IMG/VR virus record: IMGVR_UViG_3300024503_000485
Coordinates: 1-64,000 of that record
Length of the DNA stretch: 64,000 bases
Strand: one strand, 5' to 3'
The notes under the pieces: generated by a model
Databases searched by the model: none
Told to the model about the DNA's origin: nothing
What the model saw: only the letters and a program-made list of their open reading frames with translations
Shown here: in pieces, positions 1 to 64,000 of the stretch
Numbering within the stretch: position 1 is the first letter of the stretch
Layout: every line of letters starts with the position of its first letter
Position numbers and translations under genes: made by a program

Positions 1-513
1 CATGTCGCGAGCAAACTCTTCGTAGGTCTTACCTTTTGAATTATGCTTAACATAAATCTCAGTAAGATTCTTTTTCATTTTTAAAATCTCTTCTGCTTGA
101 ATTTGAATATCTGTAGCTTGACCACGGGCGCCGCCGCTGGGTTGATGAATCATGTGACGAGCGTTTGGCAACATATAACGTTTACCTTCTGCTCCTGCTT
201 GTGCTAACAAACTTCCCATTGAACAAGCCTGTCCCATAACGTAGGTAGCCACAGGGCATTTAATAAACTGCATTGTGTCATAAATGCTCATGCCTGCTGT
301 AACAACACCACCTGGGCTATTAATAAACAGACTAATTTCTTTATCTGGATTTTCGCTTTCTAAAAATAATAGTTGTGCAACTACAATATTTGCCATGTGG
401 TCTTCAACTTCACCTGTTAACATGACAATACGCTCTTTAAGTAATCTGCTATAGATATCGTATGCACGTTCGCCTTTTGATGTAGACTCAACTACCATTG
501 GTACTAAACTCAT
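1..513 (-). CDS. clpP: ATP-dependent Clp protease proteolytic subunit (3' end runs off window)
   Basis: Manual translation from ATG at 513: [32 protein letters not shown]...[22 protein letters not shown]...[10 protein letters not shown]...[10 protein letters not shown]; catalytic Ser and His motifs present. Confidence 0.95.
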
Positions 514-1449
514 TTATGCTTCCTTAATGTTAGAAATATTTTTTAGTTTAAGCTCTTCCATTAGGTCCGTCAACCATCGTAATACCTTTACATTTGGTTT
601 ATAACCCAGTTCGGCTAATCTTGTAATATCTGCTTCTGTATTTGCTACTGCTCCAACACGTGGCGGAACAACTATTTGTCTATGACTAATAATGTCTGCC
701 AATTGTTTGATACTTACAGATTGGCCTGATCCTAAATTGAATACGTCTCCGTGTTCACCGTACTCTAGAACAATCATAAGACCTTTGATAACATCACTAA
801 CATGAACAAAGTCTCTGCGTTGATCACCACCGCCGTGTAACAACAACGGTTGATTGGTTTCCCAGGCAGAAATAAACTTTGGAATCACTAATGCGTTTTT
901 GCCAAAGTCCATAAAGTCTCCGTACATGGTAAAAGGTCTTATTATTATTAATTCTGTATCCCCAACAAGACTCTGCACGTGAAGTGCCCATTCTGCAGAC
1001 ATCTTGCTCACAGCATAAGGATTGGTTGGCATCAATTGGCTATCTTCTCGTTGTTTGATTGTACCGTTGTTTCCATACACTGAGCTAGAACTTATATAAA
1101 CAAATTTCCTTACACCCATAGTTTGGCATAAACTAAAAAATTTATGTGTTGCTGTTATGTTTACATTATAGTATTCAGCGTACTCATTCCAACTAGGATC
1201 AATCCTAGATCGATTGGCCATATGAACAACAACATCAACTTCTTTAAGATGTTCTTTTAAAACTGGAATATCTTCTGTTATATCGCAATAATGTATTTGA
1301 TTATTGTGCGACCACCCTTCTCGAACACTTTGGTCCCATAAGAACGGAGGTTTATCAATCAATACCGTTTCGTCAAACATTTGTTTTAAGAATGGGGTAG
1401 CATTGCGTCCAAGAAACCCATTTGCTCCAGTGATCATTAATTTGCTCAT
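514..1449 (-). CDS. NAD-dependent epimerase/dehydratase (extended SDR)
   Basis: TGANGFLG Rossmann motif, SSSSVYG, YAVSK (YxxxK). Confidence 0.9.
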   Translation of the reverse strand: MSKLMITGANGFLGRNATPFLKQMFDETVLIDKPPFLWDQSVREGWSHNNQIHYCDITEDIPVLKEHLKEVDVVVHMANRSRIDPSWNEYAEYYNVNITATHKFFSLCQTMGVRKFVYISSSSVYGNNGTIKQREDSQLMPTNPYAVSKMSAEWALHVQSLVGDTELIIIRPFTMYGDFMDFGKNALVIPKFISAWETNQPLLLHGGGDQRRDFVHVSDVIKGLMIVLEYGEHGDVFNLGSGQSVSIKQLADIISHRQIVVPPRVGAVANTEADITRLAELGYKPNVKVLRWLTDLMEELKLKNISNIKEA

Positions 1450-1545
1450 ATATTAATTTATTTGTCAATGACTTGATTTTTTAGTAATCTGAGCATATAA
1501 TACATTCTCGGCGTTAAATACACTTTGTTAACCAAAAGTAAAAAA

Positions 1546-2064
1546 ATGAGTACCCTACTATTAAATGCAGACATGCAACCAATTAGCCTACTTCCGCTAT
1601 CTTGTGTAGATTGGCAGGAAGCCATTCGCTATATGGTTTTGGACAAGGCCGAAGTCCTTGAGTGGTATGACGACTGGATTGTTCATTCAGCTCGTTGGGA
1701 AACTAAAGTTCCTGCTGTACTAATGCTCAAGGAATATCAAAAGCCTAAGAACACAATGCGCTTATCTAAGCGTAATGTATTCTTGCGAGACCAATATACT
1801 TGCCAATACTGCGGTACAGAAGTAACAGATCAAACTGCTACTTTGGACCATGTACATCCTGTGTCAAAAGGAGGTAAGACCACTTGGGAAAACTCTACAA
1901 CTGCATGTAAGCCTTGCAACTATAAAAAGGCTGCTCATGTAGGTAAGATGAAACCAAAATTGTCTCCATACAAACCCCACTTTTGGGATCTAGTTGAAAA
2001 GAGAAAACTAAAAGGTTTTCACTTACATCATCCAAGCTGGGCATCTTATTTGGGTGTTGAATGA
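1546..2064 (+). CDS. HNH endonuclease (McrA-like)
   Basis: RDQYTCQYCG...TLDHVHPVSKGGKTTWENSTTACKPCNYKK; ATG at 1546 preferred over TTG at 1525. Confidence 0.9.
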   Translation: MSTLLLNADMQPISLLPLSCVDWQEAIRYMVLDKAEVLEWYDDWIVHSARWETKVPAVLMLKEYQKPKNTMRLSKRNVFLRDQYTCQYCGTEVTDQTATLDHVHPVSKGGKTTWENSTTACKPCNYKKAAHVGKMKPKLSPYKPHFWDLVEKRKLKGFHLHHPSWASYLGVE

Positions 2065-2651
2065 CTCCGATCAGTCTATCTCCAGCGGTTGTATGGAAAG
2101 GCCATTATTCTGGTGACCTAAGTGAGTTGGTTAAACGAGCTTCTCATAAACTCAAAACTGGATCACAACTTAATAACAGAGTAGAACGGGACGGAGGGAT
2201 AAGTTCTTCCTCCGATCCCGATGCGCCTCACTACTGGGAAGAATCAAACGATTTTCTTGTTTGGGCGGGACCAATGATAGAAAAAGTTTGGGCTGAATGG
2301 CAACTTCCAAAATGTGACTTATCAATAAGCTCTAGTTGGGTTAACCTTCATCCTTTTAACGGATGGACTGACGAACACACTCACGGTAGTGTTCCGTTGG
2401 TCTGCGTTTTATATGTTGAACAACCTGCCAACGGTGGAAACTTAGAAATTTTTGATCCAATGTTTCATATTTGGAGCGGAAGTCTTAGAGTTGAGCTTCC
2501 TTGGAAAGAAGTTGAAGTCCAAACGGGAGATGTATTAATGTTCCCAGGTTGGATGCTACATAAAACTCAAAAAAACAACTCAAACGATGATCGGATCGTT
2601 ATGAGTATAAACATTAGCCCAAATCCTCACACATTCCATAGAACATTTTAG
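2061..2651 (+). CDS. putative 2OG-Fe(II) oxygenase (TIGR02466-like)
   Basis: SWVN...HTHG...VLYV...GNLEI...GDVLMFPGWMLH...RIVMSINI. Confidence 0.8.
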   Translation: MTPISLSPAVVWKGHYSGDLSELVKRASHKLKTGSQLNNRVERDGGISSSSDPDAPHYWEESNDFLVWAGPMIEKVWAEWQLPKCDLSISSSWVNLHPFNGWTDEHTHGSVPLVCVLYVEQPANGGNLEIFDPMFHIWSGSLRVELPWKEVEVQTGDVLMFPGWMLHKTQKNNSNDDRIVMSINISPNPHTFHRTF

Positions 2652-2652
2652 G

Positions 2653-2681
2653 TTGACATCTGTATTTTCCTGTGTTATACT
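2653..2681 (+). promoter_or_regulatory. sigma70-type promoter
   Basis: TTGACA-17-TATACT with extended TG. Confidence 0.8.
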
Positions 2682-2713
2682 AGTAACATAGTAAACTTCG
2701 TATAGGGAGATAT

Positions 2714-2890
2714 ATGGATACACTTTTAATGTTATGGGTTTTGGCTTGGGGCAACAATGCTTATAATGAGTTGACAGAACCTCCGCCCGAAGTTATAATA
2801 ACAAAGTTACCTGTATCGCCTGAATTGTATTACCCAGACCTCACAAATGAAGATATGTGGGACCCAAACTGGATCAACAAGAAAGTTTAA
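2714..2890 (+). CDS. small hypothetical protein (58 aa, not in ORF track)
   Basis: GGGAGA RBS then ATG 2714; MDTLLMLWVLAWG... Confidence 0.6.
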   Translation: MDTLLMLWVLAWGNNAYNELTEPPPEVIITKLPVSPELYYPDLTNEDMWDPNWINKKV

Positions 2891-2891
2891 A

Positions 2892-3245
2892 ATGCGTTAT
2901 ATATTAGCATCTTGGGATCGCGAAGGATTCGAATGTTTAGAAGACATTACTTCTAAGCATCCGGACATTTGGGAAAAAAACCAAATCATCGAAGTGCTCA
3001 AAGGCAACGAACTCCGAACAAATCCGTTGGCACAACAAATCGGACACATGACTCTTCGTGCTCGTTTCAATTCGCAACGTTGTTATGAAATCTATGTGTT
3101 CACCACAGAAGATGATATAGAATTTAAAGATGTAGAAGATTGGATGATTGCTGATCCACAAAGTTTAGTTAATTGGATTCGTGTTAATCACTATGCCAAA
3201 ATCTACTCGGACTATCACCCCAACCACAAACCTGTAATTGTTTAA
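2892..3245 (+). CDS. hypothetical phage protein
   Basis: ORF packs directly after upstream stop; start reassigned to ATG 2892. Confidence 0.65.
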   Translation: MRYILASWDREGFECLEDITSKHPDIWEKNQIIEVLKGNELRTNPLAQQIGHMTLRARFNSQRCYEIYVFTTEDDIEFKDVEDWMIADPQSLVNWIRVNHYAKIYSDYHPNHKPVIV

Positions 3246-3253
3246 GGACTTAT

Positions 3254-4576
3254 ATGCGAACACAACCACAAGTTATTATTCAGCGTCTTGAAGCAGACAA
3301 TAGCCGTCTAGCTAAAGAAGCTGTTATTGCTGATGCTATGACCGAAGGCTTAGATGAGTTCTTCGAAGGCGTAAAAATGGCGTTAGACAATCTTTATACA
3401 TTTGGTGTTAAACAGGTCCCTACATCAGACAAAGATGGACAGGGACTAAGTTGGGATAACTTTAAACAACTGGCAGAGAGTTTATATCGTCGTGAGCTCA
3501 CCGGTCATGCCGCACGTGATGCTATCCAATTGGCTATGGATGTGGCAACCAAAGATCAATGGAATGATTTTTATCGTCGTATTCTTATTAAAGATCTGCG
3601 CTGTGGTGTTAGCGAAAAGACCGTTAACTCTGTAGCAAAGAAACAAAAGAAATTAGAATATGCTGTGCCAGTATTTGAATGCCAGCTTAGCCACGATAGT
3701 GCTAATCACGAAAGCAAACTTACAGGTAAGAAAATTGTAGAGCGTAAGTTAGATGGTGTTCGTTGTTTAACGGTAATTGATTATGAACAACGCACCGTGA
3801 CACAATATACACGTAATGGTAAAGTCCTTGAAAACTTTAAACACATTACCGATTATCTGCAAAATTATATTGACGAGTTTGGTCGTTCATATGTATTAGA
3901 CGGCGAAATTATGAGCAATTCGTTTCAAGATTTAATGAAACAAGTTCATCGTAAAGACAATGTAAATGCGTCTGATGCTGTTCTCAATTTGTTTGATATT
4001 GTACCATTAGTGGAATTCAAACAAGGCAAGAGTACATTAGGTCAACGTCGTCGTAGTGCTTTCCTAAAAAATTGGGAAAACATCTTTAATGATTCGGGTT
4101 TTATAACCATTGTGCCTCAACGAGAATTCAATCTTGATGTGTTCACAGACGAAATTGATTTCAAAGACTACATGAAAGAAATGGTCGAGGCAGGCTATGA
4201 AGGCGTAATGATCAAAGATCCTGATGCCAAATATGAATGTAAACGTAGTACCTCTTGGCTTAAGATGAAACCGTTTATTGAAGTTAGTCTATCAGTTACG
4301 TCAGTAGAAGAAGGAACAGGACGTAATGTAGGCAAGTTAGGTGCTATTGTTTGTGAAGGTGTAGATGATGGTAAAAGGATTGTGGTCAATTGTGGTTCGG
4401 GTTTTACAGACGAACAAAGAGCAGAATTCTGGGAAGCTAAGGATACGCTCATTGGGCAGGTCGTGGAAGTCCGTGCAGATGCAGCGACTCGGAGCCAGGA
4501 TAGCGAAGATACGTGGTCGCTACGTTTTCCACGATTCCTCCGGTTCCGTGGATTTACAAAAGGTGAAAAACTCTAA
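3254..4576 (+). CDS. ATP-dependent DNA ligase
   Basis: KLDGVR (motif I), LDGEI, FDI, EGVMIK, WLKMKP, SLRFPRF; T4 gp30-like layout. Confidence 0.95.
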   Translation: MRTQPQVIIQRLEADNSRLAKEAVIADAMTEGLDEFFEGVKMALDNLYTFGVKQVPTSDKDGQGLSWDNFKQLAESLYRRELTGHAARDAIQLAMDVATKDQWNDFYRRILIKDLRCGVSEKTVNSVAKKQKKLEYAVPVFECQLSHDSANHESKLTGKKIVERKLDGVRCLTVIDYEQRTVTQYTRNGKVLENFKHITDYLQNYIDEFGRSYVLDGEIMSNSFQDLMKQVHRKDNVNASDAVLNLFDIVPLVEFKQGKSTLGQRRRSAFLKNWENIFNDSGFITIVPQREFNLDVFTDEIDFKDYMKEMVEAGYEGVMIKDPDAKYECKRSTSWLKMKPFIEVSLSVTSVEEGTGRNVGKLGAIVCEGVDDGKRIVVNCGSGFTDEQRAEFWEAKDTLIGQVVEVRADAATRSQDSEDTWSLRFPRFLRFRGFTKGEKL

Positions 4577-4577
4577 G

Positions 4578-4817
4578 ATGCAAAAAGGTGCTATTAAAGA
4601 TCTAATCTATGGTGGTTTGGAAGAGATCTTAAACAACAGAAACTACTACTATCACTCCAGTGTGGGTGCTGCCTACAGCCATTTAACCGAGGACGGTAAA
4701 GTGGCAGTCGTTGAGTTTATGGACTTGATGTCGTGGAAGATCAAAGAAGCCAACGAAGCAGATCTAGAACGTAGAGCCAAACAACAAGTATTAGATCAAC
4801 TTAAAAAGAAAGATTAA
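4578..4817 (+). CDS. hypothetical protein
   Basis: ATG immediately after ligase stop, translationally coupled to next gene. Confidence 0.6.
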   Translation: MQKGAIKDLIYGGLEEILNNRNYYYHSSVGAAYSHLTEDGKVAVVEFMDLMSWKIKEANEADLERRAKQQVLDQLKKKD

Positions 4818-5488
4818 TGGACATAAAATTTTACTGCACCGATCCTGCCGTTGTAGAACATTTTTCTCCGCAGCCGGCAAATAAAGTTATACCACAATGG
4901 TATAAAGACCTGCCTGTTGACATTTTAGATCGTTGGGGGAAACTTGATGTGCCTAGTGCAAAACAATGTGTTCCTTTGCAGGATATGATTACCTCTGGGT
5001 ATATTTTATTCAATAGTTTTGATATAGAATTATATCCTAATATGATCGAAGGGATTGAAGATTACAAAGTTCGAACACCATCTAGAGAACACGTAAGCAG
5101 TCATCCGCACAAACAATGTCCTGTTCACATTGACGGGAAAAAGAAAAACTATATTAAAATTGTAAACGAATGGCTTGTTCGGACGCCTCCGGGCTATAGC
5201 TGTTTGTTTATACAACCATTTTACCATTTTGAAGAAAACTTCAAATTGTTGCCTGCTATTGTTGATACAGATACATTTGATATTCCAGTTCAATTTCCGG
5301 GATATCTAACAGGTAAACATGAGTGCTATACTATCAAATCAGGTACTCCGTTAATGCAGGTTATTCCTTTTAAAAGAGAAGATTGGAATATGAGTGTTGA
5401 GCTTAAACAACCTCAAAAAAGTTTCTTAGAATTTTCTTTTTCAAATACTTATAGAAGTATTTTTCATCGTAAGAAACATTACAAATGA
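4817..5488 (+). CDS. hypothetical protein (beta-rich, KxCxPxxD...GY family seen in aquatic T4-like phages)
   Basis: SAKQCVPLQDMITSGY, WLVRTPPGYSCLFIQPF, GTPLMQVIPFKRE. Confidence 0.6.
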   Translation: MDIKFYCTDPAVVEHFSPQPANKVIPQWYKDLPVDILDRWGKLDVPSAKQCVPLQDMITSGYILFNSFDIELYPNMIEGIEDYKVRTPSREHVSSHPHKQCPVHIDGKKKNYIKIVNEWLVRTPPGYSCLFIQPFYHFEENFKLLPAIVDTDTFDIPVQFPGYLTGKHECYTIKSGTPLMQVIPFKREDWNMSVELKQPQKSFLEFSFSNTYRSIFHRKKHYK

Positions 5489-5715
5489 CAATTAGCTACA
5501 TTCCAAATTACACTATAGAAAACACTACTATCAGTGTAAACGAGAACGCATATAATACCATTCAATGCTATGCTGGCGGTGCTGAAATGCTTCGTGTTGC
5601 TAAAGATGGATTTTATGTTCGTGGAGTAAAAGTGCCACAGGATGATAAAGAAGCAGAAACCGTGTACAATGCATTCAAGGCATTTTTAATGTGGTCAGAA
5701 CTTAATAGGAGATGA
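5485..5715 (+). CDS. hypothetical protein
   Basis: ATGA overlap with upstream gene. Confidence 0.6.
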   Translation: MTISYIPNYTIENTTISVNENAYNTIQCYAGGAEMLRVAKDGFYVRGVKVPQDDKEAETVYNAFKAFLMWSELNRR

Positions 5716-5716
5716 T

Positions 5717-5896
5717 ATGAGTGGACGTGGATTTATTGCAGAAGAACTGCCAACCGTTTGTGAAATGTGCGGAAAGATAGACGAATGTCGTCCCTATGGT
5801 CCAAACGATGAGCAAATTTGTTTTGAGTGTGCTATGAAAGACGAAGAAACAACTCAAAAGAAAATGGCTGCTTATATTTTCGGAGTTGAAGAATGA
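5717..5896 (+). CDS. small zinc-ribbon protein (not in ORF track)
   Basis: CEMCG...CFEC motifs; AGGAG RBS. Confidence 0.65.
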   Translation: MSGRGFIAEELPTVCEMCGKIDECRPYGPNDEQICFECAMKDEETTQKKMAAYIFGVEE

Positions 5897-6069
5897 TTAG
5901 ACTAGTATTGGTATTTGCTTTTTTGGCAGCAGTCATCCATTTTACCATTACAACTTGGAGAAACATGACCGGAAAGGAACGTTGGTCGTTGACAAAAACT
6001 CTAGGTTATAGTATAATTGTTTCACTGCTAGCAATAGTGGTAATGATGTTTATCGTAGTTTTATTTTAA
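5893..6069 (+). CDS. small two-TM membrane protein (not in ORF track)
   Basis: MIRLVLVFAFLAAVIHF...IIVSLLAIVVMMFIVVLF; ATGA overlap. Confidence 0.6.
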   Translation: MIRLVLVFAFLAAVIHFTITTWRNMTGKERWSLTKTLGYSIIVSLLAIVVMMFIVVLF

Positions 6070-6080
6070 GGACACACACA

Positions 6081-6875
6081 ATGAAGCGTATTGCAACTCT
6101 TTCTATCCTTGCCGCGGCTATTTTGGCCACTGGCTGTACTCGTATTGAAACTGGTGAAGTTGGTCTGCGGGTCGGCTTTGACAAACAAGTTAAGAATGAT
6201 GAGCTCTTGCCTGGCAGTTTTAATCAAACCATTATTGGAGATGTTCTTACATTCCCGGTTAAGGATGTTAACGTCAAACTGGATGACATGACTCCTATTG
6301 CCAAAGATAACAGCACAATGAAAGACTTTGATGCTATTGTTATCTATAGTTTGAACCAAGCACAGGTAGCAGAACTTTACAATACAAAAAGCAAAGCATT
6401 TCACGTTAAACATGACGGTGATACTTATCTAATGTTTAATTACATTTACAATGCTGCTCGTAATGCTATCTACAAAGAAGCACGTAAGTATGAAGCATTG
6501 GACATGGCGGACAATCGTCAGCAAATGGAAACTGCTATTAAAGAACAAATCCAAAAAACTCTTGTAGAAGAAAAATTGGATGGTTCAATTACTATTACAC
6601 AAGTTCTTGTTCGTAATGTTGTGCCAGCAGACTCCGTTGTAGAATCAGCCAATGCTCTTGTTCGTGCAAAGAATGAGTTCAAACAAAAAGAAGTTGAAGT
6701 GGCTACTGCTAAGAAAGAAGCAGAGCGTATGCAAGCTCTGAGCAATCAAGGCGCCCAATCAATTGCTTACATGAACGCACAGGCCGCACTTAATATCTCA
6801 GAAGGTATTAAGAACGGTAAGGTACAGACAATTGTTGTTCCTAGCAACATGACTGGTTTGATGATTAACAAGTAA
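6081..6875 (+). CDS. SPFH/band-7 (prohibitin/HflC-like) lipoprotein
   Basis: Lipobox LATGC; IETGEVGLRVGF; C-terminal Ala/Glu coiled coil AKKEAERMQAL; AAGGA RBS. Confidence 0.85.
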   Translation: MKRIATLSILAAAILATGCTRIETGEVGLRVGFDKQVKNDELLPGSFNQTIIGDVLTFPVKDVNVKLDDMTPIAKDNSTMKDFDAIVIYSLNQAQVAELYNTKSKAFHVKHDGDTYLMFNYIYNAARNAIYKEARKYEALDMADNRQQMETAIKEQIQKTLVEEKLDGSITITQVLVRNVVPADSVVESANALVRAKNEFKQKEVEVATAKKEAERMQALSNQGAQSIAYMNAQAALNISEGIKNGKVQTIVVPSNMTGLMINK

Positions 6876-7393
6876 TGAAGATCTTCGGACGCTCAGGGGG
6901 CTACTACTTATTTTGGTGTAGTGCCCTCTACCTAGTGATAGGTATGCTAGATATATTTTTTATCGAAGCAGACCTATCACCGCAAATACAGATAGCATGG
7001 TTATCTGTTCTAGTTGCTCCCTTTGTGTTTCCACCCTGGGGGCGTTGGTTTAATTTAGATATAAATTGGGATAAGAAAATGTTCAATTTGTTTGGCAAAA
7101 AAGATAAAGGCAATGTTGTAGACTTTCCTAAACTGGTAGAGCCTACAGAACCTAAACCAGAACCCAAAAAAGAAGAACCTGCTAAGATTTTTTATCGCCT
7201 GGGCCTAACTGACAACAACCGTGTTAGTTTCCAAATGGGCTACAGCGAGATTACCATGAATAAGGCAGGTTGTCAACAAATGATTGATCAACTTGAATTC
7301 TTTAAAGGTCAACTCTACGACGACAACGACACAACCCCGCCCGATCCAGACGGCGGTGAACCAGTTCCAGTTCCAGAACAAAAGGCTGCGTGA
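6875..7393 (+). CDS. membrane-anchored hypothetical protein
   Basis: Two hydrophobic N-terminal segments, Pro-rich linker. Confidence 0.6.
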   Translation: MKIFGRSGGYYLFWCSALYLVIGMLDIFFIEADLSPQIQIAWLSVLVAPFVFPPWGRWFNLDINWDKKMFNLFGKKDKGNVVDFPKLVEPTEPKPEPKKEEPAKIFYRLGLTDNNRVSFQMGYSEITMNKAGCQQMIDQLEFFKGQLYDDNDTTPPDPDGGEPVPVPEQKAA

Positions 7394-7507
7394 TGGTTAT
7401 TGAAATCGTGATGTGGGGATTCCTATCAGCTTTTGGCTGGTGGGGAGCCAACCATTATGTAATTGAACCTTACTTTCCTCCACCTATCGAAAAAAAGAAA
7501 GAAGACA

Positions 7508-8182
7508 ATGGGATCGATTCTAAGTGATATTTTTGATGATTGGAGAAACGATGCGTCTTATTACAAGCCGCAACATAAAAACTACAATCAGCCTGTAAAG
7601 ATTATTAGGGTTCCGTGTTGTCACAATGACGATCAAGAACCTGTGTCTATCATTTGTCCAGACATGAAAAACGGGCCATGGATCGCCGGTGGTGCATGTC
7701 TACGCTGGTATCAAGGTCTTCCTGTAGGAGATGCTGATATTGATGTGTTCTGTTCATCTCCTGAACAGGCACAACAAATTATCGATGAGATTAAAAGCTA
7801 CGGTCGTTATTCTACAAAATTTGAAAGTGAAAATGCCACCACGTTAAGCTATCATAGTAAAGATAGTAAGTATTGGACTTTACAGATCATTAAGCGTAGG
7901 TATTTTAAAAACTTACAAGAAGTTATTGATAATTTTGATATTAGTGTTTGTCAAATTGGCACAGGAGGTCAAGAGTGGTTAATGGGTAAAACTACTGCTC
8001 GAGATATTCGTGAGAAAAATCTAAGAATGAACATGCCATTGCAACCAGATGCTGCTAAACGTCTTGCAAAATATTGGACTTATGGTTATCGTCCTGTAGA
8101 CGGTTTGCTTGATTCTGTTCGAAATAATCCTGTAGCAAAACAAGAATTCCAAGTAGATGGAGATTACGAAAATGCGTTCTGA
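7508..8182 (+). CDS. nucleotidyltransferase (CCA/poly(A) polymerase head-like)
   Basis: WIAGGACLRW...DADIDVF, FDISVCQI; start moved to ATG 7508. Confidence 0.65.
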   Translation: MGSILSDIFDDWRNDASYYKPQHKNYNQPVKIIRVPCCHNDDQEPVSIICPDMKNGPWIAGGACLRWYQGLPVGDADIDVFCSSPEQAQQIIDEIKSYGRYSTKFESENATTLSYHSKDSKYWTLQIIKRRYFKNLQEVIDNFDISVCQIGTGGQEWLMGKTTARDIREKNLRMNMPLQPDAAKRLAKYWTYGYRPVDGLLDSVRNNPVAKQEFQVDGDYENAF

Positions 8183-8552
8183 ACTAAGTTGGAGTGTACT
8201 AGATCCAAAACCGGTTCTATTGTATATTAGAAATTCTGACGAATATATATGTTATTGGAACGGCATTGCTATGACACATACTATGGCTATGAATATGGCT
8301 TTAGAACCGTTTGGTATCTTTGCTACTCCAGAAATGAAAACATCTATGGAACAGGACTATCGAAGAATCTATTATGCAGGAGGTTTCGATACTCGTGCTT
8401 GGGATTTTAAAGTTTCAGAAAGCCCAATATATCCATATGTAAAACGTTTAATGGCTGAACATATTAAAAAGACCATTGCTGAACAAAAACGTCCTATTGC
8501 AGAAGTATTAGGATGGTTTGATTATAGTAGGGCTCGAACAGATAATGATTGA
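8172..8552 (+). CDS. hypothetical protein
   Basis: Coupled ORF, GGAGA RBS. Confidence 0.6.
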   Translation: MRSELSWSVLDPKPVLLYIRNSDEYICYWNGIAMTHTMAMNMALEPFGIFATPEMKTSMEQDYRRIYYAGGFDTRAWDFKVSESPIYPYVKRLMAEHIKKTIAEQKRPIAEVLGWFDYSRARTDND

Positions 8553-9141
8553 AGATATATTTGCTATTTCAATATATAGAACAAAATATAAAGATAACAT
8601 TGTTGAATTACAAAACAATGTTATCCCCCTTCTTGAGCCTGTCTTTGCTGAAACAATTAAAGACAATCAAGGTTCAATGAGGAACGGTGGATTATGCTCT
8701 TATAATGTTGTACGCAATTTACAATCAATGCCCGAACTACAAGGGTTATTAGAATTTTTAACAGAACATGTTAATGCATATTGGCAACATTTAAATTATT
8801 CAGGAAAACCTGCTATTGTTGAGATGTGGGCCAATCGATATGCTCCAGGGTCATTTATCGATACGCACAATCATAGTCCAGTTCCGTTAACATCAAGTTT
8901 TTATCTTAAGAAAAATAAAGATTCGGGCAATCTTGTTTTTGAACACCCAAATGAAGTAATACTTAAACATCAACCATATTCATTTAACAATAGAAGTTCA
9001 TATCACCAGTTGTTTGATTACGAAGTGCCTGTTGAAGAAGGAGACCTTGTTATCTTTCCTTCATATCTAAGACACAAGACTATGCCCAATCAATCTACAG
9101 AAGATAGAATTATTATTGGTACAAACATATTCGCTGTATGA
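8545..9141 (+). CDS. putative 2OG-Fe(II) oxygenase (TIGR02466-like)
   Basis: MWAN...HNH...SSFYL...GNLVF...GDLVIFPSYLRH...RIIIG. Confidence 0.8.
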   Translation: MIEDIFAISIYRTKYKDNIVELQNNVIPLLEPVFAETIKDNQGSMRNGGLCSYNVVRNLQSMPELQGLLEFLTEHVNAYWQHLNYSGKPAIVEMWANRYAPGSFIDTHNHSPVPLTSSFYLKKNKDSGNLVFEHPNEVILKHQPYSFNNRSSYHQLFDYEVPVEEGDLVIFPSYLRHKTMPNQSTEDRIIIGTNIFAV

Positions 9142-9788
9142 TAAGAACTATTGAACCGGATATATTAATGCTCGATCCTGATCAGTGTATGGAATTTTAT
9201 TCTGCACATAGAGAAGGGTTAAGAGAGTTTTTCATTAGTCAGATAGCCACTCACAAAGTACAAGGTGATGTTGCTGATTTAGGATGTGGTCCTGCAGACT
9301 ATTCTTTTGCATTATCTAGAGAATTTAGAAACATTCATATTGATTGTTATGACGGTTCCCCTGCTATGATAGATCTTGCTAGAGAATTTGTTGTTGCAGA
9401 TAATAGACAAATTACATTATACAACAAAATGTTTAGCGATATTGATAAAAAGTATGACTGGATTATATCTACAAATACTCTACATCATTTTCACAACCCA
9501 AATGATTTTTGGAACGTTGTAAAAAACATTTCGAAACCAGGATCGAATGTTTTTGTATTGGATCTAGCTCGACCCGACAGCGAAGATACAATTGAGTATT
9601 ACATAAACACATTTTCTTTTTTAGATGGCGAGAAATTTAAAGAAGATTTTAGAAACTCTTTAAGAGCCGCTTTTACCAAAACCGAATTAGAAGAACAATT
9701 AAAACTAAATGGGCTGACAGGCCTATCTGTACAATCATTTTCATTCCCTTTGGAAGTGTTAATTGTACAAGGAAAGATTGACAACTAA
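9138..9788 (+). CDS. class I SAM-dependent methyltransferase
   Basis: VADLGCGPA, YDGSPAMI, YDWIISTNTLHHF. Confidence 0.9.
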   Translation: MIRTIEPDILMLDPDQCMEFYSAHREGLREFFISQIATHKVQGDVADLGCGPADYSFALSREFRNIHIDCYDGSPAMIDLAREFVVADNRQITLYNKMFSDIDKKYDWIISTNTLHHFHNPNDFWNVVKNISKPGSNVFVLDLARPDSEDTIEYYINTFSFLDGEKFKEDFRNSLRAAFTKTELEEQLKLNGLTGLSVQSFSFPLEVLIVQGKIDN

Positions 9789-9806
9789 TAATAATTCACG
9801 TATAAT
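9778..9806 (+). promoter_or_regulatory. sigma70-type promoter
   Basis: TTGACA-17-TATAAT. Confidence 0.8.
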
Positions 9807-9827
9807 GTAGTTAGAAAGGACACAAAG

Positions 9828-10067
9828 ATGGACATGGATCAAGCAGCAGTTTTTTTGGCTGGATCAATTTTGACGGCTATAGGATTTTTAGTTATACTAG
9901 GAGCAATCTTAATTGCTAATAACCTTATAGCCAAGTACTGGAAGTCTTGGGGTTGGCATTGGATGCCGTGGTGGGCAGGCGAGCCTCAAAGATTTATGAC
10001 TCAAGAAGAAGTAGAGAAAATTGCACCAACATTAAATGACACAAACGACATTAAGGTGAATAAATGA
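9828..10067 (+). CDS. small membrane protein
   Basis: AAGGA RBS; one TM helix. Confidence 0.65.
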   Translation: MDMDQAAVFLAGSILTAIGFLVILGAILIANNLIAKYWKSWGWHWMPWWAGEPQRFMTQEEVEKIAPTLNDTNDIKVNK

Positions 10068-10606
10068 TTACTCTAAAGCAATTTATGGAAACTTGTAACT
10101 ATCGTATTACTGAAGGTAGTGAATACGGTTGGCAATGTTTTGGGCGTGATGCTTATCGCTTAGATTCTTGGAATGGCGATATTGAAGGACACACAATTAC
10201 CATTGTGTTTGATACCAAAACACAGGTTGTCTATGAAGTAGAAGCATTTGACTATAAACGTGAACGTGCTTATCGTATGATCAATCTTGCGTTCAAACCT
10301 GCCTTTGATGCAGAAGTTGAGGATCGAGAAATCCTTGATATGGCTTGGGAAAAAGATGACGGTACACCCGTTAAGTATGTTGACATTGATGTAGATGAAG
10401 ACTTTCTTGAAAAGGCCTATGCTATCTGCAACGATCAAGAATATGATACTCGTGTACAGGTTCAAGTAGAGTTCTCAGACGAAGAACTTTTAAATTACAT
10501 GAAGATTGCTCACGAACGCGATATTACTTTTAATCAACTTGTAGAACAAGCATTAAAGGCTGCAATCGATCTTAATGCTTCTATTAAGAATCTTAGATTA
10601 GACTAA
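10064..10606 (+). CDS. hypothetical phage protein
   Basis: YRITEGSEYGWQCFG motif; coupled ORF. Confidence 0.7.
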   Translation: MITLKQFMETCNYRITEGSEYGWQCFGRDAYRLDSWNGDIEGHTITIVFDTKTQVVYEVEAFDYKRERAYRMINLAFKPAFDAEVEDREILDMAWEKDDGTPVKYVDIDVDEDFLEKAYAICNDQEYDTRVQVQVEFSDEELLNYMKIAHERDITFNQLVEQALKAAIDLNASIKNLRLD

Positions 10607-11155
10607 CCAAGTATTCACTGCCTGTGTTCCTGCAAGTTCACAGCAGTGACTCCATAGGTCTCTTGGTGGTATTGTAAATAGATCTTCTGGGCCTGGAGCA
10701 CGGGCAACTATCCAGCTAGAATCAATGGTCCACGGACCTTCACCGTCCATTTCCATTTCAAGTTGTCCTGGTGCCCAACTGCTTAGACCAATCATAACTC
10801 TAAACCATTTTGGTCTATCGCCATCGATGATCTTGTGAAACATATTCATTGAACTGGTCATTGACCAATGTGTTCCAATTCTTAAGGTATTGTCTGCTGT
10901 CCAGCTTGGGTCATGCAACATCCATACCGTGTTAACTCCAACTGGCCCACCCCAATATAAAGGAATGTCTTGTTCCAGAGATATTTCAATTGGTTTTATT
11001 ATTTCATTAACGGTATGACCGGACGGTCTGTTAATGCACAAGCCCTGACTACCCTGATTTGTATCCTGGGTCAATAATATTACGGTTTGTTTAAATCTTG
11101 GGTCTGCCATTGCTGGCGGAGATATCAATAAATCTCCAGGGCGGTATTGAGTCAT
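10598..11155 (-). CDS. yqgE: YqgE/AlgH family protein (DUF179)
   Basis: LLISPPAMADPRFKQTVILL, GLCINRP, LYWGGPV, GLSSWAPGQLEME...SW. Confidence 0.9.
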   Translation of the reverse strand: MTQYRPGDLLISPPAMADPRFKQTVILLTQDTNQGSQGLCINRPSGHTVNEIIKPIEISLEQDIPLYWGGPVGVNTVWMLHDPSWTADNTLRIGTHWSMTSSMNMFHKIIDGDRPKWFRVMIGLSSWAPGQLEMEMDGEGPWTIDSSWIVARAPGPEDLFTIPPRDLWSHCCELAGTQAVNTWLV

Positions 11156-11158
11156 TGT

Positions 11159-11647
11159 TTAACTCCAATCAGGTAAAGGGCCTCCGTATTTTTTGCCTTT
11201 GATCTTTTTGCCTCTAACTTTAACACGTTCGCTGCCTACCTTGTGTGATTTGCCGCCTTCTCTTGATCTGTACCCTTGACTCTTGCATGAAGCAAGCTGG
11301 CTGGCTCCAAGGGCACTATCGGGCTTTCCCGATGTACATAAGGCACGCGATGCAGGTTCTTCTGCAACTGCTTCATCGTCTGTGCCACCTCCAAACATAA
11401 CATCATCGTTGATTGGAAAATCTAAATCCATAAAACGCTCAGGTAATTGAGCTGTGCTGATAATCATTTCAAGCTCTTCTTCTGTTGGATGTACTTTCAA
11501 AAGAACTTTGGCAGCTTCATCGTGAGCATCGCCATTTTCCCAAATATTAATATCATAGTGTTCTTTGTAAAGTTCAGCCACGGCCTGCATGACCTTATGA
11601 TAATCTGTGGTGAATATATTTTCTGTAATAATATCTTTTATTTTCAT
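11159..11647 (-). CDS. putative internal head protein
   Basis: N-terminus MKIKDIITE resembles T4 capsid-targeting peptide; basic Cys-containing C-terminus. Confidence 0.5.
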   Translation of the reverse strand: MKIKDIITENIFTTDYHKVMQAVAELYKEHYDINIWENGDAHDEAAKVLLKVHPTEEELEMIISTAQLPERFMDLDFPINDDVMFGGGTDDEAVAEEPASRALCTSGKPDSALGASQLASCKSQGYRSREGGKSHKVGSERVKVRGKKIKGKKYGGPLPDWS

Positions 11648-11648
11648 A

Positions 11649-11882
11649 TTAAGCTACCTGAGCAACTGCGTAGATCGCGTTGACTAAAAGTGTTTTAGTA
11701 TCTAGGTCAGTGGCTTCTGCATCAAGTCTATCTGCTCGAACTAGGTCTAACATTAGTTCTCGATATTCATCCGCTGATATACCACCCTGTTGATATTGGC
11801 CAGCAATTTCCAAGGCCATTTGAGCTCTTTGTGCTGCCCAACTTGGGCCATTGGCTGCTAGATGTTGTAGGTGTTCAAACAT
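11649..11882 (-). CDS. hypothetical protein
   Basis: Coupled to lipoprotein gene. Confidence 0.6.
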   Translation of the reverse strand: MFEHLQHLAANGPSWAAQRAQMALEIAGQYQQGGISADEYRELMLDLVRADRLDAEATDLDTKTLLVNAIYAVAQVA

Positions 11883-12271
11883 TAGAATCTCCCAAGGATA
11901 CTAGCTGCGGCACGCTCTGCTTGTGCTGCCATTAGTTTCTTTTTAATTTCACAATAGACCTTAGAACCCTGTTGTGTCTGTGCTCGAGTAACCATGTCTC
12001 CTACGGTTTCCTGTAAGGGTTTGATAATGTTAATAACATCCTGATGTCTACGACCAGCGGATTGGCTGTATAATTCAAACCAACGTAGATCCTGTTGTAT
12101 CTTTAGTACCTGTGGTAACTGCTCTTGAGAGCAGTCCAAACGATCAATGTCTGCACGAACATCGATTATTCTAGAACTTTGATTAGGATCCGAAAAACTA
12201 GGAATCATGCCTACTAGGCTTGAGCAGCCAGAAAGCATGAAAACACATACTAGAGCAATTAGTCTATTCAT
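11882..12271 (-). CDS. lipoprotein
   Basis: Signal peptide with lipobox MLSGC; TAAATA 5 nt upstream of ATG. Confidence 0.7.
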   Translation of the reverse strand: MNRLIALVCVFMLSGCSSLVGMIPSFSDPNQSSRIIDVRADIDRLDCSQEQLPQVLKIQQDLRWFELYSQSAGRRHQDVINIIKPLQETVGDMVTRAQTQQGSKVYCEIKKKLMAAQAERAAASILGRF

Positions 12272-12286
12272 AAAAATATTTAGTTC

Positions 12287-12868
12287 TTAGGCTAGATTAA
12301 ATGCTATGCTGACTCGCTGTTTATCTGTGCGGTTAACTCCTACCTTGTGTGTTAACCAACTAGGAAACATGATCAAAGTTCCTGTTTTTGGCTGTATATG
12401 ATGGCTCTGACGTTGTGGCAGTAGATCTGCGGGCCATAGTCTAAGATGATCTACAGGGTTAGGGCTTTTAAAGGTTAAATTACCCTCATCACCATCTGCT
12501 TGATAATAGTAGCAGCCCGAAATAGCTCGTTCCGGATGTACATGATCGTACATGAAGTTTTTGGGCTCGTAGATATTGACCCAGCTGTCTGTGAGCCTAA
12601 AGGGTCTAACTGGATATTTGATAAAATTACACCAATCACGTAGACTTTCAAATATAGAGTCAGTTAGGTGGTTCATGCCCAGGTCCACAATATCGTTGGA
12701 GCCGTCAAATTTAAAGCTGGAACTAACTTCGTCGTCCCAGGGATTATCCTTGACTTCCAACTGGTCTAATGCTTGTTTGATCTGTGCCTGTACTCGATCT
12801 AGTTCTTCGCCCTCTAGTTCACGTACATAAACAGGAGCATAAAATAAGTGTAGTTTTTGTGATTTCAT
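12287..12868 (-). CDS. putative 2OG-Fe(II) oxygenase (TIGR02466-like)
   Basis: SWVNIY...HVH...ISGCYY...GTLIMFPSWLTH...RVSIAFN; start at ATG 12868 (ATGA overlap). Confidence 0.8.
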   Translation of the reverse strand: MKSQKLHLFYAPVYVRELEGEELDRVQAQIKQALDQLEVKDNPWDDEVSSSFKFDGSNDIVDLGMNHLTDSIFESLRDWCNFIKYPVRPFRLTDSWVNIYEPKNFMYDHVHPERAISGCYYYQADGDEGNLTFKSPNPVDHLRLWPADLLPQRQSHHIQPKTGTLIMFPSWLTHKVGVNRTDKQRVSIAFNLA

Positions 12869-13476
12869 TTGAATACCAAGTAAGTTGAAAGAATGTATTT
12901 GGTTTGTCCGTCTTGGGGCATAAGCCCTGCATGAGGAAAATGCCAAGTGGGTGTGAATATACAGAGCCGACCTCGACGAGCAGCCACGGTCATGTTTTCC
13001 AAAGGAAACTCTGTGCCAGCGTCCGAATCGTTGAGATAAAACAAACAGGCCAAAAATCTAGATGAAGTTTCTAGGGTAGTATTATCAGCGTGTAGTTTAA
13101 ACTCATGACGACCATTGGGTCTATAGCATTTGATTCTAAAACCCTCTAGGGCAAAGTCATAGGGCAAGATGTTTAGAGTGTCCCAATCACGCTTATAGTC
13201 ACTGACCAAGGGTATGACCCTAGCTGAGAGTTGATCGCAGGTCTCAGTCCAATCATAGGCCCAGTGGCTGCTTTTCTTATAAAGATCCCAGGGATTACGA
13301 GCCTGAGGGTGGCGTGTAGAGTGTAGATCTAATTCAATTAATTTGGCCCACTCGCCCGGACGTTCCTTATGGAATCGAGCGCAGAGTTCAAAGGCCTTGA
13401 CCATTTCATCGCAGAATTCTGGGTCAAGGGCAGCGTCAATGACCCGTATGTAGTTTTTGTCGTAGACTATTTCCAT
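12865..13476 (-). CDS. prolyl-4-hydroxylase-like 2OG-Fe(II) oxygenase
   Basis: FKLHAD, RFLACLFYLND, GTEF, GRLCIF...FPHAG, KYILSTY. Confidence 0.85.
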   Translation of the reverse strand: MEIVYDKNYIRVIDAALDPEFCDEMVKAFELCARFHKERPGEWAKLIELDLHSTRHPQARNPWDLYKKSSHWAYDWTETCDQLSARVIPLVSDYKRDWDTLNILPYDFALEGFRIKCYRPNGRHEFKLHADNTTLETSSRFLACLFYLNDSDAGTEFPLENMTVAARRGRLCIFTPTWHFPHAGLMPQDGQTKYILSTYLVFK

Positions 13477-13496
13477 GCAGTATTTACTGCTGGGGC

Positions 13497-14339
13497 CTAG
13501 CTGCCAAATACGATTGTGAATGCTGTTTGTCTAAGGGCCAGGTTATCCACATAGGCCTTGGTAGTGGCCTGAAGGGGTTCTGTTACTGCTTCTGTTAGGC
13601 TAAGGGTACCCAGGGTAGTTATGTGTAGCCATTGGGGGTCTGTGTATTCTTGAGTTTCTAAAACAGCACCCTCTTGATAGGGCCCTGTTTCAAGCTCAAA
13701 GTTTAAGACATAGTCAGGGCCAGTGCCTTCAATGGTCACTGAGCTGCCCGAGCCCGAGGGTCTAGTTGTAACAGAGCCTATGCTGATCTCAGGTGCAGGG
13801 CCTGCGACATAGCCAGCTACCTGTTCACGCCCATCCGACCAGCGATATATGAGATTGCCCGTGGCTGTGTCTACTCTAAGACTTTCTATTTGCTGAGCTG
13901 CGGCCGAAGTTTGTACCACTTCTGTAGTGATCAGCTGTGCCCTAGGCGTTTGAGCAGTTTCATCGCTGACCAAGCCTGAGGTAGTCAAAGCCCAGGTTAG
14001 GCTAAGATTTTCAGCTGTGACAATGTTGTCTGTGGTTAATAGTTCAAGGGGAAACTGAGTGCCCAGAACTGATCTGCCCTTGCGAATGTTCTGTTGATAA
14101 TGATCAAACCAAGCACGTGACCAATCAATTCTATTCTTATACTCTTCACGGTCTATGGTGATGCTGACAATGGTCTGTCCTAGCAGATCCGAGCTAGGCG
14201 GGTTAGCTGTGCGTATTTCCTTACTGGTAAATTTAAGCGCAACTTCTCGAATGGCTCTAGCATTGGCCCTAGTGGGTGTAACTCCTGAGCGTATCAAGGA
14301 GTCTGTGAGCACACGATGTTGATTTTTGGTAAGAGCCAT
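13497..14339 (-). CDS. putative virion structural/fibre-like protein
   Basis: ISIGSVTT...SVTIEGTG...LNF and PLQATTKAYVD segments typical of fibre repeats; late-type TAAATA upstream. Confidence 0.45.
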   Translation of the reverse strand: MALTKNQHRVLTDSLIRSGVTPTRANARAIREVALKFTSKEIRTANPPSSDLLGQTIVSITIDREEYKNRIDWSRAWFDHYQQNIRKGRSVLGTQFPLELLTTDNIVTAENLSLTWALTTSGLVSDETAQTPRAQLITTEVVQTSAAAQQIESLRVDTATGNLIYRWSDGREQVAGYVAGPAPEISIGSVTTRPSGSGSSVTIEGTGPDYVLNFELETGPYQEGAVLETQEYTDPQWLHITTLGTLSLTEAVTEPLQATTKAYVDNLALRQTAFTIVFGS

Positions 14340-14351
14340 ACTAGTATTTAA

Positions 14352-14567
14352 TTAAACCCAGCTGCGACTATGACTTCTAGATAATTCTGGGTATTTGATT
14401 TCAAAGAACACACGATTACGATCAGGCACAAAAAAGTCTATGTCGCCCCCAGGTTGTATACTGAGAAAGCCACCCCACGCTTGTACATCACGCCAAATCT
14501 GTTCAGGATCTAACCCATGTCGAAAGTGATGATATCTATAACAATGATCTGTGATCTGAATCGCCAT
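14352..14567 (-). CDS. small hypothetical protein
   Basis: Probable start at ATG 14567 within track ORF 14352..14702. Confidence 0.45.
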   Translation of the reverse strand: MAIQITDHCYRYHHFRHGLDPEQIWRDVQAWGGFLSIQPGGDIDFFVPDRNRVFFEIKYPELSRSHSRSWV

Positions 14568-14754
14568 CCTGTACTTATCCAAAATGGCCGAGCATAATTC
14601 TATAAGCCGCGAAGCGGCAGCGGTAGCGCCATAAATATCAAATGAGGAAATTGCTGTTAATTTTAACTCTAGGCCTAGAGGCATGCTCACAGCTTTGCCC
14701 ACAGGGCCTTACAGAAGATCCACATAGAGTGTGTGTGCAGATAAGGATACAGGT

Positions 14755-15012
14755 ATGAAACAACAGGTTTGGTATCTGGTGCATAAAGACACCCAAAGAC
14801 GCTTAAAGTACTACAGGTCTCTTGCGGGTGCTCGTATAGCACAAAGAGCACGTAATCATAGACTGGGCTTTATTGAGCGTGTAGAGCGTGTAGAGATATG
14901 GGATAACTGGGAAGTGGAAAGGTGCAAAAATAAAGCGGGTCTTATCTTAGAAGCAACTTGGTGTATAGTAGAAGACACCGTGGACATTGAGGATTTATAT
15001 GCAGAAGAATGA
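14755..15012 (+). CDS. hypothetical protein
   Basis: ATG 14755 after AAGGATACAGGT. Confidence 0.55.
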   Translation: MKQQVWYLVHKDTQRRLKYYRSLAGARIAQRARNHRLGFIERVERVEIWDNWEVERCKNKAGLILEATWCIVEDTVDIEDLYAEE

Positions 15013-15128
15013 TACGAAACTACAAGCATTACTAGCAAGTATAGTCTTAGTCTTGGTCTACTGGCTGTTTTGGATCATAACACATTAAATACTTGTATAA
15101 CAACAAACAACTACGCAGGAGCGTGTAT

Positions 15129-15332
15129 ATGCGTAATCCAGAAGAAATTTCTAAATGGGTAAGAACAGAACTGGCTAGAGTAAATCCCTATACAGATAAA
15201 CTTAGAGCACATCTTTGGGCAGTGGGTTTTCTAAGTTCAATTATAGCTAGTCTAATATGGGCAGACTCTAAGAACTTGACGAGTTTTAGACTGGCTGTGG
15301 CTGCTAAACTCAAAGAACAAGATAGACTATGA
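15129..15332 (+). CDS. hypothetical protein
   Basis: GGAGCG RBS at 15118-15123. Confidence 0.6.
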   Translation: MRNPEEISKWVRTELARVNPYTDKLRAHLWAVGFLSSIIASLIWADSKNLTSFRLAVAAKLKEQDRL

Positions 15333-15340
15333 CCTATAAT

Positions 15341-15779
15341 GGCCCCGCTGTAGAATCAACGTGTACATATATGTAGTATAGGCCTAAAGGCCGAGGGAAC
15401 TATATATACATTCTTACTGAAGGATAAGAATCAAAGATTCTTACTGAGCTGTAGACGTTGATTTTACTGGGGTTTTGCAGCTGGGTCAGTAAGTAGCAAA
15501 AAGTGTGATTTACTGAGCCTAGACTCGCGTACAGGCCCCGCTGCGTAGGGTGTGCGCAAGGAAAAAGTGCAGAAAAGTGTGATAAAGTGTGAAATTGTGT
15601 GGTATTTGAACTATGCCTCATAACCAATTCACCACGGTAGAGTCTACACTAAAAGATTCTAGCCTAGACTCTGCTCAAACGATTCAGAATCCACCATTTC
15701 TCAGGGAGAATCCACCGTGAATCCACCGTGAACTAGTGCTCTTAAACCAGTCTACGGTAGGCGCAAAGTGGCCCCGCTG
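15341..15779. repeat. non-coding spacer with several short repeat families (iteron-like)
   Basis: GGCCCCGCTG x3; CTTACTGA x2 plus an inverted copy; four 10-bp phased AAAGTGTGA-like units 15563-15602; GCCTAGACTC x2; GAATCCACC x3. Confidence 0.8.
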
Positions 15780-15828
15780 CTGTAGATTGTGGTTGACATA
15801 CTCACGTAATGACTATATAATATCGCAT

Positions 15829-16083
15829 ATGACACAAAGAGAAGTATTTGAATATAACAATGAAGAAGAAGCCGAAATGGCTCAGATTCATAGTCTACAC
15901 ATTAATCAGAACGCTATAGATTCTGTACAAGCAGAGTTGGCTCGTCAAAGATCACAGCCTAGTCTAGAGGAATGTGAAGACTGCGGTGAAGCTATTCCAC
16001 AGGCTAGACAGCAAATGGTCCCAGGTTGTACACGCTGCGTATACTGCCAAGGCTTATTTGAGCGTCGTAGAGCTGGATACTAA
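15829..16083 (+). CDS. TraR/DksA C4-type zinc-finger protein
   Basis: CEDCGEAIPQARQQMVPGCTRCVYCQ; N-terminal acidic coiled coil; ATG 7 nt after -10. Confidence 0.85.
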   Translation: MTQREVFEYNNEEEAEMAQIHSLHINQNAIDSVQAELARQRSQPSLEECEDCGEAIPQARQQMVPGCTRCVYCQGLFERRRAGY

Positions 16084-16152
16084 TAGGCCCCGCTGCTATA
16101 CACACGTACATGTATGCAAAAGAAAAGACTATTATCTAAAAGCAGAGACTCT

Positions 16153-16452
16153 ATGACCCTACCTGATGAACGTTATCGCGCTGTAGAGCAAACACAGCGT
16201 TTTCTAGAATCACTATTAGATTCTGCACAAACTCCCAGAGTACCCAAAAAGATCCGAGATTCAGCAAGAAGTCTGCTGCGCCACTATCCCTCACGTTGGG
16301 ATCTAGATCGTGCAGCAGCAGCTAGTCCTGATGTTTTTATACGTAGACTTGATCCCTTGTACAAGATGGTCAAGACTCATGACATGCAGCAGCGTATGGC
16401 CGAGGATGTGGAAGAAGATCTACGTGAAGCTAAGAATAGAGGTGAACTATGA
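16153..16452 (+). CDS. hypothetical phage protein (MTLPDERYRAV family)
   Basis: TPRVPKKIR...LLRHYPS motif. Confidence 0.7.
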   Translation: MTLPDERYRAVEQTQRFLESLLDSAQTPRVPKKIRDSARSLLRHYPSRWDLDRAAAASPDVFIRRLDPLYKMVKTHDMQQRMAEDVEEDLREAKNRGEL

Positions 16453-16631
16453 CTAGGATAAAGATTGTTCAACCGGTGGAAGCGGACGGGGAAGTGGCTA
16501 TGACTCCAGAAGAACTAGCACTAGCACAGGCTCGTCAACGTGCTGCGCTGGTGCCTAAATACGGGGAACCTGGCTGGAATCCTGATGCTCGCGACCCCGA
16601 CACTGACACCTTACCCAATCAATAATTAATT

Positions 16632-16708
16632 CACGCATTAGCTCAGTTGGATAGAGCAACAGCCTTCTAAGCTGTGGGTCAGGGGTTCGAATCCCTTATG
16701 CGTGGCCA
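16632..16708 (+). tRNA. tRNA-Arg (anticodon UCU)
   Basis: Cloverleaf: acceptor CACGCAT/ATGCGTG, anticodon arm ACAGC-CTTCTAA-GCTGT, TTCGAAT T-loop, encoded CCA. Confidence 0.95.
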
Positions 16709-16712
16709 GTTA

Positions 16713-16790
<78 letters not shown>

Positions 16791-16796
16791 CTTGAG

Positions 16797-16832
16797 AAAC
16801 CCTATAGTCAACTCAGCTATAGGGTTTTTTCT
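16797..16832 (+). terminator. intrinsic terminator after tRNAs
   Basis: AAACCCTATAG/CTATAGGGTTT stem plus T-run. Confidence 0.85.
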
Positions 16833-17097
16833 TGTCCAAACGGCTGTGATCGTGTACAATATGCATTTAAACAAGGACAGCAATGACAGCACTACAGCAA
16901 AAGTTCTACGCTGCGTTAGCCTCGCTACAGCAGCACACAAATTTAGATGACGAAGAACAGCAAGACGCAATTGCTGCACTCGCGCAGCTAATCGAGGATC
17001 ACGTCAAATAACCCTAGGCCCTCTAGGGTCTTAGACAAAATTGGTTGACATTTTGGCGCAGAGATCGTACAATATACATATGTTGAAGGAGCGGCGA

Positions 17098-17418
17098 ATG
17101 CGAGCAAAGAGATCAGATCGTAATCACATCATCTATGAACTACGTGTTAACGGTGAGAACTACATTGGTGTCACAGCCAAGACTGAATCAACTATTAATA
17201 AGAGTGTTCGCGCTCGTGCTGCCAAGCACTTCTATCGTGCCAAAACAGAAACTAAGAATTGGCTGCTTTGCTCAGCTCTACGCAAGCTCAACAGCAAAGA
17301 AGAAATTGAAATCATTGTTCACGAGATTGTTCGTGGCAAAGCCCTGGCCCATAAGCGCGAAGTAGAAATCCGCAGACTGGTAGGCCCTACACTAAACACA
17401 GACACACGAGGAGACTAA
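17098..17418 (+). CDS. GIY-YIG-like protein
   Basis: HIIYEL...YIGVT; GGAGCG RBS. Confidence 0.55.
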   Translation: MRAKRSDRNHIIYELRVNGENYIGVTAKTESTINKSVRARAAKHFYRAKTETKNWLLCSALRKLNSKEEIEIIVHEIVRGKALAHKREVEIRRLVGPTLNTDTRGD

Positions 17419-17419
17419 C

Positions 17420-17674
17420 ATGGACTTGACCGTAGAAATGTATCGTATAGATCGTCGCTGCAAAGCGGGCCGAGTACTAGTAATGAAGCAGGACTACACA
17501 GACGTGAGCTGGGCCCAAATGGAGCGCATGTACCCACGTCGTCCACGCTACATCGTAGAGTTTCACGAGACTTGGGTTACAAAGACTAACCTTATGACGG
17601 GCTTGCCCTATCAGGAACGTTACGATACCCCACATTGCTGTTCAGCAGCCAGCGAGACCTACTGGAGCATGTAG
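17420..17674 (+). CDS. hypothetical protein
   Basis: GAGGAGA RBS. Confidence 0.65.
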   Translation: MDLTVEMYRIDRRCKAGRVLVMKQDYTDVSWAQMERMYPRRPRYIVEFHETWVTKTNLMTGLPYQERYDTPHCCSAASETYWSM

Positions 17675-17734
17675 GGGTTGACAACTAGGAATTTTGGCAG
17701 TATAATACAGGCTTACAACGTTAAGGAGCGACCT

Positions 17735-17911
17735 ATGACTAACCCAATCCCTTCTAGCAACATTTGGCACACACCCGCAGATCTCAACGAGCTGCAGGAT
17801 ATGATCAATCAGTTCACAGGCCAGGAAGCTGCGCTGGCTGCACACGTGATGATGTTGACCCTGAACACCTGCCACAAATTAGTCGATGAAGCTATCAAGG
17901 AGGCCGCATGA
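17735..17911 (+). CDS. small early protein
   Basis: Own promoter plus AAGGAGCGACCT RBS. Confidence 0.7.
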   Translation: MTNPIPSSNIWHTPADLNELQDMINQFTGQEAALAAHVMMLTLNTCHKLVDEAIKEAA

Positions 17912-18273
17912 GGTACTGGGACGAACTGCTGCGCGAGCAGCGTAATGGTCTAACCGTGATCGTGGACAAGACCTGGGAAGACTGCTCTATTCGCGATCTC
18001 TTTGATGAAAGCTGCTGTGATGTAGAGGACCTGGAACGTAAGGTTAACAGGGGCGATTTGGATTGGTTTATGCTCAGAGCTCGCGTCATGTACAATGATC
18101 TGGAACTGGGCTCAGAGATCTGTGGAGGGTTCCTCTACGAAGATGCTCGCGATGTGCTGCGTGATGGTATGGCTGACGAGATGATCTGGCAAGCAGAGGA
18201 AGAAGCCAAACGACAATTACCCGGCCTTATTGAAGGGTTATTGCGTGTAGAGGTTGACAAATTGGCTGCGTGA
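17908..18273 (+). CDS. hypothetical early protein
   Basis: GGAGG RBS, ATGA overlap. Confidence 0.65.
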   Translation: MRYWDELLREQRNGLTVIVDKTWEDCSIRDLFDESCCDVEDLERKVNRGDLDWFMLRARVMYNDLELGSEICGGFLYEDARDVLRDGMADEMIWQAEEEAKRQLPGLIEGLLRVEVDKLAA

Positions 18274-18309
18274 GCATACAATAGAGACTTAGCAACAAAG
18301 GAGCGCGAT

Positions 18310-18648
18310 ATGCAGACACTTTTTAGCACAGCAGGCGACGGCTTGTGGAGCAACGTAGCAAAGCCTGTACACATTGTAGACATGCAACTTGCCTACATTA
18401 ACGACGAGAGAGATTTTGGCGAGCTGCGTGTTTACTTTAACACTAAGTTTTGGGACGTTAACAAAGACGGTCTCATTTACACAGACAGCAACTTTATTGA
18501 AGAACTGCGCAATTTTTTAATTGCACAAGAACTAACTGACGACTGCGACTACAGCGAGCAAGGCATGCAGGGAGACAACTACGTTAGCTTAGACGTGGGA
18601 GAGGGCTTTATTGCTGCGTGGGATGCAAAGTTTAACTTGTTTGCATAA
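18310..18648 (+). CDS. hypothetical early protein
   Basis: Own promoter plus GGAGCG RBS. Confidence 0.7.
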   Translation: MQTLFSTAGDGLWSNVAKPVHIVDMQLAYINDERDFGELRVYFNTKFWDVNKDGLIYTDSNFIEELRNFLIAQELTDDCDYSEQGMQGDNYVSLDVGEGFIAAWDAKFNLFA

Positions 18649-18720
18649 GCACAAAACGGGGGTTGACAACAGCCCCCGTTTATAGTACAATAGACACACA
18701 TTAACACAAAGGAGCGTGAA

Positions 18721-19143
18721 ATGGCTACTCGAAGCACTATTGCAATGGAGCAACCCGACGGTCGCGTAATGCAGATCTACTGCCACTGGGACGGTTACCT
18801 TGATCACAACGGAGAGATCCTTCAGGAGCACTATCGTGATCGCGCTAAGGTTTTGGCACTCATGTATCTGGGCGATATCAGCTCCTTAGCTCCTAGCATC
18901 GGAGAACCGCACGATTGGGACAACTGCCCTGAGGGTGTCTGCAACGCCTACGGACGCGATCGTGGCGAATCGGGCTGTGAAGCTCGTGTGTTCAAGGACT
19001 TTGAGGACTACAAGGCCAACCACCAGTACGAAGAATACGAGTATATCTTCCGTTCGGACGATCAGTGGTATGTTTCCGAATACAGCCGAGCCTACCGCGC
19101 ACTTGAGCAGGTGCTGGCAGAAGCAGAAACCCTAGAGGATTAA
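18721..19143 (+). CDS. hypothetical early protein (MATRSTI...IYCHWDGY family)
   Basis: Own promoter plus GGAGCG RBS. Confidence 0.7.
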   Translation: MATRSTIAMEQPDGRVMQIYCHWDGYLDHNGEILQEHYRDRAKVLALMYLGDISSLAPSIGEPHDWDNCPEGVCNAYGRDRGESGCEARVFKDFEDYKANHQYEEYEYIFRSDDQWYVSEYSRAYRALEQVLAEAETLED

Positions 19144-19224
19144 GGGTTATTACTGAATGGGGTTGACAACAGCCTCATTTGGTAATATAATAGAGGTATG
19201 TTCAACAAATGCATAGGAGCGAAA

Positions 19225-20298
19225 ATGCCAGCAGTAATTGAGATTCGTGAGGGTTCGTATAAGATCCGTGGCTCAGATGTGAGCATGGCCGGTAACCGTT
19301 TCGAACTAGTAGAGCAATACAAAGAAGGTGCTCAGGGTGGTTATGTAACCGTAGAAGGTGGCTCTGTACAGCCTGCTAACCCTGGCATTCCAGATCGTAA
19401 GATCCGTATTCGTTGCAGTTCAGCACAAAGTTACATGATTGTCGCCGGTGAAGTGCCAGCAATGCCCGCAGGTGATAAAAGTTTGGAGCAGATTAAAATT
19501 TCAGATAATGCCGTAGCACACGAAACGGACGAGCAGATCATCGAACGTCTTCGTAACCGTTTTGACGTGCTCAAAGATATGACCAAAGCAGTCAAAGAAG
19601 GTACCGTGCGAGCTATGATCGTCACAGGCCCTCCAGGCGTGGGCAAGAGCTTTGGTGTAGAAGAAGTACTAAGCAAGGACGATCTCTTTGATATGATGGG
19701 TCAGCGCAAGCCCAAATATGAGATTGTCAAAGGCGCAATGTCAGCAGTGGGTCTGTACAGCAAGCTCTATCACTACAGCGAAAAAGGCAATGTTATCGTG
19801 TTTGATGACTGCGACTCTGTGCTGTTGGATGACCTTAGCCTTAATATTTTGAAGGCTGCTCTGGACTCTAGCAAGAAGCGTACTATCTCTTGGAACACTG
19901 ACAGCCGTGTTCTGCGTTCAGAAGGAGTGCCAGATCGCTTTGAATTTAAAGCAGGCGCTATCTTTATCACTAACATCAAGTTTGAGAATGTGCGTTCTAA
20001 GAAACTGCAGGATCACCTTGCCGCTCTTGAAAGCCGTTGCCACTACATTGATCTTCAAATGGACACAGATCGCGAAAAGGTCTTGCGCATTAAGCAGATC
20101 ACCCAAGATGGCATGTTGGACAGCTACGAGTTTGAAGACTGCGTTAAGGATGAGATCATTGATTACATTCTTGAAAAACGAGCACAAATGCGTGAGCTGA
20201 GCCTGCGTACGGTACTCAAGGTAGCAGACCTGCGCAAGAGCTTTCCTACAAATTGGAAGAGCATGGCAGAAGTTACCGTTATGAAGCGAGGTGCCTAA
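19225..20298 (+). CDS. AAA+ ATPase
   Basis: Walker A GPPGVGKS, Walker B IVFDDCD, ALESR arginine finger; start at ATG 19225 after GGAGCG. Confidence 0.85.
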   Translation: MPAVIEIREGSYKIRGSDVSMAGNRFELVEQYKEGAQGGYVTVEGGSVQPANPGIPDRKIRIRCSSAQSYMIVAGEVPAMPAGDKSLEQIKISDNAVAHETDEQIIERLRNRFDVLKDMTKAVKEGTVRAMIVTGPPGVGKSFGVEEVLSKDDLFDMMGQRKPKYEIVKGAMSAVGLYSKLYHYSEKGNVIVFDDCDSVLLDDLSLNILKAALDSSKKRTISWNTDSRVLRSEGVPDRFEFKAGAIFITNIKFENVRSKKLQDHLAALESRCHYIDLQMDTDREKVLRIKQITQDGMLDSYEFEDCVKDEIIDYILEKRAQMRELSLRTVLKVADLRKSFPTNWKSMAEVTVMKRGA

Positions 20299-20540
20299 TG
20301 GAAGGCCCGTCTAAGACCTGTACTTGGATTGGGCCCGAGCAGGACCCTTTGAAGCACTGGCCCATTCATTACTGCGGGTGTCCTAGTGTTCAAGGGTCTA
20401 GCTACTGCGCTGATCACTACTGGAAGGTCTATGCTCGAGGCACTTCAGTTAACGGCCGTCGACGTGAACGTGCCATAGAGCAAGAGATTCAACAACTTAA
20501 ACAAGCACAAGAGCTTGAGGAGTATGAAAATGAAAACTAA
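20298..20540 (+). CDS. GcrA C-terminal-like Cys-rich protein
   Basis: TCTWIG...HYCG...GSSYCADH resembles the GcrA pattern CxWPIG...FCG...GxxYCxxH. Confidence 0.55.
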   Translation: MEGPSKTCTWIGPEQDPLKHWPIHYCGCPSVQGSSYCADHYWKVYARGTSVNGRRRERAIEQEIQQLKQAQELEEYENEN

Positions 20541-20810
20541 CATCTTTACAATTGCCCTGCTGGCGCTTGTAATCGTATTCTTTTTTGCCGTAGGTCCTAT
20601 CCTGGTAATTTGGAGTATGAATACACTATTCCCCGTGTTGGCCATTCCGTATACGTTTTGGACATGGTTAAGCGTGGTCTTGCTCGGCGCATTCTTTCGA
20701 GCAAATGTTTCCATTAAACGGAAAGATTGAGGTTGCTATTTTACAACAAGAATGCTACTATATTGACACGCTGTGGAACACAGCCATATAACATAAAGGA
20801 AAACACAGAC

Positions 20811-21086
20811 ATGAAACGTATCTCTAAAGACTCAAAGACTTTTAAGATTTTTACTGCACTACAAAATGGTGACAAACTAACTGCAAGCCAAGCTGAGAAG
20901 CGTTTTGGCGTAAAGAACCTGGCTGCTGAAGCAAGCCGTCTCCGCCAAGCTGGTTATGCTGTTTATGCTAACTCTCGCAAGGCAGGTAATGGTGTTACCG
21001 TTACTGAGTATGAACTAGGCCGTCCTTCACGCGAGATCGTTGCTCTAGGCTACTTAGCTCGTAACATGGGCATGACATTGGCTTAA
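20811..21086 (+). CDS. winged helix-turn-helix DNA-binding protein
   Basis: LQNGDKLTASQAEKRFGVKNLAAEASRLRQAGYAVY...YELG; AAGGA RBS. Confidence 0.75.
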   Translation: MKRISKDSKTFKIFTALQNGDKLTASQAEKRFGVKNLAAEASRLRQAGYAVYANSRKAGNGVTVTEYELGRPSREIVALGYLARNMGMTLA

Positions 21087-21162
21087 TAGGTCGCTCCACA
21101 AAACCAAGCCGATTCGCTCCCGGGGCGGTTTTGGAATAGGGTCCTAAGGGCCCTATTTTTTT
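21086..21162 (+). ncRNA. candidate 3'UTR anti-RBS sRNA A
   Basis: Seed ATAGGTCGCTCC; hairpin CAAAACC/GGTTTTG enclosing CCG-ATTCGCTCC-CGG; terminator AATAGGGTCC-TAA-GGGCCCTATT plus T-run. Confidence 0.55.
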
Positions 21163-21257
21163 GGCCGTTTGTTGCAAAAAAGCCACAGGCCGGCACTCTC
21201 CAAAATGGTTGACAGAACTGCTGTTTGATGGTATAATAGAGTTATTGTTAAGGAGCG

Positions 21258-21905
21258 ATGATGAGCACATTTACAGCAGATCAAGTTTGGGGCCTAGCTG
21301 TTAGGGCTGATACACAGAATGGCGGCTACTGCAAAGAGCCTGTATTCGCTGCTACCGCTACACACGGGATCGATTACAATAACGTGATCAAACAAGCCAA
21401 CAAGGTTCTGGTCAAGAACTGGCTCAGAGAGAATGCTCAGCCTACAGCAGAAGAGATCACTCTTGGCCAAGAGTATCGTAACTATTTCAAAACATTCACC
21501 CTCAAAGCACTCACTGGCAAGATCAATGACTTTGAGACCACAGCTATGAAGATTGCAGCCAAAGACGAGTTCACTGGCCGTGATATGTTGGACTTTGCTG
21601 TTGTCAGCTGTTTACCCAGCGTAGCTCGTCGTGATAAGGCCCAAACAGAGCTCAAGCGAGAGATCTATCAAAGCGAGCAACTCTCCGGCGCTGTAGGTGA
21701 TGAGATCGTAGGGGAGATCGAAGTGATCCGCACACGATTCAACCCTGAATACAACAAGTATCGCATCACTGCTCGTATGGGTGAGAGCTTTATTGATTTT
21801 TGGTACAAGGATGATGTCAAAGGCACTATCCGTATCAAGGGCAAGATCAAGAATGTTCGTGGCGATAAAACAACACAGCTCAACTATGTTAAAAAAGTTG
21901 GTTGA
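21258..21905 (+). CDS. hypothetical early protein (possible C-terminal OB fold)
   Basis: Own promoter plus GGAGCG RBS; ends KGKIK...TQLNYVK. Confidence 0.7.
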   Translation: MMSTFTADQVWGLAVRADTQNGGYCKEPVFAATATHGIDYNNVIKQANKVLVKNWLRENAQPTAEEITLGQEYRNYFKTFTLKALTGKINDFETTAMKIAAKDEFTGRDMLDFAVVSCLPSVARRDKAQTELKREIYQSEQLSGAVGDEIVGEIEVIRTRFNPEYNKYRITARMGESFIDFWYKDDVKGTIRIKGKIKNVRGDKTTQLNYVKKVG

Positions 21906-21982
21906 CAACTGCACCAAGAGGTGCTACAATAATGATACTGGGAAAGTAATTGTTTTAACTCTTTTTATTAGCGAGGTCTAGA

Positions 21983-23068
21983 ATGGCAAAAGCACAAGAC
22001 GTTTCCGTCCGTCAAGTTGGCCCTAAGGGTGCCAAAAAAGCAATCCGTCACGCAATTAAAATGCGTCGTCCTGTATTCCTGTGGGGCCCTCCAGGTATTG
22101 GTAAGTCCGATCTCGTGAAGCAGATCGGTGATGATTCCAACCGTGAGGTTATTGATGTGCGCCTAGCACTTTGGGAACCCACCGACATCAAAGGTATTCC
22201 GTATTACAACGCAGACCAGGGCAAGATGGTTTGGGCTCCTCCCGCAGAACTGCCCATTGACCCAGAGTCCACTGCTATCATCTTCTTGGATGAATTGAAC
22301 TCTGCTCCTCCTGCTGTTCAGGCCGCGGCCTATCAGTTGGTGCTGAACCGTCGTGTTGGTACCTATGTTCTGCCTAAGGGTGTTGACGTAGTCGCCGCTG
22401 GTAACCGTGAAGGTGACCGTGGTGTTACCTATCGTATGCCTGCTCCGTTGGCTAACCGCTTCCTGCACTTGGAAATGAAGGTGGACTTTGATGACTGGCA
22501 AGATTGGGCTACCCTTAACAAGGTGCATCCTGAGGTTGTAGGTTATGTGGGTTTTGCCAAGCAAGACTTGTATGACTTCGATCCTAAGAGCCCTAGCAAG
22601 TCATTTGCTACTCCTCGTTCTTGGAGTTTCGTCAGCGACCTGTTAGGTGATGACGGTGTTGACGAAGATACTTTGTCTACATTGGTAAGTGGTGCTATTG
22701 GTGACGGCTTGGCTGTTAAGTTTATGGCTCACCGTAAGATTGCTGGCAAATTGCCTAAGGCAGAAGACATCCTTATTGGCAAGGTCAAGGACCTTCAGAT
22801 CAAGGAAGTGTCAGCGATGTATTCTTTGACCGTTTCATTGTGCTACGAGTTGAAAGACCGTGCAGAGAAAAAGGTTAAAGATTGGGATGCTCAGGCAGAC
22901 AACTTCTTCCGCTACATGATGGACAATTTCCCAACTGAGATTGTGGTCATGGGTGCTAAGACTGCTCTTACCAACTACGACTTGCCGTTGGACGCTACAA
23001 AGATGAAGAGCTTTGACGAGTTCCACAAGCGTTTTGGTAAGTATGTTTTGAAAGCGATGGAGAATTAA
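21983..23068 (+). CDS. MoxR-like AAA+ ATPase
   Basis: GPPGIGKS, IIFLDE, AAGNR, PLANRF, TPRSW. Confidence 0.9.
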   Translation: MAKAQDVSVRQVGPKGAKKAIRHAIKMRRPVFLWGPPGIGKSDLVKQIGDDSNREVIDVRLALWEPTDIKGIPYYNADQGKMVWAPPAELPIDPESTAIIFLDELNSAPPAVQAAAYQLVLNRRVGTYVLPKGVDVVAAGNREGDRGVTYRMPAPLANRFLHLEMKVDFDDWQDWATLNKVHPEVVGYVGFAKQDLYDFDPKSPSKSFATPRSWSFVSDLLGDDGVDEDTLSTLVSGAIGDGLAVKFMAHRKIAGKLPKAEDILIGKVKDLQIKEVSAMYSLTVSLCYELKDRAEKKVKDWDAQADNFFRYMMDNFPTEIVVMGAKTALTNYDLPLDATKMKSFDEFHKRFGKYVLKAMEN

Positions 23069-23225
23069 GACCTCGCCCATCGCCGGGCGGGGGCTCACCC
23101 AGGGCTTCCGCCCACCTTTTGGAGTGCCGGGCGGTGTTGTAAATACGCAACATCGTCCGGTTTCTTTTTGGTTGACAAACCCGGATCCTGGTGCTATAAT
23201 ATACACATACTAAGGAGAGCGACTA

Positions 23226-24434
23226 ATGTCTACAAACATCGTTGATAAATTAACTACTGCACGGGTCGGTCTATTGCTCAAAGCACCGTTCTTTGGCAAC
23301 ATGGCAACTCGTATGCGTTTAGTCTGTGCTGACGACTGGTGCCCTACTGCGGCGACCAATGGCCGTGACTTTTATTACAACACAAAGTTCATCGAAAAAC
23401 TTTCAGAGAAAAAACTAGAGTTCCTGTTTGGTCACGAGATCCTTCACTGCGTGTTTGATCACTTTGGCCGTGTAGGTAGCCGTGATCGTCAACTTTCTAA
23501 CATCGCACAGGACTTTGCTGTAAACCAAATCCTTGTAGACGAGCGTATTGGTGAGAAGATCACTGAGGTTAAGATCTGTTATGATCCTAAGTTCCGTGGA
23601 CTTGCTTGGGAAGAAATCTACGATATTCTGTATGAAAAAGCAGAGAAGATTCCTATGGATCAACTGATGAAAGAGTTGGGCGATCTGTTGGACGAGCACA
23701 TTAAGGAACAAGAGGGTGCTGGCTCAGAAGATGACAAGACCAAAGACGGTAAGAGCAAGCCTAGCCTTAGCAAAGAAGAAGCAGAACGCATCAAGCAAGA
23801 GATCAAAGAAGCAATGATCCAAAGTGCCGCGGCCGCTGGTGCAGGCAAGACTCCTGCAGGCATTATGCGTATGATTAAGTCTATGACTGAGCCTAAGATG
23901 GACTGGCGTCAGTTGGTGCAACAAGAGATCCAAAGCATTGTTCGCAACGACTACTCCTTCCAGCGTGTTAATCGCAAGAGTATGCACTCAGGCGCAATCT
24001 TGCCAGGCATGAAAGAAGCAACTACCATTGACGTGGCTATTGCTGTTGACATGAGTGGTAGTATTGGTGAAGAAGATGCCAGCACATTCCTTTCGGAGAT
24101 CAAAGGCATCATGGACCAATACGAGGACTTCAAGATCAACCTGTGGTGCTTTGACACAGAGATCTATAACCCACAAGAGATCACTCATGACAACTCACAT
24201 GACTTGCTTGAGTATGAACCTCAAGGTGGCGGTGGCACAGACTTTGATGTCAACTTTACCTACATGGAAGAGAATGACATTCGCCCTAAGAAGTTCATTA
24301 TGTTCACAGACGGCTATCCCTGTGGTAGTTGGGGTCCTGAGGACTACTGCGACACAATCTTTATCGTTAAGGGCAATACACAAGCAGAGGCGCCCTTTGG
24401 TCAAACGGTGATCTACGAAAAAGAGGCGGGCTAG
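23226..24434 (+). CDS. putative metallopeptidase plus VWA domain protein (DUF2201-like)
   Basis: TAATNG, HEILH (HExxH), DMSGS MIDAS, GGGGTDF, MFTDG. Confidence 0.9.
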   Translation: MSTNIVDKLTTARVGLLLKAPFFGNMATRMRLVCADDWCPTAATNGRDFYYNTKFIEKLSEKKLEFLFGHEILHCVFDHFGRVGSRDRQLSNIAQDFAVNQILVDERIGEKITEVKICYDPKFRGLAWEEIYDILYEKAEKIPMDQLMKELGDLLDEHIKEQEGAGSEDDKTKDGKSKPSLSKEEAERIKQEIKEAMIQSAAAAGAGKTPAGIMRMIKSMTEPKMDWRQLVQQEIQSIVRNDYSFQRVNRKSMHSGAILPGMKEATTIDVAIAVDMSGSIGEEDASTFLSEIKGIMDQYEDFKINLWCFDTEIYNPQEITHDNSHDLLEYEPQGGGGTDFDVNFTYMEENDIRPKKFIMFTDGYPCGSWGPEDYCDTIFIVKGNTQAEAPFGQTVIYEKEAG

Positions 24435-25550
24435 GAGAGTGCCGGGGGGTGTGGCTAAAAAGCCACACTTCCACCAAAGGCCCCGCTGCTACACGTATGC
24501 ACGTATATAGATTATGGTTGACAGATAGATAATTTGGCCTTATAATACATATACACAGACACAGAAAGGGGCGGTAAATGGAACTAGTAATTGCATTTGT
24601 CCTTGGGCTCATAGTAATGGACTTAATGTGGGCCTGGCGCTTGGGCATCCCTCAGATGCTTTGGGCACGTTGGAAGTATCGCAAAGTCCTTAAACAAATG
24701 TCAGAACAGGAGCAATCATGAAAGTATTCATCGCAGGTACAATCTTTGGTCTCGTAGTGGCTACCGTAGGATTATCGGGCATCGCTAAGATCTTCGATAA
24801 TGGGGTTGCCAAAGTCCAGGAAGTATCTAAAGAAGCTGCGAAGTAATGCCTAGATACACGTTCTGGCGCAATTCTATAATCTGCGAAGTCTACGAACTTG
24901 AAGCAGGTTCAGAAGAGGAAGCACGTGAAAAGCTCATGAATGGAGAAGTGGACCCAATGACCGAAGAATGGGTTGATTGGGCCACTGACAACTTCGAGCT
25001 GGAAGACGTGGAAGATGAATTGGTAACATTCTTAAAATCAAAGGAAACAACATGACTTTTGGTATGATCGTTGAAGATCCCTTTTATGATGAAGATGGTG
25101 TACTCATTGACGAGGATGCTGATTGGGAAGATGTTGCAGACCCGGGCGACCTAGTCTACAACGAAGACATCGGCGAATGGTTGGACAAAGAGCTAGCTGC
25201 TCACGATCGCACCTACAGCCCATTCGATACAATCAACAGCTAACGTACATCATTTTGGTTGACAACTTGGCTTTTTGGTGTTAAACTATAGGCATAGTGA
25301 AAGGAGCCAGCTGTGAATCAAAATGAATTTGAATACCTGAAGCGAGCCGTTGATGCATTGGGATCGTCAGAGACAACTCCGATGGCCCGTGTCAAGATCT
25401 TAAGGACGATGGAGCAGATCGCCGGACGCTGTGCCGTGGTGATCGAGAGGGAGTTCCAAGACCGCGTAGATCAGAACTTGGCCAATGCACATTTGGTTGA
25501 CCTTTTGAGAAAATGATTGTATAATTTTAACACTAACTTAAGGAGCGAAT

Positions 25551-26177
25551 ATGCCTAATTGGTGCAACAACAACTTGACGCTGGAGCATGATGATCCAGC
25601 AATGATTACCCGTGCTAAAGAAGCACTTGATCGTGGAGAGTTCCTGCAGGAGTTTATTCCTGTGCCCAAAGAACTCACAGAGACCATGGCAGGATCCTAC
25701 GGGGATGATGCCAAACAAAAGGATCTGGAAGCACAGATGAAAGCCAATGTGGCCAAATATGGCTACAGCAACTGGTATGACTTCTGCGTGGGTGAATGGG
25801 GAACCAAATGGGATGTAGGCGGTGATGGACAAAGCGACATCCACCCAGACGGTAAGAGTCTATTCACTTCTTTTGATTCAGCATGGTCACCACCCGTGAA
25901 TGCTTATCAGAAGTTGGAACAACTTGGCTTCCGTGTGAACGCAATGTTCTACGAATCCGGTATGGCATTTGCTGGTATTTACGAAGATGGCAACTGCGAG
26001 GACTTTAGCCTAGAAGGCATGAGTGCCGATGAGATCGAGCAGAACTATCCAGAGTTGGACGAAGCATTCTGCATCGCCGAGGCTATCCGTGAATTCCAGG
26101 AAGAGGACGAAGAGCTCACAGAGTGGATCAAGGATGGTGTTGAGCAGAACAAGAAACTAGGACTTGTTTCAGAATGA
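25551..26177 (+). CDS. DUF1281/YubB ferredoxin-like protein
   Basis: MPNWCNN start, WYDFCVGEWGTKWD, FDSAWSPP, YESGMAFAG. Confidence 0.8.
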   Translation: MPNWCNNNLTLEHDDPAMITRAKEALDRGEFLQEFIPVPKELTETMAGSYGDDAKQKDLEAQMKANVAKYGYSNWYDFCVGEWGTKWDVGGDGQSDIHPDGKSLFTSFDSAWSPPVNAYQKLEQLGFRVNAMFYESGMAFAGIYEDGNCEDFSLEGMSADEIEQNYPELDEAFCIAEAIREFQEEDEELTEWIKDGVEQNKKLGLVSE

Positions 26178-26473
26178 TGCACATTGTTAAACTCGACAAG
26201 AGATACGATGGTTATGGAAGATTTAGCCATCGTGTCGAGTTTATCAGTTATGGCGCAGGTGCGAGGCTTACAGATCAAAAGAATTGGATTAAGTCTCGCA
26301 ACTACTTGTGGACGCAATTCGGTCCGAGTGCCGAATTGCACCTAGCTCGCCCAGAGTTATTCGATGGGGTCCAACCAAAATGGGCCTGGGATGATTCTAA
26401 GAGTGCTATATATTTGAAAGACGAATCTTACACAATGTTCGTTTTGAAATGGGAGTCATGGCAAAATGCCTAG
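26174..26473 (+). CDS. hypothetical protein
   Basis: Coupled ORF. Confidence 0.6.
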   Translation: MMHIVKLDKRYDGYGRFSHRVEFISYGAGARLTDQKNWIKSRNYLWTQFGPSAELHLARPELFDGVQPKWAWDDSKSAIYLKDESYTMFVLKWESWQNA

Positions 26474-26741
26474 AGAGTTTAACTTCAGTTTTCACGTGGT
26501 CTGCGCCGGGGACGGCAAGGCAGACGTGGGCCGAGTCGAAGAAATGATCGATTTGGCCATGCAGGATCTGGTCTACGACGACGAGTTCATCGCCGCCTTG
26601 GACGAGAAGGACAGCGTTACTATTCAAGTAATTCCGCAATTTGGACAAACAAATGGTTGACAAACTTGAATAGTGATGCTACATTATTAACATGCCCAAT
26701 AGGCATATCTTTAACACACACACTTTTTGGAGAACTTTAAA

Positions 26742-27044
26742 ATGGCTACAGATAAGAAATTTGCGGTTGCTGGTGTTTCGACACTGGAAGGTAAGACCAA
26801 GCTTCGTTTCGCTAACGATGTTATGCGCATCAAGATCTTGGCAAAGAACGGTCACAAGGATGTTGAGCTCGTTGAGCTGCCATCAGAGATGACCAAGGCT
26901 GAGGCTGTACAACACCTCAAGAGCGTTGGTTTCGGCTCAGGCAATGCTGCTGTACAAGCTGCGATCGCCTACGCTGAGAAGAAGAATCCAGCCCCTAAAG
27001 CTGTTAAGACTACTGCCGCGAAGGCAGAGGCTGTTACCGCTTAA
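26742..27044 (+). CDS. small basic phage protein with Ala/Lys-rich tail
   Basis: FAVAGVS...KLRFAND.MRIKILAKNGH; own promoter. Confidence 0.75.
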   Translation: MATDKKFAVAGVSTLEGKTKLRFANDVMRIKILAKNGHKDVELVELPSEMTKAEAVQHLKSVGFGSGNAAVQAAIAYAEKKNPAPKAVKTTAAKAEAVTA

Positions 27045-27113
27045 ATCCGATTCGCTCCCGGTAGCGGTAACCTTGGGCCCTAGTATGCACACGTATACTA
27101 GGGCGTTTTTTTT
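27033..27113 (+). ncRNA. candidate 3'UTR anti-RBS sRNA B
   Basis: GTTACCGCT/AGCGGTAAC stem enclosing CCG-ATTCGCTCC-CGG; terminator GCCCTAGTAT/ATACTAGGGC plus T8. Confidence 0.55.
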
Positions 27114-27189
27114 GACTTCGGTTGACAACTGGATTAACTGATCATATAATAGTATTAACGAATTGGAGCACAGGAGCTTAAATACACAC

Positions 27190-27516
27190 ATGAGCAAATT
27201 AGAATACCTTGCAAGACCTCTGGTAGCATTCGATGCTTATAACAAAGATCATAGGCGCTACTACGCAGAGTTCCTAGAATACGGTGGATGGGGGCGATGT
27301 CCAGTTCGCTTTATTTGTCCCAGTGATTCCGGTTCAGATCTAACACTAATGATCAAGAACCACCTAACTGAATACTACATTGATCGCGAGTTTGGGGGCG
27401 GCAAACTGCAACAGCTCAAAAGCGAAGAACTCAGCGAAACCGCAGACGAAATGTATCGAAGAGCAGGGAAACTTCGTAAGGAAGCAGCCGCCCTGTTGAA
27501 TCCCAGGAGAACCTAA
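27190..27516 (+). CDS. hypothetical phage protein
   Basis: RPLVAFDAYNKDHR...WGRCPVRF. Confidence 0.7.
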   Translation: MSKLEYLARPLVAFDAYNKDHRRYYAEFLEYGGWGRCPVRFICPSDSGSDLTLMIKNHLTEYYIDREFGGGKLQQLKSEELSETADEMYRRAGKLRKEAAALLNPRRT

Positions 27517-27902
27517 TGAGCGACCTTGATGTAACCATGATCATCCTTTACGGCCTTGGCCTACTTTCAGGCTGGTGGGCATCTAAGATCTTTCATCTGC
27601 ACCTACTACGCAGCATCCTGAAGGATCTTGGGGTGAGTCAGCAGGATCTACTCGCACTCCTTAACCGATCAGAAGAAGAATCATCCGATGATCCCGAGCT
27701 GGATCAGATCGATATCAAAGTTGAGAAGCATAGTAACACACTCTATGCGTTTCGTAAAGACAACGATCAGTTCCTAGGGCAGGGCAACAGCAAGGAGCAG
27801 CTGATCGAAGCCATGGCGCAGCGTATGAAGAATGTAAGGTTGATCGTGGTTGAGGGCCGTGAATACATGGAGTCCAAAACGGTTGACACGACCGCGGTTT
27901 GA
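27516..27902 (+). CDS. membrane-anchored hypothetical protein
   Basis: N-terminal TM helix, AGGAG RBS. Confidence 0.65.
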   Translation: MSDLDVTMIILYGLGLLSGWWASKIFHLHLLRSILKDLGVSQQDLLALLNRSEEESSDDPELDQIDIKVEKHSNTLYAFRKDNDQFLGQGNSKEQLIEAMAQRMKNVRLIVVEGREYMESKTVDTTAV

Positions 27903-27917
27903 GCTTACAATTGAGTT

Positions 27918-28469
27918 ATGAAAATTACAGAACTCCAGAACCTATACCGCGCAGGCCAGATCATCCGCAAGGCAGATCACGCAGACAAGTTGGACATCCA
28001 ATTGGATCCCACAATGACTCGCGAGCTGTTTCGACAAGAAGTTGGCCGTGTTTACTTCATCGTAGTCAACGGTGAAATCAAGAAGATTGGCGGCTCACAG
28101 GCCAAGGGCGGACTCAAGGGAACCTTAGGGGCCTACTTCACTGGTTTTGCCAAGGGCATGAGCGCCAGGACCTATTGCGTATGGAACTTCATGCGCCAGC
28201 AGATCGATCAAGGGCACACGGTTGAGATCTATGTTACATTTGCTCCCCTGGTTGAAGCAACCATTCCAGGTCCCCTGGGACATGTAACCGTACACATTCC
28301 TGTAGACTATCATACCATTGAGAAGAGCTACGTGGATCACTTCGTGCTGGTCGAGAGCAAGCATCCTTACTTGAACATGCAGGAAAGTGCGGGCCGTTGG
28401 GAAGATACGGGGCTTTTAGAAGGCTATCACGGGCTTTGGGTTCCACAACAAGAAACCCTAGCAGCCTAA
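27918..28469 (+). CDS. GIY-YIG family nuclease (restriction-enzyme/EndoII-like)
   Basis: GRVYFIVVNGEIKKIGGS...VEIYV...IEKSYV...PYLNMQE. Confidence 0.5.
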   Translation: MKITELQNLYRAGQIIRKADHADKLDIQLDPTMTRELFRQEVGRVYFIVVNGEIKKIGGSQAKGGLKGTLGAYFTGFAKGMSARTYCVWNFMRQQIDQGHTVEIYVTFAPLVEATIPGPLGHVTVHIPVDYHTIEKSYVDHFVLVESKHPYLNMQESAGRWEDTGLLEGYHGLWVPQQETLAA

Positions 28470-28548
28470 GGGTTATTCAAAAAAGTGGTTGACAACAGCC
28501 TCTAGATCGCATATAATACAAGCTCAACAAACAACTTAGGAGCGAAAC

Positions 28549-28902
28549 ATGGAAGCACAAGCACGTGAGTATTTTGTCCGTCGTCTTAACGAAGTAGCAC
28601 AAGAAAAAGTGCAGGCCAAAGCAGTAGAACTTTACGGCGCAAGTGGCCGTCCAGAACAGCCTACTTGGGGCATGGTGTTTGAGGGCATTAAATCCGGCGA
28701 GATTACCCTTAAAGCAGACAAGGTGGACTATACGGGTCCTTACCTCAACCCTACGGACGTGGAGTGGCCTGCTATGGAAGCCAAAAAGGCAGAGCTGGAA
28801 GCATATCGCAAGTTGGTAGCCGCTGAGAAGCAACGGGCTATGGACGCTGTCTATTTGGACGAGAGCGCACAAGAAGCCCTTAAGGCTTTTGAAGCAATTT
28901 AA
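28549..28902 (+). CDS. hypothetical early protein
   Basis: Own promoter plus GGAGCGAA RBS, followed by terminator 28911-28936. Confidence 0.7.
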   Translation: MEAQAREYFVRRLNEVAQEKVQAKAVELYGASGRPEQPTWGMVFEGIKSGEITLKADKVDYTGPYLNPTDVEWPAMEAKKAELEAYRKLVAAEKQRAMDAVYLDESAQEALKAFEAI

Positions 28903-30440
28903 ACAACAAAAGCCCTACACTCCGTAGGGCTTTTTCTTGACCTTTTGGCACTTTGGACATATAATACACTTACACAGAAGGAGAAGTGTATGAGAGTAGA
29001 AGTCAAAAGCCTATACAGAGTTCAATGCACAGAGTATGAAAGAGGCTATGGTCAAAGGGACATGGGTGTGGTGTTCTTTGACACAGAAGAAGAAGCCAAG
29101 CAGTTCTGCCTAGAATACGCCTCGGGTGATAGCGAATGCTACTTCCGAGCAAGCTACGAAAAGATCAACTAATTCTAGAAAGCCTAAAATGAAAAGCAAA
29201 GACACACAGATCTACAAGAACATTGGCTCTATCCAGGCAGTACAGGGTGACGAAGGCCGCTACTACTTCTACACTCACTTTGCTACAGGTAACACCTGCG
29301 ACGAAGACACTATCAAAGGTGCCAAAGAGATGTTGGATTGGGAAGAAAAGAACCATCAAGAAGTACAGGCTGCGATCCGTGTGCTTCAGGGTCGAGGTTA
29401 CAGAGTATTCAAAGAGGTTTGTTAATGGGATGGGTAGTCTACGATGCTCGTACGGGGCACATGCAAAAGTATTACAAGCTGGCCCGTACAGCCAAGAGTA
29501 TCGTCACGCAGCACAACACAGAACGAATCTATGAGGACTGGATCTATCGTCCTCAGAGCACTTGGGCCTGCTGCTCCTATGCAGACTACGAAGGGATCTT
29601 AATGGGTCTGCGTGGGGAAGCGTTTAAGATGTGGCAGTTTGTTAAGAATAACCCGCAGAGCTAAAGGGTCTTTCTTTTTGGTTGACCTTTGGGCCTTTTG
29701 GTGCTATACTATAGGTATAGTAAGGAGCGTGAAATGATAACAGAAAAACAACGTGTTGTAAATGCCCTAAAGGGTTGGCAGTTCATCCGTGGAACCCATG
29801 GTTGCTTGTATGATCGTGGCTCAGCAGATTCCTACTACGGCCGTCCACGTCAACCTCACTACGGTGGAGTGGGAGGCGATTCCGGCCGCCGAGTCTCGGT
29901 CAACGATGCTGCATCCGTGGCCGAATACTTGGCAGGCTACGACTACAACGAGCGTTATGGAGACAAAAAGAACTATGATTAATCATGGCCTACAATGGCT
30001 GGGCACAGCCGCTCTGATCTCTATGTATATTGTGATGAGCTTCTTTCCTGAGCGATATCCGCTGAATATCCTCTTAGGATTACTGGGAGGTCTATGCTAT
30101 TTTGCGTGGTCGTATCGTGTGGCAAATAAGCCACAGATGATCGTTAACTTCGCAGGAATAGCCGTGTGTGCCGCAGGGTTATTTCGTTATTTTGATTGAC
30201 ACTCAGGCACTTTGGCTATACAATTAACACATACGCTAAACAACTAGGAGCAGAAAATGGTTACACAAGCACAGGCAATGTTTGTATTTGTAGTAGGACT
30301 ACTAATCACAATGTTGGGCACAGGTGGTGTAGAAGCCAGCATCTCTAACCTAGAACTTCTACAAGGTCTAGCAGTGGCCATCACTGGCCTAGGCTGTATG
30401 GGCTGTGGTGTGCTCATGCTTAGGCAAGCCGAGGACTAAT

Positions 30441-30752
30441 ATGGAAGCCCTAGTTGAAACAACTGGGGGCCAGTTCCCCGCGCACACATATCTACTAGAC
30501 GGTACTACCCTAGTAGCCTATGTAAAGGTCAACGAAACTACGCCCGTCTATTTCAAAAGCGGTATCAAGGGCTTTGATAAGCGTGGTAGGCAGTTCGTTA
30601 AGGGTAACATCAACTTATTCAAAGTAAAGGCAACTAATGACACAAGATCTGTCCAAGGCTCAAAAGGCCAAGTCTACTCAGTCAACGACGCAGAGAAAAC
30701 CTGTACCTGTCCAGGATTTACATTTAGAGGTACCTGCAAACACTTGGGCTAA
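30441..30752 (+). CDS. SWIM zinc-finger protein
   Basis: CTCPGFTFRGTCKH; GAGGA RBS. Confidence 0.8.
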   Translation: MEALVETTGGQFPAHTYLLDGTTLVAYVKVNETTPVYFKSGIKGFDKRGRQFVKGNINLFKVKATNDTRSVQGSKGQVYSVNDAEKTCTCPGFTFRGTCKHLG

Positions 30753-31835
30753 CATGATAAAGGTATTGATGCAATGAGCATACAACTACACGGACTGACC
30801 CGCCAGCAGTATCAGATCGCTGACATGATCTGGAGCTGTGAATCACAAGAGGATGTTCAACGCTTGATCAATAACCTGCCCGCAGAGTATAAGAAGGACG
30901 CTGTGGTCATACACGATCTAATGATAGCAGCAGTCATGGACCAACATATGGAGATCACTGAAGATGTTCGTGCGCTTATTCATAGTATTGCTAGCCGCTA
31001 GCTTAACAGCCTGCACAGCCTTTAGGGATCCACGTGATGCTGCGTGGGATCCTAGGCAGGATCAAGGTCGTTACCTTCACGAACAGATTCCAAATTGGCA
31101 GCATGAAGCCCTCAGAGTCTGTGGTGGTGGTGACCGAGTGAGGAGACCTGGTATGACCGATCGGTGTTGATGGTCGGTCGGTGGTCGGTGGTGAGGGGTA
31201 ACATATGTTAGTAAGTACTAACAAGCTAGTAAGGGGTAGCAAATCACCACCCTGAAAAGAAAAGTACTGCCCTTAAAAATTTTGCGCGGCCAATTTTTTC
31301 CCCTGTAGACCCATTTTGCTGTAAATACACTCATGAAAGATCAAATTGAACGTAACGGGCGACTCTATGAGTACTCAGCCACTGACGATTGTTGGTATCC
31401 TGTGCCCACTGAAGACCAGTATGATTTTCAACGTTTTGTTATTTTTATCAGCACAATTCTAGTTATTTGTTATCTAGCCTATGCAACACTCACATAATTA
31501 TATTGGCCCACATTGGCGTAGTAGTCTGCCATTTTACCCATGGACCATACTTGCTCGTAGGCCCGAATTTGTCGCTGATCCCTTGTTGAATCAAAAGAGC
31601 TCATGGGAGTTCAAGCCCGATCCTGTTATACATCCTAAACTATGATAGAATACGCTGTACTCACACGGGATCCTGATTTTTTGAAGTTTGCGGAATTTAT
31701 ACAAGCACACAATCTCAGCCACGAAATACATCTTAATCGTACTCGTGTACACCTAGTTGAAAACTCTAGTCTACACCTAGAGTTTTTATTGAGATTTCCC
31801 AGTGCTTTTCCCATAACCACTTTCACGGAGTCGCT

Positions 31836-32390
31836 ATGACTGAACCTAGAATAATACCTAATTTATTAGGCCCCAGCACATTTGAATATGCACAATCACG
31901 TTTTACGGATCTAGGCATACACTGGTACTACATGCCCGTGACCAGCTGTGAAAAAGATCAAATGCAGTATGCAGGCAGCTTTAGTCATTTGATCTATAAA
32001 AATGGAGAACCCATTAGTCCCTTATGGGATCTTAGTCTACAGATACTCTTAGCTGCCTGTGATCATCACGGTGAACGACTAGCAGAAATTGCTCGTGTTA
32101 GACTGGGCTTTTGTACTCGTACACCCTATGCTGTGGAGCATACACCGCATCAAGATTTTCAAGGACCGCATCGTACGGGCATATATTACCCTATTACCGC
32201 TGACGGCCCTACTACTATCTACGCAGAGAAAACAGAACAACTTGATGGTGCGTATACTCTGTTGGCTAGTCAACAGCCTAGGGCTAACCTTTGGATGGAC
32301 TTTGACGGCGAACATTTTCACAGCAGCACTACTCCCGTAGATCACGAAAATCGCTTGGTTTTGACCCTAAACTACAGAATACAAGAATAA
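31836..32390 (+). CDS. 2OG-Fe(II) oxygenase-like protein
   Basis: HTPHQDF, IYYPITADGPT, FDGEHFHSS, RLVLTLN. Confidence 0.7.
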   Translation: MTEPRIIPNLLGPSTFEYAQSRFTDLGIHWYYMPVTSCEKDQMQYAGSFSHLIYKNGEPISPLWDLSLQILLAACDHHGERLAEIARVRLGFCTRTPYAVEHTPHQDFQGPHRTGIYYPITADGPTTIYAEKTEQLDGAYTLLASQQPRANLWMDFDGEHFHSSTTPVDHENRLVLTLNYRIQE

Positions 32391-32915
32391 TGTCGTAAAT
32401 ACAAGATATGCTTCTAGTGTATCTTGAACCTTTTGTTCGTGAGCAAGAGGACCTACTACAATCCTGGCGGGATCTAGTACACTATTGGCCTCGTAGTTAT
32501 GCGCACACAGATGCTTATAACTCTGCTATACCTACAGATTGGTGGCTCTTGTTTAGGGATGCTCGTTACTCTAGTATATGGTTGATCAAATACCCTGAAC
32601 ACTCAAGAATTATGCTGACCTTATTCGACTAAAAAATCTTGCGCTTGGCGCTTCGCGCTAAAAAATTGCGCTGCGGCTTCGCCGATCTTGATAAATATTC
32701 GAAACAGGAGCAATCATGCCACAGGCCTATAAAATCATGGCACGTAACACTAGAACAGGTGTCAGAATACAAAAACAATTTCTAGATGGAGCCACCGTCA
32801 CAAACTATGATATGGCTCTAGAACACGCTCAAGATCTAGCTCAGCGTCAAAGTTCACGCAGTCGCGAAACTTGGGTGGGCGAAGTAGAAATCTACACCGT
32901 GGGCAACAAGCCCGG

Positions 32916-33350
32916 TCAGTGATACATATAGTTCACTGAATCTTCATTTTCCCTAAATGTCTCGGCCCCGTTTTTATGATGAAAACGTCGGGCCATTTCT
33001 GTCTTTGGACTTAGAGTAACAAAGGTCTTGACTTCGGGGCTGTTTTCTTTGATGTCTGCCTGTGCTTGTGTGATCAACTCACGACCTGCACCTGCGGCAT
33101 AGCTCCAAATGGTATAGAACACAGCAGTGGTAGAGTTTACTGCTAGATTGGCTAGATCATCAACATTCTTAGGAATGTCTGCTAGAAACTTAACACAGGT
33201 CACAGCCAAAGGACGGTTTTCTTCATCTTTGAGTACATAGACCTTGCCGTGTTCGTCAACTCGAAAGTCCGCAGGAATTTCTGGACGCACAGGATCGTCT
33301 TTGAGTAGGCTCAATAGTTCTTCGTTGATGGTGGTGATTTTTTCTAGCAT
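32916..33350 (-). CDS. GNAT-fold protein resembling the malonyl-CoA decarboxylase catalytic domain
   Basis: TAVFYTIWS...GAGRELI...KTFVTLSP; own sigma70 promoter (TTGACA ending near 33383). Confidence 0.5.
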   Translation of the reverse strand: MLEKITTINEELLSLLKDDPVRPEIPADFRVDEHGKVYVLKDEENRPLAVTCVKFLADIPKNVDDLANLAVNSTTAVFYTIWSYAAGAGRELITQAQADIKENSPEVKTFVTLSPKTEMARRFHHKNGAETFRENEDSVNYMYH

Positions 33351-33405
33351 GATGTTAATGATTATATAACATTACTTATCATCTTGTCAATAAAACTAGC
33401 AGATA

Positions 33406-34299
33406 ATGTTTTACCAGATAAGTATGCTTATGACAGAACCGAGATTATTCATTACCGGCGATAGCTTTGCCATATTTCCCAAAGATCCTGATCCAGTGAA
33501 AAATTGGGGACTGCTCTTAGCTGACCTGTTGGGTCAGGAATTAGGACAGACCCTACAGGTGGTCAATAACAGCCTTATGGGCTGTGCTCAAGATTGGAAT
33601 TGGCTGAGTCTTCAAAATTGGTACGAACATACAATCACAGAACATGACTATGTGGTCATAGCTCTAACTCATCCTAGCCGTCAGTGGTTCTTTGAAAACA
33701 GCCCTGAAATTGCCAATGCTAATCTAATTGATCTAGATCGTTGGGTCACTCGAGAGCAGGCCAAGACCGTAGAGCTGTTTATCAAATACATGCAACGTCC
33801 TAGTTTAGATCTAATAGCAGTTCAAAATCGTTTGGCCTATTTGGCCTATATGACTAGACTTAAGGGTCTAAGGCCGCCTGTGATTATGAAATGTTTTACA
33901 CAGGAATTTGGACAGGCCAATACGTGGCCAGATCTTAAGATTGCTCAGGGTGATCTAATGAACATACAACGTTATGAGTTTGAGGACATAGACATAGATA
34001 TTCGTTCGGATTTTTGGAAAGGACTAGACAGCAGGTACAATCATCTGTGTAGATCCAATCACACCATCCTAGCTCAAAAGGTCTTTGACACCCTAACCAA
34101 AGGCGCAGAGTTAGATCTTACCACAGGGTTTATTCAAGGTCTGCTTAAAAACAATACTCTTGATGACCTAGACTTTGTTCAACGAGAATTGGATTATCCT
34201 ACGTTTCTAAAAAATCGTGAAAAGCTCAAAAAGAGCCGTGGTCCAATACTGCCGTGGAAAACCAGAGTTAATATCCAAACCGGACAGGATGATGCTTGA
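33406..34299 (+). CDS. SGNH/GDSL hydrolase-like protein
   Basis: FITGDSF block I; NHL...NH near C-terminus. Confidence 0.55.
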   Translation: MFYQISMLMTEPRLFITGDSFAIFPKDPDPVKNWGLLLADLLGQELGQTLQVVNNSLMGCAQDWNWLSLQNWYEHTITEHDYVVIALTHPSRQWFFENSPEIANANLIDLDRWVTREQAKTVELFIKYMQRPSLDLIAVQNRLAYLAYMTRLKGLRPPVIMKCFTQEFGQANTWPDLKIAQGDLMNIQRYEFEDIDIDIRSDFWKGLDSRYNHLCRSNHTILAQKVFDTLTKGAELDLTTGFIQGLLKNNTLDDLDFVQRELDYPTFLKNREKLKKSRGPILPWKTRVNIQTGQDDA

Positions 34300-34344
34300 C
34301 ACCTGCTGTTAATCTTAGTATAATACATAGACAAGGAGACCACA

Positions 34345-35025
34345 ATGTTTGATTCAATTACAACTTATCGTTCAGCTGAAGCTATCAATAGTGCCATGGC
34401 CAGTGTTTATAAACACATGGGTCTAGCAGTATTGACCAGTATGATCGTTTCATTGTTTGTAGGAACCAATCCTGCACTATTGGCCTTTTTCTTTACAGGC
34501 TTTATAAAATGGATTGTTATATTTGCACCGCTGGTAGCTATTATTGCTCTTAGTATGAATATGGATTCTATGAGCAAGGGCACAGCACAACTAGCTCTAC
34601 ATGGCTTTGCCGCGCTAATGGGCTTGAGCTTTGCTACTATCTTTGCTGTCTACACTATGGGCAGTATTTTTTCAGCTTTTATGAGTGCCGCAGTATTGTT
34701 TGGCGTTATGAGCTTTTATGGTTATTTTACCAAGAAGAGTTTAGATAGCCTAGGCCAGTTTATGTTCATAGGCCTAATTGCCATTATCATTGCTAGTCTA
34801 ATCAATATCTTTATTGGCAGCACCTTAATGCAAATGGTTATTTCGGCTATTGCTGTTATTATCTTTCTAGGCCTTACTGCCTACGACACACAAAAGATTC
34901 GAGAAATGGTCAGCTATGATACAGCGGAAGGCAATGCTGAAATTGTTGGCGCACTAACTCTGTATCTTGATTTTATTAATCTTTTCCTAAATCTTCTACA
35001 ACTATTTGGCGGTAGAAAAGATTGA
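34345..35025 (+). CDS. yccA: Bax inhibitor-1/YccA family membrane protein
   Basis: Seven hydrophobic segments; AYDTQKI, GALTLYLDFINLF; promoter TTGACA 34296-17-TATAAT. Confidence 0.9.
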   Translation: MFDSITTYRSAEAINSAMASVYKHMGLAVLTSMIVSLFVGTNPALLAFFFTGFIKWIVIFAPLVAIIALSMNMDSMSKGTAQLALHGFAALMGLSFATIFAVYTMGSIFSAFMSAAVLFGVMSFYGYFTKKSLDSLGQFMFIGLIAIIIASLINIFIGSTLMQMVISAIAVIIFLGLTAYDTQKIREMVSYDTAEGNAEIVGALTLYLDFINLFLNLLQLFGGRKD

Positions 35026-35585
35026 ACGAATATGTTTTATTCCCTACAATAGTTAGGGAATACGATTTCAGCAAGGACCCAGATTTTCATGTCCTTGCTG
35101 ATTTTGTTTCTAAACAAAAAACAGAACCACATAGACTAGTAGGCTGGGCAGAAAGCAGTTACGGTGTAGGCCGTAGTCTTTTTGATAATTTTATTCTCAA
35201 AGGCATACGACAAAAACTACAGGCCGCTGTTGATGCATATATCATTGAACTTGGTATAGCACCAGTTAAAATAACCAATAGTTGGTTTAATAAACTAGGT
35301 CAACATCAACGTGTAGAAACTCATAGACATGAATTAAGTGTTGTGTCAGGAGCATTCTATGTTCATGCAGATCCCGGTAGTGTGGGACTAAAATTATTCA
35401 GTCCTTTGGCACAACTTCGTATGTACGAACAGATTGTAAATCACAATGCTGTTAATGCTAATTTTATTGAAATGGAATGTTGTACAGGTCAGCTAATTTT
35501 ATTTCCTAGCTGGATAGAACACGGAACCGATAATAATCAAACCGATAGTAGAATTACGGTTAGTTTTAATACAGAATATTGTTAG
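35022..35585 (+). CDS. putative 2OG-Fe(II) oxygenase (TIGR02466-like)
   Basis: SWFN...HRH...VSGAFYV...GQLILFPSWIEH...RITVSFN. Confidence 0.8.
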   Translation: MNEYVLFPTIVREYDFSKDPDFHVLADFVSKQKTEPHRLVGWAESSYGVGRSLFDNFILKGIRQKLQAAVDAYIIELGIAPVKITNSWFNKLGQHQRVETHRHELSVVSGAFYVHADPGSVGLKLFSPLAQLRMYEQIVNHNAVNANFIEMECCTGQLILFPSWIEHGTDNNQTDSRITVSFNTEYC

Positions 35586-36276
35586 TCTGTTCTAGACTAA
35601 GTTCTTGATCTTCTAATTCACGAATCTTTTCAGTAATCTCGTCAATAAGACCTAGGTTACGTAGAATCTTAAAAACTAGATTTTCCACAGACCATTCTCC
35701 GGCACGCTCAAGTCCGGCCTTTCTCATAGTAGTAATTTTTTCTTTTACTGCTCTAAGTTTTTCTAGATCCTTAGAAACCATCGCTTCTTCAATGGCTTTC
35801 ATTATACCATCTTTCTTTGCTTCCACGGCAGCATCGTCTACTTCCGGCTTGACCTTCTTTGGTTCTACCAGCCATTGACCTTTAGCTATGCTATACACTC
35901 CTGTGCTGTGGTGCGGCTCATCTTCTCCTTGAACATAACATTCAACTGGAAGACCTTTGATAGTGATAGTGTGTTGTTCTGCCCAAAGTGCCTTTTTGGC
36001 GCTGTATAATTCTCGTTCGTCGTCCGTTGGAGAACCTTTGACAATGACATGAAGATCTAGGTCAGAATGTTTAGTCCAGGTATAATTTGCATTAGATCCT
36101 GTTATGGTATAATCAACAATATCTAGATCCACTCCAACAAAATCTACAAAGGCTTTGGCAATGTCCATTAGTTTGGCTTCAACTTCTAGATCTAATGAAT
36201 CACCGTCCCATATTCTAGGATTTAATCTTTTATTGACCGTAACAACAGAAGATGCTGTAAACTCACGTAACTTCAT
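35566..36276 (-). CDS. Pol-beta-superfamily nucleotidyltransferase with capsid-targeting-like N-terminus
   Basis: TGSNANY...SDLDLHV, VECYVQ; starts MKLREFT. Confidence 0.75.
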   Translation of the reverse strand: MKLREFTASSVVTVNKRLNPRIWDGDSLDLEVEAKLMDIAKAFVDFVGVDLDIVDYTITGSNANYTWTKHSDLDLHVIVKGSPTDDERELYSAKKALWAEQHTITIKGLPVECYVQGEDEPHHSTGVYSIAKGQWLVEPKKVKPEVDDAAVEAKKDGIMKAIEEAMVSKDLEKLRAVKEKITTMRKAGLERAGEWSVENLVFKILRNLGLIDEITEKIRELEDQELSLEQTNNILY

Positions 36277-36675
36277 TTAAACTCCAAATCGATTACGTTT
36301 TTTTGTTGCAACAGGACTGCTCTTATTGACGTCTTTGGTTTCATGACTACCTGTTGATGTAATTTGTTTTTTAGCACTAGAACTTAAACCAATTTGATTT
36401 AATGCATCATCAATAATATCTTTGGTTGTGTTAGTATAACTAATAACAATAGCGTTTTCACCCCAAGGACTTTTTGCTTGAAACGTATCTCTTTTAATAA
36501 CGTCGTCTTTGGCTTTATTTGCTCGAGCATTTGCTAAAGCAACACCAAATCGGTATTGCTTATATGGGTCTTGATTAGGTAGAGCAGGAATAACAAATGC
36601 GCTTGGAATCGCTTCCGCGACATCGTCTTCCATGCCATTCTCTCTAGACTCTTGAATAAATTCTTTAGCTCTCAT
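36277..36675 (-). CDS. putative internal head protein
   Basis: Start MRAKEFIQE at 36675 (TAATG overlap). Confidence 0.55.
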   Translation of the reverse strand: MRAKEFIQESRENGMEDDVAEAIPSAFVIPALPNQDPYKQYRFGVALANARANKAKDDVIKRDTFQAKSPWGENAIVISYTNTTKDIIDDALNQIGLSSSAKKQITSTGSHETKDVNKSSPVATKKRNRFGV

Positions 36676-37301
36676 TAGCAGTTCCAACGTCTACGTGCTT
36701 TACAGATTGCCTTATCTGGAGTTTTCGAACAATCAATGTGATGCATTTTCTTTTGACCGGCTGATCTTGAGCAATAGCTCTTACGACGTTTGCTGGCCTT
36801 AGAACCTTTTTTAAGTTTACTTGGTTTGGTAGTTACAGCAGTTTTTAATTTGCTGCCTGGATGTTCTCTACGATAAGCATTAACAGCTTTTTTGCTCATG
36901 CCATCGGTTTTGTCTTTCTTGTTGACTTTTTGCCAATCTTCTAATACAGGTTGTGTAACTGCAAACACATATAATTCGTCATCAGTTAGAGATTCTAAAT
37001 CTTCCCATACTAGATCAACATCAACTTGATTATGTTCTGCAATTCTAGAAATGATAGATTCGATTAAATCAAATTCTTGTTCTAGACTTTCATTTTTAGG
37101 TTTTTTGCCTTGCTTTTTCATATTGACAGCAATAGCTGCCTGTTGTGCCGGGCTACCTGCTTCATCGACACTTTCGTTAGGAACGCAATTATTAACACGA
37201 ACACCACCTTTAATTTTGGTGCCCTCTTTGTGCTTGCCTTTCCAACATTTAGCGTCTAAACGTTGTTTTATAGCTTCTGTAATAAATTCTTGTGCTCGCA
37301 T
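36675..37301 (-). CDS. putative internal head protein
   Basis: MRAQEFITE; CWKG...NNCVP, AYRREHPGSKLKTAVT, SYCSRS...RRRWNC. Confidence 0.6.
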   Translation of the reverse strand: MRAQEFITEAIKQRLDAKCWKGKHKEGTKIKGGVRVNNCVPNESVDEAGSPAQQAAIAVNMKKQGKKPKNESLEQEFDLIESIISRIAEHNQVDVDLVWEDLESLTDDELYVFAVTQPVLEDWQKVNKKDKTDGMSKKAVNAYRREHPGSKLKTAVTTKPSKLKKGSKASKRRKSYCSRSAGQKKMHHIDCSKTPDKAICKARRRWNC

Positions 37302-37322
37302 AGTGTAAATCCGATTAATACA

Positions 37323-37568
37323 CTATTTAGCCCATCTTAGGTGATACTCTACTTCTATTTTAGAATCGTAAAATTCTACTACAAGTGCAAGATTTTCAGC
37401 TATTTTTTCAACAACTAATTGACACTTTGTTTTGGGCTGAGCTAAAATCCATTCTAAATGATCTACACCAATCAGCTTTTGTATTTTAGGCCAATCTATA
37501 TCAATGTTGCCAACAACTTCAATATCTGGGGACGACCACTCTGCTAGAGTAACTTTAGTATGTTTCAT
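37323..37568 (-). CDS. hypothetical protein
   Basis: Overlaps helicase stop. Confidence 0.55.
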   Translation of the reverse strand: MKHTKVTLAEWSSPDIEVVGNIDIDWPKIQKLIGVDHLEWILAQPKTKCQLVVEKIAENLALVVEFYDSKIEVEYHLRWAK

Positions 37569-39000
37569 CTTCAGAGCTCATCGAATTTAAAATCTCACGC
37601 AATTTTGTAGATTCGACATTAGCTCTTACTTTACCCAAACTTGCACCTTGTGTAGGATCTGTAATAACTCCATCACTATCTACGTTCTTTGGTGCTTGTA
37701 CGGTTGTTCTTGATTTGATAGATTCGATAATACTAGAACTTCCTCTACTTGCCCCTGCGTGTTCTTGTTCGTCTTCTGGTAGATCAGAAATCTTTAAACT
37801 TTCTAGATTAAATTCTAAATCTACCTTCATACCAACACCGCTAGAACTACGTGTTTTCATAAGTTGAATTTGATAGCGTCCACGTTCACGCATAGCACGT
37901 GATGTAAAAATACCAAACACATTATCTGCGGTTTGAATTTTACTTAAACCACCTGAAATATGTGAATGATCAAATTCTACTTCTTCAACAGCGCCACGAT
38001 TCAACTGACTCGCAGTTACAAGTATACAATTCTTTTCTACTGCTAGATTACGCAATTCTTCCGATACATATTTGTCTTTAATAAACAAATCTGCTGGACT
38101 AATTTTCTTACTCATAGGCATTAATAAGTCTAGATAGTCAACTAACAATACATCAACTTTTCTGCCTGTTTTAATTTCAAATTCTTTTAGATATGCTCTC
38201 AGATCGTTTGCAGTTTTACCAGAAGGCATATATTTGATTTGCAATGCTCCAGATTTCTTTCCAATGATCTTAACTTTCATTTCAACATCGTCAAGATCTT
38301 TAAAAATTTCTTTTGTTGGAATTCCAGTTGTCATTGCATCAATACGCATAGCAACTAAATCTTCCGAAAGTTCTAATGTTAGGTACACGACGTTAAGTCC
38401 TTGCAAACACCAATTAACACCTAAGTTTGCCAAGAACAAAGATTTACCTGCACCCGAACCACCGGCAAAAATATTCAACTCTCCGCGGTTCATTCCACCA
38501 AACAATTTACGATCAAGACTTGGCCAACCTGTGCTAATTTGTCCGTTCTTATCTTTAATTTTTAATAAACGAGCTCTCGGGTCTGCAAAATAATCAGTGC
38601 CCATATCTTTAGTTAAAGATATTTGAACTGCTTCTTTAATCTTCGTTTCAACCTGACCGTAGTCTTTCTTTTCTAATAAATCTGCTGAGTCAATGATTGC
38701 ACGTTCAAGCGCCTTGTGCCTAGTAAAAGACTCGAATTCATCCATTAGCCATTCGTTGTGACCTTCTTTTATATCTTCAGGTTTTTTAAGATCTATCCTG
38801 CAACTTGCATTAACCATTTCATAGTCAGGCAATACAGCATATTCTTTTGCATACACATTGATAAATTCTGCTGCATCTTGTAACTTTCGATCAAACAATG
38901 TGTGATCAAAGATACCTTGACAACGAACAAATACTTCTGCATCTGCAAGCATCAACTCGAGATATAATTTTTGTACTTCGTAATCGTATGTTTTTATCAT
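37555..39000 (-). CDS. replicative DnaB-like helicase (T4 gp41-like)
   Basis: GGSGAGKS, TLELSE, LVDYLDL, TASQLNR, MKTR. Confidence 0.95.
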   Translation of the reverse strand: MIKTYDYEVQKLYLELMLADAEVFVRCQGIFDHTLFDRKLQDAAEFINVYAKEYAVLPDYEMVNASCRIDLKKPEDIKEGHNEWLMDEFESFTRHKALERAIIDSADLLEKKDYGQVETKIKEAVQISLTKDMGTDYFADPRARLLKIKDKNGQISTGWPSLDRKLFGGMNRGELNIFAGGSGAGKSLFLANLGVNWCLQGLNVVYLTLELSEDLVAMRIDAMTTGIPTKEIFKDLDDVEMKVKIIGKKSGALQIKYMPSGKTANDLRAYLKEFEIKTGRKVDVLLVDYLDLLMPMSKKISPADLFIKDKYVSEELRNLAVEKNCILVTASQLNRGAVEEVEFDHSHISGGLSKIQTADNVFGIFTSRAMRERGRYQIQLMKTRSSSGVGMKVDLEFNLESLKISDLPEDEQEHAGASRGSSSIIESIKSRTTVQAPKNVDSDGVITDPTQGASLGKVRANVESTKLREILNSMSSEDETY

Positions 39001-39617
39001 CTTATAATTTTATAATCTACAACAATGCATCGTCTCGGTGTTGACTTTACCGGATATACACCATGTAAGACACTTCCTGTCATTAAAATACAACGCCCTT
39101 CTTTAGGCATTAATGTTTTATAAATCGTTTCCTCACCACCTGCTATTACAGCAAAAATAGAACCCCACGCTGATTCTTTTGGCGGATCTTGCGGTTTATA
39201 ATGATATAAATTATCAAGATAAATGACCTGCGTAACACAATCGCTATCATGATTATGCATACTTTGCCATCCGTTTTCTTGATAGTCCATATACCACGCA
39301 ATAGTTGGCTGAATATTTAAATTCAACTCGTGATCAAATAATGTCTTTTTAGTCCATTCAAAAAGTTTTTCCTGAATGTTTTGCCAATTATTATGTGGTT
39401 TAAAATTGCCTGAAAATTGCCTATGATAAAATGTTTCTGATAATTTATTATCGCACCAAAGTGGATACTGCCTGGCATTGACTGCTACGGTTTCTTTGCT
39501 ATATTCTTTTGTTTCATCTAAATCTGTTGTTAATACAAATAGTTCTTTGTAATTGGGATAAAATGAATCAACAAGCCATTGTGTTCCACTAACATATTTC
39601 ATAACTTTATTATACAC
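38997..39617 (-). CDS. 2OG-Fe(II) oxygenase-like protein
   Basis: AWYMDY...HNHD...VIYL...LHGVYP...RRCIVVD. Confidence 0.65.
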   Translation of the reverse strand: MYNKVMKYVSGTQWLVDSFYPNYKELFVLTTDLDETKEYSKETVAVNARQYPLWCDNKLSETFYHRQFSGNFKPHNNWQNIQEKLFEWTKKTLFDHELNLNIQPTIAWYMDYQENGWQSMHNHDSDCVTQVIYLDNLYHYKPQDPPKESAWGSIFAVIAGGEETIYKTLMPKEGRCILMTGSVLHGVYPVKSTPRRCIVVDYKIIR

Positions 39618-40554
39618 GAACCTCTATGTGTTTTACAACCCCAAGGTTAGCATTCCAGACTCGTTGCTTGGTATGATATAATACAGCACCGATACTACTA
39701 CTAGGATCACCAGGTTGTGGCAGGCTCCAAATATAGTTAAACTTTGGCTCTACTACTGATTTATTTGTTTTACTATTCATCGCGCAACCGCCCATGTATA
39801 CTAGACAATCAGTACCTGTTAGATCTTTGGCTTTTTTCATAACCATATCAACTTGTTCAGTAAACACTTCTTGAACAGCGGCAGCTATGTGATATTTGTT
39901 TTCTTCTGTAACTTCAAACGGCCAATCCCAAATACCTTTATGCATGTTTTTATATGCAGTTACTAAAGTTCCCATATATTCTTTTACAGCAAAATAATAT
40001 TTGTTAGGATCTCCCTTATCGGAATCTTGTTGTAATAAAAATTCATCTTGAACCGGTTTGTAACCAATAAGTTCTGTGAATGCAGAATAAAATAATCCTA
40101 GGCTATTAGGATAATCTTTATGCCAAACTTTTTTAATTTCTCCGTGCTTACCTTCCCAGATACTAGCACATTCCCACTCACCTATAGCATCAAGGACTAC
40201 AATTGCACAATGATTAAAGGGACTGGTATAATATCCGGCAGCAGCATGGCTAGCATGATGTGGGGTATAATGAATCTTTGCATAGTCGGCTCTAATTTGT
40301 CTAATATAATTTGATGGTAATGCAGAAAAATCAAACACTCTATTCCATTGACCTGCATAGGCCTGGCGTGTTTTCTTAACCCAGGGGCGTTCATACCAAA
40401 AAATATTATCCGGAGTCCCTACATCAAGAGCCTTCCTGATAGTGCTACTTTCTAGTGTATCAGATTTATCGAATGTGTTCGAAACAAATTCGTTATTTTT
40501 AAACACGGCTAGACTCGAGCCGTGATTGAGTGCGTTAATTCCCCAATTAATCAT
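39610..40554 (-). CDS. carbamoyltransferase N-terminal (NodU/CmcH, Kae1-like) domain
   Basis: HHASHAAAGYY, VLDAIGE, SLGLFYS, GGCAMNS, PGDPSSSIGA. Confidence 0.85.
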   Translation of the reverse strand: MINWGINALNHGSSLAVFKNNEFVSNTFDKSDTLESSTIRKALDVGTPDNIFWYERPWVKKTRQAYAGQWNRVFDFSALPSNYIRQIRADYAKIHYTPHHASHAAAGYYTSPFNHCAIVVLDAIGEWECASIWEGKHGEIKKVWHKDYPNSLGLFYSAFTELIGYKPVQDEFLLQQDSDKGDPNKYYFAVKEYMGTLVTAYKNMHKGIWDWPFEVTEENKYHIAAAVQEVFTEQVDMVMKKAKDLTGTDCLVYMGGCAMNSKTNKSVVEPKFNYIWSLPQPGDPSSSIGAVLYHTKQRVWNANLGVVKHIEVRV

Positions 40555-40647
40555 TTGTAGATAAACGGATCACGTTTTCTCAGTTCAGCAAGACGTTTTT
40601 TCCATGCCTTGTGTTCTTGATATTTCCTCCAGGGAAATGTAATAAAA

Positions 40648-41676
40648 TCAATTATTGTTTTCAGCATTTTTTAATATCTCTAATTTAGTTTGAAGGTTAC
40701 GTTTAGCAATTTCAATTTTAATAGGACCTTCTTGTGCTGTTTTAATAGCATCGACAATGACAAATAATTTTCCATATTTTTGTACTGCATCGGCAGTATC
40801 TTTTACATCATTGTCCCACGTTGGAAAAGCTACCTTCCATCCTAATTCTTTGGCCTGTTCTATCAAAATTAAACCTGCTTTGTCTTGGTCAGGAATCACA
40901 ATAACTTCCTTGCCTAGACTATTAATTATCCTACTTTGTTGTTCAGAAACTTCATTAGTGAGAAGTGCAACACCGCCTACAGCTAATGCATCAAATGGTC
41001 CTTCGCATACAAATACATATTTGTGATCTTCAGATTGTTCGTCAACATTAAAGACAAAAAACGGATGTTGATCTGATAGATATTTTGGTTTTCCGTCGGT
41101 GACTTTTCTGGCAGTATTGCCAACGATTTTTCCTTGATAGAAAAACGGAATAATGACTCGAGTTTCGTAACCGGCAGCAGGACTCCAATAAAAATGATTA
41201 TCTAATGGATCAAATCCTCTCAAAGATATGTATTCTATAACAGGATCTAACCAAAGAGCAGTCATGTCGTCATACATGTCAAGCCATTTGGCTATTGGCA
41301 TTGCGCCTTCTGGAAGCTCTTTTTCTGTAAAGTCTACTTTAGGTTGGTATTGTTCAGGCTTGTACTCTTCGCTTTCTGTTTTAAGAGCTTCAAAGATCAT
41401 TTCTTTAACTATATCATCGCTGGCGCCCATCCATCGAACCAACGTTTTCATTTTTTCGCCAATTGGACTTCCTGGTTGCCATCCGGTGGTAAATTTGCAG
41501 TTAAAGCAGTTATAGACTATTCCGTTACCGTCGAAGCGAACGCCTGCCCGTTTACGAGTATCCGGACTATGTCCGCGATGCTGGCAACAAGGTGCGTTGA
41601 AACTGAGCCAACCAGAAGGGCTCGGTTTAGTTTTAACAGGAAGCAATCTACGAAATAAGTCTACGACCATAGTCAT
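40648..41676 (-). CDS. DNA primase (T4 gp61-like)
   Basis: Zn-binding APCC...CFNC; TOPRIM VCEGPFDA and PDQD. Confidence 0.9.
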   Translation of the reverse strand: MTMVVDLFRRLLPVKTKPSPSGWLSFNAPCCQHRGHSPDTRKRAGVRFDGNGIVYNCFNCKFTTGWQPGSPIGEKMKTLVRWMGASDDIVKEMIFEALKTESEEYKPEQYQPKVDFTEKELPEGAMPIAKWLDMYDDMTALWLDPVIEYISLRGFDPLDNHFYWSPAAGYETRVIIPFFYQGKIVGNTARKVTDGKPKYLSDQHPFFVFNVDEQSEDHKYVFVCEGPFDALAVGGVALLTNEVSEQQSRIINSLGKEVIVIPDQDKAGLILIEQAKELGWKVAFPTWDNDVKDTADAVQKYGKLFVIVDAIKTAQEGPIKIEIAKRNLQTKLEILKNAENNN

Positions 41677-41688
41677 AAACTTATTATA

Positions 41689-42519
41689 CTATCTGTATAG
41701 TATCTTGTCAAATGTTCCTGTATTAGGAATTGCCGGTTTGTGTTTGACTCTTAACCATTTCCATTTTCCTTCAATATTTGAATAGGAAAGATTATTAGTG
41801 GTAAAGGTCAGTGTGTCCAATGTGGTCCAGGATGTTGGAGTTCCACCTTCAAACATACTACCTTCTATAGTAACTTCGCCGGAATAATTGGTCATATAAA
41901 AAGCAAAGGTATGTGTGCTTTTTGATGTTGATAATTCATAACTAGCGTCAATTAAACTGCTATAATAAATTGGATTTCCGGTGTCACCTGTTACGCTAGG
42001 CTGTAATAATAAAAACTTTGTTATTTCAATACTATCTAACGGATCGCCTTGGGCATCTCCTTTAATCTCAATAACAGCTTCGGTGCCGTATTGGCTATCA
42101 ATGTATACCGGAGTTTTTTTGGCAACGTATTTGGTTGTATCTGCACTATCTAAAGTACGTTCTTCTTTATAGATGCTATATTGATAAAAACCAGGTCGTA
42201 AATCATAAAGTTCGCTGGCGGTTAACTCGACATTGAGTTTACCAGACGACAGCGTAACTACGGTACAATCTTTGGATAATACAAGTTCTCGATTTTCACG
42301 ATTAACAAGATTAAAAACAAATGAATAGTTTTTGTTTGTTAAATCAATTGCTTTTTCGTCTGAATTTCTAACCTGTATATCTATAGGATTATCAATACCG
42401 CGATAAATTTTTATATTTCTATTATACACTCTACGATACCTCTCTGTTGTCCAAGATCCGGGAACATTTGTATAGACATCGATTCTATTTGGATATAAAT
42501 AAACTGGATTTAGTTGCAT
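41689..42519 (-). CDS. hypothetical protein (possibly structural)
   Basis: beta-rich; YRGIDNPIDIQVRNSDEK; late-type TAAATA upstream. Confidence 0.6.
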   Translation of the reverse strand: MQLNPVYLYPNRIDVYTNVPGSWTTERYRRVYNRNIKIYRGIDNPIDIQVRNSDEKAIDLTNKNYSFVFNLVNRENRELVLSKDCTVVTLSSGKLNVELTASELYDLRPGFYQYSIYKEERTLDSADTTKYVAKKTPVYIDSQYGTEAVIEIKGDAQGDPLDSIEITKFLLLQPSVTGDTGNPIYYSSLIDASYELSTSKSTHTFAFYMTNYSGEVTIEGSMFEGGTPTSWTTLDTLTFTTNNLSYSNIEGKWKWLRVKHKPAIPNTGTFDKILYR

Positions 42520-42548
42520 ACACTAGTGAGCCCTTTAGCATATTTAGT

Positions 42549-42920
42549 ATGAGAATAACAGAAAATTTACAACAAAACTTTCCTTTTATAAGTGTTATAA
42601 ACCACGTAAATCAAGAATACGTGGGTATTATCATTAATCAGGATGCGCAGGTAACCAGCTTTTACGATTACGTAGCATTACGGAGCGAAGAAGAAAAATC
42701 TAAGTTTTTAGAGCTTGGAGAAGCATGGTGGTGGGAATCAAATAGACAAATTCCTATCAACATATTCCTAGCTAAAGAAATACAGGTATTTAGATACGCT
42801 ATTAAAAATTTTGCAACTAAAGATGTAAGGGTAATGTTTGGACCGTGTACTAGTTTAAATGATATTATCACAAAAAGAATTAAGCGTAAATCAATTACAC
42901 TAGTTAGGCGAAGTACTTAA
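42549..42920 (+). CDS. hypothetical phage protein
   Basis: FPFIS...WWWESNRQIPINIFL; start ATG 42549. Confidence 0.7.
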   Translation: MRITENLQQNFPFISVINHVNQEYVGIIINQDAQVTSFYDYVALRSEEEKSKFLELGEAWWWESNRQIPINIFLAKEIQVFRYAIKNFATKDVRVMFGPCTSLNDIITKRIKRKSITLVRRST

Positions 42921-43495
42921 CTAAATCCGTAACTAACACCTTCGCAGATTAGATTCATCTGAACAACAATAGCCATGGCATATGCTGTAGCATGGCTTTT
43001 CTTAAAATAGTATTCGTCATTCTCCGGTTTCGTCCATACTTCCGTCATCACCGTAGTCCAATCTTTGCCAATCAGATAACGTTTCGCTGGGCGTATCATT
43101 GCTAGAATGGCCGCCAGTTGTTCCACACTCTTTGGCTTCATTTGTCTTAATATAGAACCATGCCCGTTTACGTGAAAGAGTAAGTTGACGAAATCGTCTT
43201 GCTCTAAAAGATCCCATAGTGGCTCCGTATTCATTAGTTGGATAAGATGTTCTTCATTACGTACACCTTTGTATATGTGAACATTTAAAAAATCTATCTT
43301 AAAATAACCTAAATCCTCTGCCTGATCGTAAGGAATAGAACAAAGTCCAGAAACGGCATCAACAGGAACATCGTGTAGGTATATTCCTGTATTATGTTTG
43401 ACTAATTTAGTATCTTCAAGTCTACTTGCAGATGTAGTCTTAAAAAATTTAAGAGCCTCGTCTCTGTTAACAAAGTCTATATCGATATCTGGCAT
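42917..43495 (-). CDS. miniature DNA polymerase III alpha (DnaE)-like catalytic fragment
   Basis: PDIDIDF, KHNTGIYL, GYFKIDFL, KPKSVEQLAAILAMIRP, FKKSHATAYA. Confidence 0.85.
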   Translation of the reverse strand: MPDIDIDFVNRDEALKFFKTTSASRLEDTKLVKHNTGIYLHDVPVDAVSGLCSIPYDQAEDLGYFKIDFLNVHIYKGVRNEEHLIQLMNTEPLWDLLEQDDFVNLLFHVNGHGSILRQMKPKSVEQLAAILAMIRPAKRYLIGKDWTTVMTEVWTKPENDEYYFKKSHATAYAMAIVVQMNLICEGVSYGFS

Positions 43496-43719
43496 TACTG
43501 CAACCTAGTGCTTTCAAATAATAATAAAGGTAGTGTGTCTGCTAAGAATTGTGCATATTCTTCGGCATCTTCTTCGTCGTCAAACCCGCTAAATTTAACA
43601 TAAACATCGGGCGAATCAGAACCAACCACTACCTCAATATCAATGTCATCCCTTGAAATAAATTCCTCGTTTTCTTTAAGTTCTTCTTCTACTATCTCTT
43701 CTTTTTGTCGTTTTGGCAT
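43495..43719 (-). CDS. small acidic protein
   Basis: Coupled to the DnaE-like gene. Confidence 0.6.
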   Translation of the reverse strand: MPKRQKEEIVEEELKENEEFISRDDIDIEVVVGSDSPDVYVKFSGFDDEEDAEEYAQFLADTLPLLLFESTRLQ

Positions 43720-44402
43720 TATTGTATCTTCGCCTCCTTGATGACATCTTTAACTAATTCAATATCGGCGGGCAGTGATTTAAAACGTCTAAGCCAGAAC
43801 TGAGGATCAATAACTGGACCAACTATTTCTAACTGCTCGTCGTTCATGCGTGTAAGCATGTCTTTACCAGACTTGCTATTTAACAATATCCATGGACTAA
43901 TTAATCCTTCTCGAATATCGTGAGCAGCTCTATTTAAATTAACAAATGCAAAATAATGTTCCCACGGAGCATTGTTTTTTTCACCCCAATCCATCATAGT
44001 TGATATAGTTCTTTGAATTGCTCCGTCTGCAGGTTCTTTCTTAATCATCTCGGTGATATAAGTTTCGTACAATTCATCTCTACACCAGTGGTCTAATTTC
44101 ACCCCACTTCGTAAAACGTAGTCTATAAACATTTCCGGATAAATGGGGGCGGTGTTAACTAAAAAACTTCCAAATTTTACAAATGCTGTGTAATAAGGAC
44201 TTGATGCAAATTCGTCAAAGGTTTTTTGAACTTTTCCTTTGCTAGACAATTCATAAAATTTCTGAAATGTTAAAAGTCCTGCCTGAACATGTTTTTCATT
44301 TTTGGCTAGGTATCGACGTTTTTGTTCACAAATATGCACGGTCAAAGTTTTTTCTTTGACAAATTCCTTACCGCAATGCTCGCATTTAAAATTTGATTGC
44401 AT
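43719..44402 (-). CDS. C2H2-type zinc-finger protein
   Basis: CEHCGKEF...HIC. Confidence 0.7.
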   Translation of the reverse strand: MQSNFKCEHCGKEFVKEKTLTVHICEQKRRYLAKNEKHVQAGLLTFQKFYELSSKGKVQKTFDEFASSPYYTAFVKFGSFLVNTAPIYPEMFIDYVLRSGVKLDHWCRDELYETYITEMIKKEPADGAIQRTISTMMDWGEKNNAPWEHYFAFVNLNRAAHDIREGLISPWILLNSKSGKDMLTRMNDEQLEIVGPVIDPQFWLRRFKSLPADIELVKDVIKEAKIQ

Positions 44403-44865
44403 TGATTTCTTTTTTATCCCAACCAAGTGACGCACAATATTCCTTAATTTCTTTATCGGTAGATATCATGGCAAGAGTCTCGACATCCGACCATTTCATG
44501 TTTGGAAATAAATTTGCTAAAAACTCTTCTTTTTTGTTTTTCTCACGTTTTAAAGGAAGCCATTCGTGAAAATATGTTTTCTTAGTTTCGTGAGAGCATA
44601 AACACAAAGACTGCCATAAAAGTTTAGGATGTTTTTGTATTCCTGCCCAATTCTTGTTATAAAATTCATTTACGGTTAATACAAAATGTTCTTGTAATTC
44701 TCGATTACTCGATTTTACATTACTAATATAACGTGTAAGATTCCACAAGTCGCCTTTGATTTCTTTACGACCATCTTCTGTAGCAGCATCCCAAAGTTCT
44801 TTTAATCCCATGTCCACTGCTGGGATCATATCTTTAAAAAGGTCTACGTGTTTATTCTTGCCCAT
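44386..44865 (-). CDS. possible clamp-loader small subunit (gp62-like)
   Basis: LTRYISNV...NEFYNKNW...KHPKLLWQ; located in replication cluster. Confidence 0.45.
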   Translation of the reverse strand: MGKNKHVDLFKDMIPAVDMGLKELWDAATEDGRKEIKGDLWNLTRYISNVKSSNRELQEHFVLTVNEFYNKNWAGIQKHPKLLWQSLCLCSHETKKTYFHEWLPLKREKNKKEEFLANLFPNMKWSDVETLAMISTDKEIKEYCASLGWDKKEINAIKF

Positions 44866-45199
44866 TATTTTTACTCAGGTAATACAACATTTTAACACGA
44901 TTAAGCGCCTCGTGTAAAGCAGGATTAGTCTTCGCGGCCTGCCGAATATTGTACCAAAGTTGATTTTCTAAAATGCTTTCTCTTGAAGCACCGCGAACTC
45001 TTGACGGATTATCTTCGGGTATCCAGTCCCACCCTATTGGCATTCTTTCTTCAACCGGTGCACCTTTTTCTCGAGCATATACAACACCTTCTTGGCGTTC
45101 ATAGATATACTCGGCACCTGGTTTAAGACTGCCCATGATTATATCCCACCGTTTCTCTTTCAATGTCGTCATGATCAAATTCTGCCCAATACAATTCAA
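44852..45199 (-). CDS. hypothetical protein
   Basis: LKPGAEYIYER...VYAR. Confidence 0.6.
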   Translation of the reverse strand: MNCIGQNLIMTTLKEKRWDIIMGSLKPGAEYIYERQEGVVYAREKGAPVEERMPIGWDWIPEDNPSRVRGASRESILENQLWYNIRQAAKTNPALHEALNRVKMLYYLSKNNGQE

Positions 45200-45479
45200 A
45201 TGCTACCGTATCTTCAAGGGCTTCAAATTGATGATATTCGCCAGGCATCACTTTAGTAAAATCGCCTGCTTCTAAGATAGTCTCATCGACAAGATCGTAG
45301 TTGTTTTTCCAAACACGAATAATAAGTTTACCTGATTCAACAAAAAATCCATTCCACTTATATTTGTGTTTATGCTTTGAACAGACGCCGCCTTTCCGGG
45401 CTTCAATACGGTGAAACTCTAATACACCATTGGCTTCAAGGAGTTCTGTTTGACCCCACACTTTACCTGCTTTCATCAT
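45123..45479 (-). CDS. cupin-domain protein
   Basis: KVWGQTE, CSKHKH, PGEYHQFEA. Confidence 0.8.
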   Translation of the reverse strand: MMKAGKVWGQTELLEANGVLEFHRIEARKGGVCSKHKHKYKWNGFFVESGKLIIRVWKNNYDLVDETILEAGDFTKVMPGEYHQFEALEDTVAFELYWAEFDHDDIERETVGYNHGQS

Positions 45480-45486
45480 AATCCTT

Positions 45487-45993
45487 TTAAATGACCTTAT
45501 CGAGTTGAAGTATCTCGCATTGTCTACTTACTTCTTTAACAAAAAATGCACACGGAGGATTATCTCCGTCGTGCAATGGAACCGTGAGCATATGTCCGTT
45601 TTTCATTTTAGGAAAATACCAACGAACATCTTGATAGATATTAATAATTTCAATAGGAAAATATTCTGCCTTAAATCCTTTAATAGGATTAAAAATAAGA
45701 GCATCAAATCCCCGTTCATTGATGCTAGTTAACGGCAATACTTCTGGATCTAATCCGCAGTCTTTATCCCCTACTACCATACACCAATCCAAAGGCATTT
45801 GTACTTCATACCCGCCAATGTTTAATAAAATGGCTGGGCTATTAAATGACTCTAAAAATATTAGAGGCATAAAATAAAAATCTGGTTCGCTAGGGTTAGA
45901 ATTATCTAATACACTAAATCTCGTATCTTCATCTACCTCTTCTGGTAAATCATTTAAATCAAATGATTTATTGTTTAATGTTAAAATTCTCAT
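45487..45993 (-). CDS. hypothetical phage protein
   Basis: PDFYFMPLIFLESFNSPA. Confidence 0.7.
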   Translation of the reverse strand: MRILTLNNKSFDLNDLPEEVDEDTRFSVLDNSNPSEPDFYFMPLIFLESFNSPAILLNIGGYEVQMPLDWCMVVGDKDCGLDPEVLPLTSINERGFDALIFNPIKGFKAEYFPIEIINIYQDVRWYFPKMKNGHMLTVPLHDGDNPPCAFFVKEVSRQCEILQLDKVI

Positions 45994-47444
45994 GTTGTTA
46001 CCTTTGTAATTGTGAAAGGATATTTTGCTTCTTTATAATATTTTTTCCTTTCAGTTAAATGCCGTTTGGCATATTTGCATGTAGAGGTAATATCCCAAAT
46101 CTCTACATGGTCTTTGTCTTCTGCTTTTCTAATGCCTCGTCCAATAGATTGGATAACGCGGACAAAGCTCTTTCCGGGCTCAATAAGAACCAGATTAAAA
46201 ATCCTTGGAATATTAATACCCACAGCGGCCACACCGTAAGTCGCCACAATAATCTTGTCATCACTTGTTTTAACATCATCGTATTCTTCTTTCCTGTCAT
46301 CTAATTTAACAGAGCCGTTGATAAAGACCGCACCGGGTAGTAGGTTAATTAACTTGTCTCCTGTGTCAATCCTGTTGACTAAGACAAGTGTATTTCCTGA
46401 AGTGGAAATATCTTTAACCTTATTTGCAATCCAACTAATTCTAGTAGGATCGGTAACTAACCATGAATATTCTTCGGCGTAACTTCTGAATACTTCTATG
46501 TTGTTAGTTTGTAAAATATTAATATTGAGTTGAGCAAGAACATCTTTTTGTTGTAAATCATAAGCAGATACACGATTAATAACTGGACCTATACTTGCAA
46601 GTATGCCTTGAAACTCCCAAGCTTCTTTAGGTATGGTGCCTGTTAATCCCCAACGTATAGCGCAGTTTTTAAAATTTTGAGTCAATAATTTTGTTAAAAC
46701 ATCTGCTTTGGCCTGATGAACTTCGTCAACAATAATAGCCACAACCCCTTCGCAAAATTCTGCAAGGCTAAGACTTTCTTCATCATAGCTTTTTTTGTCT
46801 AATACATTAAGACTTTGCCATGTACAGATAGTGTGTGTTCGATTTAATTCTTTTCGATCACCGAAATACACACCAACATCTAAACCTAGGTTTTTGTAGT
46901 CTTCTTCAGTCTGGACAACAAGCGATTTGTTCGGAACAATAACCATCGTACGACCATACGGTTCACAAAGATGCGACAACGTCGCTGTAGTAATCGTTTT
47001 ACCTGCACCTGTTGCTACCTCCTGTAAGGCTTGTTGATTTTCTAAAAATTTATTAACAACATCGTATTGATAATCTCTCAATATGATAGGTTTACCTGCT
47101 TCTGGATGACCTTTTGGCCATGTCTTGCCTTTGTCAGCCCAATAGTTTTCATTTATTTGCTTAAAGTCAAACGCATGAGGTTGTCTTAGATCCTCTACAT
47201 CAATATCAAATCCTGATTCTTCAATAATAGGTAATATAACATCTAAGTGTGCTAGATATCCATTGCCGCCAATACCAAAATATGTTTTAGTACCGTCCCA
47301 TCTACCTAGTTTGTAAGCGGGCATATGACGTGCATAGGGAAGGTCATACTTGAGTTTGTTTGCTAGCTTTCTTCGAACTTCAACAGGCAAACCGTCAAGT
47401 TTAATATTAACCTCATCCTTAATTATTAATTTACAAGTCGACAA
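45990..47444 (-). CDS. uvsW: SF2 DNA helicase UvsW-like
   Basis: LRDYQ, ATGAGKT, DEVH, GLTGT, QSIGRGIR. Confidence 0.9.
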   Translation of the reverse strand: MSTCKLIIKDEVNIKLDGLPVEVRRKLANKLKYDLPYARHMPAYKLGRWDGTKTYFGIGGNGYLAHLDVILPIIEESGFDIDVEDLRQPHAFDFKQINENYWADKGKTWPKGHPEAGKPIILRDYQYDVVNKFLENQQALQEVATGAGKTITTATLSHLCEPYGRTMVIVPNKSLVVQTEEDYKNLGLDVGVYFGDRKELNRTHTICTWQSLNVLDKKSYDEESLSLAEFCEGVVAIIVDEVHQAKADVLTKLLTQNFKNCAIRWGLTGTIPKEAWEFQGILASIGPVINRVSAYDLQQKDVLAQLNINILQTNNIEVFRSYAEEYSWLVTDPTRISWIANKVKDISTSGNTLVLVNRIDTGDKLINLLPGAVFINGSVKLDDRKEEYDDVKTSDDKIIVATYGVAAVGINIPRIFNLVLIEPGKSFVRVIQSIGRGIRKAEDKDHVEIWDITSTCKYAKRHLTERKKYYKEAKYPFTITKVTT

Positions 47445-48612
47445 TATTCCTATCCTTTTGAACAGCTGGTTTTACATCGCTTAGATATAAAACACAATAG
47501 TGGTTATCAATCCACGTTTGAGACATATTGCTCATAGGAGGAAAAGATTTGTTCACTACTATAATACTAACATCGTCTTCTTCTTTAATCAACCACTTTG
47601 CAGGCTTTTTAAAGATTAGTAATCTACCTTCAGACAAATCTCCACCGAGACCCGAAGCTCTAACCCATTCGTTGAACTTTGGATCTTCGTCGTTCCTACT
47701 TCGAAAACAAATTTTTATTTCCTCTTTGCTAACTCCATTGTTAATGGCGGAGATAACAAACGACTCTAACCAACTTTTTAAATGATTATCTTCACTGACT
47801 ATTAAAATAACTTTTTTCTTTACGGTTTTATACAAATTAAAAAATTTACTAAAATCGTCGGTCCAAAAATAATTTGTATTATATGAGGCTACTCTATGAA
47901 TAAGATTTTTTGATGTAGACCCGTACAATACATAACCCATACGCTTTGCCAGCATTAGGTCGTGATCTAATTCTTTTAATTTTCTAGAATCAAAATACTC
48001 TTGTGCAGACGAAGTTGCGTTTTGTAATACTACTTCATCGTTTACAATTTTGCAGGCTGGAGCATAATACTCTGCGTCGTTCCAAATCTGTTCAACATCT
48101 GCTAGTGCATGATTAAATGATTCGTCAATATTAAATCCGTGTCTAATTGCAAATTCATTTACTAAAATTAAATTTAAATCGTAGATGTTATATTTTCTAA
48201 CTTTATCGTCTGGATTCCAAAGAGATCGATCTTCTCTGTTATTTTTAAGAACTTCTTTTTCAAAAACTTCTTTAAGAGAATAAGGATGTTTTAAGCATAA
48301 CCAAAGTTTATCATTTTTGTCTTTTTCAACAAAAATGCTTTTAGTCATATCTAAATTTCTAAAAGGATTTTTCCATGTTGCGTTTTGTAATCTAAAATTT
48401 AAATTTAATTGTCGTGTACTAAAATGATTTTTATATTTTTCCATTAACTTGATAACATAGTTTGCCTGCGCTTGGGTAAGATTTTTGTTATCTGCAATTA
48501 AATTGAAAAAATTTGTCAATACGACAATGTCCTGATTATTCAAGAAATTTGTAGATATAACCGAAGTATAAAATTCGGTAAAGATGTCTTCGAAATATTC
48601 ATTCGCCGCCAT
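47431..48612 (-). CDS. hypothetical protein
   Basis: 393-aa ORF overlapping uvsW start. Confidence 0.65.
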   Translation of the reverse strand: MAANEYFEDIFTEFYTSVISTNFLNNQDIVVLTNFFNLIADNKNLTQAQANYVIKLMEKYKNHFSTRQLNLNFRLQNATWKNPFRNLDMTKSIFVEKDKNDKLWLCLKHPYSLKEVFEKEVLKNNREDRSLWNPDDKVRKYNIYDLNLILVNEFAIRHGFNIDESFNHALADVEQIWNDAEYYAPACKIVNDEVVLQNATSSAQEYFDSRKLKELDHDLMLAKRMGYVLYGSTSKNLIHRVASYNTNYFWTDDFSKFFNLYKTVKKKVILIVSEDNHLKSWLESFVISAINNGVSKEEIKICFRSRNDEDPKFNEWVRASGLGGDLSEGRLLIFKKPAKWLIKEEDDVSIIVVNKSFPPMSNMSQTWIDNHYCVLYLSDVKPAVQKDRNIVDL

Positions 48613-48642
48613 AATAATATTATAGCAGAAATAATTTAAAAA

Positions 48643-49482
48643 TCAAGACTTTTGTAAAATATTTACTAACCTTTTTTGAGGAATTCCGTCAACCATTTCT
48701 GATAATAACCACTCGGTATGACAAAGTTTTTTGAACCAGTCGCTCCGTTCAGGAATAATTGGGTTTTCTATATTTTCAAAGTTATTAGAAAGTTCGCCTG
48801 CAAGACTTGTTTGATCGCAAATTACAGGTACACCGTTAATTGATGCTTTAACTGCTGGACCACTATTAAAATTTACTACACAATGATAATTATAATCTAT
48901 ATCAAAATCATCGTAGGTATTTGCCACTAATCTTGGATATTGTACCAACACATTTGGAGAATTTACAACTACAGGCGACCGTGGATGTGGCCTTACAACA
49001 ATTAACCTATCAGTATATTTTCTTATTTCTGCTACGGTATTTTTTACCCAAACAGACATAGACGGTTGACCAACCCACTGGAGGCTTTTTTCATGCTGAC
49101 TAGCAATTAGTATTTCTTTTCGTCGTAGTGTATTTTCTGGTTTTAATTGAATATTTAATTTTTGTGGTCGTGCTTCGTCAATCTCATCTTGATTTCCAAA
49201 TTCACCTAGGCCGTTAATATTATTTAAACTAACCCTCCACGTTAATCCTCTAACCAAATTTCCAACTTCAATAATCATCACAGGAATATTAGCTGCTTGG
49301 CATTGTTCGTAAACAGATTTATTACTAAACATTCTTCCATGCCAAAGTACGCTCCAGATAACAGCTACATCTTCTTCCTTATCGACAATAGTATGTCCTA
49401 ATTTTTTTAGTCCAAGTTCAAAGGCATCAAATACAGGCCCACTATTCATGGCTCCATACTTTCTATACAATTTAAATTTCAT
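48643..49482 (-). CDS. GT-B-like glycosyltransferase (KpsS/KpsC-like)
   Basis: VRPHPR, VNFNSGPAVKASINGVPV. Confidence 0.65.
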   Translation of the reverse strand: MKFKLYRKYGAMNSGPVFDAFELGLKKLGHTIVDKEEDVAVIWSVLWHGRMFSNKSVYEQCQAANIPVMIIEVGNLVRGLTWRVSLNNINGLGEFGNQDEIDEARPQKLNIQLKPENTLRRKEILIASQHEKSLQWVGQPSMSVWVKNTVAEIRKYTDRLIVVRPHPRSPVVVNSPNVLVQYPRLVANTYDDFDIDYNYHCVVNFNSGPAVKASINGVPVICDQTSLAGELSNNFENIENPIIPERSDWFKKLCHTEWLLSEMVDGIPQKRLVNILQKS

Positions 49483-49525
49483 AGTTTTTTGAATTATAAA
49501 TAACAGAGTATTTAATTCTAATTCA

Positions 49526-49942
49526 ATGAGTAAATTTGAAAAAACGTTAAGAAAGAAAGTAGGAAAGCCCCAAAATACTATTCTATTGGGATTAGGGCCT
49601 AGCGAGATTGAAACAGCATCAAACGTTTTTCAATCTGTATTTGTATTTTCTTCTATAGATCAGTCGTTTAAAAATAGAAACGTAATCTATTTTGAAAACT
49701 TTAACGATATGGCCAAATTACCGGAAGTAAATTTTATACTTATTAATCCTGAAAATATTAAAGAAATGCCAAATATTACACCAATATTAAAAAATTCAAA
49801 ACCGCTGGTTATGATACTTTCAGGGGAATATATACATAAACGTTTTTCAAAGTGGCTAATTGAAGAAATGCATTATGAACTAGTTGAACTCGACACTCAT
49901 CGTCAACTATGGAAAAAGAAACGATTATTAGGACAATTATGA
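49526..49942 (+). CDS. hypothetical protein
   Basis: Coupled to gmd. Confidence 0.6.
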   Translation: MSKFEKTLRKKVGKPQNTILLGLGPSEIETASNVFQSVFVFSSIDQSFKNRNVIYFENFNDMAKLPEVNFILINPENIKEMPNITPILKNSKPLVMILSGEYIHKRFSKWLIEEMHYELVELDTHRQLWKKKRLLGQL

Positions 49943-50919
49943 AAAAGACAGCATTTGTAACAGGAATGACAGGACAAGACGGTCCATATCTTGCTAAACT
50001 TCTTCTAGAAAAAGATTATAAAGTATATGGTCTTGTAAAAAGATATTCTAATCCAAATTTAGATAATATCAAATATTTAGGTATTGAAAACGACATTGAG
50101 TTGATCACCGGCGATATTACAGACGACGGATGTATCAACCATTTAGTTAAAAGTCTTAAACCAAATGAATTTTATAATCTTGCCGCTCAAAGTTTTGTAG
50201 GAGCAAGCTGGGACCTTAATAAATTAACCACTGAAGTTAATGCTGTTGGCCCTTTAAATAATCTTAATGCTATTAAGCAGCATAGTCCAGAAACAAAATA
50301 TTATCAAGCAAGCACTTCCGAAATGTACGGTAATAGCATTGAAATTTCCGGAGGACACCAAGACGAAACAACACCGTTCTGGCCCCGTAGTCCATACGGA
50401 GTTGCAAAATTATATGCTTACTGGATCACCGTAAATTTTAGAGAAAGTTACGGAATTCATGCTTCAAATGGAATATTGTTTAATCACGAAAGTCCTATTC
50501 GAGGTAAAGAATTTGTTACAAGAAAAATTACAGATGGCGTAGCAAAAATTAAATGTGGCCTTGCTGACAAAATTACTTTAGGTAATTTAGATTCTAGAAG
50601 AGACTGGGGTTTTGCCGGTGATTTTGTTGAAGCTATGTGGTTAATGTTACAACAAGACGAACCGGGCGATTATGTTATTGCCACAGGAGTTCAATACACT
50701 ATTGGTGATTTATTAGAACGTGCATTTAGATATGCAGGCATCGAAGACTGGGAAAAATATATTGAATCAGATCCAAGATTTAAGAGACCGGCAGAGCTTT
50801 ATAGCCTTTGTGGAAACCCCGCTAAAGCAGAAAATGTCCTTGGGTGGAAACGTAAAACTAGTTTTGACGATCTAGTTAAAATGATGGTTGAAGCAGATAT
50901 CAAACGTTATACTAAATGA
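49939..50919 (+). CDS. gmd: GDP-mannose 4,6-dehydratase
   Basis: TGMTGQDG.YLA, NLAAQSFV, QASTSEMYG, PRSPYGVAK, LFNHESP, RDWG. Confidence 0.95.
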   Translation: MKKTAFVTGMTGQDGPYLAKLLLEKDYKVYGLVKRYSNPNLDNIKYLGIENDIELITGDITDDGCINHLVKSLKPNEFYNLAAQSFVGASWDLNKLTTEVNAVGPLNNLNAIKQHSPETKYYQASTSEMYGNSIEISGGHQDETTPFWPRSPYGVAKLYAYWITVNFRESYGIHASNGILFNHESPIRGKEFVTRKITDGVAKIKCGLADKITLGNLDSRRDWGFAGDFVEAMWLMLQQDEPGDYVIATGVQYTIGDLLERAFRYAGIEDWEKYIESDPRFKRPAELYSLCGNPAKAENVLGWKRKTSFDDLVKMMVEADIKRYTK

Positions 50920-51740
50920 CAACAAAATTTGCAGTAGTCACTACTTTTCATCAGGCTGGGTACGAAAAATACGGTCGAAGGATGATTCAAACCTTTTTAG
51001 AATCATGGCCTAAAGATGTAACCTTATATGTGTATCCTGAGAATTGTGCAGTAATTGAAACTGCTCCAAACCTCGTTGTGAGAGATTTACACTCGTCAAG
51101 TCCCGAACTAGTTGCATTTAAAGAAAAGTGGAAAAATGACCCAAAAGCCAGAGGGGAAGTAGCCATGGGACCTCCTGGACCTAAGGGAAAGATTCCCGGA
51201 ATTGGTTTTCGTTGGGATGCTATTAGATTTAGTCATAAAATTTATTCGGTATGTCATGCGGCAGAAAATACCGATGCCGATATACTGCTTTGGATGGATG
51301 CTGACATGGTTTGCCATACCACACTTCCGGTGCATTTTTTAGAAAAAATGGCAGGTACTCATGTGGGTTTGGGATTTTTAGGTAGAGAAAATAAATTTAC
51401 CGAATGTGGATTATATTCGATGAATTTAAGAAATCCTGCTACTCAAGAATTTTTAAAAGAATTTCAAAAGGCCTACGACACTGGCAGAATTTTCACCATG
51501 AAAGAGTGGAATGATTGTTGGGTTTTTGACGTTGTTCGAGAAGAAATTAAAAAACTTCATCCTGACTGGTATTGGTACAACTGGAGTAAGGGATTAATCA
51601 AAGGAGAAGGCCATCCGCTGGTTAATAGTCCTTGGGGTGCTTATCTCGATCACCTTAAAGGTAACCGAAAAAATACCGGAAAAAGCCTAAAAACAGATTT
51701 TATTCGTCAGCGTACTGAAAAATATTGGATTACTCAGTAA
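50916..51740 (+). CDS. GT-A-like glycosyltransferase
   Basis: VVTTF, RFSHK, WMDAD, WNDC. Confidence 0.65.
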   Translation: MTTKFAVVTTFHQAGYEKYGRRMIQTFLESWPKDVTLYVYPENCAVIETAPNLVVRDLHSSSPELVAFKEKWKNDPKARGEVAMGPPGPKGKIPGIGFRWDAIRFSHKIYSVCHAAENTDADILLWMDADMVCHTTLPVHFLEKMAGTHVGLGFLGRENKFTECGLYSMNLRNPATQEFLKEFQKAYDTGRIFTMKEWNDCWVFDVVREEIKKLHPDWYWYNWSKGLIKGEGHPLVNSPWGAYLDHLKGNRKNTGKSLKTDFIRQRTEKYWITQ

Positions 51741-52449
51741 TTTGATATTCGTGTTTTGAATGCTTGGCTTTGTAATGATCTAAATATTCCCCAAGCACGG
51801 TATGCTTCATTGGAGTTTTGTAAGGCTTTTTAAAATCTTTGCATAAATCATTGCCTTTTGCTCCGATTTTTTCAAAAACATAACCATATACATCGTTATC
51901 GTAAAATCTTCTTAAATTTTTTGAATCTTGTTCAACAAAGTGTCTACGATACTCATTTCTAAAATTAAAAAAGTTTGGATGTTTTGTGTTTACAGCAGAA
52001 AAACCAGTCTCAGGAACAAACCATCTACCAGGAGTTCCGTCTTTAGCTGACAAATATGTAACTCCCATGTGAGTGCTAAGAACATTGTCAGGTAAAACTG
52101 ATTTTAACAAGTCTAAAGGAAGTTTTTTCTTTGTAATAACATCGGCGTCTAACCAAATAATTCGATCAGCATCGCTGTTAAACATTGCGTGTATAAAACT
52201 AAAAGATTTTTTAGCAAATTTTCTTTCTTGACCGCCTATACCTTTAGTATTTTGAAAAATTTCATATGCAGGGTCTAATTCTTTAAAGTCTATTTGTTTA
52301 ATTCGGTTTATGTTTGGTAATTGAAACTCTTCGACATAGCAAGTCAGTGTTAATTCTTCTGGCCAATATGTTAACCAAGACTCTACAGAGTCTCTTCCGA
52401 TGAGATTATAATAATATTCGTTGAAACTTGTTATAACTTCTATTTTCAT
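51730..52449 (-). CDS. GT-A-like glycosyltransferase (paralog)
   Basis: VITSF, KFAKK, IWLDAD, ETGF, YDND. Confidence 0.65.
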   Translation of the reverse strand: MKIEVITSFNEYYYNLIGRDSVESWLTYWPEELTLTCYVEEFQLPNINRIKQIDFKELDPAYEIFQNTKGIGGQERKFAKKSFSFIHAMFNSDADRIIWLDADVITKKKLPLDLLKSVLPDNVLSTHMGVTYLSAKDGTPGRWFVPETGFSAVNTKHPNFFNFRNEYRRHFVEQDSKNLRRFYDNDVYGYVFEKIGAKGNDLCKDFKKPYKTPMKHTVLGEYLDHYKAKHSKHEYQITE

Positions 52450-53384
52450 ACATACTTTCTCATATGAGACCAACATTCCCCGTTGGTAATTTCTTCAAAG
52501 TTCCAATGGAACATAGCCAACCGTTCTACCCATTTTTGTCTGTCTGGTAAATTAGGATTTTCAATGTCAGATAAATTCATATTTGAAATTTCTGCACACT
52601 GACTTTTTTCAGGATCGGTGACAAAAATAGGATATCCTTCAATTGCGGCTCCTACGGTTGGACTTGAATTATAATTTACCACAGCCCAGCAATTTTTTAA
52701 ATCATGTTCTAGTGTTGTGCCTGGTTGTGATAACCTAATATTGTTATTTTTGTGACCAAGTTTTTTTATCAAGTTTTGAGGACTTAAATAATCTTTTGAG
52801 CCTTTGTCACCTGGATGTGCTCTTAATACAATTTCTCTATCAGTGTATTTTCTAATCTCTTTTAAGGTTGCTGCGGTCCATTCTACCACATCATATCCAC
52901 CCATCGACCATCCGCCATTTCGTTGTAAACAAAATAAAATGTGATTTCCTGTAGTGCGATAGTCTTTTAAAGATAAATTTAAATTTTTAGAAAGAGTTAT
53001 CCAACGTTGAGGATCAATTTCTTTATCGCAATACTCTCCTGTATTAGGAAATATTCCGTTAAAACTATATCTTAAATAATGTTTAGGATTTGTATTATCT
53101 TTATATAAAAATAAATTACTATCTGCCAATAAAACTTTTTTATTTGCATTAAGTTGATAATCAATGATTTTTCTTCTAAATTCTAAATGTGCAGTTCCTT
53201 TAGATCCTGCATGAACCCATCCTATGCTCATACCTACGTCAGCAGGAACAACTCGCATGTCGGTCACAAGTTCAACTTCGTCACCGTATTTTTGAACCCC
53301 AGTGGCATATAATTTTAAAATTTCTCCTTTTTCAACATTTTTGTTGTTAGGAGGAATACAAGCTAGGTATGCTGCAAATTTCAT
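52446..53384 (-). CDS. GT-B-like glycosyltransferase (KpsS/KpsC-like)
   Basis: LRAHPG, VNYNSSPTVGAAIEGYP. Confidence 0.65.
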   Translation of the reverse strand: MKFAAYLACIPPNNKNVEKGEILKLYATGVQKYGDEVELVTDMRVVPADVGMSIGWVHAGSKGTAHLEFRRKIIDYQLNANKKVLLADSNLFLYKDNTNPKHYLRYSFNGIFPNTGEYCDKEIDPQRWITLSKNLNLSLKDYRTTGNHILFCLQRNGGWSMGGYDVVEWTAATLKEIRKYTDREIVLRAHPGDKGSKDYLSPQNLIKKLGHKNNNIRLSQPGTTLEHDLKNCWAVVNYNSSPTVGAAIEGYPIFVTDPEKSQCAEISNMNLSDIENPNLPDRQKWVERLAMFHWNFEEITNGECWSHMRKYV

Positions 53385-54808
53385 TTATTAGTATTTTTAA
53401 TTAAAAGTTCTTTATTTAGAATACCAATGTGATGATGAAAATATTCATTCAACGGGCTGTACTTAATGGAAAATTCATTTTTTCGTTCATCGGCGCCATT
53501 GAGTTGCCACTTATCTGCTGTATCGCAATAAGAACCAATTCCATATTTTCCTATTAAAGACCCTAGCATATGATTATCGTATATTTGCCTTTGTTGATAA
53601 ATTTGTCCATTATACCAACCAGTAGAATATTCTCTAATAAATGCCGGAAATGCTTCGTGTTTTGTATTAAACGCAACAATTCCAGTTTCTAAATCTAACC
53701 CCGTACCAGGAATTAATGTTGCACATACTCGAGCGCCGGGGCTCAGTAATTCTTTTGCTTTTGAGAAAGATAAGGGACGTTTAACAGAAATATCAGCGTC
53801 TAACCAAACTACAAGACCACCAAATTTTCTTGCTGCCCATACCTGTACACGACTCTTTTTCCAGAATCTATCTGCTTTAGTTCCTCCCATTGCTTCTTGA
53901 ACCCAAGGGTCCTGTGTATTAGCAACATCTTTCCAGAACATAAAATTTTTACCAAATCCTAGATCTACAGGTTTGTCATCCCAAACAAAAACAACATCGC
54001 CCGGTAATGTATTTCTCCAAGATGCAAGTGTAATACTACCTACTTCGTTAAAATAATCTCTAGAAAGACTAGTAACAAACGTCAATGGAGGACGAGGCTT
54101 AGAACCAAATTCTAATCCCAACTCATTAGCATAATCAATTAAGTATTGATACCATACATTTTTATATAAACAATCCATGTAATGGGGGAACCAAGGTCCG
54201 CCCTCAGTCCAGTGGTATGCAACAGGCTTTCCGTCTTTTGTTTCATCATTCCATCCGACAAGAAAATTATATTTTGTTGAAACAGAACCAATCTCGTGAT
54301 CCTGTAACCATTGGAACCTATGTAAAAATTGTCCTGTTTGAGAATTTACCACCTCTGGTGTTAATGCTCTGTTTGATGGATGCTCACAATTCCATAAAAT
54401 CATCGAACTCCAGTTCTTTCTTGGATACTGGGCCTGTTGTTTGTTGTCCATCTTTACGGTATTTGTTGGTTGATGATTATGTTGAACAACCATTACAGCA
54501 TATTTTGGATCTGCTTGAGCAAATAATTCTGATATGTTACCGTCCCAAACAAAATCACAATCGCAGAATAAAGCCCAACCTTTGTATTTTTGTAAAGATG
54601 GCACTAAAAATCTAGTAAATGTAAATTCGGTGCTTCCTAAAGAATCGACATCTCTTGTATATAGACCGTCTCGTCTTAATTGGTCCTGTTTTAAAGGCTT
54701 AACAATAGCATCAGGTGTATTTTTATAGATTGAAAATTCGCATACCTTATATGCAATATCTTCTCTAGAATCGTAACCGATATAAACAGGTAAAAAATCA
54801 AAATTCAT
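53381..54808 (-). CDS. two-domain glycosyltransferase (GT8-like plus GT-A paralog)
   Basis: YIGYDSRE, STEFTFTRF, FCDCD, YPRKNWSS, HWTEGGPW; second domain WLDAD...ETG. Confidence 0.75.
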   Translation of the reverse strand: MNFDFLPVYIGYDSREDIAYKVCEFSIYKNTPDAIVKPLKQDQLRRDGLYTRDVDSLGSTEFTFTRFLVPSLQKYKGWALFCDCDFVWDGNISELFAQADPKYAVMVVQHNHQPTNTVKMDNKQQAQYPRKNWSSMILWNCEHPSNRALTPEVVNSQTGQFLHRFQWLQDHEIGSVSTKYNFLVGWNDETKDGKPVAYHWTEGGPWFPHYMDCLYKNVWYQYLIDYANELGLEFGSKPRPPLTFVTSLSRDYFNEVGSITLASWRNTLPGDVVFVWDDKPVDLGFGKNFMFWKDVANTQDPWVQEAMGGTKADRFWKKSRVQVWAARKFGGLVVWLDADISVKRPLSFSKAKELLSPGARVCATLIPGTGLDLETGIVAFNTKHEAFPAFIREYSTGWYNGQIYQQRQIYDNHMLGSLIGKYGIGSYCDTADKWQLNGADERKNEFSIKYSPLNEYFHHHIGILNKELLIKNTNK

Positions 54809-55613
54809 TTAACATTCTCCAGGCTGCGCCATTTTTTAATTCATCAATGTGATATTGTCCGTAGGCTAAATGGCAAGCCCATGCATATACTTTATCTTTG
54901 TCGGGATAGTACGGAGTTTCGATTTGACTCAAATCTTGTGATGCAACAGGAGAAGCTGCATGTGTAGGTGCTAGCGTAAATGCAGGATATCCGTATAAAA
55001 TTGCTTCGGTTGCTGAATTTGAATTATATGTAACTAACGCATGAACATCGTCATCAAGTGCTTCTTTTAACGTATTTGTAAGTACACGATCTGTTCTGCT
55101 TTTAACTCGTTGGCGTACAACAATTTCTCTATCTGTATATTGTTTAAGAGTATAGATAGTATCGTTGATCCATTCTTCTAAATCAATATTATAAAACTTA
55201 CAAGGTTTTTCATCAGGGGCTGCAATAAGAATTTTTTTGCCGCCTTTTTTCCAATTGTGAATAGGAATTCCTAATTTTCTAAATCTATCGTCTGGCCTTT
55301 GAATTATAGTATTTCCGTGTTGTATATCGTTTTTAACAATCCTATGCCAATATTTCCAACCCATGGGATTTAATGCACTTTTTTGATTACCCATATATCC
55401 GGTATCCATAAAATAAAAATCTCTATTATCAAACCAACAACGTTGCATGATTTTTTTCTTAAGAATACCTCTAAGGACAATGGGGTCTCTGCTGTGCTCA
55501 TATATAAAATCATCTGTGTTTATCACTCGACCATTAGCGCCAAGTGCAAACATGTTGATATATTCATCTTGTCCGTCTTTACTAAGAAAGATCCAATTGG
55601 TCATCTGTTTCAT
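54798..55613 (-). CDS. GT-B-like glycosyltransferase (KpsS/KpsC-like)
   Basis: YFMDTGY, VTYNSNSATEAILYGYP. Confidence 0.65.
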   Translation of the reverse strand: MKQMTNWIFLSKDGQDEYINMFALGANGRVINTDDFIYEHSRDPIVLRGILKKKIMQRCWFDNRDFYFMDTGYMGNQKSALNPMGWKYWHRIVKNDIQHGNTIIQRPDDRFRKLGIPIHNWKKGGKKILIAAPDEKPCKFYNIDLEEWINDTIYTLKQYTDREIVVRQRVKSRTDRVLTNTLKEALDDDVHALVTYNSNSATEAILYGYPAFTLAPTHAASPVASQDLSQIETPYYPDKDKVYAWACHLAYGQYHIDELKNGAAWRMLNEF

Positions 55614-56371
55614 TGTCTTTCTATATCATCTTCAATGCATTGTTCACCGTATTGAATTTCAACAACTTTCACAGGAACATCAAACGGATTAGTAAGTTGA
55701 TGCCACTCGTTAACTGGTACTTTGTACTCAACGTGCTTTCTTAAATGAACGCTAGGCATAGCGTAACCGCTGTTCATTAGTCTGTTTACTTCTGCTTCAC
55801 CGTCGCTGACTATCCAGTATTCTGCTCTTAATTTATGTCGTTGCATACTTAATTTTTTTCCAGGATCAACGGTTAGTTCTTTTACTTTCATTCCTGGTAC
55901 TTCGTGCAAGACACGATAATATCCCCACGGACGTTCGGTCTTTGGTGCTTTCCATTCTTGTAAAATCCATGAGCTAGAATTCATCTTATGTTCGCCGCCA
56001 ACTCCAAATACAAATTCTAAATTATCGTCTTTAATATCCATTTCGGGAATATTAGCATTTGTTCTATCACCGCCGTTAGCAAATATAATTTTATCGTTGG
56101 GATAAATTTCACGAACTTTTCTAATAGCATCTTTAGCTGAACCGTCGTCGTCGTTAAAATTAATAACTCGAGATACATTTGTTAAAGCGCCTAATATGCT
56201 TGAACGTTCTTCCCAAGGCATAAATTCTTGACCTTTTTTTCTTCTTAACCATGCATCGGAATTTGCACCAACAACTAGAACATCACCTAATTTTTTAGCT
56301 TCATTAATATAAGCAATATGGCCAGAATGAATAGGATCAAATCCTCCAGTAACTAACACTATATTTTTCAT
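55610..56371 (-). CDS. cytidylyltransferase fused to a mannose-6-phosphate isomerase-type cupin
   Basis: TGGFDPIHSGH, FANGGDR; ERPWGYY, LSMQRH, VEIQYG...EDDIER. Confidence 0.85.
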   Translation of the reverse strand: MKNIVLVTGGFDPIHSGHIAYINEAKKLGDVLVVGANSDAWLRRKKGQEFMPWEERSSILGALTNVSRVINFNDDDGSAKDAIRKVREIYPNDKIIFANGGDRTNANIPEMDIKDDNLEFVFGVGGEHKMNSSSWILQEWKAPKTERPWGYYRVLHEVPGMKVKELTVDPGKKLSMQRHKLRAEYWIVSDGEAEVNRLMNSGYAMPSVHLRKHVEYKVPVNEWHQLTNPFDVPVKVVEIQYGEQCIEDDIERQ

Positions 56372-57552
56372 TTTAGTCCTTTCAAAATAGTTTCTAGTAA
56401 TAGTAAATCGTTGTCATTAACAAAATGATTGTTTCCAATATAAACACCAACATCGTGTAATATGTCGGCATTATGAGGGCTGTCTGTTTCAATATTATAT
56501 TTTTTTAAAAATGGATGTTTTAATAAATTTCCACTTACTACAGGCCGATATTCGATGCCGTGTTTTTTAAATTCGTCTAATAGTGTTATATATGTTTCTT
56601 TACTTTTACAAATAAAAGGAAAACAGAAACTACTATTAGTTTCATCTTCTTTAGGAAAAAAGAATTTATCAGGATATTGTTTAATAATTTTTAAATATTT
56701 TTTAAAATTTTCTTTACGGATATGAATCATGCTATCCAATCTTTTTAGTTGTGACATACCTAAAATTGCAGGTAACTCATGATTTCTAAAATTATATCCG
56801 TCTGTCATAAACAGAAAACTAGGAGGCAAGTTTGGATATTCATCTTGATATTTTTTAAAATATTCGGGAGATCCTTCTCTAGCTAGACCGTGACTTCTTT
56901 TTAATCTCATCAATTCATATAATTCTTGATTGTTTGTGGAAATCATTCCTCCCTCAACGGTAGTCATGTGATGGCCGAAATAAAAGCTAAAAGTTGCCCC
57001 TAAAGAATCTGAACCTCTTTTTTTGTTATTAGGATCGCAAACACCGTGTGATTCGCAAATGTCTTCTAGTATGAGCGCATCTGGAAATATTTCTTTGTAT
57101 TTTTCTATTTCAGCATCTAAGCCCAACAGATGTGTGACAAATATTATTTTAATGTCTTTATGTTTATTTTTTAATTTTTTTAACTTTTCAACATCGTAAC
57201 TAAAAGTTGATAAATCAATATCTGCAAAGATTGGTTTAAATCCAGTTTGAATTACTGGGGCAACGTTTGTGACCCATGTACACGCAGGAACTAAAACTTT
57301 ATCCCCGTCTTTAAAATTATATAACTCTTTAATAGCAGATAATAATAATAAATTTGCTGTGCTGCCAGACGAAACAAATAAAGAATATTTAGAACCTAAC
57401 CATTCATTCCACTGAGCCTCAAATAATTTTACTTTTTCTCCGTTAGTGAATTTTTTTGAAGTTAAAATGAACTTGATCATTTTAAATTTGTCTGGCCAAG
57501 TAATTGTATCTTTCATTAAAGGCCATTTTAGTATTGGTGGTTTATTGATCAT
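56368..57552 (-). CDS. colD: ColD-like GDP-4-keto-6-deoxymannose 3-dehydratase (DegT/DnrJ fold)
   Basis: SSGSTAN, LEDICESHG, FSFYFGHHMTTVEGG (His at the usual Schiff-base Lys), GYNFR, EYRPVVSGN. Confidence 0.75.
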   Translation of the reverse strand: MINKPPILKWPLMKDTITWPDKFKMIKFILTSKKFTNGEKVKLFEAQWNEWLGSKYSLFVSSGSTANLLLLSAIKELYNFKDGDKVLVPACTWVTNVAPVIQTGFKPIFADIDLSTFSYDVEKLKKLKNKHKDIKIIFVTHLLGLDAEIEKYKEIFPDALILEDICESHGVCDPNNKKRGSDSLGATFSFYFGHHMTTVEGGMISTNNQELYELMRLKRSHGLAREGSPEYFKKYQDEYPNLPPSFLFMTDGYNFRNHELPAILGMSQLKRLDSMIHIRKENFKKYLKIIKQYPDKFFFPKEDETNSSFCFPFICKSKETYITLLDEFKKHGIEYRPVVSGNLLKHPFLKKYNIETDSPHNADILHDVGVYIGNNHFVNDNDLLLLETILKGLK

Positions 57553-58270
57553 GGTAACAAATTGCCGTATGGTTTATATAAATTTCCGAGTAGCCGCGAA
57601 GATGAAATTCTTCGCAAATAATTGAAGTATCGCAATCAAATTTTTTAAATCTTTCATTAAACCAGCCGTACCGTGCACCGTCCTGAAATGGTTTTGCATC
57701 AAATAAGCATACTCCGTTACATGTTGAATAATATTTTCCAAAAGGAGTAATATCCCAATCTTTATGTAATTTTCCTCTGTCTTCGTCGGCGTGTCTTCGT
57801 GTAGCCCAAACATCATATAATTTTCCGTTTGTTCCTTTTGAAACCATTGATACAATATCAACTTTTGTTAAATTATATGTTTCTTGAAAATTTAAAATTT
57901 TTTCAACATCTTGTAGATCAAATCTCATATCGGATTCAATATCTAATATATGATCTACATTGTTAAGAAAATTTTTTGCTTCGATTGCTTTATTTCTTGC
58001 TGCTGCTAAATTTTTTACACGCTGTTCATCTTTAACAGAATGAAAAAATTCTGTTCCTATATTTTCGCAGATAATAGAAAAATCTTTAGCGAAGGACCAA
58101 TCTAAATTATTCAATTTAATTTTGGTATCATCAGTTGAATCGTTTTCATACAAAGAAATATAAAAATTATAATTAGGAAAATGCTCAACTATTGATTTTA
58201 TTTGAGAATAATATTGTTCTATTTTTTGACTAGAATTTCTAAAAATAGTGTATATCAAAATGTTTTTCAT
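57542..58270 (-). CDS. glycosyltransferase-like protein (GT-A)
   Basis: YENDSTDDT, LAAARNKA, YDVWA. Confidence 0.65.
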   Translation of the reverse strand: MKNILIYTIFRNSSQKIEQYYSQIKSIVEHFPNYNFYISLYENDSTDDTKIKLNNLDWSFAKDFSIICENIGTEFFHSVKDEQRVKNLAAARNKAIEAKNFLNNVDHILDIESDMRFDLQDVEKILNFQETYNLTKVDIVSMVSKGTNGKLYDVWATRRHADEDRGKLHKDWDITPFGKYYSTCNGVCLFDAKPFQDGARYGWFNERFKKFDCDTSIICEEFHLRGYSEIYINHTAICYHDQ

Positions 58271-58314
58271 GAACTATTTATAAAATAAATATTTGGCATT
58301 TTAAGGATTAGAAT

Positions 58315-58962
58315 ATGTGGGTATTAGCAAGTCGCGGAAGACCAAAGAACCTAAAACGGTTTATTAAATGCTGGAAAGAAACTAAAGGATCAACTCCAGT
58401 TTATATTAGATTAGATGAATGCGATCCAGAAATTGAAAATTATAAAAAATTAAATTATCCAAAAGAATTTCATGTTGTAATAGAATCTCGAGCCAGGTTA
58501 GGACGGGCAATGAACGAGATGGTTGAAAGGTATCCAAACGAACCGTGGTATGGATTACTAGCAGACGATTTAATCCCACAAACTCAAAATTGGGATCAAA
58601 AACTTGTAATTGCTGCTTCTAATAATTTTATATCTCAATGTAATGATTTAACAAGAAAGCCACAAAACTGCTGTCATCCTTGTATAGGGGGAGATTTGAT
58701 AAGAAAAATTGGATGGTTTGCTTTACCTGTATGCACCCATTATTGTGTTGAACTTCCTTGGAAAGAGCTTACTAAAAGAAATCCAGAAATTTTAAAATAT
58801 CTTTCAGATGTAGTTGTTGAACATGCGCATTATCGATTTGACAAAGCTGAATTGGACAACACATACAAAGAGTTAAAAACTTTAAAACATCCTGACCACG
58901 AAATTTGGGATCAATGGAAATTACAACATCTTGACGAATTTTGTATCAAGGCGTTGAGCTAA
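58315..58962 (+). CDS. GT2-like glycosyltransferase
   Basis: SRGRP, LADD, WDQKL, EHAH. Confidence 0.6.
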   Translation: MWVLASRGRPKNLKRFIKCWKETKGSTPVYIRLDECDPEIENYKKLNYPKEFHVVIESRARLGRAMNEMVERYPNEPWYGLLADDLIPQTQNWDQKLVIAASNNFISQCNDLTRKPQNCCHPCIGGDLIRKIGWFALPVCTHYCVELPWKELTKRNPEILKYLSDVVVEHAHYRFDKAELDNTYKELKTLKHPDHEIWDQWKLQHLDEFCIKALS

Positions 58963-59755
58963 AAAACAACTCAATATTTCTATCTTTATTATTGATGTTG
59001 TTAACTTGTTTTAATAATTCTAAATCAATTCCTAGACTAGACGCTTCTGTTTGAATAGCACTAATATCTTTTGGAAAGCATATGCCACCCCAACCAAATT
59101 TTCCATCTGGTCCGGGAACATTTAAATGTGTATAACCAATTCGATCATCATAAATGGTTAGATCTTTTAACGATTCAAAACTTACATTCTCTGCCTTTGC
59201 TAACTTATAAAATTCATTCATAAATGTTACCTTAGTGGCAAGGTACGCATTCATCATATACTTGTATAAGGCAGCAGACTTAATATCAGTAACTAAAAAT
59301 TGCCTGTGGACTAGAGGAACACCTGATCGAATAACATCTCTAGCAGTAACACATAATTCTCCGTTACCGCCTAGAATAAAATATCTACTATTTTGATAAT
59401 CGGCGCTAGCATTAGCCGCAGTTAAAAATTCTGGGCAATGAATTATTGAAGGATATTCTTTTAAAAGTTGATTGTATATGCTAGGAGTTGCTGTCGATTT
59501 GCATATTAACGGTATTTTTTCGCTAATGCCTGCATTATATAATTCTTTTAAAACCTGTTCAAGAATAGAGGCATCACAACTACCATTGTCTAAAGCTGGA
59601 GTTGGAACACAAATAAAGATTCCGTCGCAATCTAAGAATTTTTCATAGTCGGCACTATCTTCAAATTTTGGATCTCGAACTACTCTTTCATCATTACGAT
59701 GTGCCCAATAAATTGCTTCTCCAACAAAACCTAGACCAATAATTCCTATTTTCAT
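58946..59755 (-). CDS. UDP-glucose/GDP-mannose dehydrogenase family (lacks C-terminal domain)
   Basis: GLGFVG, CVPTP, KST, PEFL, GWGGICFPKD. Confidence 0.85.
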   Translation of the reverse strand: MKIGIIGLGFVGEAIYWAHRNDERVVRDPKFEDSADYEKFLDCDGIFICVPTPALDNGSCDASILEQVLKELYNAGISEKIPLICKSTATPSIYNQLLKEYPSIIHCPEFLTAANASADYQNSRYFILGGNGELCVTARDVIRSGVPLVHRQFLVTDIKSAALYKYMMNAYLATKVTFMNEFYKLAKAENVSFESLKDLTIYDDRIGYTHLNVPGPDGKFGWGGICFPKDISAIQTEASSLGIDLELLKQVNNINNKDRNIELFFSSTP

Positions 59756-60207
59756 AGAGTAGCATCTTCCAGGCCAGCTGTTCTTAATTTAACAATGTTA
59801 GATAATTGCCATTGCTTGATGTCAAGACCTTTAATGATACCTAACCATTTGTTACGTAGCAAAGCAAAGTCATTGATAATTTTTTCAAAGTCTACAACGT
59901 CGGCTTCGCCCTCTACAAATTTTTCACAATCTCTAGAGGACAAAGCACGTTGATAGTTTTCAAGGTACTTACGAAAATGTTGACTTCGAAGTCTACGAAG
60001 TTCAATATTAAGATATTCGAGAATTGCTTCAATTTCTTGAAGCTGATTGAATCGATTTTCAACAATGCCGGGCATACTGGCAGCGGCCTTTTCAATATTT
60101 CCCGCTATGCGAGCATCATTCTTTGCTGCCAATAATTCAGCCTCATAGTATGCCACTGCATCAGGGATATTTGAGATGTCCTTTGAAACTCGATCATACC
60201 AATTCAT
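59752..60207 (-). CDS. uvsY: recombination mediator UvsY-like
   Basis: LSSRD.EKFVEGE, KGLDIKQWQLSNIVKLRTAG; downstream of uvsX. Confidence 0.8.
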   Translation of the reverse strand: MNWYDRVSKDISNIPDAVAYYEAELLAAKNDARIAGNIEKAAASMPGIVENRFNQLQEIEAILEYLNIELRRLRSQHFRKYLENYQRALSSRDCEKFVEGEADVVDFEKIINDFALLRNKWLGIIKGLDIKQWQLSNIVKLRTAGLEDATL

Positions 60208-60441
60208 TTAATCCTCATCTTCGTAATATTCATCTTCTTCTTCGATCTCTTCGCCATCAATAGCATATTCAATAGCTGTGTCTAAATATGGATCTACGCC
60301 TAGTAGACTATCTAAAACACTTTCTTTAATACCATAATCTAACAATGTGTTAACAAAGTCAGCGGCAACGTCTTTGCGTTGTTTTTCAGGAATATGCTCT
60401 ACAACAATTGACCATAAATCTGCAATTAAATCTTCTTTCAT
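60208..60441 (-). CDS. small acidic protein
   Basis: Between uvsX and uvsY. Confidence 0.65.
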   Translation of the reverse strand: MKEDLIADLWSIVVEHIPEKQRKDVAADFVNTLLDYGIKESVLDSLLGVDPYLDTAIEYAIDGEEIEEEDEYYEDED

Positions 60442-61517
60442 TCTACGCTCTCCGGTTGGGATTCAATATTTGTAGTTATCTCAGAAACGGATTTTTCACC
60501 GTTTTTGATGATGTCGGACATAATTGCATCTAGCCCACCGTTTTCGTTTCTTTCCCAAGCCTTGCGGAATTGTTTGATAATTTCGCCATCGGCTGTTGTG
60601 TATACAAGGCTATTTCCTTCTTTCTTTAGAAGACCTTTTTCTTCTGCCAGATCTACCATTCCGCTATACGGATTCATACCTGTTTCATAAGGAATCTTTA
60701 CCTGTACACTTTCAAAAGGTTTTGCATAACGTGTTTTCATAATCTTACAAGCTGCACGAATACCTTTAACTTCTGAAATCTTGTTGCCGTCTTCGTCTTC
60801 TTTCAACTTTAACTTACGCATAGCAACAACAATAGAGCTTGCGTAGATAAAACCTTGTCCTCCACTGATTTTGTCATCTGGATCAAACATATCTTGACTT
60901 GCGTATGTGTGGTTAGTAGCAACTAAACCAATGTTTAAACTACCAAACATATTAACACAATTACGAACAAGTGCTGTAAGTGCTTTAGGTTTACGGCCCA
61001 TGTCGCCTTTTAAATCGCCTGCTTCGAACTGATTAACATCTGTAGGAGTTAACAACATACCTAGTGAATCAAGTACAAACAGAACCTTAGGACGGCTATC
61101 TTCAGGCATTGCTTTATATTCAGCAACAAATTCTGTAATAGTTTTTGCTACATCGTCAATCATTGCCATATTAAGTTTAAGCAACTTATCTTCGCTAGTA
61201 TCAACACCAAGTGCTTTTAACCAATCTTCATCGAGAGCATTTTCTGTATCGATTAGGATTGGATAAATTCCTTGTGCCTGTGCTGCCTTAATAAGGTTAC
61301 CTGAACAGATATATGATTTACCTGCGCCAGATTCACCGGCGAATACCGTAACTTTACCTAGCGGTACACCTTTATTAAAATCACCGCTAATCAAATAATT
61401 GAGAGCGTAGTTACCTGTTGAGATCCAATCAGTAGGATCATTAAAGCCAATTGACAAGCCTTCAATAGACTTTGTAATTGACTTTCTAAATTTAGAAATA
61501 TCAAATGCTTTTGCCAT
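60438..61517 (-). CDS. uvsX: RecA-like recombinase UvsX
   Basis: GESGAGKS, DTENA, DSLG, NHTY, GGQG, KTRY; start MAKAF at 61517. Confidence 0.95.
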   Translation of the reverse strand: MAKAFDISKFRKSITKSIEGLSIGFNDPTDWISTGNYALNYLISGDFNKGVPLGKVTVFAGESGAGKSYICSGNLIKAAQAQGIYPILIDTENALDEDWLKALGVDTSEDKLLKLNMAMIDDVAKTITEFVAEYKAMPEDSRPKVLFVLDSLGMLLTPTDVNQFEAGDLKGDMGRKPKALTALVRNCVNMFGSLNIGLVATNHTYASQDMFDPDDKISGGQGFIYASSIVVAMRKLKLKEDEDGNKISEVKGIRAACKIMKTRYAKPFESVQVKIPYETGMNPYSGMVDLAEEKGLLKKEGNSLVYTTADGEIIKQFRKAWERNENGGLDAIMSDIIKNGEKSVSEITTNIESQPESVE

Positions 61518-61541
61518 ATTATGTTCCCTGTAGTGGTAAGA

Positions 61542-61564
61542 GAGTGCGGGTATTGCCCACACTC
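61542..61564 (-). terminator. hairpin between gp32 and uvsX
   Basis: GAGTGTGGG-CAATA-CCCGCACTC followed by TCTT. Confidence 0.6.
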
Positions 61565-61576
61565 TTTACTTTATTA

Positions 61577-62557
61577 TTATTGACTTTGACGAGCGCGAAT
61601 CTTGGCAAGAATGTCTTGCGCACGACTAGCACCTTCTGCTGCCGGAGCACTTGCTACAGGAGTAGACTGAGCTGCCGGAGCACTTGCTACAGGAGTAGGT
61701 TCTTCGTCAACTTCTTCAGCAGGAGCACTTGAGCGAGCTTTGTTAGGATCGCCTGTTGCAGCACCCATGCCTGCTGGTTTGAAGTATTGACCCCAACGGT
61801 CCATGTCATATGCTTCGCCATTAACTGATGCTTCAAACATTTCTTTCATAACCTTAAGCTCAACATCGGTTGGCTTCTTAGGCAAGAAGTCTGACAAGTT
61901 AAACAAACCATGGGTATCAACTGCGGATTTTTCTGCATCGGTTAGAGCACGTTCACGACGGCTCCACTTACTTGTAGAATAATCAGCAAAACCACCTTTG
62001 CTTGTTTTTGCGATACGGAAATCTACACCGCGGAGGTAATCAGTTGGTAGTTCTTCCAACTCTGGGTCCATTAGTGCTGAACGAATGATTTGATAGATTT
62101 GAGGACCGATGATGAATCTGCGAATTGGATTCTCTGGTGTTTTTTCTTCTTTGAGAGCATCTTCAACAACAAAGCCTTGGAAGATATATGAACGCTTTTT
62201 CCAATATTTACGACCCATATCCTCTAATGATTTGTCTTTAAACCAACCACGCACTTCTGAAAGGATTGGACATACGGAACCATCGTTATACATTTCAACA
62301 CAGGGAACCTGTACTTGAACTTTACGTGAATCGGTTTCGCCTTTAATTCCTGCGAATTCCAATTTGATCATTGCACGTTCAACCCAGAAAAATGTGTTGT
62401 TAGAATTGCCATCTGGTAGGAAACGAACTACGGCTTCCTTGCCTTCTTGCATGTTCCAATGTGGGTAAATTGCGTTGTCGCCGCCGCTTGATGTTTGTCC
62501 TGTGGACTTTGATTGTGCTTCTTGAAGTTTAGCACGAATTTCTGCTAATGTTGCCAT
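61577..62557 (-). CDS. single-stranded DNA-binding protein (T4 gp32-like)
   Basis: VVRFLPD, CPIL, KYWKKRSY, FIIGPQI, GFADYSTS; AGGAGG RBS; PVASAPAA duplicated (28-bp repeat at 61638 and 61671). Confidence 0.9.
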   Translation of the reverse strand: MATLAEIRAKLQEAQSKSTGQTSSGGDNAIYPHWNMQEGKEAVVRFLPDGNSNNTFFWVERAMIKLEFAGIKGETDSRKVQVQVPCVEMYNDGSVCPILSEVRGWFKDKSLEDMGRKYWKKRSYIFQGFVVEDALKEEKTPENPIRRFIIGPQIYQIIRSALMDPELEELPTDYLRGVDFRIAKTSKGGFADYSTSKWSRRERALTDAEKSAVDTHGLFNLSDFLPKKPTDVELKVMKEMFEASVNGEAYDMDRWGQYFKPAGMGAATGDPNKARSSAPAEEVDEEPTPVASAPAAQSTPVASAPAAEGASRAQDILAKIRARQSQ

Positions 62558-62669
62558 TTTATAGCCTCCTTATGCCTTTAATGTAAATGACTTTATGCCT
62601 ATCGCATAACAACTATTATGCGCTTTTTATTTAGCAAGATCAAGTCCTTTCTAAAAATTTATTTCACCA

Positions 62670-62697
62670 AAAAAAATCCACTCTATGAGTGGATTTG
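62670..62697. terminator. intrinsic terminator (minus-strand T-run)
   Basis: ATCCACTC-TAT-GAGTGGAT with an A-run on the plus side. Confidence 0.7.
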
Positions 62698-63087
62698 GTG
62701 ATAACGAATCATAGCCGCTGTTCTTGCTAAAAATAATTTCCACCGGATTTCTTCAGTAATTAAACCTTCAGGATCATCCGGTGTTGGGTCTGTTTGAATT
62801 CTTTGTAGATCTTTTCTTCGATAAGATGTAATGATATCGTCAACTTCAATAATGTTATCTTCGCTGTCATCTGCAAATAAAACAATTTTGTGAGGATTGC
62901 CTGTAAAAATTTTAGGTTTTTGTATTTTGATAGATCTTGCAAGGACCGGTCCTTTTTTGATCGCAATCTGAGCTGGTGACTCTATAGTTGTAGGTCTCCC
63001 AAAGAGTTCTTTCCCATTGAGACTCGTATTTGCCTGGCTTGTCCCAATTAAACTCATCGCAGCTAAGATTACTGCTAACCTTTTCAT
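62683..63087 (-). CDS. secreted hypothetical protein
   Basis: Signal peptide ending SQA. Confidence 0.65.
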   Translation of the reverse strand: MKRLAVILAAMSLIGTSQANTSLNGKELFGRPTTIESPAQIAIKKGPVLARSIKIQKPKIFTGNPHKIVLFADDSEDNIIEVDDIITSYRRKDLQRIQTDPTPDDPEGLITEEIRWKLFLARTAAMIRYHQIHS

Positions 63088-63105
63088 TTCTAGTCCTCAT
63101 TAACA

Positions 63106-63402
63106 TTATTGACAAGTCCTTGTAAGTGTTACACTACCGTCTGGATTGCGCACTTCAGTCCAAGGACTACATACTTGTTGTTGCGTATAAACGGGCGGTT
63201 GTTGAATAACCGCTGGCGGTTGTTGAACAACTACAGGACGAGTTGCGGCATATACCACAGCACCTCCAACTACAGCTGGAACTACCCAATTCCAACCTCT
63301 CCCATGATGCATATGGTGTCCGCCATGATAGCCATGATGTGGACCTGCTTGCGCACCAAAAGCAGATAAACCAATTAAACCTGCAATTAAGAGTTTTTTC
63401 AT
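63106..63402 (-). CDS. secreted His/Pro-rich protein
   Basis: Signal peptide AQA; PHHGYHGGHH; VVVQQPP. Confidence 0.7.
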   Translation of the reverse strand: MKKLLIAGLIGLSAFGAQAGPHHGYHGGHHMHHGRGWNWVVPAVVGGAVVYAATRPVVVQQPPAVIQQPPVYTQQQVCSPWTEVRNPDGSVTLTRTCQ

Positions 63403-63467
63403 AAAACCCTCCTTGATATTATAGTAACGCCCCAATGCCAACTTTCGTTGACAAGGGGCAACTAAAA

Positions 63468-63641
63468 TTACTTCTTAGCTTCTTCTTTCTTAGCAGGAGC
63501 TTTTGGAGCTTCCTTAGCAGCAGGTGCTGGCGCAGATGCAGCTGGTTTGGCTTCTGCTTTCTTTTCTTCTTTCTTAGGTGCATCTGCAGCGAAAGCGGAT
63601 ACTGCAAATAATGATGCTACTAAAGTTGCTACTAGTTTCAT
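63468..63641 (-). CDS. small secreted Ala/Lys/Pro-rich protein
   Basis: MKLVATLVASLFAVSAFA-ADAPKKEEKK... Confidence 0.7.
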   Translation of the reverse strand: MKLVATLVASLFAVSAFAADAPKKEEKKAEAKPAASAPAPAAKEAPKAPAKKEEAKK

Positions 63642-63788
63642 AGTAATTTCCTTTTTAAAAGCACAGACAATCAGTGCCTGTGTAATATTATAACGCATTA
63701 ATAGGACCGAACGTTGACTAAAAAGTTTAAATTATTTTGCCCAAAAGAAAGGGCACCTAAGTGCCCTAACTATTGTATTTTCTTTTTA

Positions 63789-64000
63789 TTATAGGCCTGC
63801 TAATTCTCTAACTCTTGCCAATTCTGCTAATTCAGGATTTTGTTCTGTTGATTGTTGTGGTGCCATTCTTTCTACAAATTTACGAGCAACTTGTTCTGCC
63901 TGCTCACCAAACTTCTTGCCTACCATTGTGCAAACACCCTCTGGGCCTTTAGGGAATGTATTAGATTCCTTATCATAGAAACTTGTGATAAACTCTGCAA
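63789..64000 (-). CDS. C-terminal part of a hypothetical protein (5' end off window)
   Basis: Open frame ...FPKGPEGVCTMVGKKFG...ELARVRELAGL*; terminator GGGCAC-TTAG-GTGCCC downstream. Confidence 0.65.
   Translation of the reverse strand, partial: AEFITSFYDKESNTFPKGPEGVCTMVGKKFGEQAEQVARKFVERMAPQQSTEQNPELAELARVRELAGL

What the first reader, a model, noticed from the sequence alone, without database searches (positions are those of the whole stretch)
49939..57552. Phage-encoded route toward the 3,6-dideoxysugar GDP-colitose
Seen: Gmd plus a PLP enzyme with FSFYFGHHMTTVEGG and no Cys-rich Fe-S insert, plus a PMI-type cupin. Established: His replacing the Schiff-base Lys marks 3-dehydratases; ColD lacks the E1 [2Fe-2S] motif and acts on the Gmd product, and ColC completes colitose. 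No clear ColC is in the island; the SDR at 514-1449 is only a weak candidate. Inference: the phage makes a rare O-antigen-type deoxysugar for virion, DNA or host-surface decoration.
Basis: partly seen in the sequence, partly recalled or inferred. Interest (0 to 1): 0.65.

Follow-up and report, generated by a model that had tools for sequence, protein, structure and literature searches.

The report
Phage dideoxysugar genes lacking last step
An uncultured river jumbo phage carries the first two committed enzymes for a rare 3,6-dideoxy sugar inside a large operon of sugar-adding enzymes, but it lacks the usual third enzyme, so colitose as the end product is not shown.

Summary
Window 49939-50919(+) encodes a GDP-mannose 4,6-dehydratase (Gmd). 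Window 56368-57552(-) encodes a ColD-type PLP/PMP 3-dehydratase: the catalytic His replaces the Schiff-base Lys, there is no Fe-S motif, and the best solved relative is E. coli ColD (6e-64).

The window is the first 64 kb of a 219-kb, 62%-complete T4-like jumbo phage from river metagenomes. No ColC/Fcl homolog exists in that record or in a 98%-complete, 353-kb syntenic relative. The SDR at 514-1449 resembles UDP-glucuronate 4-epimerases, not ColC. About 23 other viral ColD clades, including cyanophages ACG-2014f and S-CAM7, carry the canonical gmd-colC-colD triad, so this lineage is the exception.

Here ColD plus a GT69-like transferase (and Gmd) is an accessory cassette. It sits in a conserved uvsX-to-uvsW operon of soluble glycosyltransferases, three of them KpsC/WbbB-like.

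Best reading: the phage makes GDP-4-keto-3,6-dideoxy-D-mannose and adds a derived 3,6-dideoxyhexose to a phage-built glycan. The final stereochemistry and the acceptor are unresolved.

The parts
49939..50919 (+). GDP-mannose 4,6-dehydratase (Gmd), short P. aeruginosa-like type. The longest ORF starts at 49909.
   Evidence: PF16363 7.7e-116; TIGR01472 404 bits (cut-off 415); PDB 1rpn 5.8e-125. 88% identical in the syntenic relative L017/L018.
56368..57552 (-). ColD-type PLP/PMP-dependent GDP-4-keto-6-deoxy-D-mannose 3-dehydratase
   Evidence: PF01041 1.4e-59. PDB ColD 2gms 6.1e-64 against 1.7e-33 for the next family. His occupies the His188 column, and there is no Cys-rich stretch. The HH motif is kept in all 31 distinct viral homologs.
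57542..58270 (-). GT69-like (CAP59/Cmt1 mannosyltransferase family) glycosyltransferase, translationally coupled to ColD. It is the likely transferase for the GDP-linked deoxysugar.
   Evidence: PF11735 1.2e-12, 48.4 bits (cut-off 28.8). Its stop overlaps the ColD start by 11 nt. It is found only in loci that also have ColD: 4 of 80 loci, plus L014 and L017-21.
55610..56371 (-). Fusion of an HldE-domain-II-like nucleotidyltransferase (residues 1-140) with a type II phosphomannose isomerase cupin (residues 144-252). It is the proposed supplier of the activated manno-sugar.
   Evidence: PF01467 6.5e-12; TIGR02199 4.7e-20; PF01050 8.6e-24. PDB HldC 5x9q 5e-10. The model has pLDDT 91.5, and its cupin matches T. 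kodakarensis PMI 7zvy at TM 0.85. It belongs to a virus-only family.
54798..55613 (-). Family B glycosyltransferase paralog (KpsC/WbbB-like GT-B)
   Evidence: 24% identical to the 312-aa paralog, 1.5e-16. Present in 48 of 80 related loci.
53381..54808 (-). Two-domain glycosyltransferase: an N-terminal GT8-like domain (DxD motif CDCDF) and a C-terminal family A GT-A-like domain (WLDADI)
   Evidence: phrog_28018 3.7e-52; weak PF01501 hit at 0.0016. The C-terminal half is 25% identical to the 248-aa protein. Present in 51 of 80 loci.
52446..53384 (-). Family B glycosyltransferase, structurally closest to retaining beta-Kdo transferases
   Evidence: AF2 model pLDDT 93.2. Foldseek KpsC 8fuw 4.5e-8. 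VIA Z is 14.2 to 12.1 for KpsC/WbbB/KrkA, against 10 or less for generic GT-B enzymes such as TarM, BshA and the Gtf family (the next non-Kdo rows, Asp1, score 11.3 to 10.4). The Atlas shows a virus-only family with weak PF05159 signal.
51730..52476 (-). Family A GT-A-like glycosyltransferase (DxD motif WLDADV)
   Evidence: 25% identical to the 274-aa paralog, 1e-19; weak PF01501 hit at 0.011.
50916..51740 (+). Family A GT-A-like glycosyltransferase (DxD motif WMDADM), co-transcribed with Gmd
   Evidence: Paralog of the 248-aa protein; weak PF00535 hit at 0.03. 74% identical in the relative.
48643..49482 (-). Third family B (KpsC/WbbB-like) paralog, at the uvsW-proximal edge of the module
   Evidence: 34% identical to the 312-aa paralog, 2e-19. 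Present in 31 of 80 loci.
58315..58962 (+). Small glycosyltransferase in the variable cassette
   Evidence: phrog_14945 glycosyltransferase 2.3e-31. 58% identical in L014.
58946..59755 (-). Short UDP-glucose/GDP-mannose-dehydrogenase-family protein. It has the Rossmann motif and the catalytic GGICFPKD, but no C-terminal nucleotide-sugar domain.
   Evidence: PF00984 7.9e-20; PF03721 4.8e-13. PDB 3gg2 5e-20 and AlgD 1mfz 1e-17. It is conserved at 257-276 aa in eight relatives.
514..1449 (-). It is UDP-glucuronate/UDP-hexose 4-epimerase-like, not ColC.
   Evidence: PDB MoeE5 6kv9 2.7e-34 and 6zl6 2.1e-27. The Fcl model NF047922 gives 49 bits over a partial stretch (cut-off 500). 24% identical to the ACG-2014f ColC-like protein, against 30.5% to that phage's GalE/TviC-like epimerase.

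Best explanation
The finding sits inside a tightly packed operon of soluble sugar-nucleotide enzymes and glycosyltransferases. The operon runs from about 48.6 to 60.2 kb, between uvsW and uvsX, in an uncultured T4-like jumbo phage from rivers.

Shown by homology:
- Gmd converts GDP-mannose to GDP-4-keto-6-deoxy-D-mannose.
- The ColD-type enzyme then removes the 3-OH, using PMP, the catalytic His and glutamate to recycle the cofactor. No Fe-S partner is needed. The product is GDP-4-keto-3,6-dideoxy-D-mannose.

Inferred:
- The GT69-like transferase coupled to ColD adds the resulting 3,6-dideoxyhexose to a glycan.
- The rest of that glycan is built by the conserved core. The core consists of the nucleotidyltransferase-PMI fusion, three KpsC/WbbB-like GT-B paralogs, three to four GT-A domains and a GT8-like domain.
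- Gmd, ColD and the GT69-like gene form an accessory cassette that diversifies this lineage-wide glycan.

The C4 reduction, with or without C5 epimerisation, is not done by a canonical phage ColC. The sugar is therefore a 3,6-dideoxyhexose of unresolved configuration: colitose only if a host enzyme or an unseen enzyme completes it. The acceptor is unresolved. A host envelope glycoconjugate and virion proteins are about equally likely, and DNA is unlikely.
For: Enzyme identities rest.

Operon coupling: successive minus-strand genes from 60207 to 51730 overlap by 4 to 31 nt.

ColD clade:
- About 23 of 31 distinct viral homologs sit in gmd-colC(Fcl-like)-colD triads, so the clade is a genuine GDP-sugar 3-dehydratase clade.
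- The triad is present in cyanophage ACG-2014f. Its Gmd scores 559 bits, its Fcl-like protein scores 420 bits and 1.9e-91 to E. coli Fcl, and its ColD-like protein is 56% identical to ours.
- The ColD proteins without ColC (ours, L014, L017, L015) group together with 92/86 support.

Absence of ColC:
- None was found in the record or in the 98%-complete relative G001.
- Searches for other reductase or epimerase families were negative.

Core versus accessory, among 80 loci that carry the fusion: o475 in 51, o271 in 48, o312 in 46, gmd in 9, colD in 4, cap59 in 4. The core always lies between uvsX and uvsW.

Other points:
- Family B has the fold of retaining Kdo transferases.
- No island protein has a transmembrane segment.
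- Six river metatranscriptome runs hold 11 to 61% of the sampled words of 49900-57600.
Against: - No activity has been measured.
- The record is only 62% complete, so a ColC could lie in the missing part. The 98%-complete relative lacks one too, but it carries an extra generic island SDR that this phage does not have.
- C. jejuni ColD homologs that are 62-67% identical to E. coli ColD act on a GDP-heptose (PMC10440746). Family membership therefore does not fix the hexose substrate.
- The donor and acceptor of every glycosyltransferase are inferred from fold or family only.
- The nucleotide specificity of the fusion's transferase domain is unknown, and no phosphomannomutase is encoded.
- A 4-keto sugar with no reductase would be an unusual donor.
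Confidence: 0.6

Rival explanations
1. A true GDP-L-colitose pathway. Gmd and ColD are phage-encoded. The C5-epimerase/C4-reductase ColC comes from the host (its own ColC, or a promiscuous Fcl) or from the roughly 38% of the genome that was not assembled.
For: - The ColD clade is otherwise tied to Fcl-like ColC genes in about 23 viral lineages.
- The record is 62% complete.
- Fcl is common in bacteria: the Fcl model matches all 14 control genomes and exceeds its cut-off in 3.
Against: - The 98%-complete, fully syntenic relative also has no Fcl-type gene. Its best score is 45 bits against a cut-off of 500.
- Three sublineages (ours, L014, L017) keep ColD without ColC. That looks like a stable state, not an assembly gap.
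- No evidence is available here that Fcl accepts the 3-deoxy substrate.
Confidence: 0.25
2. A ColC-independent ending. The phage Gmd is bifunctional, like the P. aeruginosa and chlorovirus GMDs, and reduces the 4-keto group of the ColD product with NAD(P)H. This would give a D-series sugar, GDP-3,6-dideoxy-D-arabino-hexose (tyvelose-type), and not L-colitose. Alternatively, the short Ugd-like protein or another unrecognised enzyme does the reduction.
For: - The closest solved relative of the phage Gmd is P. aeruginosa GMD 1rpn, at 5.8e-125. That enzyme is reported to convert GDP-mannose all the way to GDP-D-rhamnose (PMC3584063).
- C. jejuni work shows that swapping C4-reductases after the 3-dehydratase yields different 3,6-dideoxy stereoisomers (PMC10440746).
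- This route would explain the stable absence of ColC.
Against: - Bifunctionality cannot be read from sequence, and B. cenocepacia BceN, E. coli and H. pylori GMDs are monofunctional.
- No GMD has been shown to reduce a 3-deoxy substrate.
- This is pure inference.
Confidence: 0.2
3. The pair acts on a GDP-heptose, not on GDP-mannose, and makes a 3,6-dideoxyheptose as in C. jejuni HS:5. In this reading the HldE-II-like/cupin fusion supplies an activated manno-heptose.
For: - ColD homologs of C. jejuni dehydrate GDP-6-deoxy-4-keto-heptose.
- The fusion's N-terminal domain is closest to heptose-1-phosphate adenylyltransferases: TIGR02199 at 4.7e-20 and HldC 5x9q.
- Sedoheptulose-7-P isomerisation is the C7 analogue of the PMI reaction (own knowledge).
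Against: - HldE-II-type enzymes make ADP-beta-heptose, which a Gmd-type enzyme would not be expected to use.
- No HddC-type (NTP_transferase-fold) guanylyltransferase gene was found, and no heptose kinase or phosphatase gene was recognised in the island; those families were not searched for specifically.
- The cupin matches the PMI family over its curated cut-off.
- The Gmd is closest to true GMDs.
Confidence: 0.06
4. The PLP enzyme is a 4-aminotransferase that makes GDP-perosamine, or it is an inactive relic.
For: It has the DegT/DnrJ/EryC1 fold. The H188K variant of ColD is a solved relative, 2r0t.
Against: - The Schiff-base Lys is replaced by His in this protein and in all 31 viral homologs.
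- Perosamine synthases score only 7e-23, against 6e-64 for ColD.
- The gene is conserved at 51-68% identity across lineages and sits inside a coupled operon.
Confidence: 0.03
5. The glycan module hypermodifies phage DNA, as T4 glucosylation or glycosylated 5hmC does.
For: - The module lies within the replication/recombination gene block (uvsW, uvsX, gp32).
- T4's beta-glucosyltransferase gene also lies next to uvsX (own knowledge).
- Phage glycosyltransferases that put diverse glycans on DNA are known (Pyle et al. 2024, cited in PMC12619734).
Against: - Neither this record nor the 98%-complete relative has a ThyA-type hydroxymethylase, a Tet/JBP oxygenase or a C5 DNA methyltransferase. No known route to a hydroxylated base is therefore present.
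- Nine glycosyltransferase domains are far more than any known DNA sugar modification needs.
Confidence: 0.06

Closest known systems
E. coli O55:H7 / Y. pseudotuberculosis ColD (GDP-4-keto-6-deoxy-D-mannose 3-dehydratase; PDB 2gms, 3gr9)
   Same: Same fold and a similar length (394 against 390 residues). The catalytic His replaces Lys, the PLP-binding motifs are shared, there is no Fe-S cluster, and the gene is linked to a Gmd.
   Different: Only moderately similar in sequence (219.6 bits, 6e-64; percent identity was not computed). It is phage-encoded, has no ColC partner, and is coupled to a GT69-like transferase inside an operon of soluble glycosyltransferases, not an O-antigen cluster with Wzx/Wzy.
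gmd-colC-colD triads of cyanophages ACG-2014f and S-CAM7 and of about 23 IMG/VR viral lineages
   Same: Closest homologs of the ColD-like protein (51-68% identical). They are phage-borne and flanked by glycosyltransferases.
   Different: Those phages carry an Fcl-like ColC directly beside ColD (420 bits on the Fcl model). This lineage does not. Records annotate these ColD genes only as 'aminotransferase', 'hypothetical protein' or 'CDP-4-keto-6-deoxy-D-glucose-3-dehydrase'. No paper on them was found.
C. jejuni HS:5/HS:11 GDP-3,6-dideoxyheptose pathway
   Same: A Gmd-type 4,6-dehydratase followed by a ColD-type PLP C3-dehydratase. The ending is modular, so different reductases give different stereoisomers.
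   Different: It uses a GDP-heptose and a separate cupin C5-epimerase and C4-reductase. Neither is recognisable here.
Bifunctional type II PMI-GMP enzymes (ManC, AlgA, WbpW)
   Same: An N-terminal nucleotidyltransferase and a C-terminal PMI cupin with the same metal-binding signature.
   Different: The nucleotidyltransferase has the unrelated HIGH-motif cytidylyltransferase fold (HldE domain II/TagD type), not the NTP_transferase fold. The fusion is virus-specific. In cultured cyanophages the two parts are separate genes (PMC9602691).
Retaining beta-Kdo transferases KpsC, KpsS, WbbB and KrkA (GT107/GT99)
   Same: They are the best structural matches of the three family B paralogs (Z 12-14, 246-256 residues aligned). 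A conserved RxHP motif and an NSS...G.EG.P nucleotide-domain motif are present.
   Different: Only 10-16% identical. The catalytic Asp of the QxxxD motif is not evident. Donor and acceptor are unknown.
Virus-encoded glycan machineries (chlorovirus GMD/GMER plus capsid glycosyltransferases; mycobacteriophage virion glycosylation)
   Same: Soluble viral glycosyltransferases combined with the virus's own GDP-sugar modification enzymes (PMC5408694, and Freeman 2023 as cited).
   Different: No dideoxyhexose branch or Kdo-transferase-like enzymes are reported there. The acceptor here is unknown.

Membership tests
ColD (GDP-4-keto-6-deoxy-D-mannose 3-dehydratase) | DegT/DnrJ/EryC1 (fold type I aminotransferase) scaffold | tested here: met
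   PF01041 1.4e-59 over residues 22-367.
ColD (GDP-4-keto-6-deoxy-D-mannose 3-dehydratase) | Catalytic His in place of the PLP Schiff-base Lys | tested here: met
   H194 aligns with ColD His188. The same column reads N in 3b8x and K in 2r0t. The motif is conserved in 31 viral homologs.
ColD (GDP-4-keto-6-deoxy-D-mannose 3-dehydratase) | No [2Fe-2S] Cys motif, so no E3-type reductase is needed | tested here: met
   No Cys between residues 173 and 309. The protein is 394 aa, against 437 aa for E1.
ColD (GDP-4-keto-6-deoxy-D-mannose 3-dehydratase) | Closer to characterised ColD than to E1, SpnQ-type enzymes or aminotransferases | tested here: met
   219.6 bits to ColD, against 119 (9wvy), 116 (E1) and 84 (perosamine synthase). 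The RfbH model gives 177 bits, below its cut-off of 423.
ColD (GDP-4-keto-6-deoxy-D-mannose 3-dehydratase) | Acts on the GDP-linked Gmd product (3-deoxygenation with glutamate) | not testable with these tools
   The only support is gene linkage with Gmd here and in 23 or more viral triads. C. jejuni homologs use a heptose.
GDP-L-colitose pathway (Gmd-ColD-ColC) | Gmd present | tested here: met
GDP-L-colitose pathway (Gmd-ColD-ColC) | ColC (Fcl-like C5-epimerase/C4-reductase) present | tested here: not met
   Only two PF01370 genes exist in the 219-kb record: Gmd and the 514-1449 SDR. The best Fcl-model score is 48 bits, against a cut-off of 500. The same holds in the 98%-complete relative. Caveat: the record is 62% complete.
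GDP-L-colitose pathway (Gmd-ColD-ColC) | GDP-mannose supply (ManB/ManC) | tested here: inconclusive
   There is no NTP_transferase-fold gene. A PMI cupin fused to a different nucleotidyltransferase fold is present, but its specificity is unknown.
GDP-mannose 4,6-dehydratase (TIGR01472) | Score over the curated equivalog cut-off | tested here: inconclusive
   404.4 bits against a cut-off of 415. However, PF16363 matches full length at 7.7e-116, and 1rpn matches at 5.8e-125.
E1 (CDP-6-deoxy-L-threo-D-glycero-4-hexulose 3-dehydrase, RfbH/DdhC) | Four-Cys [2Fe-2S] motif around the catalytic His | tested here: not met
   Three of the four positions are not Cys. NF011936 gives 177.6 bits, below its cut-off of 423.
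Type II phosphomannose isomerase | PF01050 cupin with the Q/H/E...H metal signature | tested here: met
   84.4 bits against a cut-off of 23.6. The SMQRHKLRAEYW and EWHQL motifs are present. The structural match to PMI 7zvy has TM 0.85. Activity was not tested.
Retaining beta-Kdo transferases (GT99/GT107) | GT-B-like fold with an HP motif and a catalytic Asp nucleophile | tested here: inconclusive
   Fold match at Z 12-14, and the RxHP motif is nearly invariant. No convincing equivalent of the QxxxD Asp was identified.

The most novel reading that the evidence does not exclude
A large lineage of aquatic T4-like jumbo phages carries a virus-specific cytoplasmic glycan factory between uvsX and uvsW. 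It consists of a nucleotidyltransferase-PMI fusion, three Kdo-transferase-like GT-B paralogs and a set of GT-A enzymes. In this phage, a Gmd/ColD/GT69 cassette adds a ColC-independent 3,6-dideoxyhexose, a D-series tyvelose-like sugar or even the 4-keto sugar itself. The result would be an LPS-like glycan displayed on virions or on infected cells.
Probability: 0.2. Interest if true: 0.75.

Novelty: new variant of a known kind. Interest (0 to 1): 0.5.

Why it matters
3,6-Dideoxyhexoses are known as immunodominant O-antigen sugars of a few Gram-negative bacteria. Finding their committed enzymes in many phage lineages means viruses make these sugars themselves. These lineages include published cyanophage genomes where the genes are annotated only generically.

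This jumbo-phage lineage adds two points:
- A stable ColD-without-ColC arrangement implies either an alternative final step or a different dideoxysugar.
- ColD is embedded in a conserved, virus-specific operon of soluble glycosyltransferases whose product and target are unknown.

That operon is a tractable entry point to phage-made glycans and their possible roles: virion shielding, superinfection exclusion or receptor masking. The nucleotidyltransferase-PMI fusion also gives a functional link between two widespread but unexplained cyanophage auxiliary genes.

Tried and rejected
- **Megablast:** the island gave no match against cultured phages.
- **Single-sequence IMG/VR scan:** it returned only identical copies. 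An alignment-based scan was needed.
- **SDR at 514-1449 as ColC:** rejected.
- **Other reductase or epimerase families** in the record (adh_short, RmlC-type, GFO/IDH): none found. NTP_transferase: none.
- **Island SDR of the relative** (L018:6159-7124): a generic UDP-hexose epimerase/decarboxylase type, not Fcl, and absent from this phage.
- **DNA-glycosylation prerequisites** (ThyA-like, Tet_JBP, C5-MTase): none in this record or the 98%-complete relative.
- **Read laying on 51650-57600:** Afterwards no letters of that stretch, and no ColD protein, were sent to any search tool. Transcription therefore rests only on word shares in six RNA runs, and DNA carry-over is not excluded.
- **ColD structure paper** PMC2533848: not held. 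GDP-contact residues were therefore not checked against the literature.
- **'Moraphage' jumbo-phage paper** (PMC12619734): it reports core glycosyltransferases, but nothing ties that lineage to this one.
- **Whole-model Foldseek match of the fusion to CapF** (Rossmann plus cupin): rmsd is about 16 Å. It reflects domain arrangement only and was not used.
- **CDP-6-fructose-type activation** as a model for the fusion: the C. jejuni enzyme is an IspD-fold protein (PF01128), so it is only a conceptual precedent.
- **Big protein searches:** not used, because the family scans and locus scans settled the identities.

Full report
**Setting**

The window is bases 1-64000 of an IMG/VR virus record of 219,444 bases. 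The record is linear, and CheckV estimates it at 62% complete.

- It encodes T4-type replication and recombination genes: a gp41-like helicase (37555-39000), a primase (40648-41676), a UvsW-like helicase (45990-47444), UvsX (60438-61562) and a gp32-like protein (61577-62557).
- The nearest cultured relatives of the helicase are jumbo phages such as PA5oct and Atu_ph07, at about 50% identity.
- The same DNA occurs in at least 14 river metagenome runs. Six river metatranscriptome runs hold 11-61% of the sampled words of 49900-57600.

It is therefore an uncultured freshwater jumbo phage, and the island is probably transcribed in nature.

**The observation**

- *Gmd (49939-50919, +).* It matches PF16363 at 7.7e-116 and P. 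aeruginosa GMD 1rpn at 5.8e-125. It falls 11 bits under the strict TIGR01472 cut-off.
- *The PLP enzyme (56368-57552, -).* It carries FSFYFGHHMTTVEGG. Its best solved relatives are the four E. coli ColD entries, at 6e-64 to 1e-62. The next family scores 1.7e-33, E1 scores 1.9e-32 and perosamine synthase scores 7e-23.
- *The catalytic His.* In the printed alignments, the first His of the HH pair occupies the column that is N in the H188N entry and K in the H188K entry. It is therefore the catalytic His. The review PMC8987622 confirms that this Lys-to-His change defines sugar 3-dehydratases, and that ColD lacks the [2Fe-2S] cluster of E1 and SpnQ.
- *No Fe-S motif.* The protein has no Cys between residues 173 and 309.
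- *The cupin (55610-56371, -).* It matches the type II PMI family over the cut-off and carries the metal signature. It is only the C-terminal half of a fusion. The N-terminal 140 residues form a HIGH-motif nucleotidyltransferase closest to heptose-1-phosphate adenylyltransferases (HldE domain II, HldC 5x9q).

**Is the pathway complete?**

No.

- The record holds only two extended-SDR genes: Gmd and the gene at 514-1449.
- The gene at 514-1449 resembles UDP-glucuronate 4-epimerases (MoeE5 at 2.7e-34). It scores 49 bits on the Fcl model (cut-off 500). It is closer to a GalE/TviC-like cyanophage epimerase (30.5%) than to a phage ColC-like protein (24%).
- The Fcl model finds nothing else. There are also no classical SDR, RmlC-type, GFO/IDH or NTP_transferase-fold genes.

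Because the record is incomplete, I looked for relatives.

- An alignment-based scan of IMG/VR gave 54 loci with ColD-like genes at 51-68% identity.
- One locus lies on a 353-kb contig that is 98% complete and syntenic across the whole island. Its Gmd is 88% identical, its ColD 68%, its fusion 74-82% and its glycosyltransferases 58-74%.
- That genome also has no Fcl-type gene. Its best score is 45 bits.
- It does carry one extra generic SDR in the island. This phage has a short Ugd-like gene and a small glycosyltransferase at that position instead.

**What the relatives say about ColD**

- Of 31 distinct viral ColD-like proteins, all keep the HH motif.
- About 23 of them sit in a gmd / Fcl-like / colD triad. 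These include the published cyanophages ACG-2014f and S-CAM7.

The clade is thus a genuine GDP-sugar 3-dehydratase clade, and complete colitose-type operons already exist in sequenced phages. They are annotated only as 'aminotransferase', 'nucleotide-sugar epimerase' or 'CDP-4-keto-6-deoxy-D-glucose-3-dehydrase'. I found no paper that discusses them.

The ColD proteins without ColC (this phage, L014, L017 and L015) group together with 92/86 support among the triad-linked ones. Other small clades pair ColD with unrelated SDRs (L026/27/56 and L028). The ending of the pathway therefore appears to be modular. This matches what was shown biochemically for C. jejuni 3,6-dideoxyheptoses, where different C4-reductases give different stereoisomers (PMC10440746).

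**The surroundings**

From 60207 down to 51730, the minus-strand genes overlap each other by 4 to 31 nt. In order they are the short Ugd-like protein, the GT69-like transferase, ColD, the fusion and four glycosyltransferase genes. Gmd and one more glycosyltransferase converge on this block from the plus strand.

Pairwise comparison shows two paralog families.

- *Family A* comprises the 274-aa protein, the 248-aa protein and the C-terminal half of the 475-aa protein. These have DxD motifs and weak GT2/GT8 signals.
- *Family B* comprises the 279-, 312- and 271-aa proteins.

A high-confidence model of the 312-aa protein (pLDDT 93) is closest to the retaining beta-Kdo transferases KpsC, WbbB and KrkA. 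Foldseek gives 4.5e-8, and VIA gives Z 12-14 over about 250 residues. Generic GT-B enzymes such as TarM and BshA score Z of 10 or less, and the Asp1 rows in between reach 11.3. The Atlas shows family B to be a virus-only family.

No island protein has a hydrophobic segment, and no multi-pass membrane protein of the Wzx/Wzy type is in the record.

**Core and accessory parts**

The nucleotidyltransferase-PMI fusion is a large virus-specific family.

- Atlas clusters reach 1,223 members, 97% of them viral.
- At least 565 IMG/VR hits are 60-87% identical over the full length.
- It does not occur as a fusion in cultured phages. There the two halves are separate genes: the transferase is 57% identical in P-TIM68 and sits between the DNA polymerase gene and uvsX, and the MPI cupin is known from S-SCSM1.

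In 80 loci carrying the fusion, the order is recurrent: gp32, uvsX, a 151-aa protein, a variable cassette, the fusion, family B and A glycosyltransferases, then uvsW.

| Gene | Loci out of 80 |
|---|---|
| 475-aa type | 51 |
| 271-aa type | 48 |
| 312-aa type | 46 |
| Gmd | 9 |
| ColD | 4 |
| GT69-like | 4 |

The GT69-like gene occurs only where ColD occurs. Gmd, ColD and the GT69-like transferase are therefore an accessory cassette grafted onto a conserved glycan-building core. GT69 enzymes use GDP-mannose, which fits a GDP-linked manno-derived donor.

**Mechanism**

Shown by homology: GDP-mannose goes to GDP-4-keto-6-deoxy-D-mannose through Gmd, and then to GDP-4-keto-3,6-dideoxy-D-mannose through ColD, with glutamate recycling PMP.

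Inferred:

- The fusion helps supply the activated manno-sugar. It would cover the first and last steps, with the host supplying the mutase.
- The GT69-like enzyme transfers the final deoxysugar.
- The core glycosyltransferases build the rest of the glycan.

Unknown: the C4 reduction, with or without C5 epimerisation. The options are:

- a host or unseen ColC, which gives colitose;
- reduction by a bifunctional Gmd, which gives a D-series tyvelose-type sugar. The nearest solved relative, P. aeruginosa GMD, is reported to be bifunctional (PMC3584063);
- another unrecognised enzyme.

**Acceptor**

DNA is the least likely acceptor. Neither this record nor the 98%-complete relative encodes a ThyA-type hydroxymethylase, a Tet/JBP oxygenase or a C5 methyltransferase.

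The enzymology is of the LPS or capsule type: Kdo-transferase-like, GT8-like, HldE-like and a dideoxyhexose. That fits modification of a host envelope glycoconjugate at the cytoplasmic face. An all-soluble, lineage-conserved enzyme set also fits virion protein glycosylation, as in chloroviruses and mycobacteriophages. I cannot separate these two.

**Limits**

- No activity was measured.
Nothing was laid, and nothing from those places was sent to a search tool afterwards.
- GDP-contact residues could not be checked, because the structural paper is not held.

**Verdict**

The finding is a new variant of a known kind: a ColD-type deoxysugar branch without ColC, embedded in a conserved phage glycan operon. 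Interest is moderate.

Noticed in passing
window 55610-56371 (-); loci L061-L140: The HIGH-motif nucleotidyltransferase/PMI-cupin fusion is a very large virus-only family (at least 565 IMG/VR contigs, 60-87% identical). It joins two genes that occur separately, and without a known role, in cultured cyanophages. This is a Rosetta-stone hint that the cyanophage 'cytidylyltransferase' and 'MPI' auxiliary genes work in one pathway.
   Followed up: partly
window about 47431-62557; L061-L140: A conserved gene order recurs in dozens of viral contigs up to 353 kb: gp32, uvsX, a 151-aa protein, a variable sugar cassette, the fusion, KpsC-like and GT-A glycosyltransferases, then uvsW. This looks like a lineage-wide glycan module inside the replication block.
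   Followed up: partly
window 58946-59755 (-): A short UDP-glucose/GDP-mannose-dehydrogenase-family protein. It has the Rossmann motif and the catalytic GGICFPKD but lacks the C-terminal nucleotide-sugar domain. It is conserved at 257-276 aa in at least eight related contigs, so it is not a broken gene.
   Followed up: partly
L001 (NC_047714.1 153629-156746); also S-CAM7: The published cyanophages ACG-2014f and S-CAM7 carry a complete gmd / Fcl-like colC / colD triad followed by glycosyltransferases, a methyltransferase and a sulfotransferase. The triad genes are annotated only generically.
   Followed up: partly
L026, L027, L056, L057; L028-L031: These ColD-like genes (57-60% identical) lack a true Gmd nearby; the best 4,6-dehydratase hit is 24-27% identical. 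Instead of an Fcl-like ColC they have unrelated SDRs adjacent. They may represent other dideoxysugar routes in phages.
   Followed up: no
window 38997-40554 (-): A 2OG-Fe(II) oxygenase and a carbamoyltransferase-N-domain protein lie between the replicative helicase and the primase. Cyanophages show the same oxygenase placement (P-TIM68) and a cupin next to a carbamoyltransferase (S-SCSM1).
   Followed up: no
window 12000-32000: G+C is 0.45-0.48 here, against 0.31-0.40 in the rest of the window. The region contains tRNA-Arg(TCT) and tRNA-Met at 16632-16790, a CobS-like ATPase (21983-23068), an HNH endonuclease (23226-24434) and many short ORFs.
   Followed up: partly
window 1-2651: A ClpP protease gene is cut by the record's end (1-513, -). 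An HNH nuclease with similarity to the IscB/Cas9 HNH domain lies at 1525-2064 (+), and a TIGR02466-family protein lies at 2061-2651 (+).
   Followed up: no
The tool itself says the filter also trips by chance and is no evidence of anything. The stretch was left alone afterwards.
   Followed up: no
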